Origin: Curvularia clavata | Lineage: Eukaryota | Assembly (NCBI GenBank): GCA_023920165.1 | Contig: CP089280.1 | Span: forward strand, 2,666,001-2,730,000 | Direction: 5' to 3' | Length of the DNA stretch: 64,000 nucleotides | Part shown: in pieces, positions 1 to 64,000 of the stretch | Layout: each line of letters begins with the position of its first letter | How positions within the stretch are numbered: the first letter of the stretch is position 1 | Notes under the pieces: model-generated | The model's input: the letters and a program-made list of their open reading frames with translations, nothing else | Database searches by the model: none | What the model was told of the DNA's origin: nothing | Position numbers and translations under genes: made by a program

Positions 1-1023
1 GAGTATGTCGTTGGTGTGGGCATTTTGGCGGCAGAGGGCTATGCAGGCGTCACTGCAGGCAGTTAAGCGCTGGGCAAAGGAGGTTTTGCTGATTCCGTCT
101 GGCGTCGTCGCAGAGCCTTTTTGATTCAGCAGAGACATGGACAGAGACAAGCCGGCCCAGGCAAAGACGAGACCAAGAAACTCCCAGCGCAGGTTGTCGC
201 CGGTGAAGAGTGTGCTGAAGGTGCTTGCGTGCATTTCAGGAGGTACTTGTAGCGGCTTTTGCGTGTTTCTGGTGATCTTTTGCGCCAAAGCATGCACGTC
301 TTCACTGGCCAGGTGCTGCAGGGTCTCGACAGCTTTCAGAGGGATTAAAGTCGCCGTAGGGGATACTTGGCTTGTTCGAATGTACGTGTCAACGAGGGAC
401 TGGATGATGGAGACGTGTTGGAGGGTTTTGAGTATCCAGGATCCATGTTGAAGTGACTGGCCCACGCCGGGGTCGTCGGAGCGTGTACCTGCAGAGAGCA
501 TGTCGCCAGCAGGTCCAGGAGGCTGAGAATCCGTGGTAGCGGTCGGTATGTGGTCGACTCGGTCAAAGACGGAATAGTAGCTAGTTGAGCCATAGTAGCC
601 AGAGTCAGCAGCCTTTGGGACACTCTGAACGTTGAGCTCTATGTCACTACTACCGAAGGATGAGGGAGGGCGCGAGCGTATGGTGTTTGAAGCAGCATTG
701 GGGTACATGTGCATCTTGGCTGGTGGGGCCAAGGGTGCGGGCAATGTGAATGAGGCTTGAGTGCTGGGAATTGCCGGCTCGCTCAGTCTGTCGCCGGACA
801 AATCCAGGACTCCGAAGCAAGTTTGATACTGCTGCGTGGACAGCTTGTGACTCGGCCGGACTTGGGGTCCAGGCGAGCGCGTCAAAGGAGCCGCGTGGTA
901 GAAGCATGAGGCGGTGATGCCTCGCGCTTGGCATCTTTGGCAGAATGGGAAGTTGTGGTCGCATTTGACCTTTGCCTTTCGACAGGGCTCGCACGAGCTG
1001 CGGGTGCCGTTGCGACGCAACAT
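1..1023 (-). CDS. Zn(II)2Cys6 fungal transcription factor (3' part runs off the window; internal intron boundaries not resolved)
   Basis: ATG at 1023 gives MLRRNGTRSSCEPCRKAKVKCDHNFPFCQRCQARGITASCFYH (CX2CX6CX6CX2CX8C). Downstream frame (1-480) reads ...STLFTGDNLRWEFLGLVFAWAG..., typical of the fungal TF middle region. Not in the ORF track. Confidence 0.92.
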   Translation of the reverse strand, partial: MLRRNGTRSSCEPCRKAKVKCDHNFPFCQRCQARGITASCFYHAAPLTRSPGPQVRPSHKLSTQQYQTCFGVLDLSGDRLSEPAIPSTQASFTLPAPLAPPAKMHMYPNAASNTIRSRPPSSFGSSDIELNVQSVPKAADSGYYGSTSYYSVFDRVDHIPTATTDSQPPGPAGDMLSAGTRSDDPGVGQSLQHGSWILKTLQHVSIIQSLVDTYIRTSQVSPTATLIPLKAVETLQHLASEDVHALAQKITRNTQKPLQVPPEMHASTFSTLFTGDNLRWEFLGLVFAWAGLSLSMSLLNQKGSATTPDGISKTSFAQRLTACSDACIALCRQNAHTNDIL

Positions 1024-1512
1024 TGCAAGGCTGGGCCACGAGTGTTTGCCGCAGGCTGGAGCGCGAGCAGATGGCGACGCAGACTAAGTGCTGAGGGCAG
1101 ACTGGGTGCTAGTATGTGTACGAAGTCGGTCGAGACGGGCGGAAGCGGGAAGGACGAAAGGCTTAGGGGACATGGCGGCGGGTAGTGCCTCGTTTGCGGA
1201 AATAGAATGCGGGCAGGATTCACAGAGCGGTTGACTGTGGGCAGGCAGCTGCGTAAGCGGGAAACAACAAGAAGCATTAGTTATGTTGGACGTCCGGCTC
1301 ATTCGTACTTAGGCCGCACTCGAGTACCATCCATGCTGATGGTACAACAAAAGGCACCCCTGTAGCCGGCCAAGCATCGCAGTGCACTGTCAGAATAAGG
1401 AAATCTTGTACGGTACTGTGCAGAACTTGGCAGTCGTGCTTAAGCAACGCAAGCATATTGGCCACACGGGGCGTTTCAGCCATCGGCGACGTCACAGCAC
1501 CCGTGCGGCTGA

Positions 1513-1740
1513 TATCGGCCATGGTCAGTGCGTGACCACCCCGCCAAAATTACACAGTAATACCATGTTAGTAATCCATTCTTTTCAACCCTACTTGACT
1601 CTACCACTATAGATCCGATTGTAAGAGGAATTGTAGCAATTCATTTACAAGGCTTTGAATATCAAATCTTCTACAGTAAAGCTGCTAAAAAATTCCGTGT
1701 TAACCGCAGAACTTTTGTGAAGGGCTACGCCCGTGACGCG
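1513..1740 (+). mobile_element. Degenerate 5' end of a pogo/Fot1-like DNA transposon in the TF/ATP-grasp divergent promoter
   Basis: catggtcagtgcgtga...ccaccccgccaaaat matches the terminus at 7359-7412. It is followed by a decayed DPI...YSKAAKKFRVNRRT stretch resembling a pogo N-terminal HTH. Confidence 0.6.
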
Positions 1741-2076
1741 ACCAGAAGGTCATGTGACTGGGGACCACGTGACTTAGGCCTACCTTGGAGCCTTGACCTT
1801 ATCTTCGCCACTTGTGTAGGCAATCTGCAAACACGCTCGTAGTTGGTTAGACTTGGAAGCGGAGACTAGACCAACGCCCACGCCATCCATCGTAAAATCG
1901 GGACACCAAGTCGCTCTTCTCCACCTGCCTAATTGACATGCCGCACTCCGACATGCTCGTCCCAATGGGGCTGCCGCCCGTTGCGCGTTAAGTACAGTAC
2001 CTACGTGCTTCATCTGACTGCTTGCGACATCTGCAATTCCATCTTGCACTACCTCTTGGCCCTTATTGCCAGCAGC

Positions 2077-4155
2077 ATGTTCCAGGAAAGTGCACCTATG
2101 TCTGCGCCTCTCCAGCCAGCACAAGACACGACCAGAATGCCACCACCTTCCCAGAACATCCTGCTGGCCAGTCGCGAGGGTAAGGCGAGCAGCGTCTTTG
2201 ATGTCGGTAGCTGCTGACCGCCACAGGCAACGTCGTGTGCGAGTGGGCATTGGAGACGGCGCATTCACCTCAGCCCGCCTACTATCGCGTGCTCCGGGTG
2301 CACCTGAGCCTCCCCCCCAAGACCGACCAATCTCTTCACGGCCAGACTATTCAAATAGCTCAACTTTCGCCTGGCTTGAACTCTCAGTGTTCCTCTGCCC
2401 TTGACTTTCTCGATTGGGCTGCACGCCTTGTTTGCGCGGGCAGCGGCGGCAGGCATGCGGCCACTGTCCTGATAATCTTACCTGCCCAAGACGGATGCAT
2501 TGTGCGTGCAGACATACTCCGCCAGCGCCTGGCCACCAGCAAGTCGATTGAACGAGTCGAGGAGTTTGTCTCCCTCGGTCAGCATATTACTGCCTTCCAG
2601 GAGAGCCAAGGTGCAAGCACAGACCTGCTCAGCATCCTAAGCTACGCCGCTGGTGCCATTCTAGAACAGCAACATATCCAAAGCTCGCCAAGCGGGAGCC
2701 AAGAGCTGCAGGCCAGGCTTGCTTTCCCATGGATCTGTCAGTTACCTCGCATCTCGCTCATCACTTCCGTTGTAATGCTAACAACTACCAGGTCCTGCTC
2801 CATGGACCCCGAAACGGCTGGTCCTCGTCGGCTGCAGGCCTGAAGTCATCATGGAGAAGTGGCTAACAGCAGCCTTCAACCTTGGCATCCACATCACCAT
2901 CGTCGGACACCATGGCCGATGGCTGCAGCACCAGGGCTTCAGCCAGGCTGTGGAAAAGTATATCGCTATCGACATGGAGCTAGATGGCGGCTTGGCTGAT
3001 CGCATTGCCGACGCCCTCATCAAAGATGGCACCGCCTACGACGGCATCACCACCTTCACCGACATCTATTTCGTTGACGTTGCAAGGGCTGCAATTCGTC
3101 TCAAACTACCCACAGCGCCCTTGTCGGCCGTGGAAACCGCCGTCGACAAGTACAAGACTCGATCTCTGTTCCCAGGAGACTGCCACTCTTTCCAAGTCGG
3201 CAGCTCCGCAGAGCTTCGCCAATCCATATCGGACGGTCTCGTCACAGCATACCCGCTCATTGTCAAGCCCAGCCAGGGCTGGGCCTCGGAGGGTGTCTCC
3301 AAGGTCACCAACGAGGCAGAGCTGTTTGCTGCCGTCGCTGCTCTCGAGCCTGCAAAACACGGCACTCACATTGTCATTGAGACATACCTTGACGGGCCCG
3401 AAGTCGACGCCAATTTTGTGCTGCAAGACGGAAAGATCCTCTTCTACGAGCTCATCGACGACTTTCCCTGCACATCGGAACGAGACGATCTTCCAGGCCA
3501 AGAGAATTTCTTGGAGACTGAGATGCTCTATCCTTCAAACCTGCCACCCAACGAGTCAGACATCATCAGAGACGAGCTGAGGAGTATCCTTGTCAAGCTC
3601 GGATTCCACACTGGCGTCTTCCATCTCGAGGCCCGAATCACCAACTCTTCAATGGCTTATACCTCGGCTGATGGTGTGGACTTGCGGCCTCATGGCAAGC
3701 AGTTGACCAAGACTCCAACCGTCACACTGCTCGAAATCAATCAGCGCGCGCCTGGCATCATGGCTCAGCATATCACGGCATTCAAGAGCGGGGTGGACTG
3801 GACTGCTTTGCATCTGCTCGCAGCTCTGAAAGATACCGTGCGCTTTACTGCCCTAGCGCACGAGTACGCGCCCGAGGCTCAACCCATTACTGCAATCGTC
3901 TTCATCAACACCGAGTTTCCAGGAACTTACAACGGCCAGTGCTTTGCTGTTGATCTGAAGAGGCGGCGCCCTGACCTCGGTGCCATGGTCTACCAAGGTG
4001 GCTCCTACTACCACTATACCAATCCCATTCCAACTGCACCCAACCTGGTTGGCCATTTGATTGTGTCCTCTGAAAAGGGCCGCAAACATATTCTTGCTGC
4101 GGCAAAGGAGATGCGGAGAGAAATCAGGCTTCCTATCACCCCTTTCCGGGCGTAG
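2077..4155 (+). CDS. ATP-grasp domain protein (L-amino-acid/peptide ligase-like), 3 exons
   Basis: Introns ~2180-2226 (gtaagg..ctgac..cag) and ~2737-2791 (gtcagt..gctaac..cag) join ORFs 1933/2235/2851 in frame. Motifs DKYKTR, YPLIVKPSQGWASEGV, IETYLDGPEVDAN, GVFHLEAR, LLEINQRAPG. Confidence 0.9.
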
Positions 4156-4622
4156 CTAGTACTCCAGTGCATAGTAGATGAATTAAAACCAGGGAAAGTC
4201 TGCTCGTTGAACTTGCAACCGATGATGCACATTCCCTTAGAGCTGACATGATCGAAGCCCTACTTGTAAATCACGTGTTGAAATAGCTAATAAAAAGCAG
4301 TGGCTAATGGATTTTAGGTAGTGGAGCTGTCTACGGGGTAAAAAACCGAAAGGGGCGCATTATTATCGGAGTAAGTTGACCGAATTAAGCGACTACTCCG
4401 AAAAAGAGGGTAAGATCTTACTCCATTCGGCACATCGTATCCGACACTCGAACTGAATGACCACAAGCATTGGATGGACGGATAGGCGGTATCAGTCCCG
4501 AATGCTTAGTTCGGAGCCGTATGCTCTGTCGTCTCCTATAGATAACTCGACCTGTCACTTCTCCCACGTTCCTGGGATGATAGCTCCCTGAATATTCCTT
4601 TGAGCCGCATGCACCATTGATC

Positions 4623-6668
4623 ATGGACACGCCCGAGGAGAAGAATTTGTGAGTCTCACGTTTTTGGCGCAAAAGATAGGACACTGACATTACAGGCCCT
4701 CCGAAAATGGAAATTCTGCGTCGATTCCCACAGCCTGCTCTCAGTCTCTCAATGCTGAGACCAATCATTTCGAGGAACCGACTGAAGAAGATCTGAGGAC
4801 ATGCCGACGAGAAGCAGATAAGCTGCCAAAAATGGCCATCCTCGTAGCCGTCATCTCTCTATGCGAGCGCTATGCCTACTATGGCTTCTTGGGCATTCTC
4901 CGTGAGCATCACGACTCATTCAAGAACGCGACTGGCCACTGACCCAAGAGCAGAGAACTACATCCAAAATCGCAGGGACGACCCGTTGCGCCCTGGCGCC
5001 CTGGGACTCGGCCAGGACATTGCTTCCATGATGATCAACTGTTTCACTCTCGTTAGCCAAGTCACGCCTCTCGCGACGGCAGCCATTGCAGATTCATATC
5101 TTGGTCACTACAAGACCCTGCGCACCTGTTTCTGGTTCGTTTCAAAGCTCGCGTGGACTTTGTCCAATACACCAACTTACTTATTTGCAGCCTATACGCC
5201 GTCGGACTTACCATTCTTCTGATAACGTCTCTCCCGCCCTTGCTAAGGCAAGGCGCCGGACTTCCCGGTCTGATTGTCTCCTTGATCATCATCAGTCTTG
5301 GTGTCGGAGGTGTCAAGTCCACGTTGCCGCCATTCCTAGGTCAGTCGAATTGCTACTCCCGCTTGTCGCACATTCTCGTTGCCGCTGCTAAACCATAGCG
5401 ACACTTAGCGGAGCAGTTCCATGCATCCAAGACTAGAATCAGGATCTCCGAGAGAGGAGAACGAGTTATTGTTGACCGTGAAGCGACCATCGAGTATGCT
5501 TTCAATGTATACTATTGGTAAGATTCCACAATCTTGTTGAACTACAGTCCAATCTGATACAGAAAGGTGTGTGAATATCGGTGGCCAAGCAATTATCGCA
5601 TCAACCTTCCTCGAAAAGCACATCGGTTTCTGGGTCGCATACCTGATATGCACTTGCGCCATCTTTCTTGGCCTCATTATGCTCTATCTGGGCCGAAAGC
5701 ATTATGGTGAGACCTCTTCCACCAATCCGTCAAGCGTCGCGAGACGGGGTCTTAACACACTTCAACAGTCAATCTTCCTCCAGACGGCAGCGTTCTCCCA
5801 TCGGCGTGGAAAGTCATCTACATTGCCGTCAGAAACGGGTTCCGACTTGACGCCGCCAGACCTGAAAAGGTGGCCGAGGATACTGGCAAGACAGTAAAGT
5901 GGCGTGACAGCTTCATCGAGGAGATGAAAAAGGCATTAGTCGCCGCGCGCATTGGGTGAGTGGCCGTCCTTGATCATCCCTCCAGAGACGCAACCAGATC
6001 TGACTCCCAATAGCGTCCCATTTGTTGTCTACTGGCTCTGCCAGAACCAACTCACCAGCAACACAATTTCCCAAGCAGCCAACATGGAGACAAGCGGCGT
6101 CCCCAACGACTTGATGCCCGACCTCAACGCCATTACCGTCCTACTATGCCTCCCACTAGCAACGCACGGCCTGTACCCGCTGCTGCGCAAGTTGCGCATC
6201 GGCTTCCCGCCGGTGACGCGCATCGCGCTTGGCTTCCTACTCGAGGCCATGGCCATGGGCTTCGCGGCGGGCGTGCAGGCCTACATCTACGCGTCAGGCC
6301 CGTGCTACAACCGTCCGCGCGCGTGCCCAGCGTCGCCAAACGGCAGCCTGCCCAACCACGTCAGTGTCGCCATGCAAATCCCCATATACGTCTTCGAGGG
6401 CTTCAGCGAGATCTTCTCAAATCCAGCCATGTACGAGTATGCCTTCACCGAGGCGCCTCAAAGCATGAAGGCTGTGCTGCAGGCTTTCTTCGCCCTCACC
6501 GCCGCAGCTGGCTCTGCGCTTGGCCTCGCTCTGACCCCGACGTACAAGGACCCTTACTTGCTGGCTACGTATGCGTCGTTGGCTGGCGCCATGTTTGTCG
6601 GCGCTGTTGGGGTGTATGCGCTTCTACGACCGAGGCGCAAACGCCTCGATAGCGAGGCTGACTCATGA
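4623..6668 (+). CDS. POT/PTR2 family oligopeptide transporter (multi-exon)
   Basis: Exons read EPTEEDLRTCRR..SLCERYAYYG, NYIQN..RPGALGLGQ, IADSYLG, GVGGVKS, NIGG, NMETSGVPNDL, YEYAFTEAPQSMK. Several GT-AG introns. Confidence 0.9.
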
Positions 6669-7358
6669 GTGTGAGCGAGGGGGGCGGGCGCACGGGGAGG
6701 CGCAGGAAGATATTGGACGTCAACCTCAAACAGGGCTTCGACGGTCTTTATGCTATTCATCGCCAGAACTAGTAACCATTGGAGATGAGGATGACGACTA
6801 GCCGCTAGATCTAGCCCTTCCAGATACGCAATTGCCGTGGATAGATTAGAACGCAAAAAGGCATCAAATATCACAAATTGTGATATATGTATAGCTAATC
6901 ATTCGTCTATACTCTCAGAGACTCACTAGCCTGAATAAACACACTATTAGCTACCTCATTTTATCTACTTTTTAGGAACGGCGGGTGGTGTGCGATACCA
7001 AAATCAGATTTTGCGTTTGACACTTCCGCCTCATTTACAAGGGGCCAGAGTGTTCTGAGAAAGCCCCAGATATTGAACTGGCAGAAAGAGGACTATCTTG
7101 TTATCACGTCAACGTGGCAAGCGGCCAATTTAGTATACTAAATGTTCTACGCTGCTAGTTCGGAACACCTCATTACTCAAATTGTTATAGGGAAAGGGCT
7201 GCACTCACTACGGTAGCTGTGGGGTATCCTACAACATCCGGCTATCCGCTTCTCAGTAGCAAGAATAATATACCATGTTTTTATCGCCTTAAACATAAAT
7301 ACATTCGCTTACGTAGTTAACGAGTTCTTCTACTAACGTCTATCGAAAAAAAGAAATA

Positions 7359-9078
7359 CCGGGCATGGTCAGTGCGTGAGCATGGTCAGACAATGAGCCA
7401 CCCCACCAAAATGCGCGCCCACCAAAAAACGAAGCTTCTAAGCCCCATATAAAAGCTAATATTGTGAGATTTTTTGGTGGAGTAGTAAGATCATGATATA
7501 TTTGATGGCTGTCTACTTATATTTACTTGGAAGATTGATTTTGCGGCCGCGCGTGGTGGTTTTGGTAGAGGGCTCGGATGGCTGCGGTGCAGACGCACCA
7601 CCACTCTGATTATCCGCAATACCACGACGCTTAGCTGTTTTTGATATTTGACTTGATGAAGCTTTTCTTTTGCCTTTATTTTCTCTATCTTGAAGTTTTT
7701 TTGGTGTTGTAGTAACGCGTTCTTATTATTTTTGAGCCTAGGTAGCCGCGAGTTGCGCAGCCTTCGTCTCCCGCTCCTTTACTCGTGCCTTCTGTGCTAA
7801 CTGTCGGGCTTCTTTTGCTTCTGCTGCAATCCTTTTTTTATAGATAGTAGCAGCAGCTTTAATCTTTTTTTACTCTTATTTTTAGAGTTTTTCTACCTTA
7901 GCTTCTTATTGTTTTGCGTATTTACGAGCCCGAGCTTCTTATACTAAGTAAGGACTCTACACTACCGCTAAACTTTGATACTCTTAGTGCTGCTGAAGAT
8001 CTAAAACTGGATTGTGCTTTTTCTTCTATTTTTTAGCGTTTATTTCACTACGTAACTCCTCGTTTTCATAGTAGAGCAGCGCATTTCTAACCTAAAGTGA
8101 ATGGAGTGCCTATTTTAGCTCTTTAGCTTTAACTTTTGACTTATCTAGGATAGCAGCGTTATATAACTTAGACAGCTGTCTCTAAGTTTCCCCGTCTCTA
8201 TGCTCTCTAACTTCTGTATCTATATCTTGTTGTGGTGTTGAGATTTTAAAGCGTTGGAGTATAACTTCTAGATTAAGTGGATGAACTCTAGTAGCCGTAA
8301 AGCTACTTATAATATTTTTAAATATGAAAGTCGACGTATATGCCGCCTAAAATAAGCTTATAAAGTCACTTTTTTGCACGCGCAGTAATCTCTAATAGCA
8401 GCGGAGGAAGTCGGATAGTTTATTCAAGTAAGCTGTCGACAGAGGAGAATATAATACTACGTCGAGTAGCTGAAGACTATAAGTCGCATGGGGGAGAAAG
8501 ATTGCAATCAGGATTCTATAGGAGTTGCAGTAATCGATAAAGGATAGAGTAACGTGGCTTCTATGGCTATCGAGCAGAAGAAGTCTATAGTCTCGTTTTG
8601 CTTTCCCCTTTGTCTTCTAGTTAAATACCTGTTCAACCTAAGCCTTTCCTAGCTTATTATTACTCTAGCCAGACTTAGTTATAGAGTAAAAAATCTTATA
8701 TTTATCTATCTCTAAGTCCTGTATCTATCGCTCGCGAAGACTGATATTTCCTTTAAAGATAATTATAGGATTAATCCAGCTTCTATCAGTATAGATATAA
8801 GCTAAAACTATTATCTACTTTTTACTACTATCTTACAAGGCTGCTATAACTTTCTTTTAGTTCTAAAGTTGTTTTAAAAATACTCTTTTAGACCTTTCTA
8901 TAACCCTAAGAAGGAATCTCTTCTTATCTATATTATAAATATTATATAGCTCTACGTTATATTAAGCGATCTTAGTATAAAGAAGTTTAAAATACGATTG
9001 GTAACTATTAATATTATTAGTTTAGTAATGCTTCTAATCAATTCTAGTTATAAATTTAGTAGTAAGATAATCGCGGTA
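7359..9078 (-). mobile_element. RIP-degraded pogo/Fot1 (DDE_1) transposon, 3' portion; truncated by the Gypsy LTR at 9079
   Basis: TA followed by a terminus with a repeated catggtcag motif. Minus strand decays from LLLDSHRSHVTLSFIDYCN..IFLPHATYSLQLLDV (DDE_1 core) to ..TRGRKINLPSKYK*. Many TpA stop codons. Confidence 0.85.
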
Positions 9079-9505
9079 TGTTAAGAGTATGATCTCGAGT
9101 GGAAGTAATATAAGACTTCTGGTGTCAAGATCTTCTTGGGTTGGTTTTCGCGGATGAAGTAATAGTGTGTTATGAATAAAGGTTCTGCAGTAACTATTGT
9201 ATTGTAGGTACTATACTCGTAACTTAAGTTGAACACATTGAGCCATAAGGGCTCAATGCCTATTCCTATATACTTGCGGTGCTCGCAACCCTTGGTTAGA
9301 GGAGTCTGAGTAACCCTCGGTGGCTTATGTACGAGGGGCATTCCTCTGTGGCTTATGCATGAGGAGTCTGCCAAGACCCTTCTTTGGATATGCGCTACCG
9401 AGGAGGTTATGTAATGCGTGCCCCCGCGTTATATATGGCTGGGTCGACTGGTCGTCAATGCTTCTTAACTTACCCGCCGTGCCTCTTCCTCCCAGGTTCG
9501 TAATA
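9079..9505 (-). repeat. 3' LTR of Gypsy element A
   Basis: Direct repeat of 15409-15835; the differences seen are RIP-type transitions. Confidence 0.95.
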
Positions 9506-9560
9506 CCATCCTCCTCCTCCCTAAGCTTGTTCTCAAGCTTTTTCTTATACCTGGCTAACA

Positions 9561-10073
9561 ATGTCTGCCCCCAGGTCTAAAGAATATTTTCGTCTTGCTC
9601 TTGAGATTCGTCGCAACGGTCTCCCCGCGCCCGTCCCCTGCGATTATTGTTTTGCGAATAACCGTCAGTACGTCGCGATGCCCGAAGTCGATGGCAAGCG
9701 TTTGAAGTGCTCCAAGTGCACTCGTCTAGGTCACCTATGTGTTAACATGTCGTGGGTGTCATTAGATAAGACTCGTGAAGAGTATTAAAAGAAAGTAGAT
9801 AAAGATGAGCAATTATTGGCTCAAGTGATTTCGCGGTTGATGCGAAATAAGAAGATCCTGAAGTAGGCTGAGGAACGTGCTGCGAAGAAGACTATATATT
9901 TGGCGAATTCCTTGCGCGAAGGTGGTGATAATGTGGATACGCAAGAGTCCCTGAACTACCCCGCGGCCGACGCGTTGGTGGGGTTCTCGCCTGTTATGTG
10001 GAGCACTTTGGGTTCTCTAGACGCCCTAGCGTCATCCTCGAATCCTAGCGATACTCCTATTTTTTCTTTCTGA
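9561..10073 (+). pseudogene. Antisense accessory ORF in Gypsy A: Zn2Cys6-like domain plus coiled coil (~170 codons, two RIP-type stops)
   Basis: PCDYCFANNRQ[Y]VAMPEVDGKRLKCSKCTRLGHLC. The frame continues through TAA (9786) and one TAG, both consistent with CAA/CAG>TAR, to TGA at 10071. Confidence 0.75.
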
Positions 10074-13000
10074 TGGTAAGTTCTTTTTATAGTTTTGTAG
10101 TGTTTTTTAATAATTATTAAGATTGTCCTCTAGTTTCTATGTATTTTCGCTGTTATCGTATCCTAACTATTTAACTAGGTATTCGGTTTTATTGCGTGTG
10201 GTTTGGTGTGCTAGAATTTTCTCGACTTCGAATTCGTCTTCTTCTTCTAGTTTGAAATAGAATGTTTTTTGTAATGGCGTTTTGGGGTCTGCGGGTTTTA
10301 ATAACTTAACGTGGAACTTTGGGTGTATCTTTACGTCTGGTGGTAGATCAAGTGTATAGATAACTAGTCCGTTCTAGGCTTTAATTAAAAATGGCCCAAT
10401 ATAAATATTATCTAATCCCTTACTTGGTTGTGTCGTGCAAAGGTTCTTCGTAAGTAGATATACTTTATCCCCCTTTTTTAGCTAAGGTGCTATTTTTCTT
10501 TTCTGATTGACATATAAGATGCTTTGGCGTTGAGCCTTCTCGAGTGATTCTCGTAGTTCTTCGTGTATTTTCTTCATTTCTTCAGCCGTGGTGATGGCTA
10601 CTTCTGTTTTCAAACTTGGTAACGTTCTAGTGAAGAGATTCGGGTGTCTTCTGTGGTTTGCGTAAAATAGTGTTTATTTCGTTGATTCTAATAATTTGTT
10701 GTTGTATGCTAGTTGTGCTATAGGTAGTAATTATACCTAATTATTTTGCTAATGGTTGGCGTATATTCGTAGGTATATTTTTATCGTACGGTTTGTTCTT
10801 TCTGTTTATCCATCGGTTTCGGGGTGGTATACTGTAGATAGCTTTCGCTTAGTACCTATTTCTGCTTAGAGTGTGGTCTAGAAGTTAGATATGAAGAGCT
10901 TATCTCTATCGCTAATAATTGATTTTAGTATTCTATATCGTCTGATAATAACGTCCAGAAAGACATGCGCTAGTTTAACTGCGTTGTAGTCTTTCCTAAA
11001 TTTCTTGAATTCTGCGTATTTCGTGAATCTATCAATAATAACTAGTATCGCGTTATAGATTACACTAGTGACGGGGTCTGTTGATGGTGGTAATCCTATG
11101 ACGAAGTCTATGGAGATGTCTGCCTAAGGGTTGCTTGGCAGTTCTAGTGCTTGCATTTCTCCGTATGGTGCGTGCGTGCTGTGCTTGTTCTTCTGACAGT
11201 ATTCGCATTTAGCGATAAAGGCTGCGACCTTTTCTTTCATTTTGCTAAATTCGAAGTTTCTTTGAATTAGTTCTATTGTTCTAGCGATCCTGGGGTGTCT
11301 ATATACGGGGTCGTCGTGATATTGTTAAATGATTGCTTCCTGCTAGTCTTCGGATATGTTATTTCTAATTATTATAAGTAGGTTAAGCTTGTGTGCTGGG
11401 CTTAGTATTCCGTCTTTATTTATCTAGAGTATCGGTCGGTCTATAATGGTTTTTATCTCTGCGATATCTAGCCTTCTGCTGAGAGCGTCTGCTCTGCTGT
11501 TGTCTTTTCCTAGTGTATATACGATCTTGAATTTGTATTGCCCGAGCAGCTTAGCCTATCAGGTCTGTCGACGGTTGAGAACCTTGGTGGTAGTGAAGTG
11601 GGTTAAATTCTTGTGATCCGTGTATATAGTGAGTTCTAAGTAGCTATGTGCGTAGACTCTCTAGTGTTGTATGCAGGCTACTATAGCTAGTAGTTCTTTG
11701 TTGTGTACGTCGTATCGTTCTTCTGGTCCTGAGAGCTTCCTTAAGTAGTATGCTATCGGGTGCTATTTGCTATTGATGTAGATACTGGCGCATCCTCCTA
11801 GGGCTAGATCCGATGCGTCGGTTTCAAATTTTAGTGGTACTTCTGGAATGAATATCCTAAAGTATGGTAGTGTAGTGCATGCTTTCTTGATTATCTTAAA
11901 GGCGTTATCTGCCTTTTTATCCTAATCCTATAGGATATCTTTTCTTGTAAGCCGTGTTATTGGTGTTACGATCTTTAAGTAATCTTTAATAAATTCTTAG
12001 TTGAAATTCGTAAATTCTAAGAATGACTAAATGTCCGTGACTAACTTTAGTGTCGGCCAATTTTTAATGATCTTAATTTTTTCTTCGCTCATTTGTACTC
12101 TGTTGGTCCCTACTACGTAGCCTAAGAAGTTGACCTTGGTCTTGTGAAATTCACACTTCTTCAGCTTGAGTCGAAGACTGTACTCGTCTAGGGCTTTTAA
12201 CACCTTTCTGACGTGCTTAGTATATTGTTCTTCGTCCTTAGAGTAGATTAGGATGTCATCTAGGTAGGCGATGACGAATATATCTAGATAGGGTCTGAGT
12301 ATGTTATTAATAAGTTCTTAAAACGTGGCTGGGGCGTTTGTTAGCCCAAACAGCATAACTGTGTATTCGTAGTGTCCGTATTGTGTTCGGAAAGCCGTTT
12401 TCCATTCTTCACCTTTCTTAATTCTGATAAGGTGGTATCTATCTCGTAGATCTAATGCTGTAAAGATCTCTACTCGAGATAGTCAATCTCTAAGTTCTCT
12501 GATATTCGGTAGTGGGTATTGATTCTTGACTGTGATATTGTTAAGTTGTCTGTAGTCAACGTATAGTCAATCTGTTCCGTCCTTCTTTGGTACGAATATA
12601 ATAGGGTATCCCGCTAGGGATTTCGATAGTCATATGTAGCCTTTTGCTAGTAACTTGTCTATGTACTCTTGTAGTACTGCAAGTTCTCGTTCCAATAGTT
12701 GGTAAATTAGGCTGAAAGTCGGTTGCTTTCCTTCCTGTAGGACTATTTCATAGTCCTAGAGTTAATGCTTTAATAACGCTTATTCGTCTACTACTTCCTA
12801 AAATAGATACTTAAATGCTCTATATTGTTCAGGGATTTCTAGAGTTGCGCCCTTCTCTTTTCCTCTAGCTTTGTAGTCCGTTGGCCTGGTTTCAGTACCT
12901 ACTAAGTTTGGCTTCCTGCTCTGGGAACTACCTTTTGAGTACGCTCGTTTCTCTGCGTTATTGCACTGTTTAGCAATATTACTCTCATCTACTATCGAAC

Positions 13001-15408
13001 TCTGCCAATACGTAGGCTGGCTTGTGGTTGCGCCTAGTCTGCAGCACTCGAATTTGAACACTTTCGACTTCCAGTCGATCTGCAGGTTATGTTCTCGTAG
13101 CTATAGGAGTCCTAAAATGATGTCGTGGATAGCTAGTCCAAAGACGTCTAGGTCTATTTCCTCTTCATGCTCTTAGATGCTAAGTGTCACTTATCTAACC
13201 TCGTCTGTGATTCTGTTTCCTTTAGGCATTAGTTCGCCGCTGGCGATATATAGTGGGTATGGCTCTCGTTTCCGCTATACTTTAAGTCCGGCTTGTTATA
13301 CGGCGTGCGCTAAAATATAGTTTGCCTATAATCCTGAGTCCACTAATGCCTATATCCATATTCCGTTAAGCTTCACTATAAGCTTGATCAATCCTAGGGA
13401 GTTTACTAAGTTAATTTCCCTAGAGGGGCCCTGCCTTCGTGGCGCTAGCCTAAAAAAGTCTATAATTCCTTCATAAATCCGTTGTAGAGTTTTTCTGCTT
13501 CGTGTTTCTCGCATTCGTCTAAGAGACAAGTATACCATAAGAGTTGGTTGCATGCTTGTTGTACGCTGCCCTTACTTCGAATGATACGGGTAGTTTGCAT
13601 GTCCACTACTTCTCTTAGGCTATCTCTTCTAAGGAAGTATATCGCGGTGCGCTTGTCCCATAGGTGCCTCGCGCATTCTACATTGGTACACTCTAACCAT
13701 ATCTAGCTGCATTTAGGGTATCCGGGAACACTGGTTGGGTTCCAGTCGGATCCTTGCTTAGCTTGCCAATGTGTTGGGCAGAAGTCATGGGTGCAACCTG
13801 TCTAGTGGATCCACGCATGCTTATAGTTATTTGCGTGGTACTAATAGAGACTAAGTTAGTACTGATTGTCGCGTATCTAGTCAGCTTGTGCCTTCTTGGC
13901 CTATTAAGGTGTCGTTGTGGAGTTCTCCTTCCAAGGTATCTTCTTGTCTTCGGGGAACTCTGTGTTTTCTCGTAGTTGTTAGATATTAGCCGTAATATAC
14001 GTGTAGTCTGGTAGTTTCTGATTAGTTATAATAGAAAAGAAGTTGATGTCTAATTTGAGATTCTACATATCTTTATATATATAAAGAAGTATGTTGGGCT
14101 CGTTATAATTATACTCGTGAAGGGGTTGACTCAAGAGTTGTTATAGTATATTAGTCTATAGTTCTACACATTTCAGGTCATCCTTTGCGTATAGGATTTC
14201 TAGTAAGGCGCTGTTGTAGCGCGGAGTAGCCAGTTGGTGTTTCTTCTTAAACTCGGCTATCTTCTTATATTTGGTCTTGTGCGTAGAAGTTTCTTCTTTC
14301 TCGCTAGGTGTTTCATACCCTTCGTCGCTGTTTAGTTTAGCTTTGGTAGTGTTCTTAGACGTGGTAAGCGTGACATTCTCTAGTCTGCTGATAAGTCCCT
14401 CGTCGTCTGGGTGATATCGGATCTTGGCTGGGGTAATAATGTTCTATCCCTCGTCATTATCTAATTCCGATTTCCTACGTAATACGTTGAGTTGTCGTTT
14501 GACCTTATTAGTGTCTTTACTTCGACAGTCTCGTGCCATATGGCCTTCCTTGCCACAGGCGTAGCAGTTAAACTTCTTCTTGCTCTTAGATAGTTCCTTG
14601 TTGAACTTGCTAGGCCTGTTATCTTTATTAATATTGTTGAGGTGTATTAGTTCCGCACTGTATCTATAATAGGCTCCTAGGGTCCTAGGCGCGTAGTTTT
14701 GCTATCGACCTTCGTTCAGGTAAGCACGTCGATAGCTGTACTTCTTAGGTCGTTTGTTTGTGTATCTCTAGTTGCGCGTTCTCTTGCTAAACAGTCGTTC
14801 TTCTAATAAGAGTTTGTAGAGTTTGTTGTCTAGTCGAATAGATTCTTCGATAAGTTCTTCCAGTGTGCTGATGCTGGCTCTACTTCGTATGAGTTCCCTG
14901 CGTACAGTAGGTTTGAGACCTTGCTTGTATATGCGCATAAGGGTATTATTGTCCTATTCTACAACCGTAGCGTACTGCTGAAATAGTGTAGTATAGTTAG
15001 CAGTAGACTGCGTCTAGCGAAGTTCCTAGATCTTTTGTTCTGCAATGACTAATTCTTTAAATAGTGAGAAGTTCTGTCGCATCTTGGTTTTGAAGGCGTC
15101 CCAGTCCTCGACTAGGGCTGCATTGTCGGCATCCTGGATGGAGTCATCTATGTAGCGTTCAATAATAGAGTTAGCCCACTTCTCGGCATCGCCGCGAAGG
15201 TATAAGGTGGCCATGATGACCTTATCGGTGTTATCGATCTTGTCTCCTTTAAGATAGAAGTGTCGGTCGATCTGGAGGAGCCAAGCTTCAAGCTTCTTGC
15301 GTTCTCTATAGTATAAGTCGGGCTTGTATCTATAAGTGGTAGATCCTCTGGTCTGGGAAGCATTGGGAGTGTTTATAGTAATATCGCTTATTGTAAGGGT
15401 GTTTAAAG

Positions 15409-15835
15409 TGTTAAGAGTATAATCTCGAGTAGAAGTAATATAAGACTTCTAGTGTTAAGATCTTCTTAGATTAGTTTTCGTAGATAAAGCAATAGTGTGT
15501 TATAAATAAAGGTTCTATAATAACTATTATATTATAGGTACTGTACTCGTAACTTAAGTTGAACACATCGAGCTATAAAGGCTCAATGCCTATTCCTATA
15601 TACTTGCGGTGCTCGCAACCTTTAGTCAGAGGAGTCCGAGTAACCCTTGGTGGCTTATATACGAGGGGCATTCCTCTGTGGCTTATGTACGAGGAGTCTG
15701 CCAAGACCCTTCCTCAGACATGCGCTACTGAGGAGGTCACGTGATGCGTGCCCCTGCGTTATATATGGCTGGGTCGACTGGTCGTCGATGCTTCTTAACT
15801 TACCCGCCGTGCCTCTTCCTCCTAGGTTCGTAACA
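15409..15835 (-). repeat. 5' LTR of Gypsy element A
   Basis: Direct repeat of 9079-9505. Confidence 0.95.
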
Positions 15836-16153
15836 CCCTGGCACTGCTCCTAATCTATTATTAGATTGTAGATAAACTAAGCTACTTGTATAGGTTACTT
15901 GGCTATACATCTTACTATACGATAGACGTAAATACATGTAGAACCATCTTACATTAGTCTAGATTGTAACTAGACTGGTAAATCGGGTATTTAGCTAGGG
16001 CTATCGATTATCTTGGCCAATACTAATCCAAATCAAGTAATTCTGACGTCATTAGAGAGCTAGCACTCTAGTCTAAATATTACTAATATATTATTTTAGC
16101 TTAACACTAATAGTACTAGTGCTAGAGCTAAAAAAGGAGTAAAAATAGGGGTA

Positions 16154-18015
16154 ACGTACCTCACGGGTTCGCGGTCCACACGGGTTCGCGGTCCACTTTT
16201 GCCAAGACCCCACCAAAACCACCACATTATGGCCTAATACAGCCCAACTTTGGCCAGTTTAATGCAAAAAAACATAAAATACTATTCAGAGCCTACTTCT
16301 GCTTCATTCTTACACGTTCGCGCGTTATGCCCAGTCCTATTGCACCGTCCACACCGCCGTTGAGACGGTTCACCCACTTCAGCGCGCTTCTGCTTCTTTG
16401 ACTTCTTCCCATCACTACGCACCCCAAAGTCCTGGAGAGCAGTCAAGCGCGCCCCATCTTCAACTGTTAAGGTCCCCTCTGCCTGAACCCGCTTTCTTTT
16501 GTGCGATTTTCGTCGCGTGGCGGCTGCGTTAGCTGCTTCAAGCTCACTAATCCGTTTTTGTGCCAACACTAGCTTATGCGCGATAATAGCTGCCCCCTTT
16601 GAGACCTTCTCAAAAGCCTCCACCATAGACGTTGGTGAGCTGTCTAGGTGCCTCTGAATCCTCTGCTTCACTAGCGTCGATTGCGACCCTATTTCAAGGG
16701 TATTCCTCGGGGTTTGCGACAGCCAGGGCTGGGTATCGACAGGTAGGGGTGATGGAGTGCGCAACTGGACATTAAGGGCGGATATGACCCGTTCTGGGTC
16801 AAATGGGACCAATCCAGCGCCTCGAAACCCTCCTTGGACATTGCTAGCTATAAATGATGCGTCAAAAGCCCGCCTAAAGCAAGGTAGGAACTCTTGTTTG
16901 GTGATGTGGTTGATCTGGGTGCGCATGAGCGATTCGACTTGGCGCCCATAGGCCTGCTTTAAAGGGGCAAAACAGCCCACATCAAGCGGCTGTAAGAGGT
17001 GAGACGAGTGTGGAGGCATGCAAAGAGTAACAATTTTGTTATCTTTGCAGTATTTTTGGAAATCCAGCGAGTTGTGGCTCTCATGGCCGTCAATAAAGAG
17101 TAGACGGTGGGTACCTACCACCTTCTTCTTTGTATGCTCATCAAAGTGCTTTAGCCACGCAAGACCAAGCTCATTGGTCGTCCAGCCGTTCTCAGATACT
17201 CCAATAACCCAGTTCTGGGGTATATCTCCATCTTTGTACCAGCTTGAGAGGTGGTGGCGCGCCTTAAGTATGATGAAGGGCGGAATCGTCCACCCGGTCG
17301 CATTGATGCCCTGGATAACCGTCGCCCACTCTCTATTGCCAGGCTGGATAGTCTTTGGCCGTCCACGTCTCTCTGAAGCTGTAACAACTGCTCCAGGGGT
17401 AATCTGGCCCATCATAAAGCCTGTCTCGTCAAAGTTGTACGTGTCGTCATCTTGGATACCATACTTGGCTTTCATATTGGCTACTAGGCCAAACCAGTCT
17501 TGAATAGCCTTAGGATCCTCACAGAGTGCTCTCTTGTAGTCATACTTGCGATTAAACTTTACTTTAAGCTCAGGGCGGCGCTTAACGAATGTGCTGGGCC
17601 AGTTTTGGCCAACCTGGCCCAAATTGCGCTCAGCGCGCAAGGAATTGGCCATATTAGCCACATCTGCGAGCCTAGGGGGAAATCCACGTGAACCAAGATC
17701 AAGAATATGCTCAACAACCACCTCCTCCTCAAGCTTAGTTAGATTCATTGTTTTAGGCCTGCGATCTGCTTGTGAATCCCGTCCGTCGCGTCTTTGACGT
17801 AGTGTTGTTCGAGAGACGTTATAAAGAGCTGCAGCGCGTCGTTCTGAGAGATTCGCGTCCTGTTTGAGAGCTTGAAGAGCAAGCTGTATTTGACATTCAC
17901 TAGAAGGCTGTAACTGCTGTTGTTGTTGTAACATTTGTGGGTAGTAGGTATTTTGGTGGGGTCTTGGCAAAAGTGGACCGCGAACCCGTGTGGACCGCGA
18001 ACCCGTGAGGTACGT
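16154..18015 (-). mobile_element. Intact pogo/Fot1-family (Tc1-mariner superfamily) DNA transposon
   Basis: TA target duplication at 16152-53 and 18016-17. ~65-bp TIRs (acgtacct...caccaaaa) containing a 17-bp internal direct repeat cacgggttcgcggtcca x2. Confidence 0.97.
16282..17934 (-). CDS. pogo/Fot1 DDE transposase
   Basis: HTH N-terminus, YNFDETGF, FIDGHESH, HLLQPLDVGCF, C-terminal CCHC (CGRCNRTGHNARTC). First ATG is at 17934. Confidence 0.97.
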   Translation of the reverse strand: MLQQQQQLQPSSECQIQLALQALKQDANLSERRAAALYNVSRTTLRQRRDGRDSQADRRPKTMNLTKLEEEVVVEHILDLGSRGFPPRLADVANMANSLRAERNLGQVGQNWPSTFVKRRPELKVKFNRKYDYKRALCEDPKAIQDWFGLVANMKAKYGIQDDDTYNFDETGFMMGQITPGAVVTASERRGRPKTIQPGNREWATVIQGINATGWTIPPFIILKARHHLSSWYKDGDIPQNWVIGVSENGWTTNELGLAWLKHFDEHTKKKVVGTHRLLFIDGHESHNSLDFQKYCKDNKIVTLCMPPHSSHLLQPLDVGCFAPLKQAYGRQVESLMRTQINHITKQEFLPCFRRAFDASFIASNVQGGFRGAGLVPFDPERVISALNVQLRTPSPLPVDTQPWLSQTPRNTLEIGSQSTLVKQRIQRHLDSSPTSMVEAFEKVSKGAAIIAHKLVLAQKRISELEAANAAATRRKSHKRKRVQAEGTLTVEDGARLTALQDFGVRSDGKKSKKQKRAEVGEPSQRRCGRCNRTGHNARTCKNEAEVGSE

Positions 18016-19568
18016 TATACCCGACTCATAACCCAGCCCTAGGGCTCACAAACGGGCTATTAAATAACTTTTGAACTAAGCTAGATGCGGCTTAGCTTTA
18101 TATAACATGATAGAATGCGCTAGCTTAGGGCATTAAAATGACGTCAGAATTACTCGATTTGGACTAGTCTTTGATGAGATATTGATGAAAGAAGAAAAGT
18201 GGGTCAATACCCGTTTACCAGTCTAAGTGCAAGTTTGGGATCAGCTACATGTTAATGCCTGCTATGTCGGGGTCCAGTATTGCAAGGATCGGGTATTTGG
18301 ACTACTCAGCAGCAGATCGCATACGCGCATTGGGCGAACTGGCAATGGGGCTAAAACATAAATATGCGTGGGGGACATGCACAAGGCTGAAACCAGAATG
18401 AGCCCACTGCTAGACTGATGACTGAAATGGAGCATCACATCTGTCTTGCCCTGTACAAATTCAGCGCGAGCTGCATCCTCGGATTCATCCTTCGATGCCA
18501 ACATCTCGCAAGACGAGTCAAGATGCTTTTTGAGAGGATGTCGTGTAGTGTGGACACTGTGAAGATACCTTTCTGCCTTGCGAAGCTTTAGGAGGGGCAC
18601 CCTGGGGTATGGCAAGCAAATGGCTTAATGTGAACACCTGAGTGCTGTAGGTACCTGAATCGTCCTTCGGGTTCGCCGGATCAATCGCGCGTACGCGCCT
18701 CGCTGCTCCGTAGCATACTACTGCATATGGGGAAGTTAGCCAAGCGTTCTAGCCTTGACGCAGGGGTACGGGTCTGGATCGGGTTGCCAAGAGGCCTCGA
18801 TCGGGCTGCCAAGAGCTTCCACGTGCGGCTCGGCAGCGCCGTTCACTAGCTACGAGCGCAAACTCATTAAACCTCCCTCAACCCTGTCAAGCCGCCAGCA
18901 TGATGCCTGATCCGATCTGTTCGTTCAATCCAGGGGCCGTGGAGCTTTGGTTCGGTTCTGAAAAGCTGACTCGACATTGATGGTGTTTTTGTTGATGGAC
19001 CCTGTATCCTCTGAGGCCCACTGAAACTGACGATACACGGCTTGGTCTTGCTCGTCGTCTTGAAGAGTAAGCAAAACGTGATGCGTAGAATTCTGGGGTT
19101 AAGAACGATAAGAAACTCATCAAACACTCTCAGGACGGCAGCGCAATCTTCGAAGACAGGAAATCTCTCCCGAGATGTTTGCACAGCTGCAACTACCGTC
19201 AGCCGATGCCTGATTAGACTTCGCGCGTAACAGCCACCGAACTATATTGCTATACTCAACGTCTGCCTGTGACCAACAGTCAGCTCGCCCCAATGGCGCC
19301 TCTTATTGAGTCTGGGTACTCCAACTCTAACCGAGCTTGAAAGCTCCAGCACGTAGTTCTAGAAACACCAAGGCAGAAGTACAAAATGCACGTCGCCCGT
19401 CCTTACATCTCACCACCCAGCTCGTCTTATAGCTTTTCCTAACGTTGTGTTACTTTGCTTTGGTGTATTTCACACCGTCCAACTTGCAGCTATCGTGCTG
19501 CTATCATTCCTTTTACTCTCTTTTCCCTCTTTTTACTGTATTTTTCGATCCTAATTCTAATACTAACC

Positions 19569-22500
19569 ATGCGTTTCATCGCTACTACACTGGCTCTTGC
19601 CGGCGTTGCGTCTGCATACCCGCCCCTGTTTAAGGCCCCGGCAAGCTACTGCGAGGTTAAGACTCACACAGTCTATGAGACTGCATACGCCAGCCAAGAC
19701 AACGGTGCGAAAGCCACTCCTTCTGTCCGGCTTCATGAACACGACCATGCTGGCTATACTCCCTCTATGAGTACTTTTGCTGGAGCTAAATCCACCCCCA
19801 CCACTGTAAAAGATTCATACTCCCAGTACGAATCGCGTCCTACCGGCACGGTTGCAAAGCCCTTTGGTCAGAACAAGGAGTACTTCTCGTACAACTCTGG
19901 GGTGGATGTCAATCTTCAACCATGTAGCCACTGGAGTCAGGACACAAAGAGCCCTAAGAACCTTGTGCCAAAGGACAAGACTCAGCTTTACTATGCCGAA
20001 GGTGGTCGTGACAATGCCAGTAAGTAATCTTGTTTCACCTCGGATGTGCTCAATACTAACATTCGGGCTCCAGAGCCGACTAATGAGTTTTACTATGGTG
20101 TAATCGACCTGCTTTTTAAGGCCCCTGCTGTTGTACTGGAGCACTCGGACTACTTCCAAAAGGCTCGGTACTCTGACAATCAGCTTTTTGTAGACTTCAC
20201 CTCTGCATTCGCATGTGACTTCGCCAAACAGTCCTGGCCCAAAGGAACCATCATCGTTTCAAGCACAGCCGGTTGCAAGGCTCGATCAGACGATGATCAG
20301 TGCTACTTCAAGGTCGAAGACACTGTCAAGTCCGAAGATGGAAAGTCCATCATCGTCAAGGGTTATCCTCAAGCACGCGACGAGTGTACGGAGGGTGGCG
20401 AGGCCCATTGGGGACGATACAAGCCTGAGAAGAATGGAAGCATCAAGCAGCCAAACGGCACCGCCACTTACTCCAACTCCACTTCTTCGCCTACTCCTAG
20501 ACCATCTCCCTCTGGTAATTCGTTGACCAACTCAACCGATAATGGCGACAGCAAATTCGACCAGGACATCATTTCCGATTGCAAGGCCCCAGTCGACAAG
20601 AAGTACAATCTGCCAACCACCTGTACCGGCCAATATTTTGACTTGGACCTCGACGAGTTCATGGGTTATGGCGAGCTTTCCGCTGAAGATAAGGCATTCT
20701 TGAAAGATGCCACAGCTGGTTTGAGCTCCGATGAAATTTCCGGTCTCGCCCGCCGCGCTCTGATGCACAACCGTCAGTTGGCTCGCAGAAATATCGTCAA
20801 AAAGCTCTTCAAGAAGTATGTTGTCGAGCCTATAAAGACGACGATCAAAGTTGGCAAAGCCGTGGCATCAGCTGGTTATGAACTCGTCACTACTGGAGGC
20901 ATCAGCGGGAGCATCAAAGAATCATTCAAGTTCGCTCTTCCCGATGGCGACAAGGCCGACGCCAAGCAGGTTGAATCACCCTGGGGCCCCGCTGCTCTCA
21001 TTGCCGCTTACGGCAAGGAGTCTAAAATCAAGGCCGACAAGGGTGTACAGGTAGATGGCTATCTCAACATCTACTGCGTTGGTTGTGGCGCTCAGGGCTC
21101 CGTCGAATTAGCTGGCCGCGCAAAATGGGTTGCCGGATCGGGCATCACCCAAGGCGAGATTGAAGCCTGGGCCGACCTCAAAGTCGCTATGAAGGTTGGC
21201 GTTGACGCTCAGATTAAGCTCACTCGAGAGTGGAAGAAGACGCTCTACCAAAAAGGTCTTCCCAAACTCTCCTTTGGCCCCATCATCATTGGTCCCCAGG
21301 TGCGAGTTGACGCTCGTGTTACTCTCGAGGCTGGAGCAGAGGGTCGTATCTTGGCTGGCGCTGAGTACAACTGGAACCGGGCTTACGCAAAGATTGACAT
21401 GATCGACTCTTCCAAATCCACCCGCCAGAACTTCGACCCTGTTGGTCACCCCACACTGGAAGCAGAGGGCACTCTCTTCGTTGGTGCTGAGTTAGGTCTT
21501 CCCATCGGAATGCATTTTGGTGTCACTGTCTCTGGCTGGAGCAAGACTGTTGGTCTCATCAACGAGCCGATGGTCAAGGGAATTGCCAAGGCCGCTGTTA
21601 GGGCTGAGCTTGTTGACGGCAAGATTTCCGCAGGTTTTACTCCGACCGAAGGATGCCAAGGTATTCACACGAACCTCAGCTTCAGGAACAAATTAACGTG
21701 CAACATTCTCGACCTCAAGGAGTTTGAGTTGCTCGACAGCGGATACAAAAGTATTAAGTCCATGTGCATTCCTCTTGGTAAGCAAGCTCAACAGCCATCA
21801 ACCCCCGCCAGTGGAGAGGAGACTAGCAAGGACAATGAGGGTGAGAGCGGCAGCGATACTGGCAACAGCGAGGGTGGAAGCAACGGAGAAACGAGTAATG
21901 GCGAGGGTACCACTGAAGAAGGAGCTGGAGGTCCACCTACTGAAGGACAGTCTACTGATGAACTTCCTACCGTCGAACCATCTACTGATGAACAGCCCAC
22001 CGGAGAACCACCAAGTGGAGAGCTGCCCGCGGAACAAGGCTCCACTGTAGAGCTCCCTAGTCAAGAGGATAACACTGGTGACAACAATGCACAAAGTACT
22101 GGGGACAACAATACCCAGGGAGGTAGCGAAGACGGCGGATCGAGTGGCGAGGACGCATCTGTCGCTGCGGATAAGAAGCGATCCATGTCCGCTCGCCAAA
22201 CAACCACAACACCAGCGCCCTCTTCATCTGAAGACCTCCCTACTGGTATCCGCGAGATCACCGACTCCGTCAAGAAAGCCACCGACAACGTCAACTACGC
22301 ACTCGCAGATATCAAAACCGTTCCCTACGAACGTACCGATGGATACGAGTTCACCAAGCTCACTGCGGGCGACTACAGTGTCATGTACTGCTCCAACGGC
22401 AACATGTACGTCAAGAAGACTGGCGCACTTACTAGCCTTGGCTGCGACGAGCTTTTTGCTTACAGCGACGATGCCATCGTCGGTGACGGTCAGGGCCGCT

Positions 22501-22952
22501 ACTTCTACTACCATGACGATGCCATGAAGGCAGCCGGTGTATCCCGCCTACGTCTCGGCGACGAAGAGAGCCCTGTCCTTGGCACATCTGCCGTTGCGAT
22601 GGTCGCCTGGAAAGCCGAGATGACAGAAAACGAATACGACGCTGATCTTGAAGGTATCTACACCGTTGTTGATTTCGAAATCGAAGCTACCTACTGGTTG
22701 TCCTTCTGTACCTACAAGGATGGCCAAGCACCCAAAGTCTTCGTTGTCGCCAATCTGGATACCGGACTAGCCGTCTTAGAGAGCCCGGACGTCAAGTACT
22801 CAATCACTGGCGGTGATGTCGACAAGTGCCTCCCTCTTATGACTGTTGAGGATCCGGCTTTGAAGGATACCTGGGCGGAGTGGGATGATTCCATGGAGAC
22901 CGACGCTGATGGACTCGAGTTTGACGTGGACGAGTTCGGTGTAGAGTCGTAA
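19569..22952 (+). CDS. Large secreted protein (~1100 aa) with Cys-containing beta-rich domains and an acidic low-complexity linker; function unknown
   Basis: Signal peptide MRFIATTLALAGVASA. Intron 20020-20073 (gtaagt..actaac..cag) joins ORFs 19455 and 20046 in frame. Kex2-like RR/KR sites (LARR, DKKR). Confidence 0.85.
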
Positions 22953-24957
22953 AGGAATAACTTCACTATGTGTAGATACTCTTCTTGTAGCAACAATACT
23001 TTTTGGAGCAAGAGATTTCCGATAGCTTAGATATTCACATTCATTGTTTACATTCTCCGTTATGAACCCGAAAGACATCGTCAGCTCGCTTCAGTCCTTC
23101 TCGTATTCATTCATCACAACTTGGCAGCCCCAGTAACACAAGCACACACCGCACTCGCACTGGCCTACATCTGTAGCGCCGCTCTAATTCTACTGCTGCC
23201 TACTATACAGCCAAGAGCCTCGTTTTAGATCGCTCTAAAATTAGTATAGCGGCATGAGTAATCCACTATACTACAGCTAATAGTAGATGCCGCAGAATAG
23301 ATACATAGAACCTATAAAAGATATTAACTCTATACGCTAAAGAGAGCAGAATAGAGACTTACTCTCTAAATTAGAATAGTGGAGGTGACAGGATTGCAGC
23401 GAGTTTGGGCGGAAATAGAAGTCGCCAGGGGAACGAGGATAAAGAGAGTTGATTGGGCGTGCATCTTTATTAATATTCAGGGTTGTTTTTTCTAAACTCC
23501 TTTTGCGAAATAGTTATTGTTGATCAAAACGAGCTCTACTAGTTTTTCTGGAGTGGACCACATTGGCCAATAATATACTAGGCTCTGCTTAGCAGCTTTA
23601 AAGAAGCTGAATAATTGGTGCTTTGAAATCAGGAAAAGCTATCATAAAGTTCCCGCACGATCATTCGTTGATGCATGGTATCACCGAGTGTTTGCAGTCT
23701 TTTCTGCGGCACCACTATCGTCTAACTAGTTGTTGAGGGCCGAGCAGATGTTGTCGTTGATTCAAGACTTCTCAGCGCTTTGGATTATCCGGCGATATTT
23801 CTTGCATTCGGATGTCTTCGTGGAAGACAGGATCCAAATGTTTGCCCCCAACCAAGAATTGGATGGACGCTGAGTCTCTCGACGTCATGTTCCGTGAGAG
23901 AGAAAATGGACGGTTCTCGGGCGCAAAGGTGACATCGTAAATTCGTTTGCGATCAACATTTTCCTTACAAGCTCGGTGTGTTAAATTTGCACATGGTCTA
24001 GTGTGCTGACAAGCCTATACAAGCCAATGCACGTGATGCAAATATGGAGTTAACCGAATGCAAGCTGTAGTGTTTCAAACTGTGAATGATTTGGGTGCAG
24101 GGTGGTCCTTTGCATCCTCAAAAGCGCCTACTGGCACCAGGTTAGTACCGTGCGCACAAGGTGTTTTTGGGTCGTAACAGCTTGGTAGCTGAAACAGCAA
24201 CTTGACTGATGCGGAGGTGAGTCATCCGAACCCCCCAAACCGTATCAAGAACCCGAAATATGGCCCCCTATGATGTCAAATAGTCCAAGACTTGCATATA
24301 GGTAGGCCAAGATTAGGCATGCTTACTTTAGGCCTACGTCTACCTCGCGCTAGGAACTTGGCAAAATGAGTGGCCTTACGGCAGCCTGGTATCGCGGGAT
24401 AGCTCTGCCCTTGTTCTAATTTTCTGAAGGTAATATACAGTTGTTTAATATTCTATCTATAATGAAGTAGGAAAGTTGTAAAACTTGGGTCATTTAGATT
24501 TCTGACGGGTTCGGGTTATATAAAGAATCAAAGGAACACGTTGATTTACATCATAAAATATAAGCTTACAAAACGCGCAAGCATTACAATCCTCCGTCAC
24601 GCCAATTTTCGGTGCAGGATCTCTTTTCGTGTCTGGTGTAACATACTAGTCGCAAGATGTGACTCGATCCGAGGCCAAGTACAAGGGATGTGTCTTGTTA
24701 AACAGTGGCATACATCATAAGGCACTCCGGTCCAAGAACTCACTGAAGCTGATATTCGATCTTATTCATGGTGGTTTGGGGGCTGAATAAAAAAGTATAT
24801 AAATGGAGGCTTACATCAATCTTTGATGTACCAAATTTAAGTCTGCAATACGCTTGACAACTCCACAATCACTGCCGCCTTCCCAGCATTTATCAGCCTT
24901 TTCATCTACTCTACTATCATTTCACATCACTTCAACAAAAGAAAGGACTTCCACAAC

Positions 24958-25407
24958 ATGAAGCTCTCCACCATTGCCACGTGGGTGCTTGCATCTGCTC
25001 TCGGAGCCCAGGCCGACTGGGCTCCCTTCGACGTGAACGAGTCTGAATGCCAGACATGCATGCCCGGGATGGGCCAAGGCATCTTGCTCTATGGCGAAGA
25101 AGACGTCACTGCCTTCTGTAGGAAAATTATGGACGCCTGTGCCGATGGACAAGTCGACAAGGTGACGCACAATGCAGGGGATGGTGGAAACGCTGTATTC
25201 CTATGGGAACCTTCCGCAACGGATGGAAATAACGCATGTCCTAGCACTGAAGAGCTTTGCTTTAACAATGTAAATAGTGTGAGAGCAGGACAGTGCCCTG
25301 CTAATGCTGTTACTGCGAGCGGCATTATGCAGTTGAGCAGTGGGGGTGATGCGGGATTGGTTTTGATTGCGGGAGGTTGCTTCTGTGCTAGCCCGTCAAC
25401 TTGCTAA
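24958..25407 (+). CDS. Small secreted cysteine-rich protein (149 aa, 10 Cys), effector candidate
   Basis: Signal peptide MKLSTIATWVLASALGAQA; TATATAAA at ~24797; acaacATG start context. Confidence 0.85.
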   Translation: MKLSTIATWVLASALGAQADWAPFDVNESECQTCMPGMGQGILLYGEEDVTAFCRKIMDACADGQVDKVTHNAGDGGNAVFLWEPSATDGNNACPSTEELCFNNVNSVRAGQCPANAVTASGIMQLSSGGDAGLVLIAGGCFCASPSTC

Positions 25408-25509
25408 AGAGGTCCCAGTTGAAGTACATGCGATACCGATGTAGATAGGGTATTTGTATTACTAAATCAGAGGACTTTGTGAAACTATTCAACATAGCGA
25501 AAGGCCAAG

Positions 25510-25718
25510 TGTTAGACTGTTAGTGGCGTGAAGGTACAGCACGAGATAGATGAGAGAGAACTATGCTTTAACAGCCATGTATTCACGAGACGAATCGCTA
25601 TCGAGCACCTCTAGCGATCGTGGAGGCTTTATAGCCTTAGGTAAGCCCTAGCTGACTAACTAGGGTGAAGAAGGAGGGAATTGGACCAACATGTCCCAAT
25701 TTGGACCAGGTCCTGACA
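25510..25718. repeat. Solo LTR of Gypsy family B (young)
   Basis: 209 bp, nearly identical to 39902-40110. Perfect CCAAG target-site duplication. Confidence 0.97.
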
Positions 25719-25880
25719 CCAAGTTTTATTTTATCTTCAATATATAATAGAATGAAAGTTGGAATCCACCCTAACGATAAGTATCTTTGATCCGTTTCTA
25801 GACATAACTTGACCCTAAAGTATGACGGAAGCGATTATTAGTAATACCCAAAATTACGTACCCATACACTATAAATACGT

Positions 25881-26089
25881 TGTTAGGATGTTAGTAGGAT
25901 GATAGTAAAGCACGAGATAGATTAGAGGGCACTATACTTTAACATACATATATTTATACGACGAATCGCTGTTGAGCATCTCTAGCGATTACTAAAGCTT
26001 TATATTCCAAAGTGAGCCCGAGCTGACTAATCATGCTAGAGTAGGAGGGATTCAGGCTGGAATGGGCCACATTGGGCCAGGTTCTAACA
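25881..26089. repeat. Diverged solo LTR related to Gypsy family B
   Basis: 209 bp, TG..CA ends, shares cacgagataga and acgaatcgct blocks. TACGT TSD. Confidence 0.9.
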
Positions 26090-26493
26090 TACGTCACAGT
26101 TTTGCAGCACTTACAGCAGTTAGACGTTGGAATAATCAGACTAACTAATCTAAGACGTTGAATTGACCTGGATTGGTCGGCTATAAAGCTTAAAATCTCG
26201 ACAAAGATGAGACATTTCTTGACTGAATTCTTGTATTCCATTAGCTTATTAGATAGAGAAAAACGTAAGGATTCTAAATACATTCCTTTTACTATTCGAT
26301 ACTTAATACTTAATAGAGCTAAGGTTAGTTCTGATCTTAGTTCCTAATTTCTTAGTAGACTGGTACATGGGTCTCCACACCGGACATTCAAAGACGCGAA
26401 TCCCATCTGGATTCGCGCTGAAATAGATCTAGCATTAGAGTTTCATACTAAATTTAGCTATTTTGTACTCTCTAGTTTATATATTTTAACTTC

Positions 26494-26702
26494 TGTCAGG
26501 ATCTGGCCGAAATTGGGCCAATCTAGCCCAATCTTATCCAACTTAACCAACCTTAGTTAGTAATAGACTACCTAGGACTATAAAGTTCTAGTAGTCGCTA
26601 GAGAAGCTTGATAGCGATTCGTCTCGTGAATATACAGCGGCCAACGCATAGTTTTTTCCTATCTATCTCGTACTGTACCACCACCCAACGAATAGTCTAA
26701 CA
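26494..26702. repeat. RIP-diverged solo LTR of family B, inverted
   Basis: tgtcaggatctggcc...gatagcgattcgtctcgtgaata...gtctaaca, 209 bp. No clean TSD. Confidence 0.85.
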
Positions 26703-27363
26703 GCCCGATAACTGTTTCTAGACGATCGGTGGTAGTATTTGAAGCTGTTACGAACGAAGATACTGCTCTTGAAGGTAATACTGTTGAGTGCACCAAATTC
26801 TACAGAACATGGAGTAGGATCTGATCAACTTTGACGCGATAAATAAACGGAAACGTAACAATGTAGTTGTTGAATAGACTGTAGGATCTTACACGTCAAG
26901 GCACGTGATCTCAGCCACGTGATCAGAAGATGTATGGGATAAATAGAGCACTAAACTTGAGTAGCTACCAATTCAATGATCCGTCTCCCAGCTCGTTCCT
27001 ATGCTCGTTCTCCTGCAACAGTAGTTAACCCAAAAAACCAGCTGGTATCCATGAGACATCTTTGATCAAGTGTTGCATAGCAAAAAGGTACTCCCAAGTG
27101 GAATTCTCGTCTAGCAACATAGCGGTGTAATGCTTCTGGTGGCATTTCGCGGTTGTGGCAGCTTGCTTCAGCCAACTGTCATTTGCGAAGCTGCTGGGCG
27201 AATGTTGAAGCGTCCTGGGTCGCCGCAAGACAAGACGAGGGCCACAGCGTGCACATCCGCAACATTCCTTGTTGCGCCCGAAGCGATGCTCTTGATAAGG
27301 ACCTGTAACCGCCTTGATGTCCTTATTCTTGTTTGTAATTTTGAGTTCATATGCCTGAACTAC

Positions 27364-27572
27364 TGTCAGGATCTGGCCCAAATTGGATCAGTTTGGTCCT
27401 GTTCCCTCCTTCTCTACGCTAGTTAGTCAGCTAGGGCTTACTTAAGGATATAAAGCCTTCATAATCGCTAGAGGCACTCGATAGCGATTCGTCTCGTGAA
27501 TACATGGCTGTTAACGCATAACTCTCTCCCATCTATCTCGTGCTGTACCTTTATCCTACTAACAGTCTAACA
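27364..27572. repeat. Solo LTR of family B, inverted
   Basis: Reverse-complement match to 39902-40110, 209 bp. ACTAC TSD. Confidence 0.93.
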
Positions 27573-29533
27573 ACTACTACAGACGGTCCAGTCCTTCTGT
27601 ATCGAATTTAGCGCCTTGGCAACTGTCTGTCAGACGTTGCTGCTTTTCGTCCTGTTCGCGTCACCACAACGATCATCCTTGTTCACGCGAAAACCTACAA
27701 GTCCTCGTTCTTGGCCATGGGTTCCTGCATACGCACACAGCGGAGCCTCGCGCAATGACTGGCTGCTCTGTGAATTGTCTTTGAGACAACGGATGTTTTC
27801 AGGCTTGTCGGCCTACCAACCCTCAGCATTCTGCACCTGTAAGGTAAGTCTACGATGTTTGAACATTCATTGGAATCCGATGCGTGTTGGCCATGTTGTC
27901 AGGGCATATTGCTTGGCATACTTGGCAGCTGACATTGGTGACATTTTCAAAGAAATCGCCAGTTTCAACTCTATTTAGCTCGTTCTTATTGTTGTCAGAA
28001 CTTATGAAATGTAGACGAAAAGTACATTGGAGTATATCAATCGCATTTCTAGCTTCTAAAATAAAATTGCACTTAGGGTTGCGGTAAAATTGCATTGTAG
28101 AACGCAAAAGTTACCATTTTCGGTAGTTAGTTTGATTGGGGACAAATTTCAAAACCTTAAGGACAAATCACGCCAGCCCAAGCCCCTGCTGTCGTTCGAC
28201 CACTTCGGCAAGTTCTACTGGTATCCAACCACGCGGCTAAGGATTGTCGCTGTGGACAGAAAATATGAAAGACCCATCATACATACGAAAAGTTAACATC
28301 CAGACCCTATATGCCCCATGTTTCATGTGGGGCAAGCAACGTTCAGCCCAGCTAAGGTGCTGGCGGCTGCTGGTTCGACTGGTTCGTCTCATAGGGTCGG
28401 AGGGTTGTGGTATTCAGTTATAGAAGTCTTGGAAAAACTATGCCTTCGCAGTTGAAAACATTCTGGGTTTCGGTTGATTTAGGAGGCGAGCTTTTGAGAT
28501 CAGGGGTCTGGGCTCCGAAAGTGGGGTACCCAAGCCACCACCACCCTAGATGAAGAAACTTATGGGAGATGCTGCATTCTCTTAACCACGACTTTCCCAG
28601 AAAGAAATAATTCCCTCCGCCCAAAGAAAGCCAGTGCTTAACGAGTAAGCTTATCGCAATGAAGGATTAGGGAGATCTTTAGGAACGCCATTTGGGGAAA
28701 CTCTGGGGGTTTCATTCGGGGTTTCGAAATGGTGATCAATTACATTACCAAGGTTTGCATTCGGTCATACTTTCAAGATCTAATGGAAGGTCGGCCATAA
28801 AAGCAGCCTGGATGAGAATTCAATTCCCTGGTAGAACAGGGATACCGCAGCTGCGAAGCACATACCTGAGGCGAGCCAAGTTCATCTCCGTCAAGGGTGA
28901 AGCAAGATCTCAGAAATATCCTAATCGCCGTCGTCTAGATCAGCACCCTGAAAAAATACGTTTATCATGAGTTTTCTAAATAGAATATGGACGAATTGAA
29001 TTTCGATGCGAATTCTTTCAACCAGAATTATATACGAAGTTGGGCGACTAACTAACAATAAACAGCTGGGGGTGGTCTCTCGTGGGAAGTTGGTTAGCAT
29101 GGACGGAGACGAGCTTGGCTCACCTTGGCCTTTAAAAAATACAAGGATTGAGAATTCGGCTTTAAATAAAGATAATGAAACTTGACAGGTTCCTCTTTCG
29201 TTATAGAGCCCAATAAAAATATTATCAATTATTGTTTGTAGACACAATACAATCAGAATTCTTGTATATAAATGGTCTCTGCAATTTCTTTCTAGTTTGT
29301 AAAAGTCAGCAATCCATTCTACTTCTACTACTCACACAACAATACCTTCACACTATTTCAAACGAGTAAGCTCTATTCAGAGTCTTGCTTTGGGGCCTTA
29401 GAGTATGTCCCTATGTGTTAACACTTTAGAGGTGGTAACTAATAGCCTACAGCTCAATATCAGTCTCAAAACTTCTTTTCTATCTCATCGTGTTGAGGAG
29501 TTGATCTCTCATACTACTACTATCTCACTCAAT

Positions 29534-30030
29534 AGTAAGTTTACACCGGAAAGACTAATCTTGAAAATCCATACTAAGAGTGTGTAGTGTACGCCTCAAA
29601 GATTGCAATTGCCGCCGCTGCCTTCTTCGTTAGCTCGACTACTGCGCTCCTCGTTGGCTGGGATGCTACTGGAAATGATTGCAGCGTAGCATCAGCCAAT
29701 GCATGCATTGTACGAGGAGGCGATCCAACTCTGGCTGGCGATAGAGCTGAGTTCGGCGATGGCAACGCTTGTGCAGATGAAACAATGTCTTACACATCCG
29801 ATGTGGCAAAAGGCATTGACGACGCCGGAAACACAGGCTTCTGTACCATCACCGTGAAGACGAACGATGGCTGTTGTGTAAACGGAAAGTGTTCCGCTGG
29901 GGAGATTGATCTTGATCGCCAGGTGGTGAAGACTGCATTTGCTTTCGAACCGCAAACGATTGGAGATGTTACATTCTCGGCTGGATGTGCTCCAGGCGCT
30001 TTTATCCAAGGCGAGCTTCGCATTATATAA
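29534..30030 (+). CDS. Small secreted cysteine-rich protein (147 aa, 8 Cys), effector candidate; start codon split by an intron
   Basis: A(29534), intron 29535-29587 (gtaagt..actaa..tag), then TG gives ATG. Signal peptide MYASKIAIAAAAFFVSSTTA. Probable 5'UTR intron at 29366-29452; TATATAAA at ~29266. Confidence 0.82.
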
Positions 30031-31341
30031 GAAGCCTTCTGGGATTTGAGAGGAGCAATACTTGCAGTATGAACAGAGATTGGCTAAAAGAGTCGATGAA
30101 AGCTTGTATCTCGCTTCCTTTTACTTCAGAGACTATGGGGCTTCCAACTAGTTTAGATTTTGACCTTTTGCTAAGCTTCTCTCTTATCTGCCAGCCTCGA
30201 TTTAGTGAACAGTAGTCCTGGTAGTACTTGGCAAATAGATTGATTAGGCTTAGCTCAGTTGCGCCTTTCAAGCTCTTTCTCCCGAAAACCAGATCTACTT
30301 GAGTGCAATACTTCTTTAGAACAACTTTCATCATACTTCCTCAAGTTATGAATTCATTCATTTATCCACCTGGGTGATGCTGCTGGAGGTCTCGCAACAA
30401 CTTCATCGTTCCCTGACGTCGTCACAACGTTTTCTTGACCTCATGAGCTTGGAGTTTGCAATCTAGAATACACATCAGTTGTTTTGAGATCTGGGAAAAG
30501 CAGGATTGACTAACTTGAAGCCGTGCTTTCGACCCCGCCGATGCCCAGGTAAGTCGCATTGCAATGACTTGCGCGTACACCTAACGCACCGCGTGTCCTG
30601 CGCCACCTTGTAGCACTTCATCTTAACTTTGCGGCATTGTAGACAAGCATGTGGTCTTAAAGCAAACAGATCAGTGAACGCGCAACTGCAGAGTCGATCT
30701 GGGGCTGGCTCACACTGCTCTCAAAGATTCGGAACCGAGCGCCTCATGGGCCTCCGTCATCCTGGATATGGGTATCGGACATTGAGGTCAATCTATGCCC
30801 GGATGAATATCGCAGTAGCATGTCAGTAGTATGCTGTCGAACGGGTAAGGTGTCTTATCTGTGTCACTTTTCCACGCTAACCACTTTGGCGCCTGTCCTT
30901 TCGCACAGTTGACACTTGCAGATTGCTTTCCACATGCAGCAACCAAGCACTTATCACATTCTCCACCCATACGTTCTCTAGTCATGAATGCTATATGGCG
31001 CATTACGCAAACGCATGTCCCGACAGTCGGCAGCCACCCTGGTATGAAGCTCTTACAGTAATAGGAACCTCTCGGAAAACGTTGACCCCGCACCACTCTT
31101 CCCGAAGCAATTCAACACAATCGCCAAGAGAATGAACCAGCTTTCTTTGGTAAAGTTGGTGCAATCTCGGCCCACTTCGTTATCATTTGCGCGTATCGCC
31201 GGTGTTCTACTATAGATTGAGACACCGGTGGCTGGCACGTGCGCTCCTCCATCAATAGTCCTCATTGCTCTACGAAAGGGTAAAGCAGTCAAGCAAGTCG
31301 GCACCAGATCTACACGAACCTGAATACTACGCATCTAAAAC

Positions 31342-33009
31342 ATGGCCGTCATACCACGCTCGAAAGCCAAGACGGCGCATGTCAACATGATGACCGACAC
31401 TATCATAGCTAACCTCCCGGCGGACGCACTTCGAAGCGTAATCAGAGTCATTTTGACAACGGAGCCATCAGTTACAAGTATTCTCGAGGAGCAAACGCGA
31501 ATTCATCTGAGGAAAATTGCCAATCAGCCCGTTGGTCAGCTGTTCCAATCGACGGCAGAGGGGATTGCGTCGACATCGAACTTCACACACGTCCAGCAGC
31601 GCCTACGCTCCGCCATAGGGTGTGGACTGGTACTCGACAGCTTTCCAATACTCAATGTTATTGTAGACGAGTCCTCTAGCCTAAATGATGGACAAGACGT
31701 GTATCGGTCGGCTGAGCTTGACCGATGCCTAGCTTCTGTAGACGGCGATATCGTGCAGGCATTAACTGCGATCCAAAAACGCCTGTCATCCGATGGTGGC
31801 AGTAGGGCCCTTAATGACGACGAGAAGCTTGTGATGAACTCCCTCTTTGATTCATTACTTCGATGTCGTCAAAGATGGCTTGCTTCTGCAGCGGAATTTC
31901 CTTTTGACCGAAGCACAGCAGTCATTGCAACGATGCTTGGCCGCGAAAGTGGTATACCGACACTGACTTATCAAAATGTTTCTCATCAAGACTTAGTTCA
32001 TGAACGAAATACATCCAGATGCTTGGAGACTTTCCAAATAAAGGGCATCGAGCTTCCTAAATTGTTTGCAGGGCTCTGGCAGTTGTCAAGTCCATCATGG
32101 GGTACTGCATCTCAGACACAAATGTTCAAGCAATTCGTCGAATACATCGAAAGCGGCTTCACTGCGTTCGACATGGCTGACCATTACGGAGATGCTGAAG
32201 TCATTTTTGGTCGGCTGAGGTCCTCACTATCCAAGTCTGATGCCGTCTTCGGTGCCACAAAGTACTGCGTCTTTCACAAGACCACCGTGACGCCTGCGGT
32301 GATCCGCGCAAATGTCACTGAGCGTTGTCAGCGTATGAGTGTCGACAAGGTCGACCTTTTGCAATTCCATTGGCAAGACTACGAAGACCACCAGTATATC
32401 GAAGCACTGCGACTTTTACAGCAGGACGAACGAGTTCGACATCTGGGACTATGCAACTTCGACACAGCGCGGCTTCAAGAAGTGATAGACGACGGCATCG
32501 ATGTTGTCACCAACCAAGTTCAATTTTCTCTAATCGATGCACGACCACGGTTTAGGATGGGCGAGGTCTGCGCGCGGCACAATGTGAAACTCCTCACATA
32601 TGGTACTCTTTGTGGAGGCTTCCTTGCTGAGAAGTGGCTCGGCAAACCTGAGCCACAGCTGTTTGGTCCAGATACGACGCCCTCGCAAAGAAAATACTTC
32701 GAAATGATCCAGACATGGGGTGATTGGGATCTGTTCCAGGCCTTGCTGCAGACTCTGAAGGCTATAGCGACCAAGCATAATGTCTCGATCTCGAACGTCG
32801 CTTCAAGATGGGTTCTCGACTTCCCGTACGTGGGTGCGGTTATCATTGGCGCGCGGATGGGTATTAGTGAGCATACAGAAGAGAATTCGAAGACGTATGG
32901 ATGGAAACTTGATGAAGAAGACCAGAAGCGCATAGAAGAAATCCTCGAAAAAAGCAGAAGGGAAGAGGTGTTCAGAGTCATGGGGGATTGCGGTAGTGAA
33001 TATCGGTAA
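31342..33009 (+). CDS. Aldo/keto reductase with an ~230-aa N-terminal extension (intronless)
   Basis: GLWQLS, FTAFDMADHYGDAE, ATKYC, DLLQFHW, LGLCNFD, NQVQFSLID, LLTYGTLCGGFL, VIIGAR. Confidence 0.93.
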   Translation: MAVIPRSKAKTAHVNMMTDTIIANLPADALRSVIRVILTTEPSVTSILEEQTRIHLRKIANQPVGQLFQSTAEGIASTSNFTHVQQRLRSAIGCGLVLDSFPILNVIVDESSSLNDGQDVYRSAELDRCLASVDGDIVQALTAIQKRLSSDGGSRALNDDEKLVMNSLFDSLLRCRQRWLASAAEFPFDRSTAVIATMLGRESGIPTLTYQNVSHQDLVHERNTSRCLETFQIKGIELPKLFAGLWQLSSPSWGTASQTQMFKQFVEYIESGFTAFDMADHYGDAEVIFGRLRSSLSKSDAVFGATKYCVFHKTTVTPAVIRANVTERCQRMSVDKVDLLQFHWQDYEDHQYIEALRLLQQDERVRHLGLCNFDTARLQEVIDDGIDVVTNQVQFSLIDARPRFRMGEVCARHNVKLLTYGTLCGGFLAEKWLGKPEPQLFGPDTTPSQRKYFEMIQTWGDWDLFQALLQTLKAIATKHNVSISNVASRWVLDFPYVGAVIIGARMGISEHTEENSKTYGWKLDEEDQKRIEEILEKSRREEVFRVMGDCGSEYR

Positions 33010-33797
33010 TGGGCTAGTCAACAAGAGCTATTGACTAGTCTGTCTGGATAGGTTCTTCTTTGAAGTTCTTAGAGTAGCTGTTAAAAATATGAGAGCAATG
33101 TGCTTTGGTGTTGACCATGGGAACAGCGTCTTCCTAGCCCGTATTAGATCAGCCCGTGCGCTCGCTCCCTATTCTTGTGCCTGTGCCCACCGCGCGACCA
33201 CTTTCTGATGCTCATGTCGACGGGATCATTCCCTTCACGGACGCTTTGATTTATATCTCGGAATATGCGCAATTGGCATACGCTCACAAGCTCCCACCTC
33301 TCCTGCCACGGCTGACGTCACCTCCAAACATACGCGCCGCCTTACTCTGCTGTTCCCCCAGCGTCCGTCGTCGCCCCCATCGCCGTCCTAATTACCACGA
33401 CTTAGACTACCGACATACTACAGACATTCCGGCCGAATGTCTTGGATCTGCAGCGAGACGCAGACATCACCGCGCTTTTGAGGGCAGCGTAAGGATTGAG
33501 AGGATCATGATTGGGGGCAGAATCATACTGGTGACAATGATCGGGATCGTCTGAAAGGCTCTTTGAAGCTTCTAGCAACGCTTCCACGCGTCATAAGTCG
33601 GATATTGACACCATGATCATGTTTAGTGTGACGACTGTCTACGACATCCCAGGGCGCGCGCTGGAAGCGCCTACGGCCATGCCTCCAACCCCGCCAATCC
33701 TCAGACTTCCTCCACATAAGATGATGTGCTGAAAAAGCAGGAAAAACTGTTCCATCATAGGTATATCCATTCGAAATCCTCCTTGGTATTTCAAACC

Positions 33798-34207
33798 TCA
33801 AGAGTTTCCTTCCAGACCAACTACCGTGGTATCCGCATGACTGAAAGTCCGCAACCCAGTCCTCATGATCTTAAGCTGGGATTTGCAATTCGGATCCGGA
33901 CATGCAATCAATGCATCTGTGGACATCCAGTCATGTGCGTGGGTTGGTCGCTGCTTGGCTGCTAGCAGAGGCAGTACTGCGGCTAGATTACAAGCTCGTC
34001 AGTCCTGGAAGTATGCAGCAACTGTGTATACAACTCACCTAAGCTGTAAAAGCTTATGCCTTGGCCATCAGGAAGATGTAGCATCTCGCCTTGAACAATA
34101 AAGTAGTCTCCTTCCTTGGCTCCGCACAAAATGCGCTCGCCTGCTGGACATACCATCTCGACCCGCAAGTCGTACAATTGGAAAGAGTCGCCCTTGACCG
34201 ATGACAT
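33798..34207 (-). CDS. TIGR04076-like small Cys protein (~117 aa, one intron)
   Basis: Exon 1 MSSVKGDSFQLYDLRVEMVCPAGERILCGAKEGDYF..GQGISFYSL; intron 33983-34038; exon 2 AAVLPLLAAKQRPTHAHDWMSTDALIACPDPNCKSQLKIMRTG..*. Family assignment is from recalled motif resemblance. Confidence 0.8.
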
Positions 34208-34623
34208 CTTCGTTGGCTTTGAGAAACTGGTGATATTTTGCAATGAATACTATACTCACATCGTGCTCTCTCGACTTCTATTGTCCCACTTGGAGTAAGG
34301 TGGGGCCACCGGCATTCTAGCAGGGCAGGTACCACCGGCATCCCAAGAACCCCAGCTTATCGCCGCTTTCGGGCGTCCTGCCCCTATCAAAGTGTAAAAC
34401 CCCGCTATCAGTGACCAGGAGTCATGGAATCAAGCATAGAATGCCAAGCTGACAAGAGAGATAAGCAATGTGCTTCTGCTAACATCGTTGCTCGAATTAA
34501 AGGCCGGTCCTGGCTACATCAAGAACATATGACTAAGCGCGGAGACCTGATAATACTTGCTATTGCGCGCTGAGTTTACTATGCACAATTGCCATCGCAC
34601 GCTTCCATGCAGTGATTAATATC

Positions 34624-36396
34624 ATGGACTTCCCAAAGAAAGATGCTATGCAACTCGCCCAAACCTCTGCGTCGAGTTCAGACATTGAGAATAGAGTCAT
34701 GGGCACGACCTATGAAGTCAAACGCGACCTTGGGCGTCACCATATCAACATGATCGCAATAGCTGGCATGATCGTGAGTCAACTTTTCTCCAAATTCATC
34801 TCACCTGCCCCTATACTCATGGAAACAAATCGTAGGGTACCGGACTGTTCCTGGCATCTGGCCAGGCAATCGCTACCGCAGGACCAGTTGGCGCTCTCTT
34901 AGGATACCTGTGTATGGGTTTGATCGCTTGCGGTGTTGCCCTCTCTGCAGGAGAGATGTCGGCTTTCACACCCGTTACTGGAGGCTTCGTTCGCCATGCC
35001 ACCAGATTCGTGCAGCCAGCACTCGGTATTGCCACCGGATGGAATTTCTGGTACACCATGGCGATTACTGCGCCAGCTGAGCTTGCTGCCGCTGCGACCT
35101 TGATCAACTTCTGGGACAACAGTATCAACCATGCCATCTGGTACTCGGTTTTCATCGTCATCATCGTGACTATCAATTTCTGTGGTGTGAAGGTCTATGG
35201 TGAGGTGAGTCATGATATACACTGTTTTTGGCATGCTGTCTCATAAAATCCAGAGCGAGGTCTTTTTCGCAGTTCTCAAAATCCTGCTTATTATAGGTCT
35301 CATCATGGCCGGTCTTGTAGTGGATCTGGGAGGGTCTCCTAGTGGCGACCGAATCGGCTTTCGATACTGGAAAAACCCCGGACCTTTCAATGATTATATC
35401 GTCCCTGGTGATACTGGCAAGTTTCTTGGGTTCTGGAGCTCCTTGATCTCAGCGGCCTATAGCTACGCCAACATCCAGGTGGTCGCCATAGCTGGCGCTG
35501 AGACAAAGAACCCGAGAGTCACCATCCCGAACGCAATACGAATGACCTTCTGGCGAGTGCTCGTATTCTACGTTATCAGCATCCTCATTGTTGGTATGCT
35601 TGTACCATTCAAGGACCCGAATCTCGGCATCGCTACTGGCGACGCCCAGCAGAGTCCCTTCGTCATTGCATTTCAGCGCGCTGGTATCAGCGTCCTTCCC
35701 TCGATCATCAACGCCATAGTATGCACATCAGCCTTCAGCTGTGGTTCTGCATGCATTTTCCTTGCATCACGTACCTTGTATGGGCTAGCAGAGGACGGAC
35801 AAGCTCCTAAAGCTCTGCTTCGAACCAACAGGTTCGGAACACCATACTTGGCGATTGGAGCCTCGCTCATCTTTATGCGTCTTGTGTATCTCAGTTTGGG
35901 AAGCAATTCTTCGTTAGCGTTCGGATGGTTCGTTAACATCACAACGATTGCTGGGCTTATTGGGTAGCTTGTCATCGAAGGTACTTACCTGAGGTTCTAC
36001 TACGCCTTGAAGGTTCAAGATATCAGCCGAGACCGTAGGTGGACCGTCGTTCCCTTTGCCGAAATGATGTTGATGTGTTCAGGTCTTGCGTACAAGAGCC
36101 CCATGCAGCCATATCTCGCTTGGGTCACGGGAGGCGCGCTCGTCCTCGTTATCTTGTTCTCAGGCTACAGCGTCTTTTTTTCAGATCGATGGAGCGTGGG
36201 CACGTTTCTCACGTATTACATTGATATTGCCATCTTTGTCTTCTTGTGGGTTGCAGGGTTCTGTTACGCGAGGTCTGGAATCATCGCTCTGCAAGACGTT
36301 GATCTCTCGGAGATTACTGATGTTGATCACGACAAGACGCTGATATTGAACTCTACGGAACAGAACCTGTGTTGGTGGAGGAAATGGATTGCCTAG
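34624..36396 (+). pseudogene. Amino-acid permease (APC/YAT family) with an in-frame TAG at 35965-35967
   Basis: RHHINMIAIAGMIGTGLFL, GEMSAFTP, ATGWN, YGESEVFF, IGFRYWKNPGPF, AGAETKNP, SPFV. Introns ~34774-34837, ~35206-35253, 36035-36082. GLIG*LVIEGTYLRF occurs where a Trp is expected. Confidence 0.85.
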
Positions 36397-37099
36397 TTTC
36401 CGGAGAATGTAATGAACATTTGTGATGAAGATGTCTCTGCCATCCAGGTGTGCACAGCCTTAATCAAATTGTGGTGTAGCGTGCATTTTCATGAAGGCGA
36501 GCTTGGGCTCCGGATGGATAGATGAACTTCTCACGCATGATCAGTTCCTCCGCACTCCAAGGACTGACCACATGATATGCGGATCTTTTTACATGTCATT
36601 GCAGGAATTCTATTCACACCACAAGACAAGTAGTCGAGTTGGTGGAATATATGATTGCTGATCTCTCAATGCTGGCTCGGTTGCTCTTGTGCAGATGGCA
36701 AAATCTAGCATCTAAATAAGGCGATGGCAGGCGGCAATGACGCAAATGAACAAGAGGTACGAAGGAGAACAAGTAGCCGTAAAAGCGCCACAGCAAGGAT
36801 GTGGCGACTATTTGTTGATTGCAATTTGAACTTAATTTGAAAATATATGTGAAACATGCTCATCTTCCGGATGGCATACGTTGTAGCGGCTTATTGACCA
36901 GTACGTGCCACAATCACCCTTTTTCCTTTTGGCTCTGTCCGTATTCTTAATATGTTTTACCACAAACACCGACCTAAAGATAGTCACTGCAGCTCTTATT
37001 CAGAATCCTCAATCCCATAGTATTGTATCTTCCAGGGTATACCACAGTCTAGCGATCTTTAATGTTCTAAAGCTTCTAGATCTTTCTTGTCACAGCGTG

Positions 37100-37640
37100 T
37101 GAATTGCTTCAGGTCAGGAAGTACGACATTGATAAGTTCTGATGTAGCCTCATACAGTAAGTGGTAGGTGTACACATGTGTCGACTACTGTGAGATATGC
37201 GGGGTTGTTGCGACACTTTCAACAAGGGCTCTTGAAACGCAGGTGTCATGTAGATGGACAGCGGTTTCGAGAAGTGTGATTTGTGTCTTGTCAATCGCCC
37301 GGATGTTAGAGCACACGGAGAGGTCGATGTTAGCACCTGCTTGAAGACAGATTTGTATGGCGGTTGCACGTCCGGATCGAACACCAATAAAGATAGGAGC
37401 TGTTCCTTTGCTGACATCTCCGATATGCTGGAAGAGCTCTTCAGTAGTCGCAGAGCTATCGTTAGCGCACACAGCAATAATCATGTCACGTTCAATCCCG
37501 TTCTTGCTACCAGTATTGAAGCTGGGAACGGCCCTAAGTTCTGTAACTCATGGCCCGAGCAATGTGTCGATGTGCTGGTGACCCATCCATAGTAAGTATA
37601 CTTTGAAGGAAAGGGCAGATTCTTCTCGTAGTAGTCAAGC
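37100..37640 (-). pseudogene. Possible degraded ankyrin-repeat gene fragment
   Basis: APIFIGVRSGRATAIQICLQAGANID..TLLETAVHLHD..VSRALVE resembles ankyrin repeats. Flanking frames are broken. Confidence 0.35.
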
Positions 37641-39232
37641 AGTAGCTGAGCGGAGAGAATATATATGGAATTCAGTGTGACGTTGATAATTCCTGATATT
37701 GCGAAAATTCGGGAAGGATCAGTGGAGAAAGTTTACGTTGACGGGGGCTGTGCCCCGAAATGACGGAGAATGCTATTGAGCAATGTCAAGTGACGCATTT
37801 GTACCGCGAACCAGATAGGCTGCTTGCTGATGAATTGGTCTCTCTCTGCGGCATTAGGCTTGGGAGAATTTTGGAAGGAAGACGATGATTGCCGGCGGCT
37901 AGGACAGCGCAAATCCTATCTTGATAGGGAAGGCCCGGGAGAACGCCCGGACCGAGCAATCTTGAGCCGTAGCGACACCCAACACGATCGCACCACAAGG
38001 CATAAATTACATCATTCACCGAGAGGATCTTGCTCAAACCGTTGTAAGTTTTCTCCATGACTTCGGTACGTCGCTCTTTGTCTTCACAATTTATCTGCTC
38101 CACGATGTACTGAGCCATACATTGGAGCCTTGTAAACATTCTCAAGTTCATAATGCCTGGCTTCCGGGAGCAACGAGTCAAAACCTGTATACAGAGTAGA
38201 GATCGATACAGTTTGGTAGGCACGAAGGTGTCGTTTTCCTGGTATACTTCCCCATCATCTATACTAGAGTTAGTCCACGCGTTCTAACGCAAGCTATAAA
38301 GAGAACAAGAGACGTACTGATCCCAATGCTCTTCCATGTAATTCAGCAGATGGTTCCTGCTTTTTTTTTAAGTCTTCTTTGGTACACTCTTCGTCTTTGG
38401 AAACCTCCAATTGTTGAATATAATACTCGGGCGGATGGTCGTTCTGAAGGGAGAGCAAAGCTTCCTTCTCGTCGTCTTTATCAGCAAACGCATCGGCATA
38501 TGTCAGGTCGGTATCTGGATCAACTTCATCACTTGTAGGACCAGCATAATCACTCTCCTTAAGTGAATTTCCGGGTTTGAAGGAGAAGCTAGGGGGCTGC
38601 TCGACTAACGAACGTCGTTGCAGGTCACCGCAGTCTGCCAGCAGGCAGGCGTACGACGCAGAAAAGAGGTGCTAGGAGAAGGCTGAACTTGAAAGACATA
38701 AAAATGAGGCTTACGCAGCAAAGGAAGAAGAGAGAACTAGTAGCTCCGATTTTGTGACGCTCCAGGAAGCTGATCAAGGGGACATAAGTAGTTCGCTGGC
38801 AAAGGAGCCATAGTTTGAGTCAGTATCATAGGTCGCAAGGGTAGGTCATGAGCATGCTTGCACATTTGCAGCCGCAGCTTGGACAGCGATAGAATTAGGA
38901 ATCTCGACGCAGACGCCAACTGAAGCAGAAAATCCGAAAAGCAAGTTGCCTCTAGCCGCTGTTGACAAAATTAGAGATGTTTTGCGGCAAATAACCCTCC
39001 AGAAACAACGTTGCGAACCGCCAGAATCGGCCATGAAAACGCCGTCTAATTGTTTAATATCGTAAGAATTCTACTAGCTTGTTTTTTCAAATATTGGATT
39101 AGCTAGTCTTAATCTTGAAATTTAATAGTAGCTTATTAATACACTAATATCTATTAACCAGATCATCTTCTACTAGTTAAGTAGAACGTAAAATAAAACT
39201 ACAATAAAAAATAGCTTATTTGACATTAGCTA

Positions 39233-39901
39233 ACGTACCTCACGGGTTCGCGGTCTACACGGGTTCGCGGTCCACTTTTGCCAAGACCCTACTAAAATAC
39301 CTACTACCTATAAATGTTACAACAATAATAGTAGTTATAGCCTTCTAGTAAATGTTAAATATAGCTTACTCTTTAAGCTCTCAAATAGGACGCGAATCTC
39401 TCAGAATGACGTGCTGTAGCTCTTTATAATGTCTCTCGAACAACACTATATTAAAAACGCGACAGACGGGATTTATAAGCAGATTGCAGGCCTAAAACAA
39501 TAAATCTAACTAAGCTTAAGGAGGAGGTGATTATTAAGTATATTCTTAATCTTAGTTTACGTAGATTTCCCCCTAGGCTCGCAGATATAGCTAATATAGC
39601 CAATTTCTTACGCGCTAAGCGCAATTTAGGCTAGGTTAGCTAAAACTAGCCTAATATATTCGTTAAGCGCCGCCCTAAGCTTAAAGTAAAGTTTAATCGC
39701 AAGTATAACTATAAGAAAGCACTCTATAAGAATTTTAAAGCTATTTAAGACTAGTTTAGTCTAGTAGCTAATATAAAAGCTAAGTATAGTATCTAAGATA
39801 ACGATATATACAACTTTAATAAAATAGGCTTTATAATAGACTAGATTACCCCTAGAGCAGTTATTATAGCTTTAGAGAGACGTGGACGGCTAAAGACTAT
39901 C
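39233..39901 (+). mobile_element. RIP-mutated, truncated 5' copy of the pogo element at 16154-18015
   Basis: Same TIR after TA. Collinear with the reverse complement of ~17347-18015, with dense C>T/G>A changes. Ends abruptly at the Gypsy B LTR. Confidence 0.95.
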
Positions 39902-40703
39902 TGTTAGACTGTTAGTGGCGTGAAGGTACAGCACGAGATAGATGAGAGAGAACTATGCTTTAACAGCCATGTATTCACGAGACGAATCGCTATCGAGCAC
40001 CTCTAGCGATCGTGGAGGCTTTATAGCCTTAGGTAAGCCCTAGCTGACTAACTAGCGTGAAGAAGGAGGGAATTGGACCAACATGTCCCAATTTGGACCA
40101 GGTCCTGACAATACCTCCCTTCTTAGGGTGCAGCTGTCCCAGCTGCGCAACTTATCATGCTTGCCGCCCAGTTTGAGCGATTACTGGGTGATGCCGCCGT
40201 GTGGGTTGGAGGGTGTATTTTACTTGCTCACCGCCCCAGGGCTATGACGTCATAATAGCGGAGTTTTGCGCTGCTGCCTAGCCGACTGCCCCACTTTGGG
40301 CCAACCCGGCCCATCGGGGTACTCCTGGGCAGCGCCAAGAGTCACGTGACGCGCTAATTTAGTGCGGATCCAGGGATACAATAGCCAGTTTTTGACTAAG
40401 CCCAGTACACCCCACAGTCCACCAACCCCACTTTGGTAAGTAGACTCCCATTTTGTGGGTCTTCTCAGTTTGGGCCCGACACCTTCCACCCACGGTCTGT
40501 TTGCAACAGTTTGGCCCAATTTGGGCCAGTTTGCAGTCGACCTTGGTTTTGTTGCCTTTTTCTGAGGTTCTTCCCCTGGACTTGGAGTTTTCTGCTGACT
40601 GTTCTTTTTAGGCTGTTTCCTCCCATACGATCCATTTCGCGACAGATTCGACCGATTCGTCCCAAACACCCCCAAATTGGGGCCTTCAAGACCCACTTGA
40701 ACC

Positions 40704-41769
40704 ATGACGAACGCACTTGGATCCGTCAACCGCAGTACGGTGTCAAACCTGTTCGTACGCAAGGGCCAGAGGTCTTACTACGCTTGTGTGTGCTGTCTGA
40801 ACGCCTTCAGGGATAATGAGCCCGTTACTTTTGGCAGAGCGGGTTGCGTTATGTTGGACATCGACAATCCTGAGGTAGCTGAGGCTTGGTCTGGCTACAA
40901 GGTTGAACCGGAGTCTGGCGGTATGCCTAGGCAGGTGATGAAGTGTCTTCGCTGCTCTTACATCAACCGTGTCTGTTTTGCGGTAAGTTGCCCTGTTTTG
41001 CTCTGATTTGGTCCAATTTGGAGCTAAATGAGTGGTTAGGTGCCTCCTCCCGACAAGTTCTCCCCCGACTGGGTGAGACTTGGCCAGCTCATTGGGAAGG
41101 TTGAGGATGCCTTCCATGCCATTGACAAAGATATCCCCGAGGGTGCCAATGAGGCTGAAGTTCGTGCTGAGCGCAGGGAAATGTACGAGGTGGCCGTTAC
41201 TAGGCTTAGTATGTTCAGCAAGCCTATTGTTGAGTCACTCAAGAAGTAAGTGATCCAATTTTCCTAAATCTGGCCCAAATTGGACTAATTTGTGTAGGTT
41301 TGAGCCTCATGCTACTCATCTGTCTCTTTCCTCTGGTGCCATCGAGGAGGAAGATGATCCCCGCTCTGGTGTGAAGACTTCTGCCCTTGGCCGCTCCAAG
41401 AAGGATGAAGAGGTCAAGAGGAAGGCTCATGAGATCGAGGTGGAAACTTTGGTCGAGGCAAGGGTCAAGAAGTCCAAGTATGGCTCTGGTGGGCGCAAGA
41501 AGGAGGTTTGTGATCCTTTTCCCCCCTATTTACGCCAAATTGCCCCAATTTGGACTAACTTGGTTCTTTAGGTCAAGGTTGCCGAGGATGTCACTGATGA
41601 GCTTCAGAAGCGCATCAATGACATTGATGAAGAGATTTTGCAAAAAATGTCTGAGAAGGAGGGGGCCAAGGGTCAAGCCAAGAGGAAGATCACCAATGAC
41701 ATCAAGAACTTGGAAAAAGCCAAGGCAAGGCTTAACAAGGAGTACGAGGCCGCAGTTGCCGGTGATTAA
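40704..41769 (+). CDS. Antisense, 4-exon accessory gene inside Gypsy B (296 aa): expanded Zn2Cys6-like Cys pattern plus Lys/Glu-rich coiled coil
   Basis: Exons 40704-40982, 41040-41245, 41298-41505 and 41572-41769 join in frame (891 nt, no internal stop). GT..CTAA..AG introns. CX2C-X16-C-X32-CX2C-X6-C. Confidence 0.85.
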
Positions 41770-42057
41770 GGGTGGTTGGGTCTAGTTTTGTCCGTTTTGG
41801 CCCAAATTGGGTCAGTATGGGCTATGGTGGTTTTCTTCCCTTTCATATGAGATACCCAGGGCATTAGGATGGAGGTGATAATTGAAATTCTCTTTTCTTT
41901 ACTTTTCCATTCCTTGGTTTTTGTTGTGCAATGTCAGTTCAACATGGACCAATTTGGGCCAGGTTGCCCTAATCAGCTTATGCCGTTAAACACCTATAAA
42001 ACCCTTTGGGGAAAAAAGTAGGTGAAGGTACATGTGCTAATTTGGCTCCTATTGGCC

Positions 42058-45000
42058 CTATTTGGCCCGTTTTGGCCCGCGTCTGCGTCGAGGGACCTGA
42101 TTTGATTTGTTCCAGAACTCTTGAAGCGTTTTCTGGGTAACATTGGCGGCTGGCTCCCATGTGTTTTCAGAGTCGGGGTATCCAGTCCATTTCACTAAGT
42201 ATTCCCACTGATCGTCCTTGTTCTTCCTATGTCCCACTATTTTGTCCACGAGGTAGACATCGTCGCCTGTCTCGCCTAGTTCGTGTTGTGTTGGGACTTC
42301 AGGATGTGGTATATCACCTGGGGGGTGATACTGCTCTAGTAAGGATGCATGGAACACTGGGTGTACGTTTTTTAGGCCAGGCATATCTACTTTAAATGCT
42401 GATGGGCCGATTTGCTCAGTTATTGTGCCTGGGCCAACGTATTTCCAGTCGATCTTCTTCTTTGGTCGCAGGGATTTAATATGCTTATTAGATAGCAGTA
42501 CTTTATCCCCTACCTTAAAAGGAATGGGTTGTCTTTTCTTATCTGCGTGCCGTTTTTGGTACTCTTGCGCTTTTAGAATATTGTTCTTGCACTCTTGTTG
42601 TATTTCGATTATTCTTGAGGCAGTACTTGCCGCTAGGGGGTTTTCGCCCCCAGTTTGGGCGTCTTTGGGCCATTCTGCGCCTCTTGGGTGTATGCCGTTG
42701 CATGCTTGGAAGGGGGTGACCTTGGTAGTCGAATGTACACTGTCATTGTACGCGTATTCCCCTACTGAGATCCATAATGCCCAGTCGTCCTGCTCTAGGG
42801 AACAGTAGCAGCGGAGGTACTGTTCTAGAGTCTGATTTTGGCGTTCAGTCTGGCCATCTGTTTGTGGGTGGTATGCCGAAGTAAGTACACGTTTCGAGTT
42901 AAGGTAGTGAAGAAAGGTCTTCCAATGGGTGGAGTTCATTAAAGGGCCTCTATCTGATATGATTCGGCGTGGTACGCCATGGAGACGGATTACTTCGCGC
43001 AACCATGCCTGAGCTAGGTCTACTCCGTCCCAATTGGACCGTGCTGGCACGTAATGGGCCATTTTGGTCAGTCTGTCGACTATCACGAGGATTGCGTCGT
43101 ATACTACGCCTTGCAGTTTGCTTGGTGGCAATTCAGTTATAAAGTCCATTGTTACTTCCTCCCAGGCTCTATTGGGTGGTGGTAATGGTGCAAGGGGCCC
43201 GTATGGCAGGTGCCGTTTCGGGGTAGATTTTTGACAGATAAGGCATGATTTGCAGTAGTCTTCCACGTCTTTCCTCATGCCAGCCCACTTGTAGTGGCGC
43301 GTTAGTTTCTCTAATGTGCGTCTTGCGCCAAAATGTCCAGAAAGCGGGTCGTCGTGACCTTGTTTTAATGCTGCTGCTTTTTCCTGTGCCGTCTTGGGCA
43401 CGGTTGGGCCAGAGTGGCCCTGTTTGAGCCTTTGTGGACTTGGTTTGGCCACGTCGTCTTCTTCTGAGCTACATGAGTCCGAAGTGTATTCGTCCGTCTC
43501 TGAGTCGGCCTCTTGAGCCAATGCTGCATGCCTCTGGTCTTCATGTTGCTTCGCTGCTGTATTCTGCCGTCCTTGTGATCGTGTGGTGGTAGCTGCAGCT
43601 ATAGCAGTCCCTTCGGCATTGAATTTGAGCAGATGGCGTAGCGATGGCACATATGCGCTATTATTCTTCTGCTTTGGCTCTTGGGCGGCTTTTATGTAGT
43701 CGGGTCTGCGCGATGGGCCGTCGGCGGGGTTTGTTTTCCCAGGTTGGTGTACAATTGTGAAATCAAAACCTGATAGGGCTAAGTAAGACCGTACCTGGCG
43801 GTGATTCAGTGTTTTGGTTTCCATGAACCACTTCAGGTTTCGATGGTCAGTAATTAGATCAAAGTGTATCCCATCAAGATATCTTCGCCAGTGTTGGAGA
43901 CTAGCGACGATAGCTAGTAGCTCTTGGTCATGCGTGTCATAGTTGTACTCCGCGGCGATTAATTTGCGCGAGTAGAAGTCTACGGGTCTCCAGCAAGCCT
44001 CTTTGGGCACGTACTGGCTTAGGATGCCAGCAATCGCTCCTCCCGACGCATCGACCTGTACTCTAGTCTGATTGTCTGGATTAAAGTGGGTTAGGATAGG
44101 TACTGCCGTAAAGGAGTTTTTTAGCGTCTTAAACGCGCTCTTGGCGTTTTCGTCTAGAATTAGCAGTACGCTTTCCTCTTTTCGCTGAGCTTTGCCCCCT
44201 TTGGCGGCGTTCGGCTCCTTTTTCAGTAACTCAGTTAAAGGCAGTGCGATTCTGGAGAAGTTAGCAATGAATCGACGATAGTAGTTCATGAAGCCTAGAA
44301 ACACGCGGACATCGCGCACTGTACGCGGTTCTGGCCATTCTTGGGCCGTTTTGGCCCGATCTGGGTCGATACTTATACCCTCGGGGCTAACTGTGTAGCC
44401 AAGGAACTCAGTGTGTTGGGTGTGCCATTCACACTTCGAAGTCTTCAAATACAGCTTGGCTTCGCGCAATCTGTTTAAGACTTCGCGCACGTGTCTCTCG
44501 TGCTCCTCTTCTGTGTTGGAGAACACCAGGATATCGTCCAAATACACAATACAACTCACATCTACCAATCCTGCAAGGATATGGTGTATGTACGCCTGAA
44601 ATTGTGCAGGAGCGTTTGTAAGGCCAAAAGGCATCACAGTATACTCGAAATGGCCGTATCTGGTGCGGAAGGCTGTCTTCCACTCGTCTCCCTCCTTAAT
44701 CCTCACCCTATGATATGCTTCTCGGACGTCTAGCTTGGTATAGAATTTTGCCTCAGCCAATCTATCCAAGGACTCCGTAATCAAGGGTAAAGGGTGACGG
44801 TTTTTGAGCGTTATGTTGTTTAGACCTCTATAGTCCACACATAACCTCATCGTGCCGTCTTTCTTCTTCGCGAAGAGTATTGGTGCGCCTGCTGGCGACT
44901 TCGAATGTCTAATCCACCCTCTCGCGAGATACTCACGCAAGTAATCCCGGAGTAGCGCTAACTCGCTCTTCGAGAGCCCATATAGCGGCTGATGTGGTGG

Positions 45001-45790
45001 CGTGGTGCCTTCTTTCAAGGTTATCACCAAATCGTGCGGGCCATGCTCAGCAAGGCACTTGGCATCCTCTTCCGAGGCCAAATCCGCAAAGTCCTCGTAC
45101 TGTGGTGGCAACTGAGGCAACTTGGCTTGATCAGGGCCAACCTGGGCGTTCTTGGGCTTCTCCAACCCCTCCCAGTCCTCTTCCTCGTCGCTTGGGTCCC
45201 AACCCATCACAGTGGACACTTTGAGCGCGTAAACGTCCGTCGTGGGCGTTCGGAGTGTTTTCTCAAACTCTTCGGCGCTTTCTGTCGCGATTTTCTCATA
45301 TGAAGCCCTATCTACATATTTCACGCCCCTAAATAGCACTCGACGCGACCGGAGGCTTATTTTGGGCTTGTAGAAGTCGACCCAGGGCATACCTAAGCAT
45401 ACTGGGTAATGCTTCATTTCTGTCACCACAAAAGGTATATTCTGGACTTTAGTCCTCCCTCTTGTGTCTGTGACTTTCATGGTCACCTCTGTAGTGCCAT
45501 AAATCTCAAACTCCGCGCCGCTTAAGGCTTCTGCCACTAAGTTCGGTATAGGAGTTATTGTTAAATCGTGATCCTTGGCTTGGTGGATTGAGAGTAGATT
45601 TAGTTGAGACCCTCCATCTATCAGCGCTTCGAGTGGATCTTGGCCAATTTGCACCGTTATGGTCAATAGTGGGCTAGGTTTGCTGAACATTGCTTCGCGA
45701 AGTGTCTTCAAGTCCTCTTCTAGCTCTAGCCTTGCAATATGGGCGGAGAGTAGGGCTACTAGGTTCTCCGCCCCTTGCCTTTTTCCAGTT
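42058..45790 (-). CDS. pol: Gypsy pol (protease, RT, RNase H, integrase, chromodomain), probably via a -1 frameshift from gag
   Basis: ALIDGGS, YLDD, VDAS, HHCC zinc finger, MDFI..SDRG..TER, YLVKWTGYPDSENTWEP. The pol frame overlaps the gag end in the -1 frame at GGAAAAAG. Confidence 0.95.
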
Positions 45791-46991
45791 TGGGTTCCTC
45801 AGGTGCCGCTTGGCTTTGTTTGTGCTTACTACAGTTCCTGCTGATGTGTCCGGGTTCCCCGCAGTTGTAACAGACAATTTTGCCCTCTGCGTCGCGTCCT
45901 CGAACCTTGTTTGCCGCGTATGAACCTTTTGTATCCGCAGGGTTCCGTCTTTGTTTTTTCAGGGTTTTTTCGTACCCTCTTGTGTTCTTTGGTGGTGTGC
46001 CGCTCCTGGCTTGCTTGTTCTGCGTTGTTCTAGCGTTGCTAGGCTTCTCTCTTTTCGTTCTGTCCCAGATAAGTCGCGCTCGCGCGTTTAGGTCTGAGAT
46101 TGTGCTTCTTTGACCTGGTTCGAGTAAAAGCAACTCTTTCTGTATTGTCATTGTCAAAGCGCCCATAAAGTCCCTCACTCTCTGCTCTTCCGAGTAGGAA
46201 TTGCCCAATTCGGACCAAAGTGTGTCCAATTTGGCCAACAGGTCGTTTGGGTCCTGAGACCAGTCCTGTCTGATGTGTTTGAGAGCTCGGTGGGCTTCAA
46301 GCTTCCGCTGTTCTGGTGGTCCCAGTGAATCCACCATTACAGTCTTCAGGTCTAGCCACGTGGGTGTCCAATTCGTGTCTTTTCTACAGTAGTCGTGATA
46401 ATAGGCGTCCCATGTGGAGCGTAGGGGGTCAGTGATATACCTAAGCCCAAAATCGATCTTGACTGCCTCTGTTTGGAACGTTTTAGGGCTTCCCCTAAAC
46501 GTTGCCTCACATTCGCGTTCCCAGCGATTGTACTCGGCACGATCGCGGCTTGTGAACTGTGTTGGTTTTTCTGGTCGTGGAGCTCCCACGTTTGGTTCTA
46601 GTTGTATCCCCACCGCACGGTGTGGTTCATATAGGTCCTCTGTCAGTGCTGTCGTGTCACCTTGGTCGAACCGACGCTTGATTTCCTGGAGACGTTTCAG
46701 TTCTTGCTCGTCAAGCGCTCGTTGCCTCCAAGCGCGCAGTTCGTCTAGCTGTTGAGCAATGGTGGTCTGAGGTGGTTCAAGTCGAGCTGGGCTGCCCTGA
46801 ATTGGGCTTCTCTGTGCCAGTTCGGCCTGATCTGCCTCCGTGACGGCAGGCTCGGATAGTTCACTTGAAGATGGCTGGGTTGAGTCTCTAGTTAGAGTGG
46901 GCTGTGAGTCCCCTACTACCGTGTTTCGAGTTGACCTTGGGCGGCTCCGAGTTTGGCGACTACCTGGGTTCGGCATGGCTCTCTCTGACAT
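45759..46991 (-). CDS. gag: Gypsy gag
   Basis: 410-aa ORF after the 5' LTR, with zinc knuckle CYNCGEPGHISRNC. Confidence 0.93.
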   Translation of the reverse strand: MSERAMPNPGSRQTRSRPRSTRNTVVGDSQPTLTRDSTQPSSSELSEPAVTEADQAELAQRSPIQGSPARLEPPQTTIAQQLDELRAWRQRALDEQELKRLQEIKRRFDQGDTTALTEDLYEPHRAVGIQLEPNVGAPRPEKPTQFTSRDRAEYNRWERECEATFRGSPKTFQTEAVKIDFGLRYITDPLRSTWDAYYHDYCRKDTNWTPTWLDLKTVMVDSLGPPEQRKLEAHRALKHIRQDWSQDPNDLLAKLDTLWSELGNSYSEEQRVRDFMGALTMTIQKELLLLEPGQRSTISDLNARARLIWDRTKREKPSNARTTQNKQARSGTPPKNTRGYEKTLKKQRRNPADTKGSYAANKVRGRDAEGKIVCYNCGEPGHISRNCSKHKQSQAAPEEPKLEKGKGRRT

Positions 46992-47232
46992 CTCGTAGGT
47001 GTACTTGAGGAGAGCGATTCGAATGTTAGACTGTTAGTGGCGTGAAGGTACAGCACGAGATAGATGAGAGAGAACTATGCTTTAACAGCCATGTATTCAC
47101 GAGACGAATCGCTATCGAGCACCTCTAGCGATCGTGGAGGCTTTATAGCCTTAGGTAAGCCCTAGCTGACTAACTAGCGTGAAGAAGGAGGGAATTGGAC
47201 CGGCATGTCCCAATTTGGACCAGGTCCTGACA

Positions 47233-47315
47233 TAAGCTAGTCAGCTAATCTACAGTATCTGGGTGCGTACTTCTATACCCAGAATCAACTTAGTCTATAG
47301 TCGATCTGTCAAGAC
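47233..47315 (+). repeat. Fragment of a Copia LTR (same family as 49273), the target of the hAT insertion; it resumes at 63985-64000
   Basis: Reverse complement of the LTR end (taagctagtcagc...gtcaagac|tataatcg), with one mismatch. Confidence 0.93.
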
Positions 47316-47344
47316 TAGACTGGTAAATGGGTATGGGGCACCCG

Positions 47345-47575
47345 GCTCGGGTTGGGGTAGGGCTTGGGGCTATAGAGACTCGGGCTGGGGTAGGGCTGGG
47401 GCTGCTAAGAGTCGGGCTGGGGTAGGGCTGGGGCTGCTAAGAGTCGGGCTGGGGTAGGGCTAGGGCTGCTAAGAGTCGGGCTGGGGCAGGGCTGGGTTGC
47501 TTGGCACTTGGGCTGGGGTAGGGCTGGGTTACTAAAGAGTTAGGTAGGGGTAGGGCTGGGTATAGCCTGCCCAGC
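47345..47575 (+). repeat. hAT left subterminal G-rich tandem repeats (~32-bp unit gggctggggtagggctggggctgctaagagtc)
   Basis: Visible tandem array; related repeats occur at 63710-63970. Confidence 0.9.
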
Positions 47576-47699
47576 TAGATTACAAATAACTTTAGGCTAG
47601 AAAAGATTCGAATTTATTATAGTTTATTATTATAGTAGCTTTAAAAAGAACTTTAAGATAAAACTAATAGGATTTATTACAGTTGACTATTACGGTAGC

Positions 47700-49272
47700 G
47701 CGCAGGGCAGACACGCTTTCGTGGAGGAAGTGGTAACTCGTCCTCTACCTTATCCACTTCCTCTAGAGATTCTTCTATATCCTGACTCTGATATTAACTC
47801 CTACACTCCTCTATATCTGCTGGGAGCTTAAACAAATTACTAATATTATTAGAAAGTTGGATAGCTTTCTCTATAGGCTCGTCTAAGTCTCTATTAAGAC
47901 TCTCTATTTTATTAGAATTTGCAAATTTAAGAATTATAAGTTGTTGAATTTTTTTAGTAGAAAGCTAATGTCGACGATTGCTAATAACTTCTTTAGTAAT
48001 ACTAAAGACTCTCTCTACACTTATTTACGCAATTGGTATAGCTAGAATATCTTTTATAACTTGGGTAAGATAGGGGTATATAATCTTACTTGCTTTCTAT
48101 CACTCTAAGATATTAATATATTTCCATAAATTAATACTAGAGCTGGTTAGATATAGCTCTCTTTTTTAATAAGTTGGCCCTCTACTCTTTTTAATTTTCT
48201 AGCTTGAAGAATCTTAGTTTAAAAGAGAAATCTGGTTTGATTGTAATTGAAGTAAAGTAGGCCTTCAAAACTATTCTATGCTTAATACTCTCTAAGGAAA
48301 TAAGCTTAGTATTAACTATATAATTTCTTAATTATTATATTAAGCTAGATAATTAAGAAACTACTACTAGTAGATATACTTATCTTAAAACTCCTATATC
48401 TTATTCTATATCTTCTATTAGTATCTATCTGTAATAAATATCTGTAATAATACCTTGTAAGCTATAAGCTTTTACATTAGATCAAGAATCATCACGCAGT
48501 TGAATAAGAAGCCACGCTCTTTATCAGTTTTCGAGTAGTATTTACTCAACTTTACCCTCCCTTTCGCCGCCACAGCTCTCACCACTTATAGCCAGTTGCT
48601 ATTCTCTAAGTCTTCTCCTAAATCAACCTCCATCTAATTAAGAAAATTAAAAAGCTAATTATACATAAGCCAGATATATAGTATTTGAGGTTTTCGACTC
48701 TGACTTAGAGACATTATTGCAGTCTTAAAATGGCTAAGCATTTCAGTAACCATCTCAAGATACGACCATTCTTGTGCAGATAGTCGTAGTCTCTTAAGAT
48801 CCCAAGAATTAATATCAGTATTATTATCGGCCTCTGAGAGATTTTCAGTATGGATAGGAACCCTTAACGCGATCTCATCTTTAAGCCATTCATCGATATA
48901 TTGCCGAAGCTTAACTACGCGCTCACACATATTATATGTCGAGTTCCATCATATTCTAACATCACAGATAACACTAAGACGTTTTTTTAGTAGTAGATCC
49001 CGTTATATTGCGAGAAACCGTTCGTATCGCTAAAGAGATAAGTCAACTATAATACAGATTGCTCTAATCTATATTGTAGTTAGTATGTGATAAATAACTA
49101 TAATAAAAAATTCTTCTCTTGCGAAGTGAATTAGGGACTAAGATATTGGCATCTACTTCATTAATCTGTTATCTCTACAAATCTTATATATTATCTAACT
49201 CAGTAGAAGCTAATAGCCTTAAGTACTAGATAATATCCTAGACAACGAGGTTGATAATATAGGCTAAGTAGA
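47700..49272 (-). pseudogene. hAT transposase, C-terminal part (RIP-degraded)
   Basis: LAYIINLVV (decayed CxxH region), VR..WNSTYNMCERVVKLR, and the dimerisation motif YPYLTQVIKDILAIPIA.ISVERVFS..NRRH.LS. Confidence 0.9.
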
Positions 49273-49634
49273 TGTTGAAGTAATAGGTGGCTGCTAGTAC
49301 TACTAGTAGTAGACTTAGACAGCCTGATCGAGAGACTCTAGATAGACGAGAGATTGCTAGGGGAGAGAGTTAATAGATACAATTGATTTTGTATAAACTG
49401 CTCTGGTTTTTATCTACTAGCTATTCTACTACTATATATATTGGCTGGAGTAGATTCTAGAAGAATCTATCTAGTAGTAGCTTGCGTAATCTTTGGCGTC
49501 ATAGACAGATGTCTATAGATCGATTATAGTCTTGACAGATCGACTATAGACTAAGTTGATTCTGGGTATAGGAGTACGCACCCAGATACTGTAGATTAGC
49601 TGACTAGCTTAGATCTACAACACGCCCCCTTAAG

Positions 49635-51428
49635 CTAGGAAGCTGTAATTTGGGATATATCTACTAGATTTGCTCCAAGTAGAAAGTCTCGAGTCTTGTC
49701 GGCGCTTGTAGCCTTAGTGAGACTGTCGGCTAGTAGACAGCTAGTGTTTTGATATACTAGCTGGATCTGTTTGGTCTCTACCTTCTCACGGATAAAGTAG
49801 TATTGGATATCGATGTGTTTTGTCCTAGCGTGATAGGTAGGATTTTTGGTGAGTTGGATTGCACTTTGGCTGTCTGAGTAGACAGTAGTAGCTGTCTTGT
49901 CTATGTCTGGCAGTATTGGATATAGAGCTTTAATCTCTTTGATAAACTGGGTGAGATATAAGCTCTGTTTAACTGCTTCTCGGTAGGCCATGAATTCAGC
50001 TTCTGCGCTTGATAGTGCTACTGTCGGCTGTAGTTTTGACAGCCAAGAAATCGCGCAGTTGCTCTTGTTTGACTGGAGTAAAAATATGTATCCAGTGGTA
50101 GATCTTCTACTGTCAAAGTCACCCCCCCAATCTGCATCCGTAGATCCAATCAGTTTAATCAGATCTAAGTTATTTGGTGCAGATTGACTGCTTTTGATGC
50201 TGTTTTGGTTATCAGTACTGAGCTGATAGAGTAGTCCTAGCTGTCTTGACTGAGCTAGATATCCCCATAGGTAGTCTAGACTGCTGAAATGCTCGGTGCT
50301 CGGATTGGCCATGAATCTGGATAGAAGATTGACTGCGTAGGTAATATCCGGCCGAGTAAAAATGGATAGATAGATGAGAGAGCCAATTTGCTGCTGGTAC
50401 ATATTGGTGGCGTTTGGAGTAGCCGTTTGGCTGTTTCTGTTGAGCTTGATATTCTGTTGCAGTGGAGTCTGTCTTGGCTTAATATCTTGCTTATTGAATC
50501 TAGCAAGTAGCCTTTGTAGATAGTTTTCTTGGGTAATATAGATCGCTCGTCTAGATCTAATTACTTGGACTCCAAGAAACTCTGAGACGTCGCCTAGATC
50601 TTTGATCTCAAGCTTTGAGATAGCTGTTAGGTCTTTGAATAGCTTTTGAATACTTTGCTCTTGTTCTCCAAAAATAAGCAAGTCGTCTACGTGAGTAGCT
50701 ATAACAAGCTTCTGCTCGACATTGATATAAGTGGCAGTGTCAATAAACAGAGATTTGAAGCCTAGTTGTCCGAGTAGGCTTGCTAGTAGTTTCTGCCACT
50801 GTCTACTGGCTTGTTTTAGCCCGTATAGAGCCTTGTTAAGCAAGCAGACGTGCTGTGGATAGTGCTGATCTTGAAATCCTTCTGGCTGCTCGACGTATAT
50901 AGTCGTGTCGATTAAAGCATTTGGGAAAGCTTGCTTGACATCCCAGCTTTTTATATGCCAGTTTTGAGCTGCTGAAATGGCTAGTAGTAGCCGGATTAGA
51001 TCAGGCCGAGTAGTATTGGCAAATGTCTCGTAGTAGTTGACTCCAAGCTCTTGTTGAAAGCCTTTCGCTACCCAACGTGCTTTGAATATAAAATCGCCAT
51101 TTTGCTGGTATTTTTTGTTAAGTACCCAGCGGCCTTTGAGAACTGGATATTCGGACGGTCTTGGTACAAGCTTCCAAGTGTCGTTCTTTTGCAGCTGGTC
51201 TAGCTCGTTTTGCATAGCTAATAGATAGTGTTGACTGTCTTGGTGCTGTAGCACTTGAGCGTAGCTTTTTGGATCAGTGATATCCTTTGAAGTAAATAAG
51301 ACTTCTTCTAGGATAATGTCCTCTGCTGCTATTTCTGGTGGAGCTTTTTGATTAGTGGATAGAGCTAATTCTGCTGGCTTGGCTTTCTTTTTGATCAAAA
51401 CAATCGGATTTCTTCCAACTACTCTCAT
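49635..51428 (-). CDS. Copia RT-RNase H (copy 1)
   Basis: KARWVAKGF, WDVKQAF, LYGLKQAS, HVDD, TDADW, SSAEAE, KHIDIQY. Confidence 0.93.
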   Translation of the reverse strand: MRVVGRNPIVLIKKKAKPAELALSTNQKAPPEIAAEDIILEEVLFTSKDITDPKSYAQVLQHQDSQHYLLAMQNELDQLQKNDTWKLVPRPSEYPVLKGRWVLNKKYQQNGDFIFKARWVAKGFQQELGVNYYETFANTTRPDLIRLLLAISAAQNWHIKSWDVKQAFPNALIDTTIYVEQPEGFQDQHYPQHVCLLNKALYGLKQASRQWQKLLASLLGQLGFKSLFIDTATYINVEQKLVIATHVDDLLIFGEQEQSIQKLFKDLTAISKLEIKDLGDVSEFLGVQVIRSRRAIYITQENYLQRLLARFNKQDIKPRQTPLQQNIKLNRNSQTATPNATNMYQQQIGSLIYLSIFTRPDITYAVNLLSRFMANPSTEHFSSLDYLWGYLAQSRQLGLLYQLSTDNQNSIKSSQSAPNNLDLIKLIGSTDADWGGDFDSRRSTTGYIFLLQSNKSNCAISWLSKLQPTVALSSAEAEFMAYREAVKQSLYLTQFIKEIKALYPILPDIDKTATTVYSDSQSAIQLTKNPTYHARTKHIDIQYYFIREKVETKQIQLVYQNTSCLLADSLTKATSADKTRDFLLGANLVDISQITAS

Positions 51429-51456
51429 GGAGTTGGCTGGTGGATTTGACTGGCTA

Positions 51457-51540
51457 GTATTTGGCTCAGTATTTGGCTCAGTATTTGGCTCAGTATTTGG
51501 CTCAGTATTTGGCTCAGCATTTGGCTCAGTATTTGGCTCT
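51457..51540. repeat. 12-bp tandem repeat (gtatttggctca x7) encoding an EPNT linker; also at 56396-56479
   Basis: Directly visible. Confidence 0.9.
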
Positions 51541-51569
51541 TCGTCAAGCTGCAGTTCTTCATCAGGAGC

Positions 51570-53830
51570 TTAATCATTGAACACTCCTTCTAGTATTTGG
51601 ACGTCTCTTGCAGTAGTAACCTTGTTAGTTCTAATATCGATTAGACGATATAGATTTTTACTAATATATCCAACAAGGTAGTACTGCTGGACACGAGAAT
51701 CTAGTTTGCCAAGAAACTCTTTTGGCTCTTTCTTGTATGCTAGAGATCCCCAGATTCTAACATTGCTGACGTCTGGTTTATATCCATATTTGGCTTCAAA
51801 TGGCGTCTTAAAGCCAATAGAGCTGTGCGGTGTTCTATTGTATAGATACACTGCCGCTAGTAGAGCTTCTGCCCACAGCTTATTAGGCATTTTGGCTTCA
51901 AATAGCAGAGCTCTTATCTTGTCAAATAACGTTCGGTTGATCCGCTCGGCTCCGCCTTTGCCTTCTGGATTGAATGGGGAGTTGAAAAAATCGGAGTTTA
52001 AATCCCTTTCTAGTAGCTAGCTTTTGCAGCTCTAGCGTGTCCAACTCATTGTCTGATTGGATAGCTTTGATCTGCTTTGAGTCTTGGACTTCTGCTTTCT
52101 TAACAAAAGCTTTGACTGGCTTGACTAGCTCTGATCTAGACGTGAGTAAGTCCACTTCTAGATATTTGGTGTAGTAGTCTAGAAAGGTAATATAATACCG
52201 ATAGCCCTTATTCGTCTTTGGCTTAATCGGCCCCCCTAGGTCGCAGTAGATCAAATCACCAAACTGGTGGACTGGTGTAGATATTGGATCTCTGCTTATT
52301 TTGCTAGCAAATTTGCTTCTCAAGCAAATCTCGCAGTTGCTAAATCCACTGCTGGTTTTGGTATTTGATTTGACGCCTTTGGTATTCTCACTTAGCTTAT
52401 TTAAGCTAGTTTTACCAATATGGCCAAAACGTCGGTGTAGAAGAGACGTTTGATCGTCTGGCTTAGACTGATCTGTTTGATTCGGTTGGACGGATTTGGC
52501 TGTCAGCTCTGTATTGTATGTCTCTGTATAGACTTGGCTAGTTTGGATATTGCTAACTGCAGTAAAAGTAGCAATATTTCTAGCGTATTGCCCCTTCGCT
52601 AGTATTTTGCTAGATAGCCTAATTAGGCTGCTAGTCTTTGAAAACTCGAATTCAGCTCCTTTTTGAACTGCTTGGTAGAGACTGAGTAGATTGACTTTGA
52701 AGTCCGGCACTAGTAAGACTTCTTTGAGTACTACTGTCTCGCCCGTACTCGTAAATTTAATTGGCACTTCGCCTTTGGCTGTTGCTTGTAGCAACGCAGT
52801 AGAGTTGCCCCATTTAATATACGTATTACTAACGCTGGTAAGGCTTCTAAAAAGCTGTCGGTCAGAGCAAATATGGGAGCTGGCGGCGCTGTCTAATATC
52901 CACTCAATCGACTTGGAAGACTCAGTGGATAGAGCAGCTTTGATATCGGCGATATTTGGATCGACTGAGACTACTGTAGATAGAGCTGTCTCAGGCTTAT
53001 AATATGTCCGACTGGGGCGTTTGCTGGGGTCTTTCTGCCAGCATTGGTCGACTAAATGTCCATTTCTCTTGCAGTGAGAGCAGTATTTTGGACTTTTGGT
53101 GGATTTTTGAGTAGCCAAAGTCATTTCGACGTCTTTTGACTGTGGAGCTTGGTTGGAGCTGCTAATTGGGCTCCTTTGGTATGGTCTGTAGCTCTTTTGG
53201 TAAGAGCTATTTGAGTTACTGCCGCTGCTGCTTCTAATCGATTTCTGGCGTCTTGATTCGTCCATAATTTGGTTGTATAAGTTCTCAAGATCAATCTCTT
53301 TGTTAGATCTAAAATCTTGAGTAATAGCTGTAACCAAATAGTCAAAGTCTGAGCTTAGATTATTGAGAATCAAAGCAGCAATGAATCGGTGCGGTAGTGC
53401 CAGATTTCGGCTCTCTAGACTAAGGACTAGTCTGTTGATTTTTTTGGAGATATATTTCGACGTTGTTTTGGCACTGCTGCACGGTCGTATTGATAAGATC
53501 TTTGCAAATTAAGAAGTCAGAGCTAAAGCCTTTTGGGCTATATAGCTTCTTTAGGTGATTCCATAGACTATATGGAGTTTTCATGTCTTTTGACTGTAGT
53601 AGAGGCCCATCGTCTAGACTGAGTCGTAGAGTAGACAGAGCTTTGATTTCTGAGCTTTTTAGCTTCTGATATCTCTCAGAGCCTTTACTTTGTTCAAGCT
53701 CTTGTGGGTCGACTGTTATAATCTCGTAGCAGTCTTGCTGTATAAGCACTGCTTCGATCCGTAGTGCCCACATGTCATAGTTAGAGCTGCCTTTGAGCTT
53801 TGGCACTCTAAATATGCTACTGTCAGCCAT
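51570..53830 (-). pseudogene. Copia gag-protease-integrase (copy 1), two frameshifts relative to copy 2
   Basis: Matches 56509-58764 except for indels at ~51975-51990 and ~53440 (homopolymers). Confidence 0.85.
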
Positions 53831-54573
53831 TTTGTGCTGCTAGTCTGTCTAGAAATATAGACTAGATAGCTGTTTGTAGTCTAGCGCAGTAAATAAGCAG
53901 TTACTGTTCTTACTATGAAGAACTCTGGCTGCTAGTCGATCGAGTTGATCTGTCTGCAACTAGCTACAAGAAGCTTCGGCTAACCCCTAACCAGAGTATT
54001 TAGCTGCGTTTGCGGCTCAGAGACTCCTAAACTGATAGGGTTTTTGCTTCAGTAGAGTTTCTCAGCTTTTTAGCCGTGGTTTACTCTTAACCCTTAGTAA
54101 CCCTAGCTTTTACTAAGAGACTAGCTATATTTATACTAGCTCTTACTTTAGTCTTATGCTAAGACTTGCTAGAATCTTCGATCGATAGACACGTAATCCG
54201 GGCTCATAACCTGTTGAAGTAATAGGTGGCTGCTAGTACTACTAGTAGTAGACTTAGACAGCCTGATCGAGAGACTCTAGATAGACGAGAGATTGCTAGG
54301 GGAGAGAGTTAATAGATACAATTGATTTTGTATAAACTGCTCTGGTTTTTATCTACTAGCTATTCTACTACTATATATATTGGCTGGAGTAGATTCTAGA
54401 AGAATCTATCTAGTAGTAGCTTGCGTAATCTTTGGCGTCATAGACAGATGTCTATAGATCGATTATAGTCTTGACAGATCGACTATAGACTAAGTTGATT
54501 CTGGGTATAGGAGTACGCACCCAGATACTGTAGATTAGCTGACTAGCTTAGATCTACAACACGCCCCCTTAAG

Positions 54574-56367
54574 CTAGGAAGCTGTAATTTGGGATATATC
54601 TACTAGATTTGCTCCAAGTAGAAAGTCTCGAGTCTTGTCGGCGCTTGTAGCCTTAGTGAGACTGTCGGCTAGTAGACAGCTAGTGTTTTGATATACTAGC
54701 TGGATCTGTTTGGTCTCTACCTTCTCACGGATAAAGTAGTATTGGATATCGATGTGTTTTGTCCTAGCGTGATAGGTAGGATTTTTGGTGAGTTGGATTG
54801 CACTTTGGCTGTCTGAGTAGACAGTAGTAGCTGTCTTGTCTATGTCTGGCAGTATTGGATATAGAGCTTTAATCTCTTTGATAAACTGGGTGAGATATAA
54901 GCTCTGTTTAACTGCTTCTCGGTAGGCCATGAATTCAGCTTCTGCGCTTGATAGTGCTACTGTCGGCTGTAGTTTTGACAGCCAAGAAATCGCGCAGTTG
55001 CTCTTGTTTGACTGGAGTAAAAATATGTATCCAGTGGTAGATCTTCTACTGTCAAAGTCACCCCCCCAATCTGCATCCGTAGATCCAATCAGTTTAATCA
55101 GATCTAAGTTATTTGGTGCAGATTGACTGCTTTTGATGCTGTTTTGGTTATCAGTACTGAGCTGATAGAGTAGTCCTAGCTGTCTTGACTGAGCTAGATA
55201 TCCCCATAGGTAGTCTAGACTGCTGAAATGCTCGGTGCTCGGATTGGCCATGAATCTGGATAGAAGATTGACTGCGTAGGTAATATCCGGCCGAGTAAAA
55301 ATGGATAGATAGATGAGAGAGCCAATTTGCTGCTGGTACATATTGGTGGCGTTTGGAGTAGCCGTTTGGCTGTTTCTGTTGAGCTTGATATTCTGTTGCA
55401 GTGGAGTCTGTCTTGGCTTAATATCTTGCTTATTGAATCTAGCAAGTAGCCTTTGTAGATAGTTTTCTTGGGTAATATAGATCGCTCGTCTAGATCTAAT
55501 TACTTGGACTCCAAGAAACTCTGAGACGTCGCCTAGATCTTTGATCTCAAGCTTTGAGATAGCTGTTAGGTCTTTGAATAGCTTTTGAATACTTTGCTCT
55601 TGTTCTCCAAAAATAAGCAAGTCGTCTACGTGAGTAGCTATAACAAGCTTCTGCTCGACATTGATATAAGTGGCAGTGTCAATAAACAGAGATTTGAAGC
55701 CTAGTTGTCCGAGTAGGCTTGCTAGTAGTTTCTGCCACTGTCTACTGGCTTGTTTTAGCCCGTATAGAGCCTTGTTAAGCAAGCAGACGTGCTGTGGATA
55801 GTGCTGATCTTGAAATCCTTCTGGCTGCTCGACGTATATAGTCGTGTCGATTAAAGCATTTGGGAAAGCTTGCTTGACATCCCAGCTTTTTATATGCCAG
55901 TTTTGAGCTGCTGAAATGGCTAGTAGTAGCCGGATTAGATCAGGCCGAGTAGTATTGGCAAATGTCTCGTAGTAGTTGACTCCAAGCTCTTGTTGAAAGC
56001 CTTTCGCTACCCAACGTGCTTTGAATATAAAATCGCCATTTTGCTGGTATTTTTTGTTAAGTACCCAGCGGCCTTTGAGAACTGGATATTCGGACGGTCT
56101 TGGTACAAGCTTCCAAGTGTCGTTCTTTTGCAGCTGGTCTAGCTCGTTTTGCATAGCTAATAGATAGTGTTGACTGTCTTGGTGCTGTAGCACTTGAGCG
56201 TAGCTTTTTGGATCAGTGATATCCTTTGAAGTAAATAAGACTTCTTCTAGGATAATGTCCTCTGCTGCTATTTCTGGTGGAGCTTTTTGATTAGTGGATA
56301 GAGCTAATTCTGCTGGCTTGGCTTTCTTTTTGATCAAAACAATCGGATTTCTTCCAACTACTCTCAT
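54574..56367 (-). CDS. Copia RT-RNase H (copy 2)
   Basis: Same protein as copy 1. Confidence 0.93.
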   Translation of the reverse strand: MRVVGRNPIVLIKKKAKPAELALSTNQKAPPEIAAEDIILEEVLFTSKDITDPKSYAQVLQHQDSQHYLLAMQNELDQLQKNDTWKLVPRPSEYPVLKGRWVLNKKYQQNGDFIFKARWVAKGFQQELGVNYYETFANTTRPDLIRLLLAISAAQNWHIKSWDVKQAFPNALIDTTIYVEQPEGFQDQHYPQHVCLLNKALYGLKQASRQWQKLLASLLGQLGFKSLFIDTATYINVEQKLVIATHVDDLLIFGEQEQSIQKLFKDLTAISKLEIKDLGDVSEFLGVQVIRSRRAIYITQENYLQRLLARFNKQDIKPRQTPLQQNIKLNRNSQTATPNATNMYQQQIGSLIYLSIFTRPDITYAVNLLSRFMANPSTEHFSSLDYLWGYLAQSRQLGLLYQLSTDNQNSIKSSQSAPNNLDLIKLIGSTDADWGGDFDSRRSTTGYIFLLQSNKSNCAISWLSKLQPTVALSSAEAEFMAYREAVKQSLYLTQFIKEIKALYPILPDIDKTATTVYSDSQSAIQLTKNPTYHARTKHIDIQYYFIREKVETKQIQLVYQNTSCLLADSLTKATSADKTRDFLLGANLVDISQITAS

Positions 56368-56508
56368 GGAGTTGGCTGGTGGATTTGACTGGCTAGTATT
56401 TGGCTCAGTATTTGGCTCAGTATTTGGCTCAGTATTTGGCTCAGTATTTGGCTCAGCATTTGGCTCAGTATTTGGCTCTTCGTCAAGCTGCAGTTCTTCA
56501 TCAGGAGC

Positions 56509-58764
56509 TTAATCATTGAACACTCCTTCTAGTATTTGGACGTCTCTTGCAGTAGTAACCTTGTTAGTTCTAATATCGATTAGACGATATAGATTTTTAC
56601 TAATATATCCAACAAGGTAGTACTGCTGGACACGAGAATCTAGTTTGCCAAGAAACTCTTTTGGCTCTTTCTTGTATGCTAGAGATCCCCAGATTCTAAC
56701 ATTGCTGACGTCTGGTTTATATCCATATTTGGCTTCAAATGGCGTCTTAAAGCCAATAGAGCTGTGCGGTGTTCTATTGTATAGATACACTGCCGCTAGT
56801 AGAGCTTCTGCCCACAGCTTATTAGGCATTTTGGCTTCAAATAGCAGAGCTCTTATCTTGTCAAATAACGTTCGGTTGATCCGCTCGGCTCCGCCTTTGC
56901 CTTCTGGATTGAATGGGGGAGTAAATCGGAGTTTAAATCCCTTTCTAGTAGCTAGCTTTTGCAGCTCTAGCGTGTCCAACTCATTGTCTGATTGGATAGC
57001 TTTGATCTGCTTTGAGTCTTGGACTTCTGCTTTCTTAACAAAAGCTTTGACTGGCTTGACTAGCTCTGATCTAGACGTGAGTAAGTCCACTTCTAGATAT
57101 TTGGTGTAGTAGTCTAGAAAGGTAATATAATACCGATAGCCCTTATTCGTCTTTGGCTTAATCGGCCCCCCTAGGTCGCAGTAGATCAAATCACCAAACT
57201 GGTGGACTGGTGTAGATATTGGATCTCTGCTTATTTTGCTAGCAAATTTGCTTCTCAAGCAAATCTCGCAGTTGCTAAATCCACTGCTGGTTTTGGTATT
57301 TGATTTGACGCCTTTGGTATTCTCACTTAGCTTATTTAAGCTAGTTTTACCAATATGGCCAAAACGTCGGTGTAGAAGAGACGTTTGATCGTCTGGCTTA
57401 GACTGATCTGTTTGATTCGGTTGGACGGATTTGGCTGTCAGCTCTGTATTGTATGTCTCTGTATAGACTTGGCTAGTTTGGATATTGCTAACTGCAGTAA
57501 AAGTAGCAATATTTCTAGCGTATTGCCCCTTCGCTAGTATTTTGCTAGATAGCCTAATTAGGCTGCTAGTCTTTGAAAACTCGAATTCAGCTCCTTTTTG
57601 AACTGCTTGGTAGAGACTGAGTAGATTGACTTTGAAGTCCGGCACTAGTAAGACTTCTTTGAGTACTACTGTCTCGCCCGTACTCGTAAATTTAATTGGC
57701 ACTTCGCCTTTGGCTGTTGCTTGTAGCAACGCAGTAGAGTTGCCCCATTTAATATACGTATTACTAACGCTGGTAAGGCTTCTAAAAAGCTGTCGGTCAG
57801 AGCAAATATGGGAGCTGGCGGCGCTGTCTAATATCCACTCAATCGACTTGGAAGACTCAGTGGATAGAGCAGCTTTGATATCGGCGATATTTGGATCGAC
57901 TGAGACTACTGTAGATAGAGCTGTCTCAGGCTTATAATATGTCCGACTGGGGCGTTTGCTGGGGTCTTTCTGCCAGCATTGGTCGACTAAATGTCCATTT
58001 CTCTTGCAGTGAGAGCAGTATTTTGGACTTTTGGTGGATTTTTGAGTAGCCAAAGTCATTTCGACGTCTTTTGACTGTGGAGCTTGGTTGGAGCTGCTAA
58101 TTGGGCTCCTTTGGTATGGTCTGTAGCTCTTTTGGTAAGAGCTATTTGAGTTACTGCCGCTGCTGCTTCTAATCGATTTCTGGCGTCTTGATTCGTCCAT
58201 AATTTGGTTGTATAAGTTCTCAAGATCAATCTCTTTGTTAGATCTAAAATCTTGAGTAATAGCTGTAACCAAATAGTCAAAGTCTGAGCTTAGATTATTG
58301 AGAATCAAAGCAGCAATGAATCGGTGCGGTAGTGCCAGATTTCGGCTCTCTAGACTAAGGACTAGTCTGTTGATTTTTTGGAGATATATTTCGACGTTGT
58401 TTTGGCACTGCTGCACGGTCGTATTGATAAGATCTTTGCAAATTAAGAAGTCAGAGCTAAAGCCTTTTGGGCTATATAGCTTCTTTAGGTGATTCCATAG
58501 ACTATATGGAGTTTTCATGTCTTTTGACTGTAGTAGAGGCCCATCGTCTAGACTGAGTCGTAGAGTAGACAGAGCTTTGATTTCTGAGCTTTTTAGCTTC
58601 TGATATCTCTCAGAGCCTTTACTTTGTTCAAGCTCTTGTGGGTCGACTGTTATAATCTCGTAGCAGTCTTGCTGTATAAGCACTGCTTCGATCCGTAGTG
58701 CCCACATGTCATAGTTAGAGCTGCCTTTGAGCTTTGGCACTCTAAATATGCTACTGTCAGCCAT
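56509..58764 (-). CDS. Copia gag-protease-integrase (copy 2)
   Basis: CSHCKRNGHLVDQC knuckle, WILDSAAS protease, HRRFGH..CEIC, YCDL..QSDN..AER integrase. Confidence 0.93.
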   Translation of the reverse strand: MADSSIFRVPKLKGSSNYDMWALRIEAVLIQQDCYEIITVDPQELEQSKGSERYQKLKSSEIKALSTLRLSLDDGPLLQSKDMKTPYSLWNHLKKLYSPKGFSSDFLICKDLINTTVQQCQNNVEIYLQKINRLVLSLESRNLALPHRFIAALILNNLSSDFDYLVTAITQDFRSNKEIDLENLYNQIMDESRRQKSIRSSSGSNSNSSYQKSYRPYQRSPISSSNQAPQSKDVEMTLATQKSTKSPKYCSHCKRNGHLVDQCWQKDPSKRPSRTYYKPETALSTVVSVDPNIADIKAALSTESSKSIEWILDSAASSHICSDRQLFRSLTSVSNTYIKWGNSTALLQATAKGEVPIKFTSTGETVVLKEVLLVPDFKVNLLSLYQAVQKGAEFEFSKTSSLIRLSSKILAKGQYARNIATFTAVSNIQTSQVYTETYNTELTAKSVQPNQTDQSKPDDQTSLLHRRFGHIGKTSLNKLSENTKGVKSNTKTSSGFSNCEICLRSKFASKISRDPISTPVHQFGDLIYCDLGGPIKPKTNKGYRYYITFLDYYTKYLEVDLLTSRSELVKPVKAFVKKAEVQDSKQIKAIQSDNELDTLELQKLATRKGFKLRFTPPFNPEGKGGAERINRTLFDKIRALLFEAKMPNKLWAEALLAAVYLYNRTPHSSIGFKTPFEAKYGYKPDVSNVRIWGSLAYKKEPKEFLGKLDSRVQQYYLVGYISKNLYRLIDIRTNKVTTARDVQILEGVFND

Positions 58765-59495
58765 TTTGTGCTGCTAGTCTGTCTAGAAATATAGACTAGA
58801 TAGCTGTTTGTAGTCTAGCGCAGTAAATAAGCAGTTACTGTTCTTACTATGAAGAACTCTGGCTGCTAGTCGATCGAGTTGATCTGTCTGCAACTAGCTA
58901 CAAGAAGCTTCGGCTAACCCCTAACCAGAGTATTTAGCTGCGTTTGCGGCTCAGAGACTCCTAAACTGATAGGGTTTTTGCTTCAGTAGAGTTTCTCAGC
59001 TTTTTAGCCGTGGTTTACTCTTAACCCTTAGTAACCCTAGCTTTTACTAAGAGACTAGCTATATTTATACTAGCTCTTACTTTAGTCTTATGCTAAGACT
59101 TGCTAGAATCTTCGATCGATAGACACGTAATCCGGGCTCATAACCTGTTGAAGTAATAGGTGGCTGCTAGTACTACTAGTAGTAGACTTAGACAGCCTGA
59201 TCGAGAGACTCTAGATAGACGAGAGATTGCTAGGGGAGAGAGTTAATAGATACAATTGATTTTGTATAAACTGCTCTGGTTTTTATCTACTAGCTATTCT
59301 ACTACTATATATATTGGCTGGAGTAGATTCTAGAAGAATCTATCTAGTAGTAGCTTGCGTAATCTTTGGCGTCATAGACAGATGTCTATAGATCGATTAT
59401 AGTCTTGACAGATCGACTATAGACTAAGTTGATTCTGGGTATAGGAGTACGCACCCAGATACTGTAGATTAGCTGACTAGCTTAGATCTACAACA

Positions 59496-60560
59496 GTAGA
59501 GAATAGTATTTTTACTTAGACTCCAGCTTATACCAAGTTATTATAGACCTTACTGAAGAGACTATATAAGAGTGCTATTATTACTAGCATTATTACAAGT
59601 AATAGATAGCAGTTTTTTTTAGAGTTCACTCCTAGAAAGAAGTTTCAGAACTTCATCTGCTATTAAAGCTCTAGTATGTCTCCCACAGATCGGTATAAAA
59701 TCCAAAAGCTTTTCTTTAAGTTACCATTAAGTATTAATATAGTAACCTTTGATTACAAGAAAACTAAGATAGTTACTTAAAGCCTAACTATCTAATGCAA
59801 GTGATATTTTTATTTCTTAGCCAAGATCATTAAAAAGCTCAGCTAAAGCCTTCTCAAATTGTAACTCAAACGCTAGCTTAAATTTATAACGGCTAATAAT
59901 CACAGCGTTAGGCTAGAGAAACTAGAGAAATCGTTAAAATGATAGCCGCTCAAATGTTCGGAAGCTCCAGTAGTTATCAACTACTACTCTTACTAGTTCT
60001 TATTCATATATCTCAGTTAAGTAGGCTAGTATTACGCGAGGATTAATATTTATTAGCGGTAAGATACTTTAGCAGAGTGAGTTCAATAGCTTATTGTGTA
60101 TAGGCGAAGAGATAAGCTAGCAAGTCTAGGTTTGACGATGTCTATAAAGATGCTTTATACCAATATTTCCAGCTGATAGGTGCGCGAGTATATAACTGCA
60201 GTTCGAGCAGAAGATATATAGACAGCCAGTTAGGACCTCTACAGCCTCTCCAAAGTTTGCCCAGATTTGGCTCGTACGACAAGAAGAGCCCCAGTATAGA
60301 ACTGGCTTCGAAGGATCTCAGGCCCATAGTATTTTATTCTACCACTCCTTCCAGTTTGAAATAATCGCTTTATTCTCTTTATTACTATTATTTTTAAGTA
60401 CTAGATACTAGACGAGTATAAGTATAACTTTAAAACCACCTTTATCTCAGTATAGAGCATTCATCTTAAAATGCGTAAGGATATCTAGCAGTTCTATAGA
60501 AGGCTCAGCCATTATAAAGATTATACCTATAATAAATAACTATAATAAATCAAAGTTACT
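59496..60560 (-). pseudogene. hAT transposase, N-terminal part (BED finger plus catalytic start), RIP-degraded
   Basis: TSQIWANF..IFCSNCSYILAH..GIKHLYRH, KISLALD, GRHT, LLSITC.NASNN. The frame continues across the Copia TSD into the C-terminal part. Confidence 0.88.
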
Positions 60561-60779
60561 AGATAGACAAATATCATCTGTAGAAAACTAGATATAATAG
60601 GAAGTTCTAAGTCCTCTAGCTTCTAGCATAGCTAAGATTGTCTAAAACACTAGTGTTGTTTAACATATATCTAAAGTAGGTTTTATATAAGAGAAAGTTT
60701 AGATCAATACAGGGGTTATACTATAATTATTAGCTAGAATAAACCCTAGCATAATACTCTAAACTCTAACTACTAGAGT

Positions 60780-62006
60780 ATTATTAGAGATATACTTAGA
60801 CAGCCAGCACTACTTAGACTTCTCTTCTTCAGCCTCTTCATCTTAATCCTCAGCCTCCTCTACCTTAGTACTATCAGCCCCCTCTAGAGCCAAAAAGCTA
60901 TCGTCACTACTATAGCCATCCTCATCCTCGTCTATAATCTCATCCTCGTCATCAACCTCTTCTTCACACTCATTACTATTATAGCCCTCAATATATAGCT
61001 TATTATCCTCAAAACGCGTATCTAGATCAAACTAGTTAAAAATAAAAATAGACTCTTCTTATCTATACTAGTTAGTCCTTAAATATAATAATAAACTATA
61101 ATAAACTTACTACTAGAAACTATCTATAGCAAGTTCTTTTTTCTTAGAAGAAAGATTCTCGCAAAACTTAAGCCACTCATCTCGTACTTACTCGCTCTCA
61201 AAGGCGTTATTATTTAGCTTAGCCAATCCTCAAAGATATTCTTTGCGTATAAGTAAGTCAACAACCCCCTTTCGACCATAGAAACGAGCAGAAACGCGTA
61301 ACCCCTTAGTAGAGGTATCAGACGAGGCGTCGCTAGAGGTAGTCTAGAGAATAAGCTAATGCCGTCTTTTGTCGATCTCATTCTAGATCTTAGACCATTT
61401 CGCGTACACAGCTTAGAAAGCAAACGCCATCCAATTAGCTAATAACTATTAGTAGATATCTATAATAAAAGACTATAATAACTTACCACTTCGCTTTTCT
61501 TTAAAGCGCTTAGATTTATACTCCTCAAGATAGCTCTTTATAATCCTATTCTTCTTATCCTCTCCGGCAGTCTTATACCATTCTTTCTCTTTAAGTAACT
61601 TAAGAAATTTCGCCCAAGCAGCGCAGTCAGCATCTTTAGCGCGTTGGAGAGCGGCTTCTTCCTCAGTACGTGACGCGGCGAGATCTCTCTATGCAATAGC
61701 TTGAGCTATATTACTAAGCTGACCTTGATATTAGACTCGCAGACTAGTTGGACAACCTTTTTAGAAACCTCCAGATCTATATTGCGCAATAATAAAATTA
61801 ATCTCATCTTACTCATTTTTAAAGCCCTACTAACGTTAGTATTTATTATAATAATAGACTAGAATTATTACTTTAGTAAGATCTACCCACTCCTACTTAG
61901 TAAAGTTCTTAGGTATTTGGGCAACGCGTGGAGGTGCTAGACCCTCAGATACGTCGCCATCAGCCTCTATTATAGACTCGCGCTTGATTTCTAGCGTACG
62001 CGGCAT
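60780..62006 (-). pseudogene. RIP-degraded multi-exon cargo gene with a strongly acidic C-terminal tract; unknown function
   Basis: ATG 62006 MPRTLEIKRES..; helical middle (..AAWAKFLKLLKEKEWYK..); tail ECEEEVDDEDEIIDEDEDGYSSDD..EEAED.DEEAEEE. GT-AG introns. 3' end is approximate. Confidence 0.65.
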
Positions 62007-62530
62007 TGTTAACTATAATAAAGTACTAATATAACGTCTAGTATAGTAAAAATAGGGAGAGAGAGGATGGTTACTAAGAGAGAGTAGGAAGTTTAGTAAT
62101 AGTCTACCTATTAAGGTAATTAGGGGTCCGTGCGCCCTAGATTTCGCGCTAGCGTTAGGCTAGCAAACAATATCTTTCATACAGCCAATATCTTAGATAA
62201 TAAAAGTTAGAGCGCTTTAATTTTAGTCTTATTTGAAAGCCCTAGAGTAGCTCTATCTAATAAGCCAGTTATCACAGTATTTAATCACTGCTTCGTTAAG
62301 TTATAGCGATTTCTTGCTAACTATCTTATAGACCCTTAGCAAGACCCTGGGTAATCCGTGTACTCACCTTCACCTTCACCTTCACCTACTCATATATCCC
62401 TAAAATTCTCAACTACTCTATAGCTAAGTATTTATCCACCAATCCTCTTAATCTAAATCTAACTTTCCCAGCCCAACGCCAAATTTCTCAACTCAACCCT
62501 ACTAGTTATCACAGAGATTTATCACGTACT

Positions 62531-63499
62531 ATGTTAGCAGTAGACGAGGTAGGGGGGCCAGACGATAAGTCGTTTGAGGAGATGGCAGAACGGTTAAATA
62601 TACTCCCGTCGCCTAAAAGACAGATATCTCAGCTGCTGTCACCTCGCAAATCAGAAGCTCTTAAAGACGAATTTGAGGTTTTAGGAGCTCAGATAACTAG
62701 CAATCCTACTTTTTCTACTAAAAGTAGCTAACCAAATCTATAAGTTTATCACAGTAATTTATCACAGAAAATAGCTAACAAATACTAGAACTACTACTTA
62801 CAATTATCCCTCCCCGCCCCATATCTCGACTAGTGGCTATCTTGCATCTTTTGCGTACGTTTATCACGGTAATTTATTACAAGTAATAGCTAACTAATAG
62901 TAGGACTGGCACTATATTCCATAGTATAGGTAGCAAAACCGCTCGTAAGCAGCCAGTCAATCATAGGCCGCCCACGCCTAAGCCCGACAATAAAAATCAA
63001 GAGTCGGAAAGCAGCAAAGAAGACAAGTCCGGCCCTCCTACACCGCCCAGTGCTCAACCATCTACGTCTGGCGCCTCTAAGAGGCGCAGGTTTAAGCCTA
63101 GCAGTAAGTTTATCACAGTTATTTATCACAGCAAGCGACTAATAATTACTAGCTATTACACTAAAAGAGATCAAAAGATTCCAGAAGTCTACTAATCTAC
63201 TCATTCCAAAGACTCGATTTATAAAACTTATTAAAAAGATTATAGAAGACGTATATCCGCAACACCCTCTACGTATCCAAAAAGAGACGTTGGAAGGTCT
63301 TCAAGAGGCTACTAAGTATTTCTTAGTTAGATTTCTTAAAGATATATTATATTATCACAGATATTAATCACAGCTACTAACAGATCTAGAATATAACATA
63401 AACGCTATCCATACTAAGAGAGTTACTATTCAGAAGAAGGATGGGGATCTTGTCAAGCACTATCTTAACAGGCTTGGCATAGGTGGTATTAAGTACTGA
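62531..63499 (+). pseudogene. Histone H3-like cargo gene (5 exons, RIP-damaged)
   Basis: Exons 62901-63103, 63153-63341 and 63390-63499 give ..GSKTARKQP..KRRRFKPSTITLKEIKRFQKSTNLLIPK..LRIQKETLEGLQEATKYFLVRFLKEYNINAIHTKRVTIQKKD, which aligns with the H3 histone fold. Two donors are mutated GT>AT. Confidence 0.9.
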
Positions 63500-63709
63500 G
63501 GGCTTTCATAATAGAGTATTAAGTACTAATAGCTTTTATAATTAAAAGATAGCCATAATTAAAAACTAGCTATATACTAGAAGTCAAATAAAAGTTTTAT
63601 AAGTTCTTAATTTTTAATTTACTACTATAATAATTATGCATAATAAGTCTTTAATATATACAGAGTATATATATATCTAATAACTAAGACCCAGCATAAC
63701 CTAGTACTA

Positions 63710-63970
63710 AGCAACCCAGCCCTACCCCAGCCCGCTTATTAAGCAACCCAGCCCTACCCCTACCCAACTCTTGACTAACCCAGCCCTGCCCCTACCCAAC
63801 TTAAATGCCAAGAGTTGGGTAGAAGCAGGGCTAGGTTGCCTAATAAGCGGGCTGGGGTAGGGCTAGGTTAGCCAAGAGTTGGGTAGGGGCAGGGCTGGGT
63901 TGCTTAGTCATCTAACCCAGCCCTACCCCTACCCAACTCTTAGCAGCCCTGCCCCAGCCCTGCCCCAGCC
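63710..63970. repeat. hAT right subterminal repeats (cccagccctacccc) in both orientations
   Basis: Reverse complements of the left array, with an internal inverted block at ~63810-63905. Confidence 0.9.
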
Positions 63971-64000
63971 CATTTACCAGTCTAGTCAAGACTATAATCG

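Follow-up and report, generated by a model that had tools for sequence, protein, structure and literature searches.

What is the damaged reading frame that lies antisense in the interval from the pol gene to the 3' LTR of a Gypsy element at positions 9561–10073? An earlier reading, made from sequence alone, took it for a gene inactivated by RIP-type changes whose product carried a Zn2Cys6 binuclear cluster and a coiled coil. The same reading proposed that such genes recur in fungal chromoviruses. Throughout, the window is the whole stretch of DNA analysed (64,000 nt). The answer is built up from the frame itself, its intact relatives in other genomes, their position and selection within the element, and models of the protein.

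A degraded antisense gene in element A

The Gypsy element, element A, runs on the minus strand, and the frame at 9561–10073 is thus antisense to it, between pol and the 3' LTR. The features of this part of the window are listed here in order of position.

9079–9505, minus strand: 3' LTR of element A, 427 bp, with TG..CA ends that carry RIP-type changes; direct repeat with 15409–15835
9506–9522, minus strand: putative polypurine tract, a purine run touching the edge of the 3' LTR and assigned from that position
9561–10073, plus strand: antisense accessory gene in degraded form, with 170 codons before a final TGA at 10071–10073, from the translation
9639–9740, plus strand: six-cysteine cluster CX2CX6(C>Y)X12CX2CX6C, from the translation and a six-frame pattern scan
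9756–9920, plus strand: long helix, residues 66–120, the predicted antiparallel dimer interface, from the AF2 model of a relative and a homodimer model
10032–10373, minus strand: C-terminal end of pol, with an SH3_Tf2-1 remnant and a chromodomain (Pfam Chromo, 41.2 bits)
10878–12482, minus strand: remains of integrase and reverse transcriptase (Integrase_H2C2, 46.2 bits; RVT_1, 99.1 bits)
15409–15835, minus strand: 5' LTR of element A, 427 bp; direct repeat with 9079–9505

The LTR pair is about 90% alike (a 300-nt core aligns at 90%) and, together with the RVT_1, Integrase_H2C2 and Chromo matches on one strand, identifies element A as a chromovirus. The translation, the LTR pair and these Pfam domains on the minus strand confirm the placement of the six-cysteine frame beside the 3' LTR and polypurine tract. 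Pol ends at or below 10034, with a TGA stop at 10032–10034 on the minus strand, and the antisense frame shares at least its last 42 nt with the pol end on the other strand. Position 10034 is A in the window and G in nearly all other genomic copies found in two DNA runs, so the TGA arose by a C>T change private to this copy, and pol formerly extended further into the antisense frame.

The composition of element A (TpA/ApT 1.33 and (CpA+TpG)/(ApC+GpT) 0.82 as RIP-like indices) differs from that of the genic stretch 1–7000, where the same indices are 0.70 and 1.34. Four of 22 public runs were compared with element A. Contigs of two of them (X1 and X2) match the element in thousands of pieces at 80–99% likeness, and the differences are mostly transitions; in X1 they comprise 724 G>A, 417 C>T, 216 A>G and 207 T>C. 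Two presumed RNA runs (X17 and X19) place 3 and 9 small contig pieces on element A. One contig (518–565 nt) touches 9766–9835 and 10177–10249 with differing letters between, and indicates neither strand nor expression.

The translation of the antisense frame reads M...CDYCFANNRQYVAMPEVDGKRLKCSKCTRLGHLC... and starts at an ATG at 9561, which lies 56 bp internal to the edge of the 3' LTR (9505). It is interrupted by in-frame stops at 9786–9788 (TAA) and 9864–9866 (TAG), and Cys>Tyr changes stand at 9669–9671 (TAC), 9897–9899 (TAT) and 9957–9959 (TAC). Scanned in six frames for the six-cysteine pattern, with one Tyr allowed, the whole window gave two printed sites, this frame and a host-type cluster at 30556–30645, the canonical cluster of the gene at 1–1083 having been left out of the output by a re-parse of the ligands. 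With two printed places in the entire window, the pattern at 9561–10073 is not attributable to chance.

A conserved protein family

With X in place of its stops, the frame retrieves 128 related proteins (E<=0.01); the closest is 84% identical, and all lengths lie between 93 and 298 aa. Most of them are intact proteins of 157–181 aa, and many lie on contigs of 6–8 kb. The named relatives come from Exserohilum, Pyrenophora, Periconia, Macroventuria, Boeremia, Sporormia, Cercospora and Hortaea, all of which we take to be genera of Dothideomycetes. A profile built from 78 intact members matches 456 representatives of 50% identity clusters at E<=0.001 (1.84 billion searched), 207 of them at E<=1e-10. 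Among the matches listed (150 of the 456), lengths run from 55 to 407 aa without long fused forms, which indicates a stand-alone protein rather than a fragment of a long transcription factor. The nearest clusters in the ESM Atlas are Ascomycota proteins without Pfam assignment, one of them auto-named as a Zn(2)-C6 protein. These matches point to a real and conserved family that has no Pfam model.

Alignment to the intact relatives shows what the window copy has lost. All six cluster cysteines are invariant in the 78 intact relatives, and residue 37, which is Tyr (TAC) in the window copy, is Cys in every one of them. The sequence-only reading had named, as grounds for giving up its claim, a Tyr at this third ligand position or a missing open frame in undamaged copies. 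The relatives have Cys37 and an open frame, so that objection fails, at least across other genomes. The same reading had restored the cluster by a single Cys>Tyr reversion, and was right for residue 37, but it missed codons 113 (TAT) and 133 (TAC), where Tyr likewise replaces a near-invariant Cys. It had also derived both stops from glutamine codons (CAR>TAR). This derivation is well backed for the TAG at residue 102, where 74 of the 78 relatives have Gln, but less so for the TAA at residue 76, where 34 relatives have Gln, 15 Glu and 8 Lys; a CAA>TAA origin is plausible there. The changes in the window copy are G>A or C>T of the TpG/CpA kind, the ancestry of codon 76 being uncertain. The frame is, as had been proposed, a RIP-type-damaged copy of a genuine gene. 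On its sequence, the window copy is evidently dead, inactivated by RIP-type changes, and would do nothing.

Position in the element and upstream signals

A scan of metagenome contigs gave 78 loci (L001–L078), and pol was sought in them by tblastn, the query being the intact pol from element B, a second chromovirus of the window. In 70 of the 78 loci a Gypsy pol follows the ORF directly on the opposite strand, tail to tail; the other 8 have short flanks. The ends of ORF and pol overlap by 8–95 nt in most loci. LTR pairs in the expected geometry, spanning 5.2–7.0 kb, are present at 13 loci; in five of these a start codon is called, and its distance from the LTR is 51–285 bp. The antisense ORF is intact in 46 of the 78 loci. 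It is the third gene of a large Dothideomycete Gypsy/chromovirus clade, carried on the strand opposite gag-pol, beginning about 50–80 bp inside the 3' LTR and ending within the last codons of pol. The proposed recurrence of an antisense module in many Gypsy/chromovirus elements is borne out by the tail-to-tail arrangement and the loci with LTR pairs.

Some loci (L003, L005, L007, L008, L010, L014, L020, L021 and L023) are contigs of 6.1–6.8 kb without an LTR pair, and in several, such as L003, L010, L020 and L021, pol is divided over the contig ends. These contigs look like assemblies collapsed to a single LTR.

The sequence between the LTR and the ATG holds two recurrent words. Of 38 loci, 28 have a TATA-like word at −60 to −31 relative to the ATG. 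Counts in six of the other 30-nt bins are 1–11 loci, and the bin at −270 to −241 reaches 17, a peak that may be the LTR's own TATA. The proximal word is a candidate promoter of the antisense gene. It would leave a very short leader before the ATG, and it could instead have a role on the sense strand near the polypurine tract. The second word, CCCCGC/GCGGGG, is found no more than 60 nt ahead of the ATG at 13 of the 38 loci, which belong to one subfamily; the other bins have it at 0–3 loci. In L009, L010 and L014, both of its orientations are present and form a small inverted repeat.

Predicted structure and dimer

The relative P0002, whose residue numbering is by alignment common to the window copy, was modelled with AF2 at a mean pLDDT of 73.8. 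The model has helices at residues 7–19, 28–32, 51–56 and 66–120. Region 27–60 is compact and contains two short helices, each of which follows a CxxC. The helix at 66–120 spans 55 residues with block pLDDT of 78–94, and this predicted helix agrees with the coiled coil that the sequence-only reading had placed after the cluster. The C-terminus forms two short helices of low confidence.

Foldseek finds no match to the P0002 model at E<=0.001. Zn2Cys6 domains nevertheless make up 13 of the best 20 of its 22 rows, at E 2–10 for what is a small domain, and include Put3, AlcR, Pho7, Ppr1, Hap1, Leu3 and Gal4. VIA gives Z scores of 2.1–2.6, with Pho7 at Z 2.5 and 2.1 Å over 36 residues. These structural scores are weak because the six-cysteine domain is too small for strong ones.

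A homodimer model, built without an alignment and with a zinc ion present, reaches an ipSAE of 0.52, against 0.03 for the best of three controls. In a calibration performed without zinc, the ipSAE mark was reached by 21 of 30 same-chain-pair proteins and by 0 of 23 proteins solved as single chains. At least 56% of the contacts are common to the homodimer runs, and the pLDDT of the partner is at least 69. The interface is formed by helix 63–110, with contacts between residues 100 and 75, 96 and 79, and 86 and 86. This pattern of contacts makes the modelled dimer antiparallel, an arrangement that places the two clusters at opposite ends of a rod. In the model, acidic residues 79–83 would lie opposite the partner's basic residues 92–98, which suits the antiparallel orientation.

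Relation to Gal4-type Zn2Cys6 proteins

A true Gal4-type Zn2Cys6 factor would dimerise on CGG half-sites in the LTR or near its own promoter and so switch transcription of the element on or off. The sequence-only reading had described an exact binuclear cluster, and as far as spacing goes it was correct. The pattern CX2CX6CX8-15CX2CX6C is found in 78 of 78 intact relatives, the middle spacer being at least 13 in 3 of them; the spacing of Zn_clus is CX2CX6CX5-12CX2CX6-8C. Matches to Pfam Zn_clus are weak. Of 30 members scanned, 13 have one at E<=1, with 0.0017 as the lowest E, but all are below threshold: P0002 scores 10.6 bits and P0190 10.1 bits against the PF00172 gathering cut-off of 21 bits, whereas the host gene at 1–1083 on the minus strand, a positive control, scores 34.1 bits. 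The window copy has no Zn_clus match even at E<=10. A profile search of PDB sequences returned no Zn2Cys6 chain at E<=10. Aligned by hhalign with the window's canonical cluster, the family has its cysteines in register at a probability of 1.4%.

The loop between the second and third cysteines differs as well. In Gal4, this loop bears Lys17 and Lys18, the base-contacting lysines for CGG. The host cluster at 1–1083 has the loop RKAKVK, in which four of six residues are Lys or Arg. The family's loop, with the consensus F-x-x-G/N-x-x, contains on average 0.6 Lys or Arg in six positions and none in 41 of the 78 relatives, so that the DNA-contact loop of the described cluster is not basic.

A Gal4-type factor is therefore an unlikely identity for this protein, despite the conserved spacing, the Zn2Cys6 domains that head the Foldseek and VIA results, the weak Zn_clus matches, the two members named 'Zn(2)-C6 fungal-type domain' proteins in UniRef, and the concentration of CCCCGC/GCGGGG close to the ATG. 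Every Foldseek E value is 2 or worse, and the failed sequence tests, together with the antiparallel dimer and its clusters at opposite ends, argue against a Gal4-style reading of paired CGG sites. Since the spacing agrees but the sequence tests fail, the protein is called Zn2Cys6-like here and is not filed as a member of that family.

Selection on the antisense frame

Among linked transposon copies, dN/dS blends selection on active lineages with neutral decay, and in this sense the NG86 estimate for the ORF has a median of 0.24 over 133 pairs, 96% of which lie below 0.5. In the part of the ORF outside the pol overlap the median is 0.17. Four of the other frames give values of 0.93–1.78, and one antisense frame gives 0.27, which is taken to be a wobble-sharing effect, as that frame is not open. 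Summed over the 46 intact loci, the other five frames contain 112–372 stops each and the antisense ORF frame alone is open, a count that is partly circular because these loci were picked for openness in that frame. The identity of the ORF follows that of pol (Spearman 0.84, a value reached in 0 of 999 permutations), and mean pairwise identity is 0.43 for the ORF versus 0.47 for the pol segment. Such co-variation is expected for linked genes and fits long joint descent, not repeated capture. The gene encodes a stand-alone protein of about 165–175 aa that is under purifying selection and inherited with pol.

These figures also bear on whether the transcript, and not the protein, is what matters. 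Convergent transcription over the 3' end of pol could yield dsRNA that tunes silencing of the element, with the frame being secondary. A dN/dS of 0.17 in the ORF frame against about 1 in four others, the invariant cysteines, and a protein identity on a par with that of the pol segment cannot be accounted for in this way, and we regard it as very improbable as the main explanation. The tail-to-tail overlap of ORF and pol in most loci would nonetheless permit it, and the available portions of two papers contain supporting precedents, dsRNA-mediated regulation having been proposed for antisense extra ORFs (PMC7264820) and Botrytis Gypsy elements being strong sources of small RNA (PMC8365987). An antisense RNA role may coexist with the protein. 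Lastly, a chance open frame or annotation artefact with an accidental cysteine pattern, as the two stops of the window copy and its want of a Zn_clus match at E<=10 might suggest, is refuted by the hundreds of relatives, the fixed position, the purifying selection and the confident core fold.

Element B and other features of the window

The window contains a second chromovirus.

39902–47232: element B, a chromovirus with 209-bp LTRs that are 99% alike

Element B has open gag (424 codons) and pol (1246 codons) genes with RVT_1, RNase H, integrase, SH3_Tf2-1 and Chromo domains, and is apparently young and intact. The sequence-only reading had counted element A as a second Gypsy family with an antisense Zn2Cys6 ORF in the same position as in element B. 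This claim is not confirmed in the window, as element B is without an antisense six-cysteine gene. The six-frame scan printed no six-cysteine pattern in its 1.95-kb interval between pol and LTR, and the family HMM, run on the six-frame window, gives a domain i-E of 1.2 at best at element B. None of its six plus-strand ORFs matches Zn_clus, and five of the six have no Pfam match at E<=1; the ORF at 41572–41769 has only sub-threshold matches of helical or coiled-coil type. No homologue was found for the cysteine-bearing ORF at 40704–41006 among proteins close to it in length, and hhalign of 40701–41006 against the family gives a probability of 5%.

Other parts of the window are repetitive or transposon-derived. 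The stretch 40110–42058, from the pol stop of element B to its 3' LTR, holds about ten copies of a near-palindromic motif of 17–23 nt on both strands, mostly about 255 nt apart, and has more the look of a tandem array in decay than of a gene. About 100 nt beyond the 5' LTR of element B, at 47333–47556, a G-rich unit of 32 nt is repeated in tandem, in six overlapping copies of 64 nt. Two Copia-type copies lie head to tail on the minus strand at 49635–58773, with identical 644-codon ORFs at 49635–51569 and 54574–56508; the part upstream of these is complete in one copy (754 codons) but disrupted in the second. An intact 587-codon transposase of pogo/Tc5 type, with DDE_1 (110.8 bits), HTH_psq and HTH_Tnp_Tc5 matches and a CCHC-like knuckle at its end, is encoded at 16282–18045 on the minus strand. 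Host-type Zn2Cys6 clusters with basic Cys2-Cys3 loops are present at 1–1083 and 30556–30645, both on the minus strand.

A proposed role for the antisense protein

The frame at 9561–10073 is a degraded copy of an antisense gene of Dothideomycete Gypsy/chromoviruses, and that gene probably encodes an accessory, dimeric zinc-cluster-like factor. The intact protein is predicted to consist of an N-terminal helix, a compact six-cysteine domain whose shape resembles a Zn2Cys6 binuclear cluster, a helix of some 55 residues through which two chains would join as an antiparallel homodimer, and a conserved short motif at the C-terminus. It would be expressed as an element-encoded accessory factor from a promoter of its own adjoining the polypurine tract. 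By analogy with the antisense accessory proteins of complex retroviruses, the dimer may act as a zinc-stabilised adaptor or regulator that serves the life cycle of the element. Its binding target might be nucleic acid, contacted in a non-Gal4 manner, or a protein of the element or host.

A more specific role can be imagined for this accessory factor and is put forward tentatively, as possible but doubtful. The protein could be a self-encoded regulator of the chromovirus, produced from a small promoter in the stretch that runs from the polypurine tract to the ATG. Its antiparallel, rod-shaped zinc-cluster dimer would bridge two DNA or chromatin sites far from each other, or link RNA or protein of the element with a host factor, and thereby control transcription from the LTR or escape from genome defence. 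If so, the six-cysteine cluster would be used otherwise than for Gal4-type reading of CGG.

Comparison with known systems

The family resembles Gal4-type Zn2Cys6 domains (PF00172; Gal4 1d66, Ppr1 1pyi, Put3 1zme, Hap1 1hwt, Pho7 6e33) in its cysteine spacing, the two short helices after the CxxC motifs and the dimerising helix that follows the cluster, and these domains are its best, though weak, structural matches. Unlike Gal4-type proteins, its members fall below the Pfam threshold, have no basic DNA-contact loop and are predicted to form an antiparallel rather than a parallel dimer. They are also only about 170 aa long, without an activation or middle-homology region, and are encoded by a transposon. 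Fungal proteomes list intact copies under host 'Zn(2)-C6 domain' or hypothetical proteins, yet they are transposon genes, a point that matters for annotation.

The closest fungal precedent in layout is found in the Boty elements of Botrytis and Sclerotinia, which carry an extra gene, brtn, antisense between pol and the 3' LTR, according to the available portions of PMC8365987, PMC4227169 and PMC7264820. These trace brtn to a 2011 article by Zhao et al. (Virology 417:248). Compared by the descriptions in those portions only, both systems are fungal Ty3/Gypsy elements with a chromodomain and an antisense gene in the same interval. A cysteine cluster in brtn is not mentioned in the available portions of the three papers (PMC8365987, PMC4227169, PMC7264820). 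There is no Botrytis or Sclerotinia among the named relatives of the present family. The hosts differ accordingly in class: those of brtn are Leotiomycetes, whereas the named members of the present family are all Dothideomycetes.

In plants, antisense ORFs between pol and the 3' LTR, termed aORF-3R, occur in Grande, RIRE2, Retand and PvRetro13 (PMC7264820, in part), and extra ORFs (eORFs) are described for the Tat lineage (PMC4408406, in part). As presented in the available text of PMC7264820, the aORF-3R share the place and orientation of the present gene, are found in most copies, are conserved like other element proteins and are suspected of a regulatory role. The corresponding observations for the present family are the tail-to-tail position in 70 of 78 loci, an intact ORF in 46 of 78, and an identity of 0.43 against 0.47 for pol. 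The plant ORFs differ in being longer and in having other domains or none (PMD, Tr28, SMC-like), and plant and Boty antisense ORFs alike are stated to have no clear similarity to other proteins (same portions of PMC7264820). The present family, unlike aORF-3R, has a recognisable six-cysteine cluster.

The literature searched, a body of work from which most subscription journals were absent, yielded no account of an antisense zinc-cluster gene in a fungal Gypsy element. The layout itself, an extra ORF set antisense in the interval from pol to the 3' LTR, has been described before, and the six-cysteine, coiled-coil-type family is a further version of it. Antisense extra genes of LTR retrotransposons are known without any having an assigned function, to judge from the available text of PMC7264820. 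With its 456 clusters, clear selection, zinc-cluster-like core and predicted dimer, this large family offers a tractable entry to the roles of such antisense genes.

A more distant parallel is provided by retroviruses. HBZ of HTLV-1 is an antisense-encoded bZIP protein that is transcribed from the 3' LTR. Like HBZ, and like ASP of HIV-1, the present gene lies on the minus strand of its element beside the 3' LTR, and its product is a small protein that has a dimerising helix and is suspected of a regulatory role. The likeness is one of analogy: there is no relation in sequence or fold, and the candidate promoter here lies inside the LTR boundary. Should the regulator outlined above prove real, the family would give HBZ and similar antisense proteins of retroviruses a counterpart in fungi.

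Follow-up and report, generated by a model that had tools for sequence, protein, structure and literature searches.

Sequence-specific anti-silencing encoded by a transposable element (TE) has been described for the Arabidopsis elements VANDAL21 and VANDAL6, where the target motif of the VANC protein is 9 bp long, is specific to one TE family, and varies between related TEs, in the passages on these elements in PMC5735166. There, the motifs accumulate, often as tandem repeats, in the introns of the TE's accessory gene and in its intergenic and terminal regions (PMC5735166). Among fungi, the Boty-like (BcGypsy1) chromoviruses of Botrytis carry an antisense gene, brtn, as cited in PMC8365987 and PMC7264820, whose passages on Boty mention no motif array. 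It has long been known that Gypsy elements of fungi and plants can carry extra antisense genes, to which no function is assigned in the passages concerned (PMC7264820).

The element described here lies at 39902-47232 of a 64-kb window (the whole stretch of DNA analysed), and is an intact Ty3/Gypsy chromovirus of 7331 bp on the minus strand, with Pfam matches to RVT_1, RNase H, rve and Chromo (Table 1). In gene position it resembles Boty and brtn, being a fungal Ty3/Gypsy element whose integrase bears a chromodomain and whose antisense ORF separates pol from the 3′ LTR. As in the VANDAL elements, so far as these are described in the passages cited above, an accessory protein is encoded beyond the transposition machinery, here by an intact, predicted spliced gene, and a short family-specific motif occupies the non-coding parts of the element, including the introns of the accessory gene, the same layout as for VANC21. 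In contrast to VANDAL, a plant DNA transposon whose system acts on DNA methylation, the present element is a fungal LTR retrotransposon, and its sites are putative, recognized from sequence alone. In the predicted gene model, the three introns measure 57, 52, and 66 nt, and all are bounded by GT..AG; a further intron is suspected in the 5′ UTR, with its donor at 40435. Reads of four runs over the element gave near-identical contigs only, with neither a spliced joint nor transcript ends; one read-derived contig crosses intron 3 unspliced, from a run guessed to be RNA that may be DNA.

Repeated short motifs have been described inside other LTR retrotransposons. Drosophila gypsy carries a cluster of Su(Hw) binding sites in its 5′ UTR, while Tnt1 and Tto1 carry repeated U3 boxes, and in each case these control transcription or chromatin. 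However, those motifs form single clusters bound by host factors, whereas the motif here is element-wide, phased at 10 bp, palindromic, and found in the introns of an antisense gene. The literature that we searched yielded no description of such arrays in LTR retrotransposons.

Dinucleotide shuffles of the 7331-bp element (300 in all) gave an expectation of 0.1 for CCAAWTTGG, which was counted 10 times (z 32), and of 3.4 for TTGGNCC, counted 19 times (z 8.4), with WTTGGNCC (17 against 1.7) and TTGGNCCAA (5 against 0.2) likewise in excess, so that the enrichment over composition-matched shuffles which the earlier note had set as a check is borne out. Between 40111 and 42090, TTG pairs at lags of 10, 20, and 30 bp number 18, 13, and 8 against about 1.8 expected (z 12.7, 7.7, and 4.6), and GGNCC pairs at lag 10 number 5 against 0.1. 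TTG, TTGG, and GGNCC all recur at exactly 10, 20, and 30 bp, which makes each site an array of two to five units of the decamer TTGGNCCAAW. Tandem Repeats Finder independently assigned 3.9 copies of period 10 to 42040-42078. The periodicity of about 10 bp claimed earlier therefore stands, but the period is exactly 10 bp rather than roughly helical.

Every run quoted in that note is present, in the LTR, at 40497, 41783, and 42040, in the three introns, and in gag/pol, and the proposed concentration in non-coding DNA holds: WTTGGNCC or GGNCCAAW occurs 17 times in the 1506 nt of LTRs, accessory non-coding DNA, and introns, and 6 times in the 5825 nt of exons, gag, and pol, an approximately 11-fold difference in density. 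The antisense exons contain none in 891 nt, while CCAAWTTGG is present in all three of the introns between them. In the LTR, the array is placed at the very 5′ end of U3, ahead of the TATA box, and both mismatches between the LTRs fall within it (CCAAC versus CCGGC). The pol arrays are located between domains, by our own arithmetic on the Pfam coordinates. When pol and gag were compared with 500 synonymous-codon shuffles, pol had 7 GGNCCAA against 2.45 (reached by 2 of 500 shuffles), 4 CCAA pairs at lag 10 against 0.72 (3 of 500), and 3 GGNCC pairs at lag 10 against 0.35 (0 of 500). Amino-acid repeats cannot produce this lag-10 excess, as 10 is not divisible by 3. The runs reported in the coding region are thus weaker but real in pol, and gag has just one conspicuous site, at 46226.

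Table 1. Positions in the window of the element's parts, its motif arrays, and the related solo LTRs.
Feature	Position	Strand	Remarks
3′ LTR	39902..40110	-	209 bp; sense-strand TATAAAG at about position 86
LTR array AATTGGACCAACATGTCCCAATTTGGACCAGGTCCT	40071..40106		also 47193-47228 and, in a solo LTR, 25679-25714
Array upstream of antisense gene	40287..40312		flanked by TGACGTCA (40245-40252) and CACGTGAC (40343-40350)
Single unit CAGTTTGGGCCCG	40466..40478		
Four-unit array GTTTGCAACA GTTTGGCCCA ATTTGGGCCA GTTTGCAG	40497..40536		
Palindromic unit ACCCCCAAATTGGGG	40668..40682		about 30 nt upstream of antisense-gene ATG; L001 unit at aligned position
Antisense accessory gene, 296 aa	40704..41769	+	predicted spliced model, between pol and 3′ LTR
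Antisense gene exon 1	40704..40982	+	gene model
Five-unit array	40976..41027		fills intron 1
Antisense gene exon 2	41040..41245	+	gene model
Intron 2 array	41266..41293		
Antisense gene exon 3	41298..41505	+	gene model
Intron 3 array	41531..41563		
Antisense gene exon 4	41572..41769	+	gene model
Array past antisense-gene stop codon	41783..41816		directly past the stop
Array between convergent stop codons	41940..41967		two convergent stop codons
Direct four-unit array ATTTGGCTCC TATTGGCCCT ATTTGGCCCG TTTTGGCCCG	42040..42081		overlaps last 7 codons and stop of pol
pol (PR, RT, RNase H, IN, SH3, chromodomain)	42058..45711	-	Pfam
pol array	42651..42678		weaker
pol array	43390..43440		weaker
pol array	44332..44368		weaker
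pol array	45117..45154		weaker
gag (zf-CCHC)	45759..46991	-	Pfam; one array
gag array	46196..46240		
5′ LTR	47024..47232	-	209 bp; 2 mismatches with 3′ LTR
Cluster of four related solo LTRs	25510..27572		
Solo LTR	25510..25718		99.5% identical
Solo LTR	25881..26089		73% identical
Solo LTR	26494..26702		73% identical
Solo LTR	27361..27572		88% identical

The motif is specific to this family within the window, where all 12 CCAAWTTGG sites and all 8 GGNCC lag-10 pairs belong to this element or to solo LTRs related to it, and none of these sites or pairs lies in the Copia elements, the DNA transposon, or the host genes. Each solo LTR, even a divergent one (73-88%), retains a TTGG/CCAA unit, always at the same end of U3; when the LTRs are aligned, the columns of the array show no clear excess of conservation, with 13 of 20 invariant (our own count) against 116 of 209 overall. 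A scan of IMG/VR for TTGGNCCAAWTTGGNCCA returned 20 single-site matches, which we take to be chance, because none has homology to the element or contains arrays.

Conservation was assessed against one relative only, a 2.2 kb metagenome locus (L001), the single locus retrieved when related loci were searched for with a two-sequence alignment, a search that returned nothing in IMG/VR. Its exon 1 has 46% protein identity to that of the antisense gene, and BLASTP gave no alignment between exon 2 and its L001 counterpart. As in the element, phased motif arrays are present in L001, and at corresponding places; there, TTG recurs at lags of 10, 20, and 30 bp 11, 8, and 8 times against about 1 expected, and TTGGNCC occurs 6 times against 1.0, always within the element and never in the 652-bp flank; the 6-mers ATTTGG, GGGCCA, and ACTTGG are enriched in both. 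Intron 1 is identical at 38 of 57 positions (67%), part of which is splice-site consensus, compared with 44 of 93 third codon positions in exon 1 (47%), and the TTG phases of the two copies of intron 1 align. Intron 2 of L001 has the same position as in the element and also contains an array, and both loci have an array flanked on one side by a conserved TGACGTMA and on the other by a conserved CAYGTGAC. Unit numbers are not the same in the two, and L001 holds an array of 9 units and 90 bp. The L001 LTR lacks the motif and exact CCAAWTTGG occurs in L001 only once; conservation thus extends to the phased TTGG/GGNCC pattern, not to one fixed site.

The motif is thus enriched, exactly phased, base-specific, and restricted to one family, it avoids coding sequence under constraint, and a distant relative shares it. 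We propose a joint explanation for these observations, to which we give an even chance: the arrays would be selected, putative DNA sites for a sequence-specific protein acting as a dimer or oligomer. Several other readings have to be weighed against it. It is unlikely that the signal is purely structural, with phased A/T and G/C blocks curving or bending the DNA so as to set nucleosome rotation or keep chromatin open with no specific binder. The unit does resemble W5/S5 blocks (AATTT GGGCC) at exactly 10 bp, this alternation matches the classical nucleosome-favouring pattern (A/T)3NN(G/C)3NN, and the 90-bp array of L001 is in keeping with it; however, the A/T part is base-specific (TTGG...CCAA). 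Within the element, GGNCC is preceded by TT at 10 of 16 occurrences and by AA at none, and is followed by AA at 7 of 16, while elsewhere in the window TT precedes it at 6 of 88. Such base-specific flanks argue against a purely structural A/T-G/C signal, since nucleosome positioning of the W/S type has no preference among A/T bases. Most arrays also span 20-50 bp, far below 147 bp, and the spacing of roughly 260 bp between five of them (about 220 bp in L001) has no matching fungal nucleosome repeat that we know of. Nucleosome positioning, one of the two functions suggested in the earlier note, is therefore weakened by the short arrays and the TT/AA flank preference. That the runs are a functional cis element rather than a product of chance or composition is supported by the enrichment, the exact phasing, the base-specific flanks, and the recurrence at similar places in a relative of 46% protein identity. 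Hypervariable tandem repeats are found between pol and the 3′ LTR of plant LTR retrotransposons, and by likeness to these the decamer could be slippage-prone, spreading and decaying in unconstrained sequence as a neutral by-product. The arrays are indeed tandem, degenerate, and variable in length, are confined to weakly constrained places, and have unequal unit numbers in the element and L001, but this origin is improbable in view of the same decamer at at least 15 separate sites and in so distant a relative, and of an intron 1 conserved above synonymous sites. Moreover, apart from the motif, no similarity links the segments that separate the arrays (z < 3 in 15 of 15 pairs), and segmental duplication of ~260-bp units thus does not account for the spread of the arrays.

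Two further readings are very unlikely. At the RNA level, the palindromes would fold into hairpins or pair from one molecule to another, either in the antisense pre-mRNA or in the 3′ UTR of the genomic RNA, with roles in packaging, dimerisation, export, or splicing control; all arrays but those of the 5′ U3 would be transcribed, arrays that are palindromic have better folds than their shuffles (z -1.4 to -4.7), and a CCAAWTTGG-type hairpin is predicted in all three introns and in intron 1 of L001. Against this, the direct, non-palindromic arrays fold no better than shuffles (z -0.4 and -0.8 for 42035-42085, and -0.3 for the plus strand of 41935-41975), the N positions next to the core lack consistent complementarity, and one array precedes the TATA box in U3. 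The sites could also be CCAAT boxes for a host complex of the HAP/NF-Y type, serving as promoter elements of the LTR and the antisense gene, given that CCAATTTGG includes CCAAT in one of the two orientations, that the LTR sites lie ~50-80 nt upstream of TATAAAG, and that at least one CCAAT or ATTGG is kept in all four LTR variants. Yet the pentamer, tried as the conserved core, is enriched in this element's non-coding DNA and not in L001 (6 CCAAT/ATTGG against 5.2 expected), and such boxes leave unexplained why the units are phased in tandem at 10 bp, why the GGNCC part is conserved, and why sites occur in introns, 3′ UTR, and pol linkers.

On the reading that we prefer, the arrays are probably docking sites for protein, although putative ones known from their sequence. 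The half-sites TTGG and CCAA of the decamer TTGG-N-CCAA-W make overlapping palindromes (CCAAWTTGG and TTGGNCCAA), and exactly one unit per helical turn places all half-sites on one face of the DNA, where a dimer or higher oligomer would bind them. The plus strand of the arrays is T-rich, which a strictly palindromic protein site does not require. Scattered wherever they are tolerated, in U3, in the promoter, both UTRs, and all introns of the antisense gene, and in the inter-domain linkers of pol, the sites may act together as a platform through which transcription or chromatin state is set for the element as a whole. About half of the weight of this explanation goes, by analogy with VANC, to the element's own 296-aa Cys6/coiled-coil protein as the candidate binder, and the other half to a host factor. 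In its fullest form, which is conceivable but doubtful, an oligomer of the antisense-encoded protein on its own arrays would keep the family transcriptionally open or shield it from heterochromatin or RNAi, a fungal retrotransposon counterpart of VANC in which motif and protein would co-diverge from one relative to the next. A family-specific, conserved, phased motif is now paired with the antisense gene, lying in its introns and promoter and in the LTR of the element, and this pairing gives the first concrete and cheap hypothesis for that gene, namely that its product binds the arrays and changes silencing. Were this so, sequence-specific anti-silencing by TE-encoded proteins would not be confined to the DNA transposons of plants but would extend to retrotransposons of fungi; were the binder a host factor, the arrays would mark host recognition of this element family.

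The accessory protein itself falls into no known DNA-binding family, a point against the reading that we prefer. A PDB sequence search gave no match, and its fold model is poor (pLDDT 63), with no structural match in Foldseek at E ≤ 0.001 and with Atlas neighbours at 0.76 or below. Its N-terminal domain holds six invariant cysteines, at positions 28, 31, 48, 81, 84, and 91 (CX2CX16C...CX2CX6C), while its C-terminus is coiled-coil-like. A Gal4-type Zn2Cys6 domain has the spacing CX2CX6CX5-12CX2CX6-8C. The label "Zn-cluster-like" given to the protein at the outset does not fit this difference in spacing, and Pfam, Zn_clus included, has no match for exon 1 (E ≤ 0.1) or for the relatives (E ≤ 1), of which the family has six true ones among 1.84 billion representative proteins.

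The sequence at 39902-47232 is a single intact Ty3/Gypsy chromovirus, and approximately 2 kb separates its pol stop from the 3′ LTR, an interval that holds a plus-strand antisense gene. The only two differences between the LTRs are adjacent and fall within a motif array (40079-40080 and 47201-47202), the variant GGACCAAC being carried by the 3′ LTR and the solo LTR at 25510, and GGACCGGC by the 5′ LTR. The flanks at 39897-39901 (CTATC) and 47233-47237 (TAAGC) form no matching target-site duplication despite 99% identity between the LTRs; the left flank is AT-rich and appears RIP-mutated. Adjoining the 5′ LTR, 47010-47023 (sense strand TTCGAATCGCTCTCC) has 9 nt of complementarity to the LTR segment AGCGATTCG, found at LTR sense positions ~120-128 (39983-39991 and 47105-47113), ~30 nt downstream of TATAAAG. 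This resembles Tf1-type self-priming, which would substitute for a tRNA primer-binding site.

Components of the minus-strand Ty3/Gypsy chromovirus
Feature	Coordinates	Strand	Characteristics
LTRs	39902-40110 and 47024-47232	minus	209 bp each, 2 differing positions
gag	45759-46991	minus	zf-CCHC knuckle
pol	42058-45711	minus	protease, RVT_1, RNase H, integrase, SH3, chromodomain

The antisense gene is split into four exons by three GT..AG introns (57, 52, and 66 nt), with a predicted product of 296 aa. Exon 1, used as the query of an exhaustive HMMER search, returned 7 matches among 1.84 billion representative proteins, six of them genuine: five ORFs the size of exon 1, each terminating at a shared C.AV border, plus a full-length form of 309 aa. 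The remaining match, P0004, is a repeat artefact. Invariant residues are N15, C28, C31, G44, G47, C48, C81, R83, C84, C91, and A93, and the protein yielded no match in Pfam, among PDB sequences, or by fold. Upstream of the gene lie a perfect TGACGTCA (40245-40252), CACGTGAC (40343-40350), and GGTAAGT (40435-40441), which may be the start of a 5′-UTR intron. All three signals recur in the same order, at 1033, 1210, and 1317, in L001, a metagenome relative of the element represented by one 2189-bp locus. Antisense genes at this position are already known from Boty (brtn) and plant elements, according to two published accounts (PMC8365987, PMC7264820).

Every repeat run quoted in the earlier note is present, and the motifs are enriched against dinucleotide shuffles of the element: CCAAWTTGG occurs 10 times (0.1 expected), TTGGNCC 19 times (3.4 expected), and WTTGGNCC 17 times (1.7 expected). 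The ~10-bp period described there is real, but "roughly helical" understates it, since TTG, TTGG, and GGNCC repeat exactly at lags 10, 20, and 30; TTG pairs in 40111-42090 number 18, 13, and 8 at these lags against ~1.8 expected, and Tandem Repeats Finder assigns period 10 to 42040-42078. In register, each array comprises 2-5 degenerate copies of a decamer, as in GTTTGCAACA GTTTGGCCCA ATTTGGGCCA GTTTGCAG. Oriented and stacked, the CCAAWTTGG sites give TGG-N-CCAA-W-TTGG-N-CCA, a 17-bp palindrome, and because this consensus is palindromic, site orientation is meaningless.

The proposed concentration in non-coding DNA also holds, with 17 WTTGGNCC/GGNCCAAW sites per 1506 nt of LTRs, accessory non-coding DNA, and introns versus 6 per 5825 nt of coding sequence; the 891 nt of antisense exons contribute no site. 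CCAAWTTGG is present in all three introns, while the LTR array occupies U3 positions ~8-40 on the sense strand, roughly 50-80 nt upstream of TATAAAG. By coordinate arithmetic, the weaker arrays of pol fall between Pfam domains (PR/RT, RT/RNase H, RNase H/IN, and IN core/SH3) and in the C-terminal tail. Against 500 synonymous-codon shuffles of pol and gag with the protein sequence fixed, pol contains 7 GGNCCAA (2.45 expected, reached by 2/500), 4 CCAA at lag 10 (0.72 expected, 3/500), and 3 GGNCC at lag 10 (0.35 expected, 0/500); gag has a single outstanding site, at 46226. An amino-acid repeat cannot produce a 10-nt lag. Five successive arrays (41013, 41275, 41545, 41802, and 42060) are spaced by 262, 270, 257, and 258 bp, a regularity that follows from the near-equal lengths of exons 2-4 (206, 208, and 198 nt); in L001, the arrays of introns 1 and 2 are only ~220 bp apart.

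Within the window, all 12 CCAAWTTGG sites and all 8 GGNCC pairs at lag 10 belong to the element or four related solo LTRs (25.5-27.6 kb), with none in the two Copia copies, the Tc5/pogo-like transposon, or host genes. A motif unit persists at the same LTR end in every one of the divergent solo LTRs, whose identity is 73-88%. All four solo LTRs lie inside 2 kb (25510-27572) and represent the element's family and two diverged sub-families, with identities of 99.5%, 73%, 73%, and 88%.

L001 shares the LTR end, polypurine-tract complement, and gene layout of the element, and its exon 1 is 46% identical, as protein, to that of the antisense gene. Inside its element part, TTG pairs at lags 10, 20, and 30 number 11, 8, and 8 (~1 expected) and TTGGNCC occurs 6 times (1.0 expected), while the 652-bp flank has no such motifs. 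ATTTGG, GGGCCA, and ACTTGG are among the top enriched 6-mers of both elements, and both place arrays in the region preceding the antisense gene, between the conserved motifs TGACGTMA and CAYGTGAC, as well as directly upstream of the ATG and in introns 1 and 2. The position of intron 2 is conserved, exon 3 beginning at the homologous residue (E 5e-6). Intron 1 is identical at 38/57 positions, gap-free, exon 1 DNA at 156/279, and third codon positions at 44/93; the non-coding upstream region reaches only ~45% alignment identity. Counting against conservation, the L001 LTR has no array, L001 contains only one exact CCAAWTTGG, and the comparison is a single one.

We consider it an even call that the arrays are selected protein-binding sites setting the element's transcription or chromatin state, with both binding and effect being what we infer. 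The TTGG and CCAA half-sites are displayed on one helix face as palindromic pairs, as expected for cooperative binding by a dimeric or oligomeric sequence-specific protein, and arrays are found in whatever parts of the element can accommodate them, both upstream of its two promoters and across transcribed non-coding DNA. The putative binder could equally be the element's own Cys6/coiled-coil protein or a host factor. A generic A/T-G/C bending signal should be indifferent to the identity of the A/T bases; however, non-coding GGNCC in the element is preceded by TT in 10/16 cases and by AA in 0/16, and followed by AA in 7/16, and GGNCC in L001 is preceded by TT in 6/12 and by AA in 0/12.

Hairpin formation at the RNA level is not common to all arrays: relative to shuffles, folding is improved in the palindromic ones (z -1.4 to -4.7) and not in the direct ones (z -0.3 to -0.8). 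A reading of the sites as plain CCAAT is disfavored by the lack of CCAAT enrichment in L001. Recent module duplication does not account for the spread of arrays either, since the inter-array segments are dissimilar (z < 3 for 15/15 pairs). Neither motif arrays inside transposable elements nor antisense genes in Gypsy elements are new in themselves; the literature searched does not describe any palindromic decamer array that is phased, family-specific, and linked to the antisense gene of a fungal chromovirus.

The window contains further repeats. TTGG/GGNCC arrays are absent from the two tandem Ty1/Copia copies at 49635-58764, which are 4939 bp apart and each carry 7.5 units of a 12-bp repeat, TGGCTCAGTATT, between their ORFs (51451-51539 and 56390-56478). 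Directly adjoining the Gypsy element is a 32-bp G-rich tandem repeat of 6.7 copies (47347-47560), and similar 32-bp repeats, in part oppositely oriented, lie at the window end (63708-63903). A Tc5/pogo-like DDE transposon with a 562-aa ORF (16162-18007) is bounded by inverted doublets of the 17-bp repeat CACGGGTTCGCGGTCCA, another doublet of which lies at 39241-39274, ~630 bp left of the Gypsy element.

Follow-up and report, generated by a model that had tools for sequence, protein, structure and literature searches.

A young Ty3/Gypsy retrotransposon of Curvularia clavata carries a spliced gene between pol and its 3' long terminal repeat (LTR), on the strand opposite to gag and pol. This gene belongs to the retrotransposon, since it lies inside the LTR pair, recurs in related elements with its exon-intron plan unchanged and encodes a protein under constraint. 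With moderate confidence, we consider it a regulator of its own element, of the kind described as an antisense ORF between pol and the 3' LTR, and judging from the sequence its product is probably a nuclear, zinc-binding and dimeric protein that regulates the element. The gene was analysed within a stretch of 64,000 nucleotides, called the window in what follows, and all positions are counted from the first letter of this stretch. That the gene is real, and far beyond what chance would produce, follows from the relatives of its first exon (found at E values down to 5.6e-23), from the intron phases 0, 2 and 0 that recur in other elements, and from a contig of an RNA library in which exons 3 and 4 are joined.

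The carrier is a chromovirus-type Ty3/Gypsy element of 7331 bp that occupies positions 39902-47232 on the minus strand. Domain searches identified an open pol (42058-45798, minus strand), which encodes protease, reverse transcriptase (RT), RNase H, integrase and chromodomain, and an open gag with a CCHC zinc knuckle (zf-CCHC; 45759-46991, minus strand). The LTR pair is a 209-bp direct repeat with TG..CA ends, formed by the 3' LTR at 39902-40110 and the 5' LTR at 47024-47232 (both minus strand), and a polypurine tract read from the sequence, AAGAAGGGAGG on the element strand, adjoins the 3' LTR at 40111-40124 (minus strand). The order PR-RT-RNaseH-IN followed by a C-terminal chromodomain, the CCHC gag, the TG..CA LTRs and the polypurine tract are the features of a chromovirus. 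The two LTRs are identical at 207 of 209 bases, the two mismatches being adjacent, and with differences at only 2/209 bases the element is young. An NCBI protein named from C. clavata has 100% identity with the carrier pol. The preliminary description of this DNA had called the element intact, which holds for the open gag and pol and for the LTRs (207/209) but not for the insertion site, because the full element lacks a 5-bp target-site duplication (flanks CTATC vs. TAAGC). A solo LTR of the same family at 25510-25718 has the target-site duplication CCAAG. On its left the carrier is flanked by part of a pogo-like transposon, on its right by part of a Copia LTR; these flanks and the missing duplication suggest that this copy may have gone through recombination between elements in the past.

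The antisense gene lies on the plus strand within the 1947-bp spacer that extends from the pol stop (42058) to the 3' LTR, and does not overlap pol. Four exons and three introns with an ORF of 296 amino acids had been read at this place, and joining the exons indeed gives 891 nt, that is, 296 codons and a TAA (41767-41769), starting from an ATG at 40704. Exon 1 (40704-40982, plus strand, 93 codons) encodes a six-cysteine domain and is the part with relatives down to E 5.6e-23. Exon 2 (41040-41245, plus strand, 206 nt) aligns with the homologues L001, L081 and P0122 introduced below, and the alignment of full-length homologues reveals in exon 3 (41298-41505, plus strand, 208 nt) a conserved L.SGA motif and a basic cluster resembling a nuclear localisation signal. 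Exon 4 (41572-41769, plus strand, 65 codons and the TAA) is predicted from the gene model and from the helix model of P0122 to form K/E-rich helices with a heptad pattern. The introns are short and, as had been stated, have canonical borders: intron 1 (40983-41039, plus strand, 57 nt, phase 0) and intron 2 (41246-41297, plus strand, 52 nt, phase 2, the phase also found in L001 and L081) start with GTAAGT, intron 3 (41506-41571, plus strand, 66 nt, phase 0) starts with GTTTGT, all three end in AG, and their branch-like sites of the CTAA type are CTAAA, CTAAT and CTAAC. The donor of intron 1 is located two codons past the sixth cysteine. The cysteines C28, C31, C48, C81, C84 and C91 form the pattern CX2C-X16-C-X32-CX2C-X6-C, exactly as first read, and an additional cysteine of the window protein, C30, is not conserved. 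The coiled-coil-like C-terminus put forward earlier is likewise apparent in the translation of exon 4, which is rich in K and E and has hydrophobic residues spaced by 3-4 residues, and the counterpart of this part in P0122 is modelled as helical. An intron that runs antisense to the genomic RNA is not spliced out of this RNA and is copied back into DNA with it, so that it survives reverse transcription.

RNA evidence for the gene comes from a metatranscriptome on record (run X3), contigs of which lie on 40526-40865 and 41570-41804. Record 8 of this run (260 nt) covers 41570-41804 and is preceded by 25 letters that agree, apart from two transitions, with 41479-41503 at the end of exon 3. Because of this 25-letter match, and because AG stands at both borders (41504-41505 and 41570-41571), the contig is read as exon 3 joined to exon 4 with the 66-nt intron gone. 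At least intron 3 is thus spliced out in RNA. The direction of the spliced RNA is given by the GT..AG borders, which are the sole strand information in X3 and place it on the plus strand. A spliced antisense transcript, which the preliminary description had named as a check, is therefore confirmed at the junction of intron 3 only, by one contig of one run. The sample behind this run is mixed, and the copy in question is 95-99% alike, at 97% for the 260-nt contig. Intron 3 is unspliced in X1 and X2, the RNA status of which is a guess. The ends of the X3 cover (40526 and 41804) and the stretches without cover were not counted as evidence of transcript ends. A 5'-UTR intron was considered at the end of X1 contig 1 (40438, with GTAAGT at 40436) and dropped, since this end misfits a splice branch point in the assembly graph. 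As regards constraint, the differences between copies point both ways: X6, a run of unspecified kind, has three exonic differences from the window that are all synonymous, whereas four of the five exonic differences of the X3 copy are non-synonymous.

Searching exon 1 (93 aa) against 1.84 billion representatives yielded seven proteins at E≤0.001, of which one is a repeat artefact and six are relatives. Five of these six are ORFs of 92-104 aa that end a few residues after C-x-A-V, just beyond the intron-1 donor when this is read through, and are the result of prokaryote-style gene calling of a first exon. The sixth, P0122, is a full-length protein of 309 aa with a K/E-rich helical tail. No longer relatives of exon 1 were found by a word-indexed search, no long fused form was found among proteins of 542-2000 aa with alignment A3 as query (which is weak evidence), and nothing of use came from either search of the ESM Atlas. 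Across an alignment of 12 relatives, no columns except those of the six cysteines are invariant (12/12).

Linkage of this protein to Gypsy elements was assessed in loci fetched by pol alignment instead of by the accessory gene, in order to avoid bias. Among 80 metagenome loci (pol 36-68% identical to that of the window), only the closest, L001 (pol 68%), was matched both by tblastn and by an HMM of the domain, and this match is antisense and downstream of pol. Neither tblastn nor the HMM detected the window protein in any of the remaining 79 metagenome loci (pol 36-60%); in 14 of these, a pattern search detected a six-cysteine ORF in the same slot. Two IMG/VR loci were also available, and the close one, L081 (pol 61%), carries the gene as well, spanning the ends of a circular assembly. 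Models built by hand for L001 and L081 both have four exons and three introns in phases 0, 2 and 0, as in the window. The full-length proteins of the window (296 aa), P0122 (309 aa), L001 and L081 (the other lengths being 286 and 259 aa) align from end to end, with 22-28% identity and pairwise E values of 1.8e-13 to 5.8e-29; at this protein identity, synonymous sites between the window and L001 or L081 are saturated. ORFs of 174, 163, 96 and 83 aa are present on the element strand over the stretch of the antisense gene; they have no counterpart in L001 or L081, and they produced weak leucine-rich matches only (best E 0.011). Both the linkage of the spliced protein to Gypsy pol and the conservation of its cysteine pattern and frame in related elements, which had been proposed as checks, were thus found, with homologues antisense behind pol and full-length frames in L001 and L081 and with six cysteines conserved in 12/12 relatives.

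A wider class of such ORFs was sought with the pattern C-x2-C-x6-25-C-x5-40-C-x2-C-x5-8-C (Cys6) in six-frame ORFs of the 80 metagenome loci, 38 of which include the C-terminus of pol followed by 800 nt or more. Antisense and within 3 kb behind pol, 11 matches occur in 37,885 aa, versus seven in 648,994 aa elsewhere; four of these seven (L001, L003, L013 and L041) are also antisense behind a pol piece or across the circular junction. With L081 and L092 included, there are 17 Cys6 loci besides the window, or 15 without L001 and L081, the loci of the full-length homologues. The contigs of L001, L002, L003, L014, L041 and L081 are circular assemblies of the element alone, and in L005, L016, L017, L034 and L092 the Cys6 ORF is located between the pol end and the 3' LTR. 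A GT donor exactly two codons past the sixth cysteine is present in 11 of the 18 antisense Cys6 ORFs (those of the window, L001, L081, L002, L003, L005, L006, L008, L013, L014 and L041), the other seven being without a donor there, and eight of the 15 loci beyond L001 and L081 have the donor at this same codon. Since this intron position is common to elements with a pol just 40-52% identical to that of the window, it argues for common descent. Comparison by hhalign of the window family with the shorter-looped group brings the cysteines into register but is weak (probability 21.6%, E 0.001). In three sister pairs of the wider class, all outside the window's own lineage, dN/dS amounts to 0.20, 0.22 and 0.45, which indicates that the wider-class proteins are under purifying selection. 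The preliminary description had regarded the gene as selected and element-encoded, and neither as env nor as random cargo. The slot, strand and phases that have been kept, the invariant cysteines, the dN/dS of 0.20-0.45 and the spliced contig all support that view.

What found no support is the label Zn2Cys6 that had been given to the protein. No Pfam domain of any kind matched exon 1 at E≤0.01, the Pfam Zn_clus domain (PF00172) did not match any of the 12 family members (12/12, the window exon 1 included) even at E≤10, and no Pfam match to DUF3716 was obtained in the family members. Two host Zn2Cys6 genes in the window, used as positive controls, scored 23.2 bits (30478-30720) and 34.1 bits (1-1083), the PF00172 gathering score being 21 bits. 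The canonical Zn2Cys6 spacing is CX2CX6CX5-12CX2CX6-8C. Loops of 16 and 32 residues put the window protein outside this range, and its second half, CX2CX6C, is the only part that fits. A distant element, L077, encodes in the same slot an ORF with fully canonical spacing (CX2CX6CX10CX2CX6C), and sub-threshold Zn_clus matches were obtained for L077 (E 0.079), L092 (E 0.27 and 2.1) and L034 (E 0.47); none of the Cys6 ORFs scanned beyond the 12-member family reached the Pfam Zn_clus cut-off. Structure prediction, also suggested at the outset, delivered a moderate model of exon 1 (AlphaFold with the 12-sequence alignment; pLDDT 70.6, pTM 0.51) but no solved fold to go with it, as nothing in the PDB was matched by Foldseek at E≤0.001 and VIA-align reached a Z score of 2.1 at best. 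In a single-sequence fold of P0122 the N-terminal domain is poor, and the part matching exon 4 consists of long helices with pLDDT >90. A PDB profile search returned RAD52 (E 0.19, in the tail) and nuclear-receptor zinc fingers (E≥1.6), which were rejected as cysteine-pattern noise. The expression "Zn-cluster-like" is thus fair for the cysteine pattern, while membership of the Gal4 family is unsupported. With no Pfam domain, a moderate model and no fold match, the predicted zinc and nucleic-acid binding derives from the cysteine pattern as its one source.

The element also contains a recurrent palindrome, CCAAWTTGG, with 12 exact copies in the window versus 0.44 expected, a number that 0/100 shuffles reached. 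All 12 copies are located in the carrier element or its solo LTRs. On the side of the 3' LTR, one copy (40088-40096) lies in the LTR, close to where U3 begins, and on the element strand TATAAA follows about 70 nt downstream of it; another (40516-40524) forms the centre of a 17-bp palindrome and precedes the ATG of the antisense gene by 188 nt, and a third (40672-40680) is found 32 nt upstream of this ATG. Each intron has one copy (41013-41021 in intron 1, 41275-41283 in intron 2 and 41545-41553 in intron 3) and the exons of the antisense gene have none. Further copies are present 33 nt past the stop codon (41802-41810), between the antisense gene and the pol stop (41949-41957), inside gag (46226-46234) and in the 5' LTR (47210-47218). 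The spacing is 147-428 nt for exact copies and 10-341 nt when one mismatch is allowed, with no period. As both orientations occur, CCAAWTTGG is better understood as a DNA site than as an RNA signal. In L002 (pol 46% identical), the most frequent 8-mer is the same one. L001 and L081, the closest relatives, have no copy of CCAAWTTGG, which indicates that the protein and the palindrome do not simply travel together; their introns contain other recurring words near the branch site. Moreover, CCAAWTTGG contains a CCAAT box, on which a host factor might act.

In the model that we favour for this gene, its mRNA would start inside the 590-nt spacer between the 3' LTR and the ATG, and the product of 296 residues would hold zinc through the six invariant cysteines of its N-terminal 93 residues. 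It may enter the nucleus by means of the conserved basic residues clustered where exons 3 and 4 meet (PKKRK in P0122) and could pair through its C-terminal heptad helices. The resulting dimer would bind nucleic acid and tune the element's own transcription or replication, acting like an antisense retroviral regulator and unlike env. The best candidate site for such binding is CCAAWTTGG, given that it occurs in the LTR promoter and ahead of the gene, and once per intron; a specific link between the protein and this palindrome is nevertheless a tentative proposal that we consider rather doubtful. Similarly speculative, and on present evidence improbable, is the broader idea that fungal chromoviruses share an old, fast-evolving Cys6 gene, marked by the intron two codons past the sixth cysteine, that encodes a dimeric, sequence-specific DNA-binding factor for palindromes of the element (here CCAAWTTGG in the LTR promoter, in front of the gene and in every intron). 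If true, these retrotransposons would supply both a regulator and the sites to which it binds; such a gene, skipped by gene callers and by repeat annotation, would be a counterpart of the regulatory genes in complex retroviruses.

The constraint on the protein could also reflect an accessory role other than transcriptional control, of the sort known from several retroviral accessory proteins, such as nuclear import of the pre-integration complex, nucleic-acid chaperoning or anti-silencing, with the cysteines forming a structural or protein-binding zinc module. We see this as a genuine possibility, if one with the balance against it. No DNA-binding family and no fold were recognised in the protein, its fast evolution (22-28% identity against 61-68% for pol) is what host-interacting accessory proteins display, and roles of this type have been proposed for plant antisense ORFs (PMC7264820). 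However, none of this evidence is specific to such a role, and the basic cluster, the heptad helices and the promoter palindromes fit a DNA-binding dimer at least equally well. That the gene instead encodes a divergent but true Gal4-type Zn2Cys6 transcription factor, captured long ago from a host, is unlikely. Its six cysteines, the canonical CX2CX6C spacing of the second half (K-C-x-R-C-x6-C), the ORFs with canonical spacing in the same slot of distant elements (e.g., L077), the sub-threshold Zn_clus matches of L077 (E 0.079), L092 (0.27 and 2.1) and L034 (0.47) and the hhalign register of the cysteines of both groups (E 0.001, probability 21.6%) would all be accounted for by such an origin. 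Yet Zn_clus remains without a match at E≤10 in 12/12 members while the host controls reach 23.2 and 34.1 bits against the required 21, the loops of 16 and 32 residues depart from CX2CX6CX5-12CX2CX6-8C, and no scanned Cys6 ORF attains the Pfam cut-off.

The two remaining explanations deny the protein its central part. In one of them, the working product is the antisense RNA, used for copy-number control or to form double-stranded RNA with the element transcript, and the reading frame is secondary. Other LTR elements are regulated by antisense transcripts (PMC7264820), and the X3 contigs demonstrate that antisense RNA exists here, but a role for the RNA alone leaves unexplained a reading frame that four lineages with 22-28% identity have all kept open for 259-309 codons, the invariant cysteines, the conserved intron phases and the dN/dS below 0.5 in sister pairs. 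Such an account is very unlikely. Least credible of all, to the point of being negligible, is the recent capture of a host gene, or a frame that arose by chance and travels as neutral cargo. A host copy is possible for P0122, the sole full-length database protein, whereas the recurrence of slot, strand and intron phases in elements with pol at 61-68% identity, the donor at the same position in eight more distant elements, the six contigs that are circular assemblies of the element alone and, as weak evidence, the lack of longer or fused relatives in the searches made all speak against it.

LTR retrotransposons are usually described as gag-pol machines that are under the regulation of the host alone. 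If many fungal chromoviruses have a conserved, spliced and expressed accessory gene, they would come with a regulator of their own, as complex retroviruses do. The published fungal record of this kind consists of one 2011 paper on Botrytis and Sclerotinia. The window copy offers a good experimental handle, as it is young, has gag, pol and the accessory gene open and has one splice junction documented in RNA; moreover, the accessory gene can be mutated alone because it does not overlap pol. There is also a lesson for annotation, since antisense accessory genes are missed or split by gene callers, as exemplified by the five of six database relatives that are exon-1 fragments.

Several known systems resemble the window gene to different degrees. 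Gal4-type Zn2Cys6 proteins (PF00172) share with it the six cysteines, a CX2CX6C second half flanked by K/R, the fungal setting and heptad helices, but the window protein is without a profile or fold match, has loops of 16/32 residues in place of 6/5-12, and has its helices about 140 residues away instead of adjoining the cluster. HBZ of the retrovirus HTLV-1 is a bZIP protein whose spliced gene lies antisense at the 3' end of its retroelement, and acts as a dimerising nuclear regulator of its own LTR. Its likeness to the window gene is one of working principle, on paper alone; no sequence relation is claimed and no membership proposed.

Closer counterparts are found among the antisense genes at the 3' end of plant retrotransposons (aORF-3R), exemplified by gene23 of Grande, RIRE2, ORF4 of Retand and ORF2 of PvRetro13 (PMC7264820), of which Retand belongs to a non-chromovirus lineage (PMC11963269). 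These share with the window gene the slot and orientation, the conservation across a family and the lack of similarity in databases, and nuclear localisation has been shown for the product of Grande (PMC7264820). They differ in residing in plant elements and in being unrelated in sequence, and the account of them in PMC7264820 does not report a Cys6 start. In fungi, the nearest system is brtn, which Boty-like Ty3/Gypsy elements of Botrytis cinerea and Sclerotinia carry as an additional antisense gene (Zhao et al., 2011, Virology 417:248, as cited in PMC8365987, PMC7264820 and PMC4227169). It is mentioned, after Zhao et al., 2011, as an additional ORF of BcGypsy1 that is absent from the current genome annotation (PMC8365987), a Boty-like element is listed with gag, knuckle, RT, IN, chromodomain and "brtn-106" (PMC4227169), a Monilinia transcript is 63% identical to BRTN (PMC5987419), and Boty of Botrytis and Sclerotinia is placed beside the plant antisense ORFs with the function of both stated as unknown (PMC7264820). 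Beyond these citations of brtn, the literature, searched through listings and abstracts, offered no overall description of antisense genes with six cysteines for Gypsy elements of fungi, and supplements (e.g., Figure S1 of PMC8365987) may show further ORFs. As far as these sources describe it, brtn occupies the same place as the window gene, antisense between pol and the 3' LTR in a Gypsy element of a fungus, and this element likewise encodes gag, CCHC knuckle, protease, RT, integrase and chromodomain. Its hosts are of another class (the window is from C. clavata), and the comparison is one of described layout, not of sequence. The window gene has the attributes of the aORF-3R/brtn type, being located in this slot on the opposite strand, kept in related elements and transcribed. 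Its layout has thus already been published for fungi (brtn, 2011) and for plants, a precedent that the preliminary description had missed, and the window element is an intact, probably active copy that carries a new accessory gene of a type known since 2011.

The palindrome CCAAWTTGG occurs 12 times in the window against 0.44 expected, and all of its copies are confined to sequence of the Gypsy element family. The full element contains those at 40088, 40516, 40672, 41013, 41275, 41545, 41802, 41949, 46226 and 47210, while solo LTRs contain those at 25696 and 27378. Within the antisense gene that lies between pol and the 3' LTR, each of the three introns carries one copy and the exons carry none.

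This Gypsy family has inserted in the neighbourhood at least four times. A solo LTR at 25510-25718 is bounded by a clean 5-bp target-site duplication, CCAAG (stretch 25505-25723), and two more LTR remnants of the family, both older, are found at 26569-26703 (78% alike) and 27364-27572 (88% alike, inverted). For the full element, a target-site duplication was sought at the flanks 39897-39901 and 47233-47237 and was absent; these flanks derive from two different transposons, a pogo-like fragment (39231-39901) on the side of the 3' LTR and a piece of a Copia LTR (47233-47317) on the side of the 5' LTR. Just outside the 5' LTR there is also a G-rich tandem repeat of about seven 32-nt units (47333-47556). 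Among the other mobile elements of the window are an open pogo/Tc5-type DDE transposase gene (16282-18045), from whose transposon an inverted fragment, 87% alike, adjoins the Gypsy 3' LTR, and a tandem pair of Ty1/Copia elements (49273-59495) with three 350-bp LTRs, the middle one common to both. The 5.29-kb units of this pair are 99.9% alike, and their reading frames are disrupted in different ways (528 vs 754 aa).

At the RNA level, one 84-nt contig of the metatranscriptome run X3 lacks 56 nt of exon 1 of the antisense gene (40755-40810), a segment bounded by GT..AG, and a second contig of the same depth retains it. Loss of this segment shifts the frame and leads to a stop after 18 codons. 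The gap could stem from alternative splicing that is unproductive, or one copy could carry a deletion. In the Pfam test, the ordinary host Zn2Cys6 genes at 1-1083 and 30478-30720 (both minus strand) served as positive controls, and both were above the cut-off.

Long ORFs antisense behind pol occur in other loci as well (L049 3681-4355, L052 6157-7263 and L061 6188-6874, all minus strand), in which CX2CX6C alone, half of the cysteine pattern, is followed by acidic or coiled-coil tails. Because the missing first half may reside in another exon, the count of elements with a six-cysteine antisense gene is a lower bound. The antisense ORF behind pol in L035 (5171-6100, minus strand) encodes a Tc1/mariner-type transposase (HTH_Tnp_Tc3_2, E 1.7e-10), and was ruled out as an accessory gene, being an unrelated transposase insertion.

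Six of the related loci (L001, L002, L003, L014, L041 and L081) are 7-8 kb contigs with terminal direct overlaps of 107-154 nt, that is, LTR elements assembled as circles, either because their LTRs were collapsed or because the source was circles with one LTR. L081, a Gypsy-type (chromovirus-like) retrotransposon contig, is filed in IMG/VR as a viral genome, and retrotransposon contigs of this type, L083-L115 (genome_contigs), are located inside MAGs and isolate assemblies designated bacterial or archaeal; all of these look like eukaryotic contamination or mis-binning. CCAAWTTGG was looked for in L001 and L081, which are closer to the element than L002, and none was present; in L002 (1341-6850; pol 46% identical) it is the most frequent 8-mer.

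What the first reader, a model, noticed from the sequence alone, without database searches (positions are those of the whole stretch)
60780..62530. Acidic-tail cargo gene head-to-head with the H3-like gene
Seen: a second multi-exon gene (ATG 62006, minus strand) diverges from the H3-like ATG (62531) across ~520 bp and ends in a long D/E tract. Established: acidic tracts typify histone chaperones and histone-binding proteins, and fungal histone genes often share divergent promoters. Inference: the element encodes a three-part module of transposase, histone variant and partner/chaperone.
Basis: inference. Interest (0 to 1): 0.7.

Follow-up and report, generated by a model that had tools for sequence, protein, structure and literature searches.

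The report
Transposon-carried partner of a histone variant
This is a mutation-killed copy of a gene that a known family of fungal jumping genes carries next to its own histone H3 variant, and a structure prediction made with intact relatives suggests the gene is that histone's chaperone, a role it had not been given in the papers I found.

Summary
In detail: a 4-exon minus-strand gene (ATG 62006, introns 45/48/48 nt, acidic tail) lies 524 bp from the H3-like ATG inside a hAT transposon (47316-63984). All six genomic copies are killed by RIP; this one has 15 premature stops.

The three-gene layout is published: it is the 'central ORF of unknown function' of the Pyrenophora tritici-repentis H3L-hAT element (Manning 2013). 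Five of five Ptr locus tags sit beside an H3L gene.

Not found in print: (1) the ORF is a wide family (124 clusters) under purifying selection, and a metagenomic element keeps the same layout and intron lengths; (2) a paired TTATCAC word marks introns, start regions and ends; (3) intact relatives pass a complex prediction with H3L-H4 (0.82, best control 0.18; mark reached by 51 of 78 solved and 2 of 108 mismatched pairs). The predicted site is the groove that DNAJC9 uses, bound by an exon-3 helix rather than the acidic tail.

Best reading: a transposon-encoded H3L-H4 chaperone (about 0.6). This is predicted only, the score may come from likeness to solved complexes, and preference for H3L over host H3 is untested.

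The parts
47316..63984 (.). Whole hAT element (about 6.45 kb without the retrotransposon insert), with terminal inverted repeats beginning TAGACTGGTAAATGGG and an 8-bp target duplication GTCAAGAC
   Evidence: matching 8-bp duplications also flank copies C3 and C8; those of C5 and C6s do not match; C6e lacks its left end
60810..62006 (-). Central ORF (the finding), 4 exons, 351 codons to the shared TAG, RIP-dead
   Evidence: homologues
61872..62006 (-). Exon 1
61487..61826 (-). Exon 2: basic [RK]KGRP stretch (AT-hook-like, a recalled label; about 61760-61746, mutated here) and long helices
61111..61438 (-). Exon 3: holds the stretch equivalent to the predicted H3L-H4-binding helices (about 61304-61164)
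   Evidence: mapped to the window
60810..61062 (-). Exon 4: conserved KPY..G..SDECEEE block and acidic tail (28 D/E of 53); lacks the terminal FEGF motif found in many relatives
62007..62530 (.). 524-bp spacer between the two ATGs, with T[TA]ATCAC words pointing towards each gene (62021 minus in two other copies; 62269/62282 and 62506/62519 plus)
62531..63499 (+). H3-like gene (H3L), about 5 exons with a long non-canonical N-terminal part; histone fold about 63146-63490; RIP-damaged
   Evidence: Pfam PF00125 E 1.3e-11; exon borders read by eye
47695..60512 (-). hAT transposase gene downstream of the central ORF on the same strand, RIP-dead and split by the retrotransposon insert
   Evidence: PF05699 E 8e-11; tblastn with the L038 transposase
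49273..59495 (-). Tandem copia-like LTR retrotransposon (three LTRs) inserted into the transposase gene, 5-bp duplication GTAGA; not part of the module
   Evidence: the copia label is from recalled domain order

Best explanation
The gene is the conserved 'central ORF' of the Pleosporales H3L-hAT transposon family, here a dead copy. In live elements it most likely encodes a chaperone-like partner for the element's own H3 variant. Step 1 (shown): it is kept head-to-head with H3L inside the transposon over long distances and under purifying selection. Step 2 (predicted): an exon-3 helix pair lies along H3L helix alpha2 and H4 helix alpha3 of an H3L/host-H4 dimer, the groove used by DNAJC9 and HJURP, which would shield the dimer and block tetramer formation. 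Step 3 (inferred): the acidic tail adds charge shielding, and in many relatives a terminal FEGF motif may dock on a host chromatin or elongation factor. Step 4 (inferred, weakest): the variant is put into chromatin, most usefully the element's own, to keep it expressed or mobile against host silencing.
For: Orthology: the profile hits Ptr P0006 (E 1.5e-91) and the Ptr fusions with a hAT dimerisation domain that Manning described. Linkage: 5 of 5 PTRG tags are adjacent to H3L tags in Manning's Table S10, each on the 5' side of H3L. The complete metagenomic element L038 has the same order and orientation and the same 45/48/48-nt introns. Selection: L038 against L039, pS 0.80 (saturated) and pN 0.33 over 341 codons. 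No copy outside the six elements in this genome. Complex: Ptr ORF + P. teres H3L + host H4 scored 0.82 (runs 0.82, 0.79, 0.83), best of 3 controls 0.18; the mark was reached by 51 of 78 solved complexes and 2 of 108 mismatched pairs; on eukaryotes by 71 of 105 solved and 2 of 126 unrelated pairs; runs agree in at least 34% of contacts; partner pLDDT at least 55. The predicted site shares 10 of 12 H3 and 5 of 6 H4 residues with DNAJC9 helix alphaB (PMC8221569 section 9; mapping). R198 (80% conserved) touches the E105/D106 equivalents, as DNAJC9 R223/R227 do. Several of the surest contacts are H3L positions that differ from host H3 (F99, G102, Y103).
Against: Like complexes are solved (DNAJC9, HJURP), so the pass may reflect likeness rather than binding. 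No control used host H3, and the tool says close relatives of a partner can pass, so variant preference is untested. The three chains came from three organisms and my alignments were not used. Interface columns are no more conserved than the rest of the core (entropy 2.17 against 2.21, p = 0.31). The most conserved columns lie largely in exon 2, outside the predicted site. The 16-copy short Ptr element spreads H3L with a fusion that lacks exons 3-4, though long copies could supply the protein in trans. Neighbours are known for only two independent lineages besides this one (Ptr and L038/L037). Dhillon 2019 reports no such ORF in Mycosphaerellaceae H3-hATs. All six copies here were killed by RIP, so any protection is incomplete.
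Confidence: 0.6

Rival explanations
1. VANC-like sequence-specific anti-silencing factor: the protein binds the paired TTATCAC words in introns, spacer and ends, and so marks its own element. This can be combined with histone binding and would give H3L its address.
For: L038 has 28 T[TA]ATCAC words against 1.6 expected and 12 pairs at 13-bp spacing against 0 in 100 shuffles; the window element keeps 13 words and 5 pairs despite RIP; 25 kb of non-element window has 3 and 0. The pair is upstream of the Ptr H3L ATG and shows through intron-2 read-throughs of 11 family proteins. VANC21 motifs have the same kind of distribution (PMC5735166 passages). A basic [RK]KGRP stretch is among the most conserved columns.
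Against: No DNA-binding domain was recognised. The same 19-mer pair occurs in 7 copies of an unrelated pogo/Fot1-type transposon and 2 contig-end repeats, which fits a host factor equally well: the reverse strand reads TGATAA, a GATA-factor word (recalled).
Confidence: 0.2
2. Transposase accessory or chromatin tether: it binds ordinary host H3-H4 or nucleosomes, and in FEGF-bearing members a TFIIS-N-terminal-domain protein, to steer insertion; H3L has a separate role.
For: It lies just upstream of the transposase on the same strand. A helix, acidic linker and FEGF at the C-terminus resemble TND-interacting motifs (PMC9987994 passages); FEGF occurs in 7 of the 132 database proteins then held (many are fragments without a C-terminus) and twice in tandem in P0011 and L038. 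Host H3 was not tested.
Against: FEGF is missing in the window lineage and in Boeremia P0014. The review ties FxGF use to LEDGF/HRP2 and does not mention filamentous fungi. The head-to-head link is to H3L.
Confidence: 0.12
3. Poison-antidote pair: H3L is harmful to chromatin, and the central-ORF protein sequesters it, favouring nuclei that keep the element.
For: The predicted site would block H3L tetramer formation; the two genes stay tightly linked.
Against: Ptr carries 16 short copies with H3L but no full ORF, and H3L transcripts occur in several isolates. There is no evidence of drive.
Confidence: 0.06
4. Neutral captured host gene riding in the transposon.
For: Transduplication is the published reading of this element.
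Against: No host donor in this genome; purifying selection; intron lengths and motif shared with the other two genes.
Confidence: 0.02

Closest known systems
H3L-carrying hAT element of Pyrenophora tritici-repentis (Manning et al. 2013, PMC3538342; read as passages plus hits in 12 of 31 supplementary files)
   Same: hAT transposase + central ORF + H3L between TIRs. The ORF is homologous (37% identity of the window copy to P0006, E 5.7e-30). Same side of H3L. Same paired word before the H3L ATG.
   Different: The window copy is RIP-dead and about 6.45 kb against 5.6 kb. Its H3L has a much longer N-terminal part, and its ORF lacks the terminal FEGF. The passages I read give the ORF no function or family and do not note the motif.
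H3-capturing hATs of Mycosphaerellaceae (Dhillon et al. 2019, PMC6710886; read parts 1-3 of 7 and a term search)
   Same: hAT with H3-like cargo, 8-bp target duplication, killed by RIP.
   Different: 9.5-kb elements, said to show no nucleotide similarity to the Ptr element; no partner ORF reported; not tested here for the ORF.
DNAJC9 histone-binding domain / HJURP-Scm3 (PMC8221569, section 9 read whole)
   Same: Predicted binding groove along H3 alpha2 and H4 alpha3: 10 of 12 H3 and 5 of 6 H4 contact residues shared; paired arginines near E105/D106.
   Different: No J domain; no sequence likeness to the host's own DNAJC9 or Scm3 loci; encoded by a transposon; binding is predicted only.
VANDAL/VANC anti-silencing system of Arabidopsis (PMC5735166, passages)
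   Same: A DNA transposon with an extra conserved gene, and a short word arrayed in introns, intergenic and terminal regions.
   Different: Different transposon superfamily and kingdom; no homology seen; DNA binding and anti-silencing untested; the word is shared with an unrelated transposon.

Membership tests
Ptr-type H3L-hAT element | TIRs and 8-bp target duplication | tested here: met
Ptr-type H3L-hAT element | hAT dimerisation domain | tested here: met
   PF05699 E 8e-11
Ptr-type H3L-hAT element | H3-like gene distinct from host H3 | tested here: met
Ptr-type H3L-hAT element | Central ORF homologous to the Ptr one, between H3L and transposase | tested here: met
Histone chaperone (functional class) | Binds H3-H4 directly | tested here: inconclusive
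   prediction passes, 0.82 against best control 0.18 (51 of 78 solved, 2 of 108 mismatched reach the mark); like complexes are solved
Histone chaperone (functional class) | Shields or deposits histones without staying in the nucleosome | not testable with these tools
   needs solubility and assembly assays
Histone chaperone (functional class) | Acidic disordered region | tested here: met
   tails 34-45% D/E in 7 of 7 long homologues measured; low pLDDT there; a common, weak feature
Known chaperone families (DNAJC9, Scm3/HJURP and others in Pfam) | Sequence homology to the family | tested here: not met
   no such Pfam family among 16 members; family profile scores below 0 bits on the host DNAJC9 and Scm3 loci
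Known chaperone families (DNAJC9, Scm3/HJURP and others in Pfam) | Shared fold | tested here: inconclusive
   best Z 6.6-6.9, generic helices, rows mostly over residues 22-189; Foldseek nothing at E 0.001 or better
VANC-like anti-silencing protein | Short motif arrayed in non-coding parts of the element | tested here: met
VANC-like anti-silencing protein | Motif dense only in that transposon family | tested here: inconclusive
   multiple pairs only in H3L-hAT copies (15 of 41 genome hits), but single pairs in 7 pogo/Fot1-type copies and 2 other repeats
VANC-like anti-silencing protein | Protein binds the motif and lifts silencing | not testable with these tools
   needs gel shift, ChIP and methylation assays
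TND-interacting motif (TIM) | Helix, acidic linker and FxGF | tested here: inconclusive
   present in Ptr, Bipolaris, Alternaria, Stemphylium, P. seminiperda and L038 members; absent in the window lineage; binding not tested

The most novel reading that the evidence does not exclude
A fungal DNA transposon encodes its own chromatin pathway: a histone H3 variant, a dedicated chaperone of a new family that binds H3L-H4 in the DNAJC9/HJURP groove, and a DNA address (paired TTATCAC words in introns, start regions and ends) that directs the variant onto the element's own copies to resist silencing. Other transposons carrying the same word may ride on it.
Probability: 0.25. Interest if true: 0.9.

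Novelty: new variant of a known kind. Interest (0 to 1): 0.62.

Why it matters
Manning 2013 left open whether the amplified H3L does anything, and both papers treat it as captured cargo. A conserved partner with a residue-level binding prediction makes that question directly testable with naturally intact Ptr genes. If true, it is a transposon-encoded histone-variant/chaperone pair, a selfish counterpart of CENP-A/HJURP. My paper searches turned up no such report; they miss most subscription journals. The copy in this window is itself dead and does nothing now.

Tried and rejected
Family and fold searches: no Pfam family for the window's exon 4 or nearby frames (two of my three references there were out of frame). 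Among 16 aligned members the best hit was one Flp_N match at E 3.3e-4 in 1 member, taken as chance. No solved-structure sequence match. Fold searches gave only generic helices. Atlas searches gave no hit at 0.9 or above.

Origin ideas rejected: capture of the host H3-H4 divergent promoter (no blastn match at E 1 or better); descent from host DNAJC9 or Scm3.

Motif ideas: an RNA-only splicing signal was my first reading because the words follow the sense strand in the genes. I dropped it because they turn inward downstream of the genes. A transposase-binding site is weakened by its presence in an unrelated transposon.

Neighbourhood: the first metagenome scan found nothing (259 pattern hits, none confirmed). 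The DNA-pattern scan gave 4 loci; L039 and L040 are too short to show neighbours, and L037 is nearly the same element as L038. The H3L homologue search gave 6 proteins and no adjacent locus tags. Neighbours of the Bipolaris, Exserohilum, Alternaria, Stemphylium, Boeremia, P. teres, P. seminiperda and lichen homologues could not be seen.

Expression: no RNA holder listed on record.

Supplements: 19 of 31 files of PMC3538342 were not searched, and those of PMC6710886 were not opened; either may say more about the ORF or the motif.

The UniRef names 'AGC-kinase C-terminal' and 'DNA-pol-phi' were not reproduced by Pfam and are set aside.

Full report
**What is there.** The region is RIP-mutated fungal repeat DNA (TpA/ApT 1.4-1.7). 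It belongs to a hAT DNA transposon at 47316-63984 with inverted ends and an 8-bp target duplication. A hAT dimerisation domain and a histone fold are detected. A tandem LTR retrotransposon (49273-59495, 5-bp duplication) splits the transposase gene. Six copies occur in the genome. Over 4492 aligned bases they differ by 74-509 transitions and 0-14 transversions.

**The gene.** It runs from ATG 62006 through four exons, with introns of 45, 48 and 48 nt, to TAG 60812-60810 (351 codons). The window copy has 15 premature stops; at 14 of them another copy has CAA, CAG or CGA. The last 53 residues hold 28 D/E. The H3L ATG is 524 bp away on the other strand, and the transposase starts about 300 bp downstream on the same strand. 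Three of four laid sequencing runs (X3, X10, X12) hold versions that differ from the window mainly in the un-RIPped direction (X12: 122 A>G, 32 T>C, none reverse). One X12 contig lacks exactly intron 3. That is a single contig at depth 4.7 in a run only guessed to be RNA, and another X12 contig keeps the H3L introns. It supports the intron borders and is only a hint of expression.

**What it is.** The gene read through with X finds Exserohilum (64%) and Bipolaris (38%) proteins. Their profile finds a 354-aa Ptr protein with 29 cluster members, and Ptr fusions of its N-terminal part to a hAT dimerisation domain. Manning et al. [quoted passage not shown] Five PTRG tags appeared among the cluster members (04982, 03509, 11534, 08246, 00560). 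All five are adjacent to an H3L tag in their Table S10, on the 5' side of H3L. The layout is therefore known.

**How wide and how conserved.** An exhaustive profile search gives 124 clusters at 50% identity, 71 at E 1e-10 or better. Many are exon-sized pieces that break at the same intron positions. Named members are Pleosporales (three Pyrenophora species, Alternaria, Stemphylium, Bipolaris, Exserohilum, Boeremia), with weak hits to two lichen fungi (E 1.8e-5, and 2.3e-4 via a cluster mate). A pattern scan of metagenomes gave 4 loci. L038 is a complete 6.1-kb element with H3L, central ORF and transposase in the same arrangement, stops only in the introns of the ORF, and the same intron lengths. 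L037 is a partial copy of it; L039 and L040 are too short to show neighbours. Synonymous sites between L038 and L039 are saturated (pS 0.80) while pN is 0.33. No host copy exists in this genome outside the six elements. No Pfam family, solved sequence or specific fold matches. The better model is all-helical with a disordered acidic tail (pLDDT 75, pTM 0.56).

**Binding prediction.** Ptr ORF + P. teres H3L (residues 30-149) + host H4 scored 0.82 (0.82, 0.79, 0.83); the best of 3 controls scored 0.18. The mark was reached by 51 of 78 solved complexes and 2 of 108 mismatched pairs (eukaryotes: 71 of 105 and 2 of 126). The counts hold only roughly for a three-chain job. Runs agree in at least 34% of contacts and partner pLDDT is at least 55. 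The interface is ORF residues 196-220, 234-242 and 261-267, mostly exon 3 and not the tail. In canonical numbering (recalled, anchored on E105/D106 and the H4 C-terminus) it covers H3 87-109 and 127-135 and H4 76-97. That is 10 of 12 H3 and 5 of 6 H4 residues of DNAJC9 helix alphaB, a helix the paper says resembles HJURP alphaA and blocks tetramer formation. This gives a precise mechanism and also the main caveat, since the model may be recalling a solved groove. Against over-reading: interface columns are no more conserved than the rest of the core (p = 0.31), host H3 was not tested, and the short Ptr element lacks this region. In favour of variant preference, F99, G102 and F/Y103 are shared by H3L of this genome's copies (clearest in C6e), L038, Ptr and P. 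teres, differ from host H3, and are among the surest contacts. F99 also occurs in the host's CenH3-like gene.

**The DNA word.** T[TA]ATCAC, mostly in pairs 13 bp apart, sits in introns of all three genes, before the start codons and near the ends. L038 has 28 words against 1.6 expected and 12 pairs against 0; the window element keeps 13 and 5; non-element DNA has 3 and 0 in 25 kb. The words follow the sense strand in the genes and turn inward beyond them. The pair is present in Ptr and shows through 11 intron read-throughs. Of 41 genome-wide pairs (control pattern 8), 15 are in these elements, 7 in a pogo/Fot1-type transposon, 2 in a contig-end repeat and 17 scattered. The distribution resembles VANC targets, but the binder may be a host GATA factor (recalled). 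A search for the word with 'transposon' and 'fungus' listed 9 papers, none about it by title or abstract start.

**Earlier notes.** Two AI notes from other genomes report the same cassette, one also a repeated motif. I saw them after my own and do not count them as evidence.

**Papers seen.** PMC3538342: passages and supplement hits. PMC6710886: parts 1-3 of 7 and a term search. PMC8221569: passages and section 9. PMC9987994 and PMC5735166: passages. Others: search listings only.

**Verdict.** Real, dead here, and a member of a described transposon family. The function of this gene was open in the papers found, and the evidence now favours an H3L-H4 chaperone-like partner (about 0.6). The full anti-silencing pathway is about 0.25. 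Novelty: new variant of a known kind. Interest: 0.62.

Noticed in passing
G000 loci L043-L046, L049-L051 (for example L043:2243-4094): A 1.85-kb pogo/Fot1-type transposon (72-bp TIRs, DDE_1 E 8e-18) carries, about 80 bp inside the end downstream of its transposase, a 19-mer paired word matching intron 2 of the central ORF apart from RIP-type changes.
   Followed up: partly
L047:4001 and L048:4000 (near ends of contigs C4 and C5): A contig-end repeat also carries the same 19-mer; not identified.
   Followed up: no
window 49273-59495: Two copia-like retrotransposons in tandem share a middle LTR; 99.9% identical over 5.3 kb with identical outer LTRs and little RIP, so they are younger than the hAT they interrupt.
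   Followed up: partly
window 47233-47317 and beyond 63986: The hAT itself sits inside an inverted LTR of the same retrotransposon family, so the two have nested in each other in turn.
   Followed up: partly
window 61871-61827, 61486-61439, 61110-61063; L038: All three introns are multiples of 3 in both elements, and intron 2 is free of stops in several relatives (P0005, P0016, P0018, P0023, P0026). The 16-residue insertion Dhillon 2019 notes in one H3-like copy could be such a 48-nt intron (inference).
   Followed up: partly
window 62531-63100: H3L here has a long acidic, proline-rich N-terminal extension in place of a normal tail, unlike the short basic tails of Ptr and L038 H3L.
   Followed up: no
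L038:945-1631: The spacer between H3L and the central ORF is an imperfect inverted repeat (66% over 336 bp), as if the two promoters arose by duplication.
   Followed up: no
G000:C6:5115-5623 (L018): Copy C6s has a 512-bp insertion in exon 2 of the central ORF; C6s and C6e lie at opposite ends of contig C6 and differ by only 74 transitions.
   Followed up: no
window 9075-10758 and 15407-15837: A repeat also found directly beside hAT copy C3; not identified.
   Followed up: no
window 39902-47232 and 25497-27576: An element with about 210-bp direct ends, plus several solo-end-like copies in both orientations.
   Followed up: no

Follow-up and report, generated by a model that had tools for sequence, protein, structure and literature searches.

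The hAT element of Pyrenophora tritici-repentis with a central ORF and H3L (Manning et al. 2013, PMC3538342) is the closest described system, and its consensus is given in the supplement of Dhillon et al. 2019 (PMC6710886). ESTs have been reported for this element (Manning 2013, PMC3538342). The window—the whole stretch of 64 kb analysed here—contains what, judged by its sequence, is a RIP-degraded member of the same published family of transposase, central ORF and H3-like gene. Both elements feature three genes in identical order and orientation, terminal inverted repeats that are very similar by eye, an 8-nt target duplication, G-rich subterminal repeats and—by our own reading of the supplement sequence—a paired word at the same introns and leaders. 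Unlike the Pyrenophora element, the window element is RIP-degraded, has additional units with pairs ahead of the H3-like gene and is interrupted by a nested retroelement. A word search of the main texts of Manning 2013 and Dhillon 2019 found no mention of the paired word, and the matches listed for later work on the H3L element, judged by their titles, contain nothing on cis-signals. A literature search for the motif and its reverse complement gave, among the best 20 of 239 and of 371 matches, respectively, primers, microRNA and guide sequences where the nature of the match was evident, and none on fungal transposons; in these searches, no published description of the paired word was found.

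The H3-carrying hAT elements of Mycosphaerellaceae are unrelated in sequence to the Pyrenophora element and have H3 copies without introns (Dhillon 2019, PMC6710886). They share with the window family the hAT type, the captured histone H3 and the attack by RIP. All five forward and all six reverse occurrences of the exact words in the supplement of that paper fall within the Pyrenophora consensus, with none in the six other consensus sequences, in which RIP may hide some.

Introner-like elements are longer than regular introns, form stable structures and occur in hundreds of copies (PMC3609843); in Dothideomycetes, they are found as near-identical introns in unrelated genes with presence/absence differences (PMC3609843, PMC4457414). 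The window family likewise has near-identical introns in unrelated genes and presence/absence differences. In contrast to introner-like elements, its introns measure 45–50 nt, are unstructured and few, are confined to the transposon apart from one DUF3716 gene and are conserved over long divergence.

The Ac transposase and TnpA of En/Spm bind short repeated subterminal motifs. Like these motifs, the paired word is short, present in many copies per element, inverted at the two ends and overlapping with the element's own promoters. Unlike them, its copies are mostly internal—in introns and before genes—with a fixed 13-nt tandem arrangement and a sense orientation of the internal ones, and the classical subterminal position is filled by a separate G-rich repeat. 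In the yeast Mer1 regulon, intronic splicing enhancers lie beside the donor, and intron 3 of the P element is subject to splicing control. The window family resembles both in having a common word near the donors of several introns and, possibly, a switch of transposase production, whereas its word also occurs outside transcripts and is reversed at the ends.

Architecture of the element

The initial annotation had assigned the motif to a hAT element in which a cargo gene neighbours an H3-like gene, a setting borne out by Pfam and tblastn (Table 1). The window copy is dead. Its transposase has an identity of 42–50% to that of a relative over four pieces with stops read through (tblastn). The relative's transposase features the Pfam domain Dimer_Tnp_hAT (C-terminal dimerisation domain) at an E value of 3.6e-18; no zinc-finger family was found in the N-terminus by Pfam. 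Near both ends, the window element (47614 on the + strand, 63625 on the − strand) and a complete relative carry pairs that face inward, and at the right-end position of the complete relative there is an array of approximately 6 units. At the transposase end, a pair lies antisense across the stop codon—degenerate in the window, intact at this position in L003 and in a 6522-nt contig.

The central ORF (the cargo gene) of the window has an identity of 32–36% to that of a relative in two exons at 61131–61826 (tblastn). A profile search of a library of 1.84 billion proteins yielded 63 representatives of this family, and no homologues were found among longer proteins. The protein model is all-helical, has no Foldseek match to known folds at E <= 0.001 and reaches its best VIA Z, 7.5, with generic helical hairpins—an outcome that is not evidence of a new fold. 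A stretch in the disordered part of the protein is presumably AT-hook-like. The earlier suggestion that the cargo protein reads the sites gains no support from the all-helical model, which has no recognisable DNA-binding fold.

The H3-like gene is divergent from canonical H3. Its coding sequence is interrupted after 63103, to continue at 63153, and again after 63341, to continue at 63390, and the last base of its stop codon is 63499. At 62927–62929 lies what was probably the original start codon, now altered by a transition. The two 49-nt units upstream are identical at 39 of 49 positions by manual count; they are intron-like but may lie within the leader of the gene.

Table 1. Features of the hAT element in the window; positions count from the first letter of the window
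Feature	Position	Strand	Basis and remarks
hAT transposon (transposase + central ORF + H3-like family)	47316..63984	.	6.5 kb, RIP-degraded; terminal inverted repeats, target duplication, tblastn to family proteins
Target duplication, 8 nt	47308-47315 and 63985-63992		identical copies
Terminal inverted repeats, 16 nt	47316-47331 and 63969-63984
Left subterminal G/C-rich short repeats	47332..47600	.	read from sequence; like repeats in relatives
Motif pair, left subterminal, inward-facing, RIP form	47614..47635	+	scan; position occupied in complete relative
Degenerate pair over transposase stop codon (opposite strand)	47674..47695	+	scan; 13/14 core positions
Transposase gene, 3' part, stop codons from RIP	47677..49272	-	tblastn, 42-50% identity to intact relative
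Motif pair, transposase intron B	48429..48450	-	scan and intron comparison
Motif pair, transposase intron A, donor destroyed in window copy	49085..49106	-	scan and intron comparison
Tandem copia-type composite interrupting the hAT element	49273-59485		identical 5-nt duplication on both sides
Transposase gene, 5' part	59486..60512	-	tblastn; start codon read from sequence
Motif pair 14 nt upstream of transposase start codon	60527..60548	-	scan
Degenerate pair between central ORF and transposase gene	60721..60742	-	scan; equivalent in L006
Central ORF gene, three short introns, stop codons from RIP	60844..62006	-	sequence reading, tblastn
Central-ORF intron 3, 48 nt, pair at 61083-61104	61063..61110	-	scan and intron comparison
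Central-ORF intron 2, 48 nt, pair at 61460-61481	61439..61486	-	scan and intron comparison
Decayed pair, central-ORF intron 1	61846..61867	-	scan
Strongly decayed pair 6 nt upstream of central-ORF start codon	62013..62034	-	by eye; below scan thresholds
Motif pair, divergent intergenic region	62269..62290	+	scan
Motif pair 3 nt before first ATG of long reading frame, upstream of H3-like gene	62506..62527	+	scan
Intron-like unit, 49 nt, pair at 62746-62767	62740..62788	+	sequence reading; donor altered by G-to-A transition
Intron-like unit, 49 nt, pair at 62861-62882	62855..62903	+	sequence reading
H3-like gene core	62904..63499	+	Pfam Histone on 63155-63340, E 3.4e-11; spliced model; comparison with relatives
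H3-like intron 1, 49 nt, pair at 63110-63131	63104..63152	+	sequence reading
H3-like intron 2, 48 nt, pair at 63352-63373	63342..63389	+	sequence reading; donor lost in window copy
Motif pair, right subterminal, inward-facing, 126 nt after H3-like stop codon	63625..63646	-	scan
Right subterminal G/C-rich short repeats	63690..63968	.	read from sequence

The paired word in the window

Each pair is made up of two head-to-tail boxes, both with the core T(T/A)ATCAC, at a distance of exactly 13 nt. The exact word TTATCACAG occurs in 7 copies in the 64 kb when both strands are scanned, all of them on the + strand at 62269–63360 (starts at 62269, 62506, 62746, 62759, 63110, 63123 and 63352). Shuffled sequences contain on average 0.59 copies, and none of 100 shuffles reaches 7. 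With one mismatch allowed, the window holds 23 copies compared with 16.5 expected; this total is not unusual, and hence the signal lies in the clustering and pairing of the word. A relaxed pair pattern identifies 13 pairs, 7 on the + strand and 6 on the − strand. All 13 fall within the two halves of the hAT element, which together span 6,784 nt (simulated mean 0.05, maximum 1 in 300 simulations), and none in the remaining 57,206 nt, so that the host genes in the 57 kb outside the element are free of the pair.

Six pairs had been reported initially, placed in every intron and upstream of the H3-like gene and never in exons. All six exist with a start-to-start distance of 13 nt, and 5 of their 12 units are imperfect (62282, 62519, 62861, 62874 and 63365). 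As a set, they are real but partial, given the 13 pairs of the relaxed pattern. Their pair-to-pair distances of 237, 240, 115, 249 and 242 bp are correct for the window but are not kept in relatives, for which reason a nucleosome-like period of approximately 240 bp was rejected. The absence from exons holds for these six, whereas the degenerate pair at 47674–47695 overlaps the transposase stop codon on the opposite strand. As for the introns, both introns of the H3-like gene recur in relatives, but the two 49-nt units upstream are less secure.

Conservation in relatives

As a cis-element, the paired word is conserved within a single transposon family, whose members carry a hAT transposase and a central ORF and usually an H3-like gene. 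Relatives were found by a metagenome scan for two perfect units, and ascertainment bias applies to this sample. The scan gave at least 121 metagenome loci, and approximately 100 of the 121 listed do not belong to the family by tblastn; many of these resemble tandem repeats of 13 bp or isolated chance pairs from other organisms. At least nine metagenome contigs of the family and the published Pyrenophora consensus feature the same core at a spacing of exactly 13 nt, and the pair is thus present in homologous elements, as the initial annotation had proposed to check. The proteins of these relatives have identities of 32–50% to those of the window (tblastn) and of 37–47% among themselves.

The pair occupies three settings in the family: behind the donor of introns of 45–50 nt, 2–70 nt upstream of each start codon, and facing inward near both ends. 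Its anatomy, its conservation, its exact spacing and its orientation rule are direct observations. For the core, pair-aligned instances from the relatives, 74 units in all, were tallied, the instances being placed by best core match. The 7 core positions of both boxes are kept in 15–20 of 20 intron pairs, in 4–5 of 5 subterminal pairs and in 11–12 of 12 upstream pairs—in the latter apart from position 2 of the first box, which is T or A. All instances examined have a spacing of 13 nt with a free spacer sequence; among the aligned pairs, the 4-nt spacer and the flanks vary. Internal pairs are all sense to their own gene, and those behind the two terminal genes face inward.

Intron 2 of the central ORF is identical in position and in its length of 48 nt in six of six elements. 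The pair persists in the orthologues, whereas the 7 nt preceding the branch point are different in each of the six. Because the word is kept while other positions vary, its conservation in orthologous introns points to selection and would not reflect shared descent alone. L041 is a family member without a histone gene and nevertheless carries pairs, from which it follows that the pair system predates the capture of the histone; in this element, a TATA-like box lies downstream of a pair. Since the introns of the histone gene carry the word, they were, as this suggests, acquired inside the element. The unit can also be multiplied into arrays, as at the right end of the complete relative and at the L010 locus, where approximately 75 units are found.

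A candidate recognition site for a tandem-binding protein

The paired word is probably a working but undescribed signal. It is tentatively read, with somewhat less than even confidence, as a directional DNA recognition site for a protein that binds in tandem, carried by short paralogous introns. The first proposal for this locus, sites bound by a dimeric sequence-specific factor, would agree with a spacing that is always 13 nt and with the conservation of the 7-nt core. Rigid spacing is expected of protein dimers on DNA. The same core also occurs both in transcribed settings and in others that are probably untranscribed. We infer from these features an action on DNA, a reading protein and an effect of its binding. 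The reader would most likely be encoded by the element itself—the candidates are the transposase, through its putatively zinc-finger-bearing N-terminus, and the central-ORF protein—and less likely by the host. With a pair before each start codon, a single regulator would govern all three genes, and the end pairs face inward in the manner of end-linked sites. The remaining pairs occupy the only other non-coding space of a compact element, its introns of 45–50 nt. These introns are paralogous and repeat a single module, composed of donor, pair, branch point and acceptor, that would have been copied to new places, the captured histone gene included.

It is speculative, and distinctly unlikely, that the short introns exist for the sake of the word. 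On this extension, the element would plant sites for its own factor in coding regions by means of a 48-nt "site-carrying intron" and would have fitted the newly captured histone gene in the same way after capture; the directional sites would let sense transcription pass and stop antisense or read-out transcription, and intron gain would be driven by a DNA-level cis-element.

Within an already known transposon family, one word of fixed spacing is kept at approximately 32–50% protein identity in every kind of non-coding niche, nearly all introns included. It provides a handle on how genes are coordinated in a three-gene DNA transposon and on the reason for the histone variant. In addition, it is a small and tractable case of introns seemingly copied from one module and then selected for something besides splicing. 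The practical yield is modest.

Alternative readings

The alternative that survives best, though still rather unlikely, places the signal at the RNA level: an RNA-binding protein would recognise the pair in the pre-mRNA, both in the 5' leader and behind donors, and thereby switch the splicing or processing of the three genes together. Such a switch would resemble the stage-specific intron control of other transposons and the meiotic introns of yeast. Strict sense orientation and contact with the splice donor are predicted by an RNA-level signal and are unneeded by a plain DNA site. The copies in introns and leaders are indeed all sense; the pair starts 4–12 nt past the first intron base in 20 of 20 aligned introns, and a T-rich spacer is restricted to intron pairs. 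In three relatives, the pair lies just 2–8 nt before the start codon, hence at or inside the transcript start, and is probably transcribed there. In contigs of run X13, which is RNA by guess only, precisely the 48 nt of central-ORF intron 3 are absent, while the H3-like introns are passed unbroken—a pattern equally compatible with regulated retention or with DNA. Against an RNA-level signal, the subterminal copies run antisense to their neighbouring genes, and the introns are without RNA structure: folding of seven segments, two of them offset by a few bases, gave z values of +0.66 to +1.88 in six and −0.30 in one. Moreover, H3-like intron 2 has lost its pair in L006, the 6522-nt contig and the published consensus, where its splice signals persist in genes that are otherwise intact, so that the pair is unnecessary for the splicing of this intron. 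An exact spacing of 13 nt is also unusual for RNA-binding modules.

The pair could also act as polar punctuation, the reversed pair stopping RNA polymerase or triggering 3'-end formation. This is unlikely, and equally so in its detailed form, in which sense copies stop antisense transcripts and reversed copies are the terminators of the two terminal genes. It is the sole reading that covers both orientations by one rule, and reversed pairs do follow the transposase and H3-like stop codons at a distance of 0–130 nt (window, 6522-nt contig, L003 and L006). Pairs with a T-rich spacer give A-rich stretches when read in reverse, and A-rich stretches serve as positioning elements. However, no reversed pair follows the central ORF, and in the H3-like 3' region a contig of run X13, which may be RNA or DNA, continues approximately 65 nt past the reversed pair.

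That the word has no function of its own and is kept as a relic, the introns descending from one recently copied unit, is improbable. Introns seeded by one introner-like unit had been offered initially, and part of this idea stands: the introns of three unrelated genes all share one short module, of which they are paralogous copies, and the 49-nt units upstream of the H3-like gene are near-duplicates. The window, L006 and the published consensus share H3-like intron 1, which the 6522-nt relative lacks. At L019/L077, an unrelated DUF3716 gene beside a retroelement has one intron that opens with the same donor-plus-pair module; the terminal repeat of the family was not found within 2 mismatches at L019/L077, L008, L046 or L010. 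The introner-like part does not hold in the same way, as the introns are old, short and unstructured and their positions are conserved at 32–50% protein identity, with only the word and the splice signals kept inside. The word, in addition, occurs outside introns and has 0 copies in the host genes of the window.

Sites for a host GATA-type transcription factor, suggested initially from the reverse strand, are most improbable: the reverse complement of the core does hold a GATA-like core, and paired sites are typical of fungal nitrogen regulators, but the orientation of the pairs is strict, 7 of 74 aligned units have a tolerated A at position 2 that disrupts the GATA core, and the final two bases of the core are invariant, although they are not known to be needed by a GATA site.

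Apparent joints at the repeated word

The three X3 "joints" 59383/63352, 59378/63354 and 60550/61084 were set aside as mis-joins from the repeated word. They have 20–22 letters on one side and start at a motif pair; for 60550/61084, the left side starts within two bases of the motif-pair edge.

The paired word in the window

The paired word—two head-to-tail boxes with the core T(T/A)ATCAC—is real and highly non-random. The initial annotation described six pairs in the introns and upstream of the H3-like (H3L) gene; all six are present with a start-to-start distance of 13 nt, and five of their 12 units carry one or two changes. The exact word TTATCACAG occurs seven times in the 64-kb window, always on the plus strand and between 62269 and 63360, compared with 0.59 expected from shuffles, and none of 100 shuffles reaches seven. 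With one mismatch allowed, 23 words are found window-wide versus 16.5 expected, which is unremarkable; hence, the signal lies in clustering and pairing. A relaxed pair pattern recovers 13 pairs, seven on the plus and six on the minus strand. All are located in the DNA flanking a copia-type composite, and both flanks belong to one hAT transposon of 6,784 nt, for which a first-order Markov model predicts 0.05 pairs; the remaining 57,206 nt of the window contain none. The distance of 13 nt dominates the tally of single-core distances in this element and in each relative. A RIP-tolerant score yields the same 13 pairs at full score and, at one mismatch, four additional degenerate pairs within the element; two other one-mismatch hits, in transposase coding sequence and outside the element, are regarded as chance.

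Architecture and decay of the element

The window is fungal DNA. The copia composite lies within the hAT element and is bounded by identical 5-nt duplications, and a copia-type LTR in turn hosts the hAT element: one LTR sequence continues from flank to flank across the 8-nt target duplication. The tandem copia-type copies have LTRs in common, and their 644-aa frames are identical. Since these frames are intact inside a RIP-degraded element, the copies were either inserted or duplicated after RIP of the hAT copy or escaped RIP.

Features of the window and of metagenome loci
Feature	Position	Remarks
Host genes	about 1–41 kb	including Zn2Cys6 factor, POT transporter, amino-acid permease, aldo-keto reductase
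Gypsy-type element	42–47 kb	
Copia-type LTR	47240–47315, 63985–64000	hAT insertion site
hAT transposon	47316–63984	16-nt terminal inverted repeats; same 8-nt target duplication on either side; G-rich subterminal repeats
Copia-type copies	49.3–59.5 kb (49273–59485)	two, in tandem; reading frames intact
G-rich subterminal repeats	47332–47600, 63690–63968	window
G-rich subterminal repeats	150–430	locus L037
G-rich subterminal repeats	3120–3410	locus L038
Transposase		tblastn identity 42–50%; split by copia insertion
Central ORF		tblastn identity 32–36%
H3L histone fold		tblastn identity 41%
H3L exon ends	63103, 63341	gene model
H3L exon restarts	63153, 63390	gene model
Probable original H3L start codon	62927–62929	altered by transition
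49-nt units	62740–62788, 62855–62903	upstream of probable H3L start
Terminal repeat	3290–3495	locus L041; region with central-ORF leader
DUF3716 gene	2137–3262	locus L019
13-nt satellite	2019–3035	locus L010
Another H3L gene	113–469	locus L008

The genes were located by tblastn with the proteins of an intact relative as queries, and Pfam confirmed the window's histone fold as well as the hAT dimerisation domain of the relative. The transposase and the central ORF, a cargo gene between the transposase and H3L genes, contain many TAA/TAG stops where relatives encode Gln or Trp, and the minus-strand pairs carry T in place of the C of the plus-strand pairs, in CpA context. The right half of the element matches contigs of four public runs in 932, 431, 515, and 22 pieces, the differences being transitions almost throughout—indicating that the family has many copies, is affected by RIP, and occurs in at least two organisms. 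The copy in the window is dead. Joining the modelled H3L exons yields an uninterrupted histone fold. A longer open frame upstream of the probable start contains one stop and requires the two 49-nt units as extra introns; these agree at 39 of 49 positions (counted by hand) and read equally as coding introns or as leader sequence.

Relationship to a known transposon family

The transposon family to which the dead window element belongs (hAT/central ORF/H3L) is known; the paired word is conserved as a hallmark of this family, and no published description of the word was found. A 5.6-kb hAT element was described in Pyrenophora tritici-repentis (Manning et al. 2013, PMC3538342), as were further H3-carrying hATs, with consensus sequences in a supplement (Dhillon et al. 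2019, PMC6710886). In the accessible part of this supplement, the last consensus, that of Pyrenophora, has terminal repeats very like those of the window and, by our reading, carries pairs in 3/3 central-ORF introns, in 2/2 transposase introns, and in H3L intron 1, as well as upstream of the central ORF, twice upstream of the H3L gene, and near the right end. All exact words in that part (five forward, six reverse) fall within this consensus, and the six Mycosphaerellaceae consensus sequences there contain none. The accessible main texts of both papers do not mention the word, and a full-text literature search with the word and its reverse complement returned nothing relevant among the 20 best matches listed for each.

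Scanning metagenomes for two perfect units separated by four bases yielded at least 121 loci. Family proteins are encoded at at least 13 loci from at least nine contigs (tblastn, among the matches listed), and most of the remaining loci resemble single pairs or unrelated tandem arrays. One contig (6,522 nt) includes both ends and represents a complete element that looks intact. Family contigs carry 2–10 relaxed pairs, compared with at most 0.01 expected from simulations. Ten loci (L022, L025, L027, L029, L055, L073, L074, L083, L099, and L121) have one identical stretch in common, in which the word recurs about three times in 13-nt tandem, on contigs of about 45–50% GC; the stretch probably belongs to a different organism, as a conserved and unrelated repeat. 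The database models P0011 and P0012 of the central ORF read through intron 2, so that the translated pair appears as a short peptide, which shows that further family members bear the pair and that some introns are mis-annotated.

Conservation of the word

Aligned on the pair, 20 intron, 12 upstream, and five subterminal instances, all from relatives, keep the seven core positions of both boxes in 15–20/20, 11–12/12, and 4–5/5 cases, respectively, the exception upstream being T/A at position 2 of the first box; two biases apply, as perfect pairs served to find the relatives and best match to place the instances. Conservation is weaker at positions 8 and 9. The spacer is free in sequence and T-rich in introns only; the spacing is 13 nt in all aligned instances. 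Central-ORF intron 2 lies at the same codon and is 48 nt long in 6/6 elements; its pair is kept in five, with at most one core change per pair, and has decayed further in the sixth (10/14 core positions), whereas the seven bases preceding the branch point differ in every element. Four other orthologous intron sets behave likewise. The central-ORF protein is only 37–47% identical among the compared elements. Retention of the word despite this divergence and the varying intron bases argues that it is under selection.

Classes of pair and readings of the word

The reading we favor, tentatively and at somewhat short of even chances, is a directional protein-recognition site on DNA that is carried by short paralogous introns. 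Three classes of pair can be distinguished, and the window copy has each of them at the corresponding places. Class (a) follows immediately after the donor of short introns, in sense to the gene, and a splicing or processing signal at the RNA level is a less likely reading; H3L intron 2 has lost its pair and kept its splice signals in L006 (a metagenome locus), in the complete relative, and in the accessible published consensus. Class (b) precedes all three genes, in sense, 2–70 nt before their start codons, with one or two more sense pairs in intergenic regions. Class (c) faces inward at both ends, immediately internal to the G-rich subterminal repeats and 0–130 nt past the stop codon of either terminal gene; one unit at the transposase end coincides in part with that gene's stop codon, on the opposite strand, and the complete relative has an array of about six units at one end. 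As a reading of the word, a polar terminator appears improbable. The subterminal repeats themselves are short G-rich units with a period of about 11–33 nt in both orientations, reminiscent of telomere-like or G-quadruplex-prone sequence; slight differences among family members are seen in these units but not in the 13-nt paired word.

Beyond the placement first described, the paired word is neither confined to introns nor tied to the histone gene. H3L intron 1 occurs in the window, in L006, and in the accessible consensus, and is absent from the complete relative. Family member L041 carries transposase, central ORF, and pairs without the H3L gene, its terminal repeat directly following the central-ORF leader. 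The intron of an unrelated DUF3716 gene (L019, also L077) starts with the same donor-plus-pair module, and a satellite of about 1 kb in L010 repeats the same 7-nt core in about 75 tandem units of 13 nt. Together, these observations indicate that the module has spread by copying into further sites; the histone gene probably gained its leader and its introns with pairs while within the element. That the word is a functionless relic of introners is likewise improbable, given its apparent selection. A host GATA site is highly improbable.

The DUF3716 gene adjoins a gypsy-type integrase (retroelement) and has a second pair about 260 nt past its stop codon. L010 and several family members derive from one metagenome series, and no transposon gene was recognised beside its satellite. 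On GC-rich contigs (0.56–0.57; L008, L026, and L046), another H3L gene lies about 2.5 kb from a perfect, conserved pair; the family transposase or terminal repeat was looked for there and not found.

Introns of the Pyrenophora element are seen with ESTs, according to a figure legend (PMC3538342, accessible part). In X13, one of the public runs, a contig lacks exactly the 48 nt of central-ORF intron 3; the join skips 57 nt with nine letters between, which read as flanking exon bases in un-RIPed form. As X13 is RNA only by guess, this gap could also represent a processed copy. Further X13 contigs cross the H3L introns unbroken.

Candidate readers

The central-ORF protein belongs to a small family of 63 representatives among 1.84 billion proteins. 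For a member of 356 residues, a structure predicted with 37 sequences (mean pLDDT 80) is entirely helical, and its ends are acidic; Foldseek returned nothing at E ≤ 0.001, and the best VIA-align match (Z 7.5) was to generic helical hairpins. The sole nucleic-acid-like feature of this protein is a conserved stretch in a disordered segment, which we take to be AT-hook-like. For the N terminus of the transposase, no Pfam family was found, and a Cys/His pattern is visible by eye.

Follow-up and report, generated by a model that had tools for sequence, protein, structure and literature searches.

Histone H3-like genes inside hAT transposons have been described before. In Pyrenophora tritici-repentis (Ptr), Manning et al. 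(2013, G3, PMC3538342) reported a 5.6-kb element in which a transposase gene, a central ORF and a histone H3-like gene (H3L) follow each other in this order between terminal inverted repeats (TIRs); the 26 reference copies are nearly identical and open. hAT-borne H3 copies are also known from six Mycosphaerellaceae, Pseudocercospora fijiensis among them (Dhillon et al., 2019, Mob DNA, PMC6710886), where a 9.5-kb element whose target-site duplication (TSD) measures 8 bp carries one or two of them. According to that paper, these inserts are intronless H3 retrocopies, often of exon 3 only, the extra H3 copies are all RIP-inactivated and lie in AT-rich blocks, and its authors found no similarity between their hAT consensus sequences and the Ptr element. 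Setosphaeria turcica is among the 18 genomes of that study and is not listed there as a carrier of such a capture.

We analyzed a 64,000-nt stretch of Curvularia clavata DNA (contig CP089280.1, referred to as the window), in which a first-pass annotation made from the sequence alone had placed a histone gene inside a hAT element bounded by TIRs and a TSD. This framing holds. The window element has the marks of the superfamily, namely an 8-bp TSD, short TIRs and a hAT C-terminal dimerization domain, and like the Mycosphaerellaceae elements it is an 8-bp-TSD hAT that carries an H3-like sequence. Its left end matches the reverse complement of its right end at 16/16 nt. The frame of the element and the insertion nested in it consist of the following parts.

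47316-63984: hAT element, bounded by 16-bp inverted ends and the 8-bp target duplication GTCAAGAC
47308..47315, no strand: left 8-bp hAT target-site duplication GTCAAGAC, identical to 63985-63992
47316..47331, + strand: left terminal inverted repeat TAGACTGGTAAATGGG
47332..47566, no strand: left subterminal repeats, G-rich, period 32 bp, made of GGGCTGGGGTAGGGCTGGGG units; inverted copies at the right end
49268-49272 and 59496-59500: 5-bp duplication GTAGA of the Copia pair
49273..59495, - strand: nested tandem Copia retrotransposon (LTR-internal-LTR-internal-LTR), which interrupts the transposase gene
Starts at 49273, 54212 and 59146: Copia LTRs, 350 bp
63690..63968, no strand: right subterminal G-rich/C-rich repeats, partly palindromic
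63969..63984, - strand: right terminal inverted repeat
63985..63992, no strand: right target-site duplication GTCAAGAC

Without the Copia pair the hAT measures 6.44 kb, similar in size to the Ptr element. The insertions form a nest of repeats, the hAT having been inserted in a Copia LTR fragment and the Copia pair in the hAT. An Rfam search gave nothing above the gathering score; the only matches were microRNA-like hairpins in the palindromic right subterminal repeats. The transposase and the central ORF are laid out as follows (the tandem motif is treated further below).

47695..49267, - strand: hAT transposase, C-terminal two thirds, RIP-damaged, with many stops
About 47926-48123, - strand: hAT dimerization domain (Pfam PF05699)
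Near 48431-48450 and 49087-49106, - strand: transposase introns with the tandem motif
59502..60509, - strand: hAT transposase, N-terminal part, RIP-damaged
Near 60529-60548, - strand: transposase intron with the tandem motif
60845..62007, - strand: central ORF with four exons and an acidic C-terminal tail; at least 12 in-frame stops in this copy
61827-61871, 61439-61486 and 61063-61110, - strand: central ORF introns

With stops read as X, the left arm of the window element matches PF05699 at E 7e-11 (42.2 bits against a cut-off of 21.4), and the intact relative L004, a metagenome contig, matches it at E 3.6e-18. In tblastn comparisons the C-terminal part of the window transposase is 42-50% identical to the L004 transposase exons, and the N-terminal part is 42% identical to L004 over 337 aa (E 1.7e-75). 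No Pfam match to the RNase-H-like core/DUF659 was found in the RIP-damaged window transposase; in L004 this region scores 18.6 bits for PF14372 and 14.6 bits for PF04937, both below the curated cut-offs. The window central ORF is homologous to those of three relatives (L003, L004 and L005), and no Pfam family was matched by either the window copy (with X at stops) or the intact L004 exons. Two candidate assignments for this ORF were rejected. An Atlas lead for an 'FF domain' (0.89, below the mark) was dropped because the Trp and Phe behind the lead are missing from the intact homologues in the alignment. An H4-like histone fold in exon 3, prompted by a GGV..Y.E stretch, is unsupported, since AlphaFold gives a weak model (pLDDT 62, pTM 0.59) and Foldseek gave no match at E <= 0.001 against the PDB.

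H3L is a three-exon gene on the + strand with its coding part at 62914-63499.

62008..62913, + strand: divergent promoter and long H3L 5' leader
62269, 62506, 62746 and 62861, + strand: four intron-like leader units with the tandem motif
62914..63103, + strand: exon A, N-terminal tail; start codon ATA, which is ATG in relatives
63104..63152, + strand: intron 1, GTAAGT..TAG, 49 nt, with the tandem motif TTATCACAGTTATTTATCACAG
63153..63341, + strand: exon B (alpha-N, alpha-1, loop 1, alpha-2)
63342..63389, + strand: intron 2, 48 nt, now ATATAT..TAG, with the tandem motif; 5' splice site AT, not GT
63390..63499, + strand: exon C (alpha-2 end, alpha-3, divergent C-terminus); stop TGA at 63497-63499

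The model was built by homology to the best intact protein match, the annotated 162-aa protein SETTUDRAFT_99795 (P0003) of Exserohilum turcica, whose full length is covered by three window pieces in tblastn. Consistent with the spliced histone fold proposed in the first pass, the translation of 63146-63367 (exon B) matches Pfam PF00125 at E 1.3e-11, with 45.2 bits against a cut-off of 26.4; a word-indexed protein search with exon B gave no match. The beginning of the gene had been set at 62531. This is an ATG of the leader, where the 66-aa ORF at 62531-62728 has no Pfam match; by homology coding starts at 62914, and P0003 and another protein, P0242, begin with MFHS. Reading through intron 1 in P0242 yields the same 17 residues as in the window. 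The N-tail contains GSKTARKQ, as had been observed, and in both P0003 and the window it is without K4, K9, K27 and K36.

The Pyrenophora precedent cited in the first pass is real and probably belongs to the same element family, with matching gene order, H3L signature residues and positions of both introns. For the Ptr element this comparison covers gene order, H3L residues and introns (by eye), and the TIR and transposase comparisons cover L004, its near-identical counterpart L006, and L005. Table S10 of the Ptr paper gives an H3L with the FLVGYFEDCNINAIHAKRVTIQ.KD signature also seen in the window (..EDCN(I/L)NAIHAKRVTIQ.KD..), and its Figure S3 places two introns at the same codon positions and phases as in the window gene (PMC3538342). 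The main text uses the word 'intron' once, in a figure legend (PMC3538342). Ptr intron 1 carries gttatcacagtcgtttatcacag, the tandem TTATCACAG motif of the window, which in Ptr is found also some 50 nt upstream of the ATG, and in some Ptr isolates the H3L start codon was lost by ATG>ATA, as in the window (PMC3538342). There are differences as well. The host is another one, and the closest protein comes from Exserohilum turcica. The window tail lacks ARTKQTARK and has an acidic proline-rich stretch, whereas the published Ptr H3L keeps ARTK; loop 1 of the window is 2 residues longer; the window has the motif in intron 2, where the Ptr gene as published has none; the 5' leader of the window gene measures about 840 nt and contains four additional units with the motif; and the window copy is heavily RIP-mutated, unlike the open reference copies of Ptr (PMC3538342).

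Copies free of RIP damage, sought as had been suggested, include P0003, L004/L006 and contigs of two sequencing runs discussed below. Both metagenome contigs have open exons for H3L, the central ORF and the transposase, in the same order and orientation as the window; they are 99.9% alike, have flanking sequences distinct from one another's and from those in the window, and carry a TIR that is 15/16 identical to the window TIR. L004 H3L matches PF00125 with 95 bits, has no intron 1, and keeps K4, K9 and ARKS at K27. A third contig, L005, has the central ORF and no H3L, and ends within the transposase gene; this H3L-less sister element is possibly new. Neither P0003 nor the H3L alignment, used as queries, brought up further H3L members, the matches being mostly duplicated canonical H3.

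The relatives bear on where the histone gene belongs. A host H3 variant that came to lie between the hAT ends by chance, or was trapped there by nested insertions, would fit a region that is a nest of repeats, but we find this scarcely credible: in L004 and L006, which lie in different flanks, H3L again has the central ORF on one side and the right TIR on the other, the Ptr element has it at the same place in 26 copies (PMC3538342), and the DNA run X1 contains the whole stretch in many copies with differing mutations (386 contig pieces, with at most eight differing contigs at one place).

H3L could instead be a recent neutral transduplicate of the host H3, a functionless passenger that decays in every copy. 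The capture and possible drift proposed by Manning et al. (PMC3538342) would fit this, as would the hAT-borne H3 copies of Mycosphaerellaceae, all of them RIP-killed retrocopies (PMC6710886). The window copy is dead, and since L005 is without H3L, the gene would be dispensable. We nevertheless regard a neutral passenger as improbable. H3L is open in P0003, L004/L006 and Ptr, though the transposases differ at about half of their residues (L004 and L005 exons are 45-54% identical); between P0003 and L004 the H3L fold is 59% identical. Intron 2 has one and the same position and phase in the H3L of three lineages (window, Ptr and L004), and the window gene, unlike the Mycosphaerellaceae inserts (PMC6710886), has introns, its own promoter region and intact relatives. 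In a histone tree of 100 histone-fold rows, with Ptr H3L left out, the phylogenetic check suggested in the first pass joined the window H3L with P0003, P0257, P0261, P0266 and P0058 in one set (SH-aLRT 97), and canonical H3 fell outside. Derived residues are common to the H3L-like proteins, and an alignment of four of them has 55 invariant columns. Identity between the Pleosporales-type fold and canonical H3 is no more than 44% for the window and 54% for P0003, too low for a recent copy.

We consider it very probable that the window contains a three-gene hAT of the Ptr kind, in a copy inactivated by RIP and interrupted by Copia, and that H3L is an old, constrained accessory gene of this family. 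We infer a single uptake, from canonical H3, in an ancestor of the hAT family, and judging from the sequences the gene would since have been kept under constraint as an accessory dispensable for transposition.

A divergent tail, a longer loop 1 and the loss of Q68, F84 and T107 are marks of CenH3. The first-pass annotation had drawn attention to these features, and they are present: the N-tail of the window H3L is divergent, both the window and P0003 have two more residues in loop 1 than H3 does, and Q68, F84 and T107 are all replaced in the window, a likeness to CenH3/CENP-A/Cse4. A transposon-carried variant or mimic of the CenH3 type is very unlikely all the same, and the likeness does not extend to kinship. 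P0003's 60 listed PDB matches are all canonical H3 (best E 8.1e-27), with no CENP-A or Cse4 among them, and its Atlas look-alikes are generic H3 clusters. The traits are not family-wide, since loop 1 has normal length and F84 is kept in L004 H3L, P0261 and Ptr H3L. In the main text of Manning et al. H3L falls outside both the H3 and the CenH3 group, and the legend of their Figure S4 derives its fold from canonical H3 (PMC3538342).

The RIP damage recognized in the first pass is borne out by the right arm of the element, where TpA/ApT is 1.55 and (CpA+TpG)/(ApC+GpT) is 0.75, compared with 0.64-0.92 and 1.16-1.32 in two genic stretches; CpA is found 241 times and TpG 81 times. The window H3L equals P0003 at 105 of 161 aligned residues. 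Of the 56 differences, G>A by itself accounts for 32 and G>A together with C>T for 6; the remaining 18 require other changes, and as these are not of the RIP type, P0003 is a cousin and not the progenitor. The ATG->ATA change of the start codon and the GT->AT change of intron 2 are G>A changes of the RIP type. With no start codon, no 5' splice site at intron 2 and roughly one residue in three different from P0003, mostly through G>A transitions, the window copy is dead and unable to make H3L protein.

One way for the proposed histone to fail would have been that all copies decay with no intact, expressed version. The copies do not show this pattern: P0003 and L004/L006 are intact, and an un-RIPped copy is found in contigs of runs X13 and X14, which are RNA by guess only, with no RNA run among the holders listed, and come from the same organism as the best-matching DNA run. 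These contigs cover 62069/62074-63650 without gaps and differ from the window by A>G, T>C and a single A>C only. Such changes cannot create stops, so all three H3L exons are open in them; the A>C at 63391, seen in 4/4 runs, gives back the Asp of the relatives. All three central-ORF introns (3/3) are skipped in these contigs with GT..AG ends, and no such joints are listed for the DNA runs X1 and X3. For H3L no splice joints are listed in the X13/X14 contigs, which retain the two coding introns as well as the four units of the leader. The H3L region is therefore unspliced there and gives no support for a translatable H3L mRNA.

The product of an intact copy is predicted to pair with H4. For P0003, used in place of the dead window copy, modeling with an animal H4 (cut from P0012) gave an ipSAE of 0.80, and the best control reached 0.01; at least 88% of the contacts are common to the runs, and partner pLDDT is 69 or higher. 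The ipSAE mark is reached by 51/78 solved complexes and 2/108 mismatched pairs. The pass may be owed to likeness to solved nucleosomes, or to the model's memory of them. For the variant or decoy proposed in the first pass, which might alter silencing or targeting, this predicted complex is the functional evidence. On these models, H3L from an intact copy would pair with H4 and enter nucleosomes. A tentative further step is that the changed alpha-3 and C-terminus, together with the tail of the window lineage that is without K4, K9, K27 and K36, might give chromatin that escapes or dilutes silencing based on the H3 tail; we think this possible, with the balance against it. Since the tail without these lysines is confined to the P0003/window lineage, an anti-silencing role for the whole family cannot rest on it.

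A hAT that carries H3L has been known since 2013, and the window copy, being dead, would alone be an ordinary annotation. The family picture adds that H3L, central ORF and transposase stay together and open across a deep divergence that spans Pyrenophora, an Exserohilum relative and metagenome fungi. This makes an old question testable, whether a transposon can gain from its own histone, and the family supplies intact elements to clone, a natural control without H3L (the L005 type) and a candidate cis-element.

The candidate cis-element is a unit of 13 nt, mostly tandem, whose core is TTATCACAG; no sequence of the hAT family, exons included, is better conserved. The window has 12 sites in the hAT and none in the other 47 kb. 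The unit occurs directly after the 5' splice site in introns of each of the three genes. It also lies 35-60 nt upstream of the start codon in both accessory genes, which are transcribed divergently, in both subterminal regions with copies pointing inward, and, in L004, as a 5-unit 13-bp array 3' of H3L. Two RIP-mutated copies mark the subterminal regions of the window element.

47614..47633, + strand: left subterminal motif copy, RIP-mutated to TTATTATAG..TTATTAT, which matches left subterminal + sites of L004
63626..63647, - strand: right subterminal motif remnant, RIP-mutated, 3' of H3L, with the L004 array in the matching place

A literature search for TTATCACAG with 'intron' gave no related title among the matches listed, and the conserved tandem motif is possibly new. 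A bolder reading, which we rate as doubtful, sees in the hAT family a multi-gene element under common regulation instead of a transposase that happens to carry a passenger, its motif bound by an element-encoded factor and its H3L acting against heterochromatin. Candidate binders would be the DNA-binding part of the transposase or the central-ORF protein, which is conserved and has an RGRP AT-hook-like stretch and an acidic tail. Such a factor might couple transposition, splicing or transcription to the supply of the element's H3 variant; the acidic-tailed partner might then hand on H3L, and H3L-H4 nucleosomes might keep the element out of H3K9/K27-based heterochromatin.

The motif-bearing introns are 45-49 nt long and predicted to be unstructured (z -0.3 to +1.3). 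Introner-like elements are said to be longer and more structured than ordinary introns, as van der Burgt et al. reportedly found in 2012. The introns of the hAT share features with those of Dothideomycetes, where introns of different genes have a near-identical core and presence varies by lineage (Collemare et al., 2015, PMC4457414), as for H3L intron 1, which is absent in L004. They differ from introner-like elements in being short and predicted unstructured, in being limited to one transposon in the 64-kb window, and in that the motif core is also found outside introns, upstream of the starts and in the subterminal regions.

AT-rich repeat DNA makes up the right end of the window, where the first-pass annotation had placed a TIR/TSD-bounded hAT transposon. 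These bounds were confirmed by an 8-bp duplication, GTCAAGAC, on both sides of the element, by identical left and right terminal 16 nt, and by a match to the hAT dimerisation domain PF05699 (E 7e-11, stops read as X) in the left arm on the minus strand. The transposase gene is split by a tandem Copia pair, without which the hAT measures 6441 bp, and both subterminal regions are filled with G-rich repeats with a period of 32 bp. The element and its histone H3-like gene (H3L) comprise the following features.

47316-63984, hAT transposon (8-bp duplication, identical ends)
49273-59495, tandem Copia pair, LTR-internal-LTR-internal-LTR with three 350-bp LTRs (5-bp duplication GTAGA)
60845-62007, minus strand, central ORF between transposase and H3L; four exons, long acidic tail, at least 12 stops
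62914-63103, plus strand, H3L exon A (frames, homologue)
63104-63152, plus strand, H3L intron 1 (frames, homologue)
63153-63341, plus strand, H3L exon B (frames, homologue)
63342-63389, plus strand, H3L intron 2 (frames, homologue, read difference)
63390-63499, plus strand, H3L exon C (frames, homologue)

Reading frames, comparison with a homologue and a single informative mismatch among the aligned reads define the H3L gene model. The translation of positions 63146-63367 matched Pfam Histone PF00125 (E 1.3e-11, 45.2 bits, cut-off 26.4), which bears out the histone fold claimed inside the hAT. When exon B was used as the query of an exhaustive HMMER search against 1.84 billion representative proteins, 705 were matched at E <= 0.001. 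The strongest relative with a single domain was P0003 (E 1.7e-16, 64% identity), a 162-aa protein annotated in Exserohilum turcica Et28A as 'uncharacterized protein SETTUDRAFT_99795', and its full length was matched on the window in three pieces by tblastn. The residues singled out earlier are also present: GSKTARKQ was found, loop 1 is that of H3 plus two residues, and Q68, F84 and T107 are all replaced. The gene start had been put at 62531, but this is a leader ATG; by homology the start is at 62914, where the codon is now ATA.

The damage attributed to RIP is evident from the dinucleotide indices. The right arm has a TpA/ApT of 1.55 and a (CpA+TpG)/(ApC+GpT) of 0.75, compared with 0.64-0.92 and 1.16-1.32 in two genic stretches, and CpA outnumbers TpG 241 to 81, indicating G>A on the plus strand. 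H3L shares 105 of 161 aligned residues with P0003; among the 56 differences, 32 are accounted for by G>A alone and 6 by G>A with C>T, while 18 need other changes, so that P0003 is a cousin rather than the source of the window gene. All three H3L exons are free of stops, which is no sign of selection on this copy because on the coding strand G>A can turn only Trp codons into stops. The gene has lost its start codon and intron 2 its GT, and this copy of the hAT and its H3L is dead.

The precedent in Pyrenophora tritici-repentis (Ptr) turned out to be the same kind of element. The Ptr element, which has a transposase, a central ORF and H3L, is described in 26 nearly identical copies, for which ESTs exist (Manning et al., 2013; PMC3538342). 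As given in Table S10 of that work, the Ptr H3L protein contains FLVGYFEDCNINAIHAKRVTIQEKDS, a signature common to P0261 (Paraphoma), P0257, P0266, P0003 and the window. In Figure S3, intron 1 interrupts the Thr codon that follows KAG, and intron 2 splits the Asp codon of FED behind its first base, the same places and phases as in the window. The ATG>ATA change also occurs in copies of two other Ptr isolates. On these sequence likenesses the window element is judged to be of an already known kind, the Pyrenophora type. The H3-carrying hATs of Mycosphaerellaceae are a different case, being described as 9.5-kb elements with intronless H3 retrocopies, all RIP-killed, and with hAT sequences unlike the Ptr element (Dhillon et al., 2019; PMC6710886); Setosphaeria turcica is within that genome set and is not reported as an H3-capture carrier.

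A metagenome scan with the intron motif described below yielded 15 loci, among them the un-RIPped copies that the first-pass annotation had proposed to look for. L004 and L006 (99.9% alike across 5992 bp) are elements of about 6.3 kb with the gene order of the window and a left TIR matching at 15 of 16 positions, in which the transposase exons (PF05699, E 3.6e-18), the central ORF and a 145-aa H3L (PF00125, E 5.1e-27) are all open. No matching 8-bp flanks were found at the two ends of L004, and it is therefore not proven to be one complete insertion. The L004 H3L begins MARTKQKASKS and in the fold shares 71% identity with canonical H3 and 59% with P0003; it has intron 2 at the shared place and no intron 1. 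The window (63104-63152), the E. turcica-type copy (read-through ORF P0242) and the Ptr figure all show intron 1, which L004/L006 lack (L004 5436-5918); this reflects either gain or loss of an intron that itself belongs to the motif family of the element. The central ORF of a further locus, L003, has one stop. L005 has transposase and central ORF, then a TIR (15/16) about 400 bp past the central-ORF start (L005 3440-4097), and no H3-like sequence was matched in it at E <= 0.001. With its homologous transposase and central ORF, L005 is a sister element without H3L, so that H3L either joined the family later than the central ORF or was lost in L005.

The P0003 fold matched 156 proteins, of which 105 had at least 75 matched positions; after removal of 5 duplicates, 100 distinct rows entered a quick IQ-TREE analysis (LG+G4, 93 columns), with Ptr H3L left out. 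The window, P0003, P0257, P0261, P0266 and P0058 formed one set (SH-aLRT 97), and most other forks are unsupported with 93 columns only. All 60 listed PDB matches of P0003 were canonical H3 (best E 8.1e-27). The P0003/window lineage keeps GGKAPRKQ in its tail and has no counterpart of K4, K9, K27 or K36; more of the H3 tail is kept in L004 H3L and in the published Ptr sequence. Common to the family are T107C, a missing Q68 and an alpha-3/C-terminus that has been rebuilt.

The best-conserved sequence in the hAT family is a 13-nt unit, repeated in tandem, whose core reads TTATCACAG. The pattern TTATYAYRR-N(2-5)-TWATYAY has 12 sites in the window, all within the hAT, against an expected 0.02 from 100 shuffles, none of which reached 12.

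Motif sites in the window and in two relatives
Window: 47614, 48431, 49087, 60529, 61085, 61462, 62269, 62506, 62746, 62861, 63110, 63352
L004: 566, 661, 1436, 2102, 4012, 4959, 5357, 6025
L005: 2763, 3505, 3771

Of the window sites, the H3L coding introns hold two, and two more fall in central-ORF introns that are removed in runs X13/X14; four are in the H3L leader, one in the left subterminal region and three in gaps in transposase homology, which we read as introns. The motif stands directly behind the 5' splice site in all three genes. The un-RIPped relatives have its core intact, as does the Ptr sequence shown in Figure S3 (PMC3538342), where the motif is visible in H3L intron 1 and upstream of the ATG. 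In L004 it occurs 35-60 nt upstream of the start codons of both accessory genes (H3L and central ORF) and points inward in both subterminal regions, and a 5-unit 13-bp array lies 3' of H3L. Over 22 nt, window H3L intron 1 and one of the central-ORF introns of L005 are 100% identical, against about 64-75% likeness between their exons. On the opposite strand the unit includes TGATAA, a GATA-factor core. No mention of the motif was found among the papers listed by a full-text search or in the main text of Manning et al. A longer array of the 13-nt unit, GGTTTATCACAGT, was seen on an unrelated metagenome contig (L007, 1235-1308), in which neither a hAT transposase (E <= 0.001) nor a TIR-like end was detected.

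From the best DNA run, X1 (coded organism A), 386 contig pieces were aligned; their transition patterns are of many kinds and indicate several differently RIP-mutated copies. Runs X13 and X14 carry the species label of X1 and are RNA by guess only. Their contigs over 62069-63337, 63343-63650 and 62074-63650 differ from the window by 90, 25 and 117 letters with no gaps; summed over all aligned pieces of the two runs, A>G accounts for 124 and 159 differences and T>C for 31 and 46, and there is one A>C. The contigs omit 61439-61486, whose CT..AC ends are GT..AG on the minus strand, and 61061-61117 with 9 replaced letters, which we read as a 48-nt intron (61063-61110) plus RIP-diverged flanks; a jump from 61826 to 61872 appears as a loose end matching central-ORF exon 1. 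No intron-skipping joints of the central ORF are listed in DNA runs X1 and X3. Taken together, these observations make it very probable that an un-RIPped copy is transcribed and its central ORF spliced in the putative RNA runs. No H3L splice joints are listed in the X13/X14 contigs, which keep all H3L introns. Across 62069-63650 the H3L region is unspliced over six motif-bearing units, although the three central-ORF introns are spliced out in the same runs; retained introns, an antisense or precursor RNA, or carried-over DNA could each account for this.

In ESMFold2 the P0003 fold (residues 55-162) with animal H4 (P0012 residues 193-275) gave an ipSAE of 0.80 against 0.01 for the best control, a mark reached by 51 of 78 solved complexes and 2 of 108 mismatched pairs, with contact agreement between runs of at least 88% and partner pLDDT of at least 69. 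H3-H4 complexes have been solved many times over, and the prediction therefore speaks for likeness rather than binding. The H3-H3' contact is formed by the alpha-3/C-terminal part of the histone. From the predicted H4 fit, the tail, T107C, the Q68 loss and the rebuilt alpha-3/C-terminus we infer that H3L enters nucleosomes and may build a tetramer of a distinct type; that it counters silencing is a guess. The central ORF, transcribed divergently from H3L, is kept in four lineages, with homologues at L004 3617-5129, in L003 and at L005 2784-3588; identity is 35-46% for exon 2 and 38-49% for exon 3. Its RGRPTN stretch resembles an AT-hook. Neither the window copy nor the L004 exons matched a Pfam family, and its weak, all-helical model had no structural match. 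The earlier observation is correct, and the family-level evidence argues against the view of H3L as a neutral passenger.

Several minor observations concern the ends and surroundings of the element. The palindromic subterminal repeats (63770-63966) gave many Rfam microRNA-family matches, all far below the gathering score; these are hairpins by construction and do not speak for an RNA gene. The two internal parts of the Copia pair are identical over the compared stretches, and their long open frames (644 and 754 aa) contrast with the heavily RIP-mutated hAT around them. The hAT is inserted within a Copia LTR fragment (47233-47317 and 63985-64000), 85 nt of which are 99% complementary to the nested Copia LTRs, so that this flank looks un-RIPped: either RIP spared it, or an already RIP-mutated hAT copy moved in afterwards in trans. 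The ends and TSD of the hAT in this flank are perfect. Directly left of the LTR fragment, a 424-aa open frame (45759-47033, minus strand) is gag-like with a CCHC zinc knuckle and comes from another retroelement.
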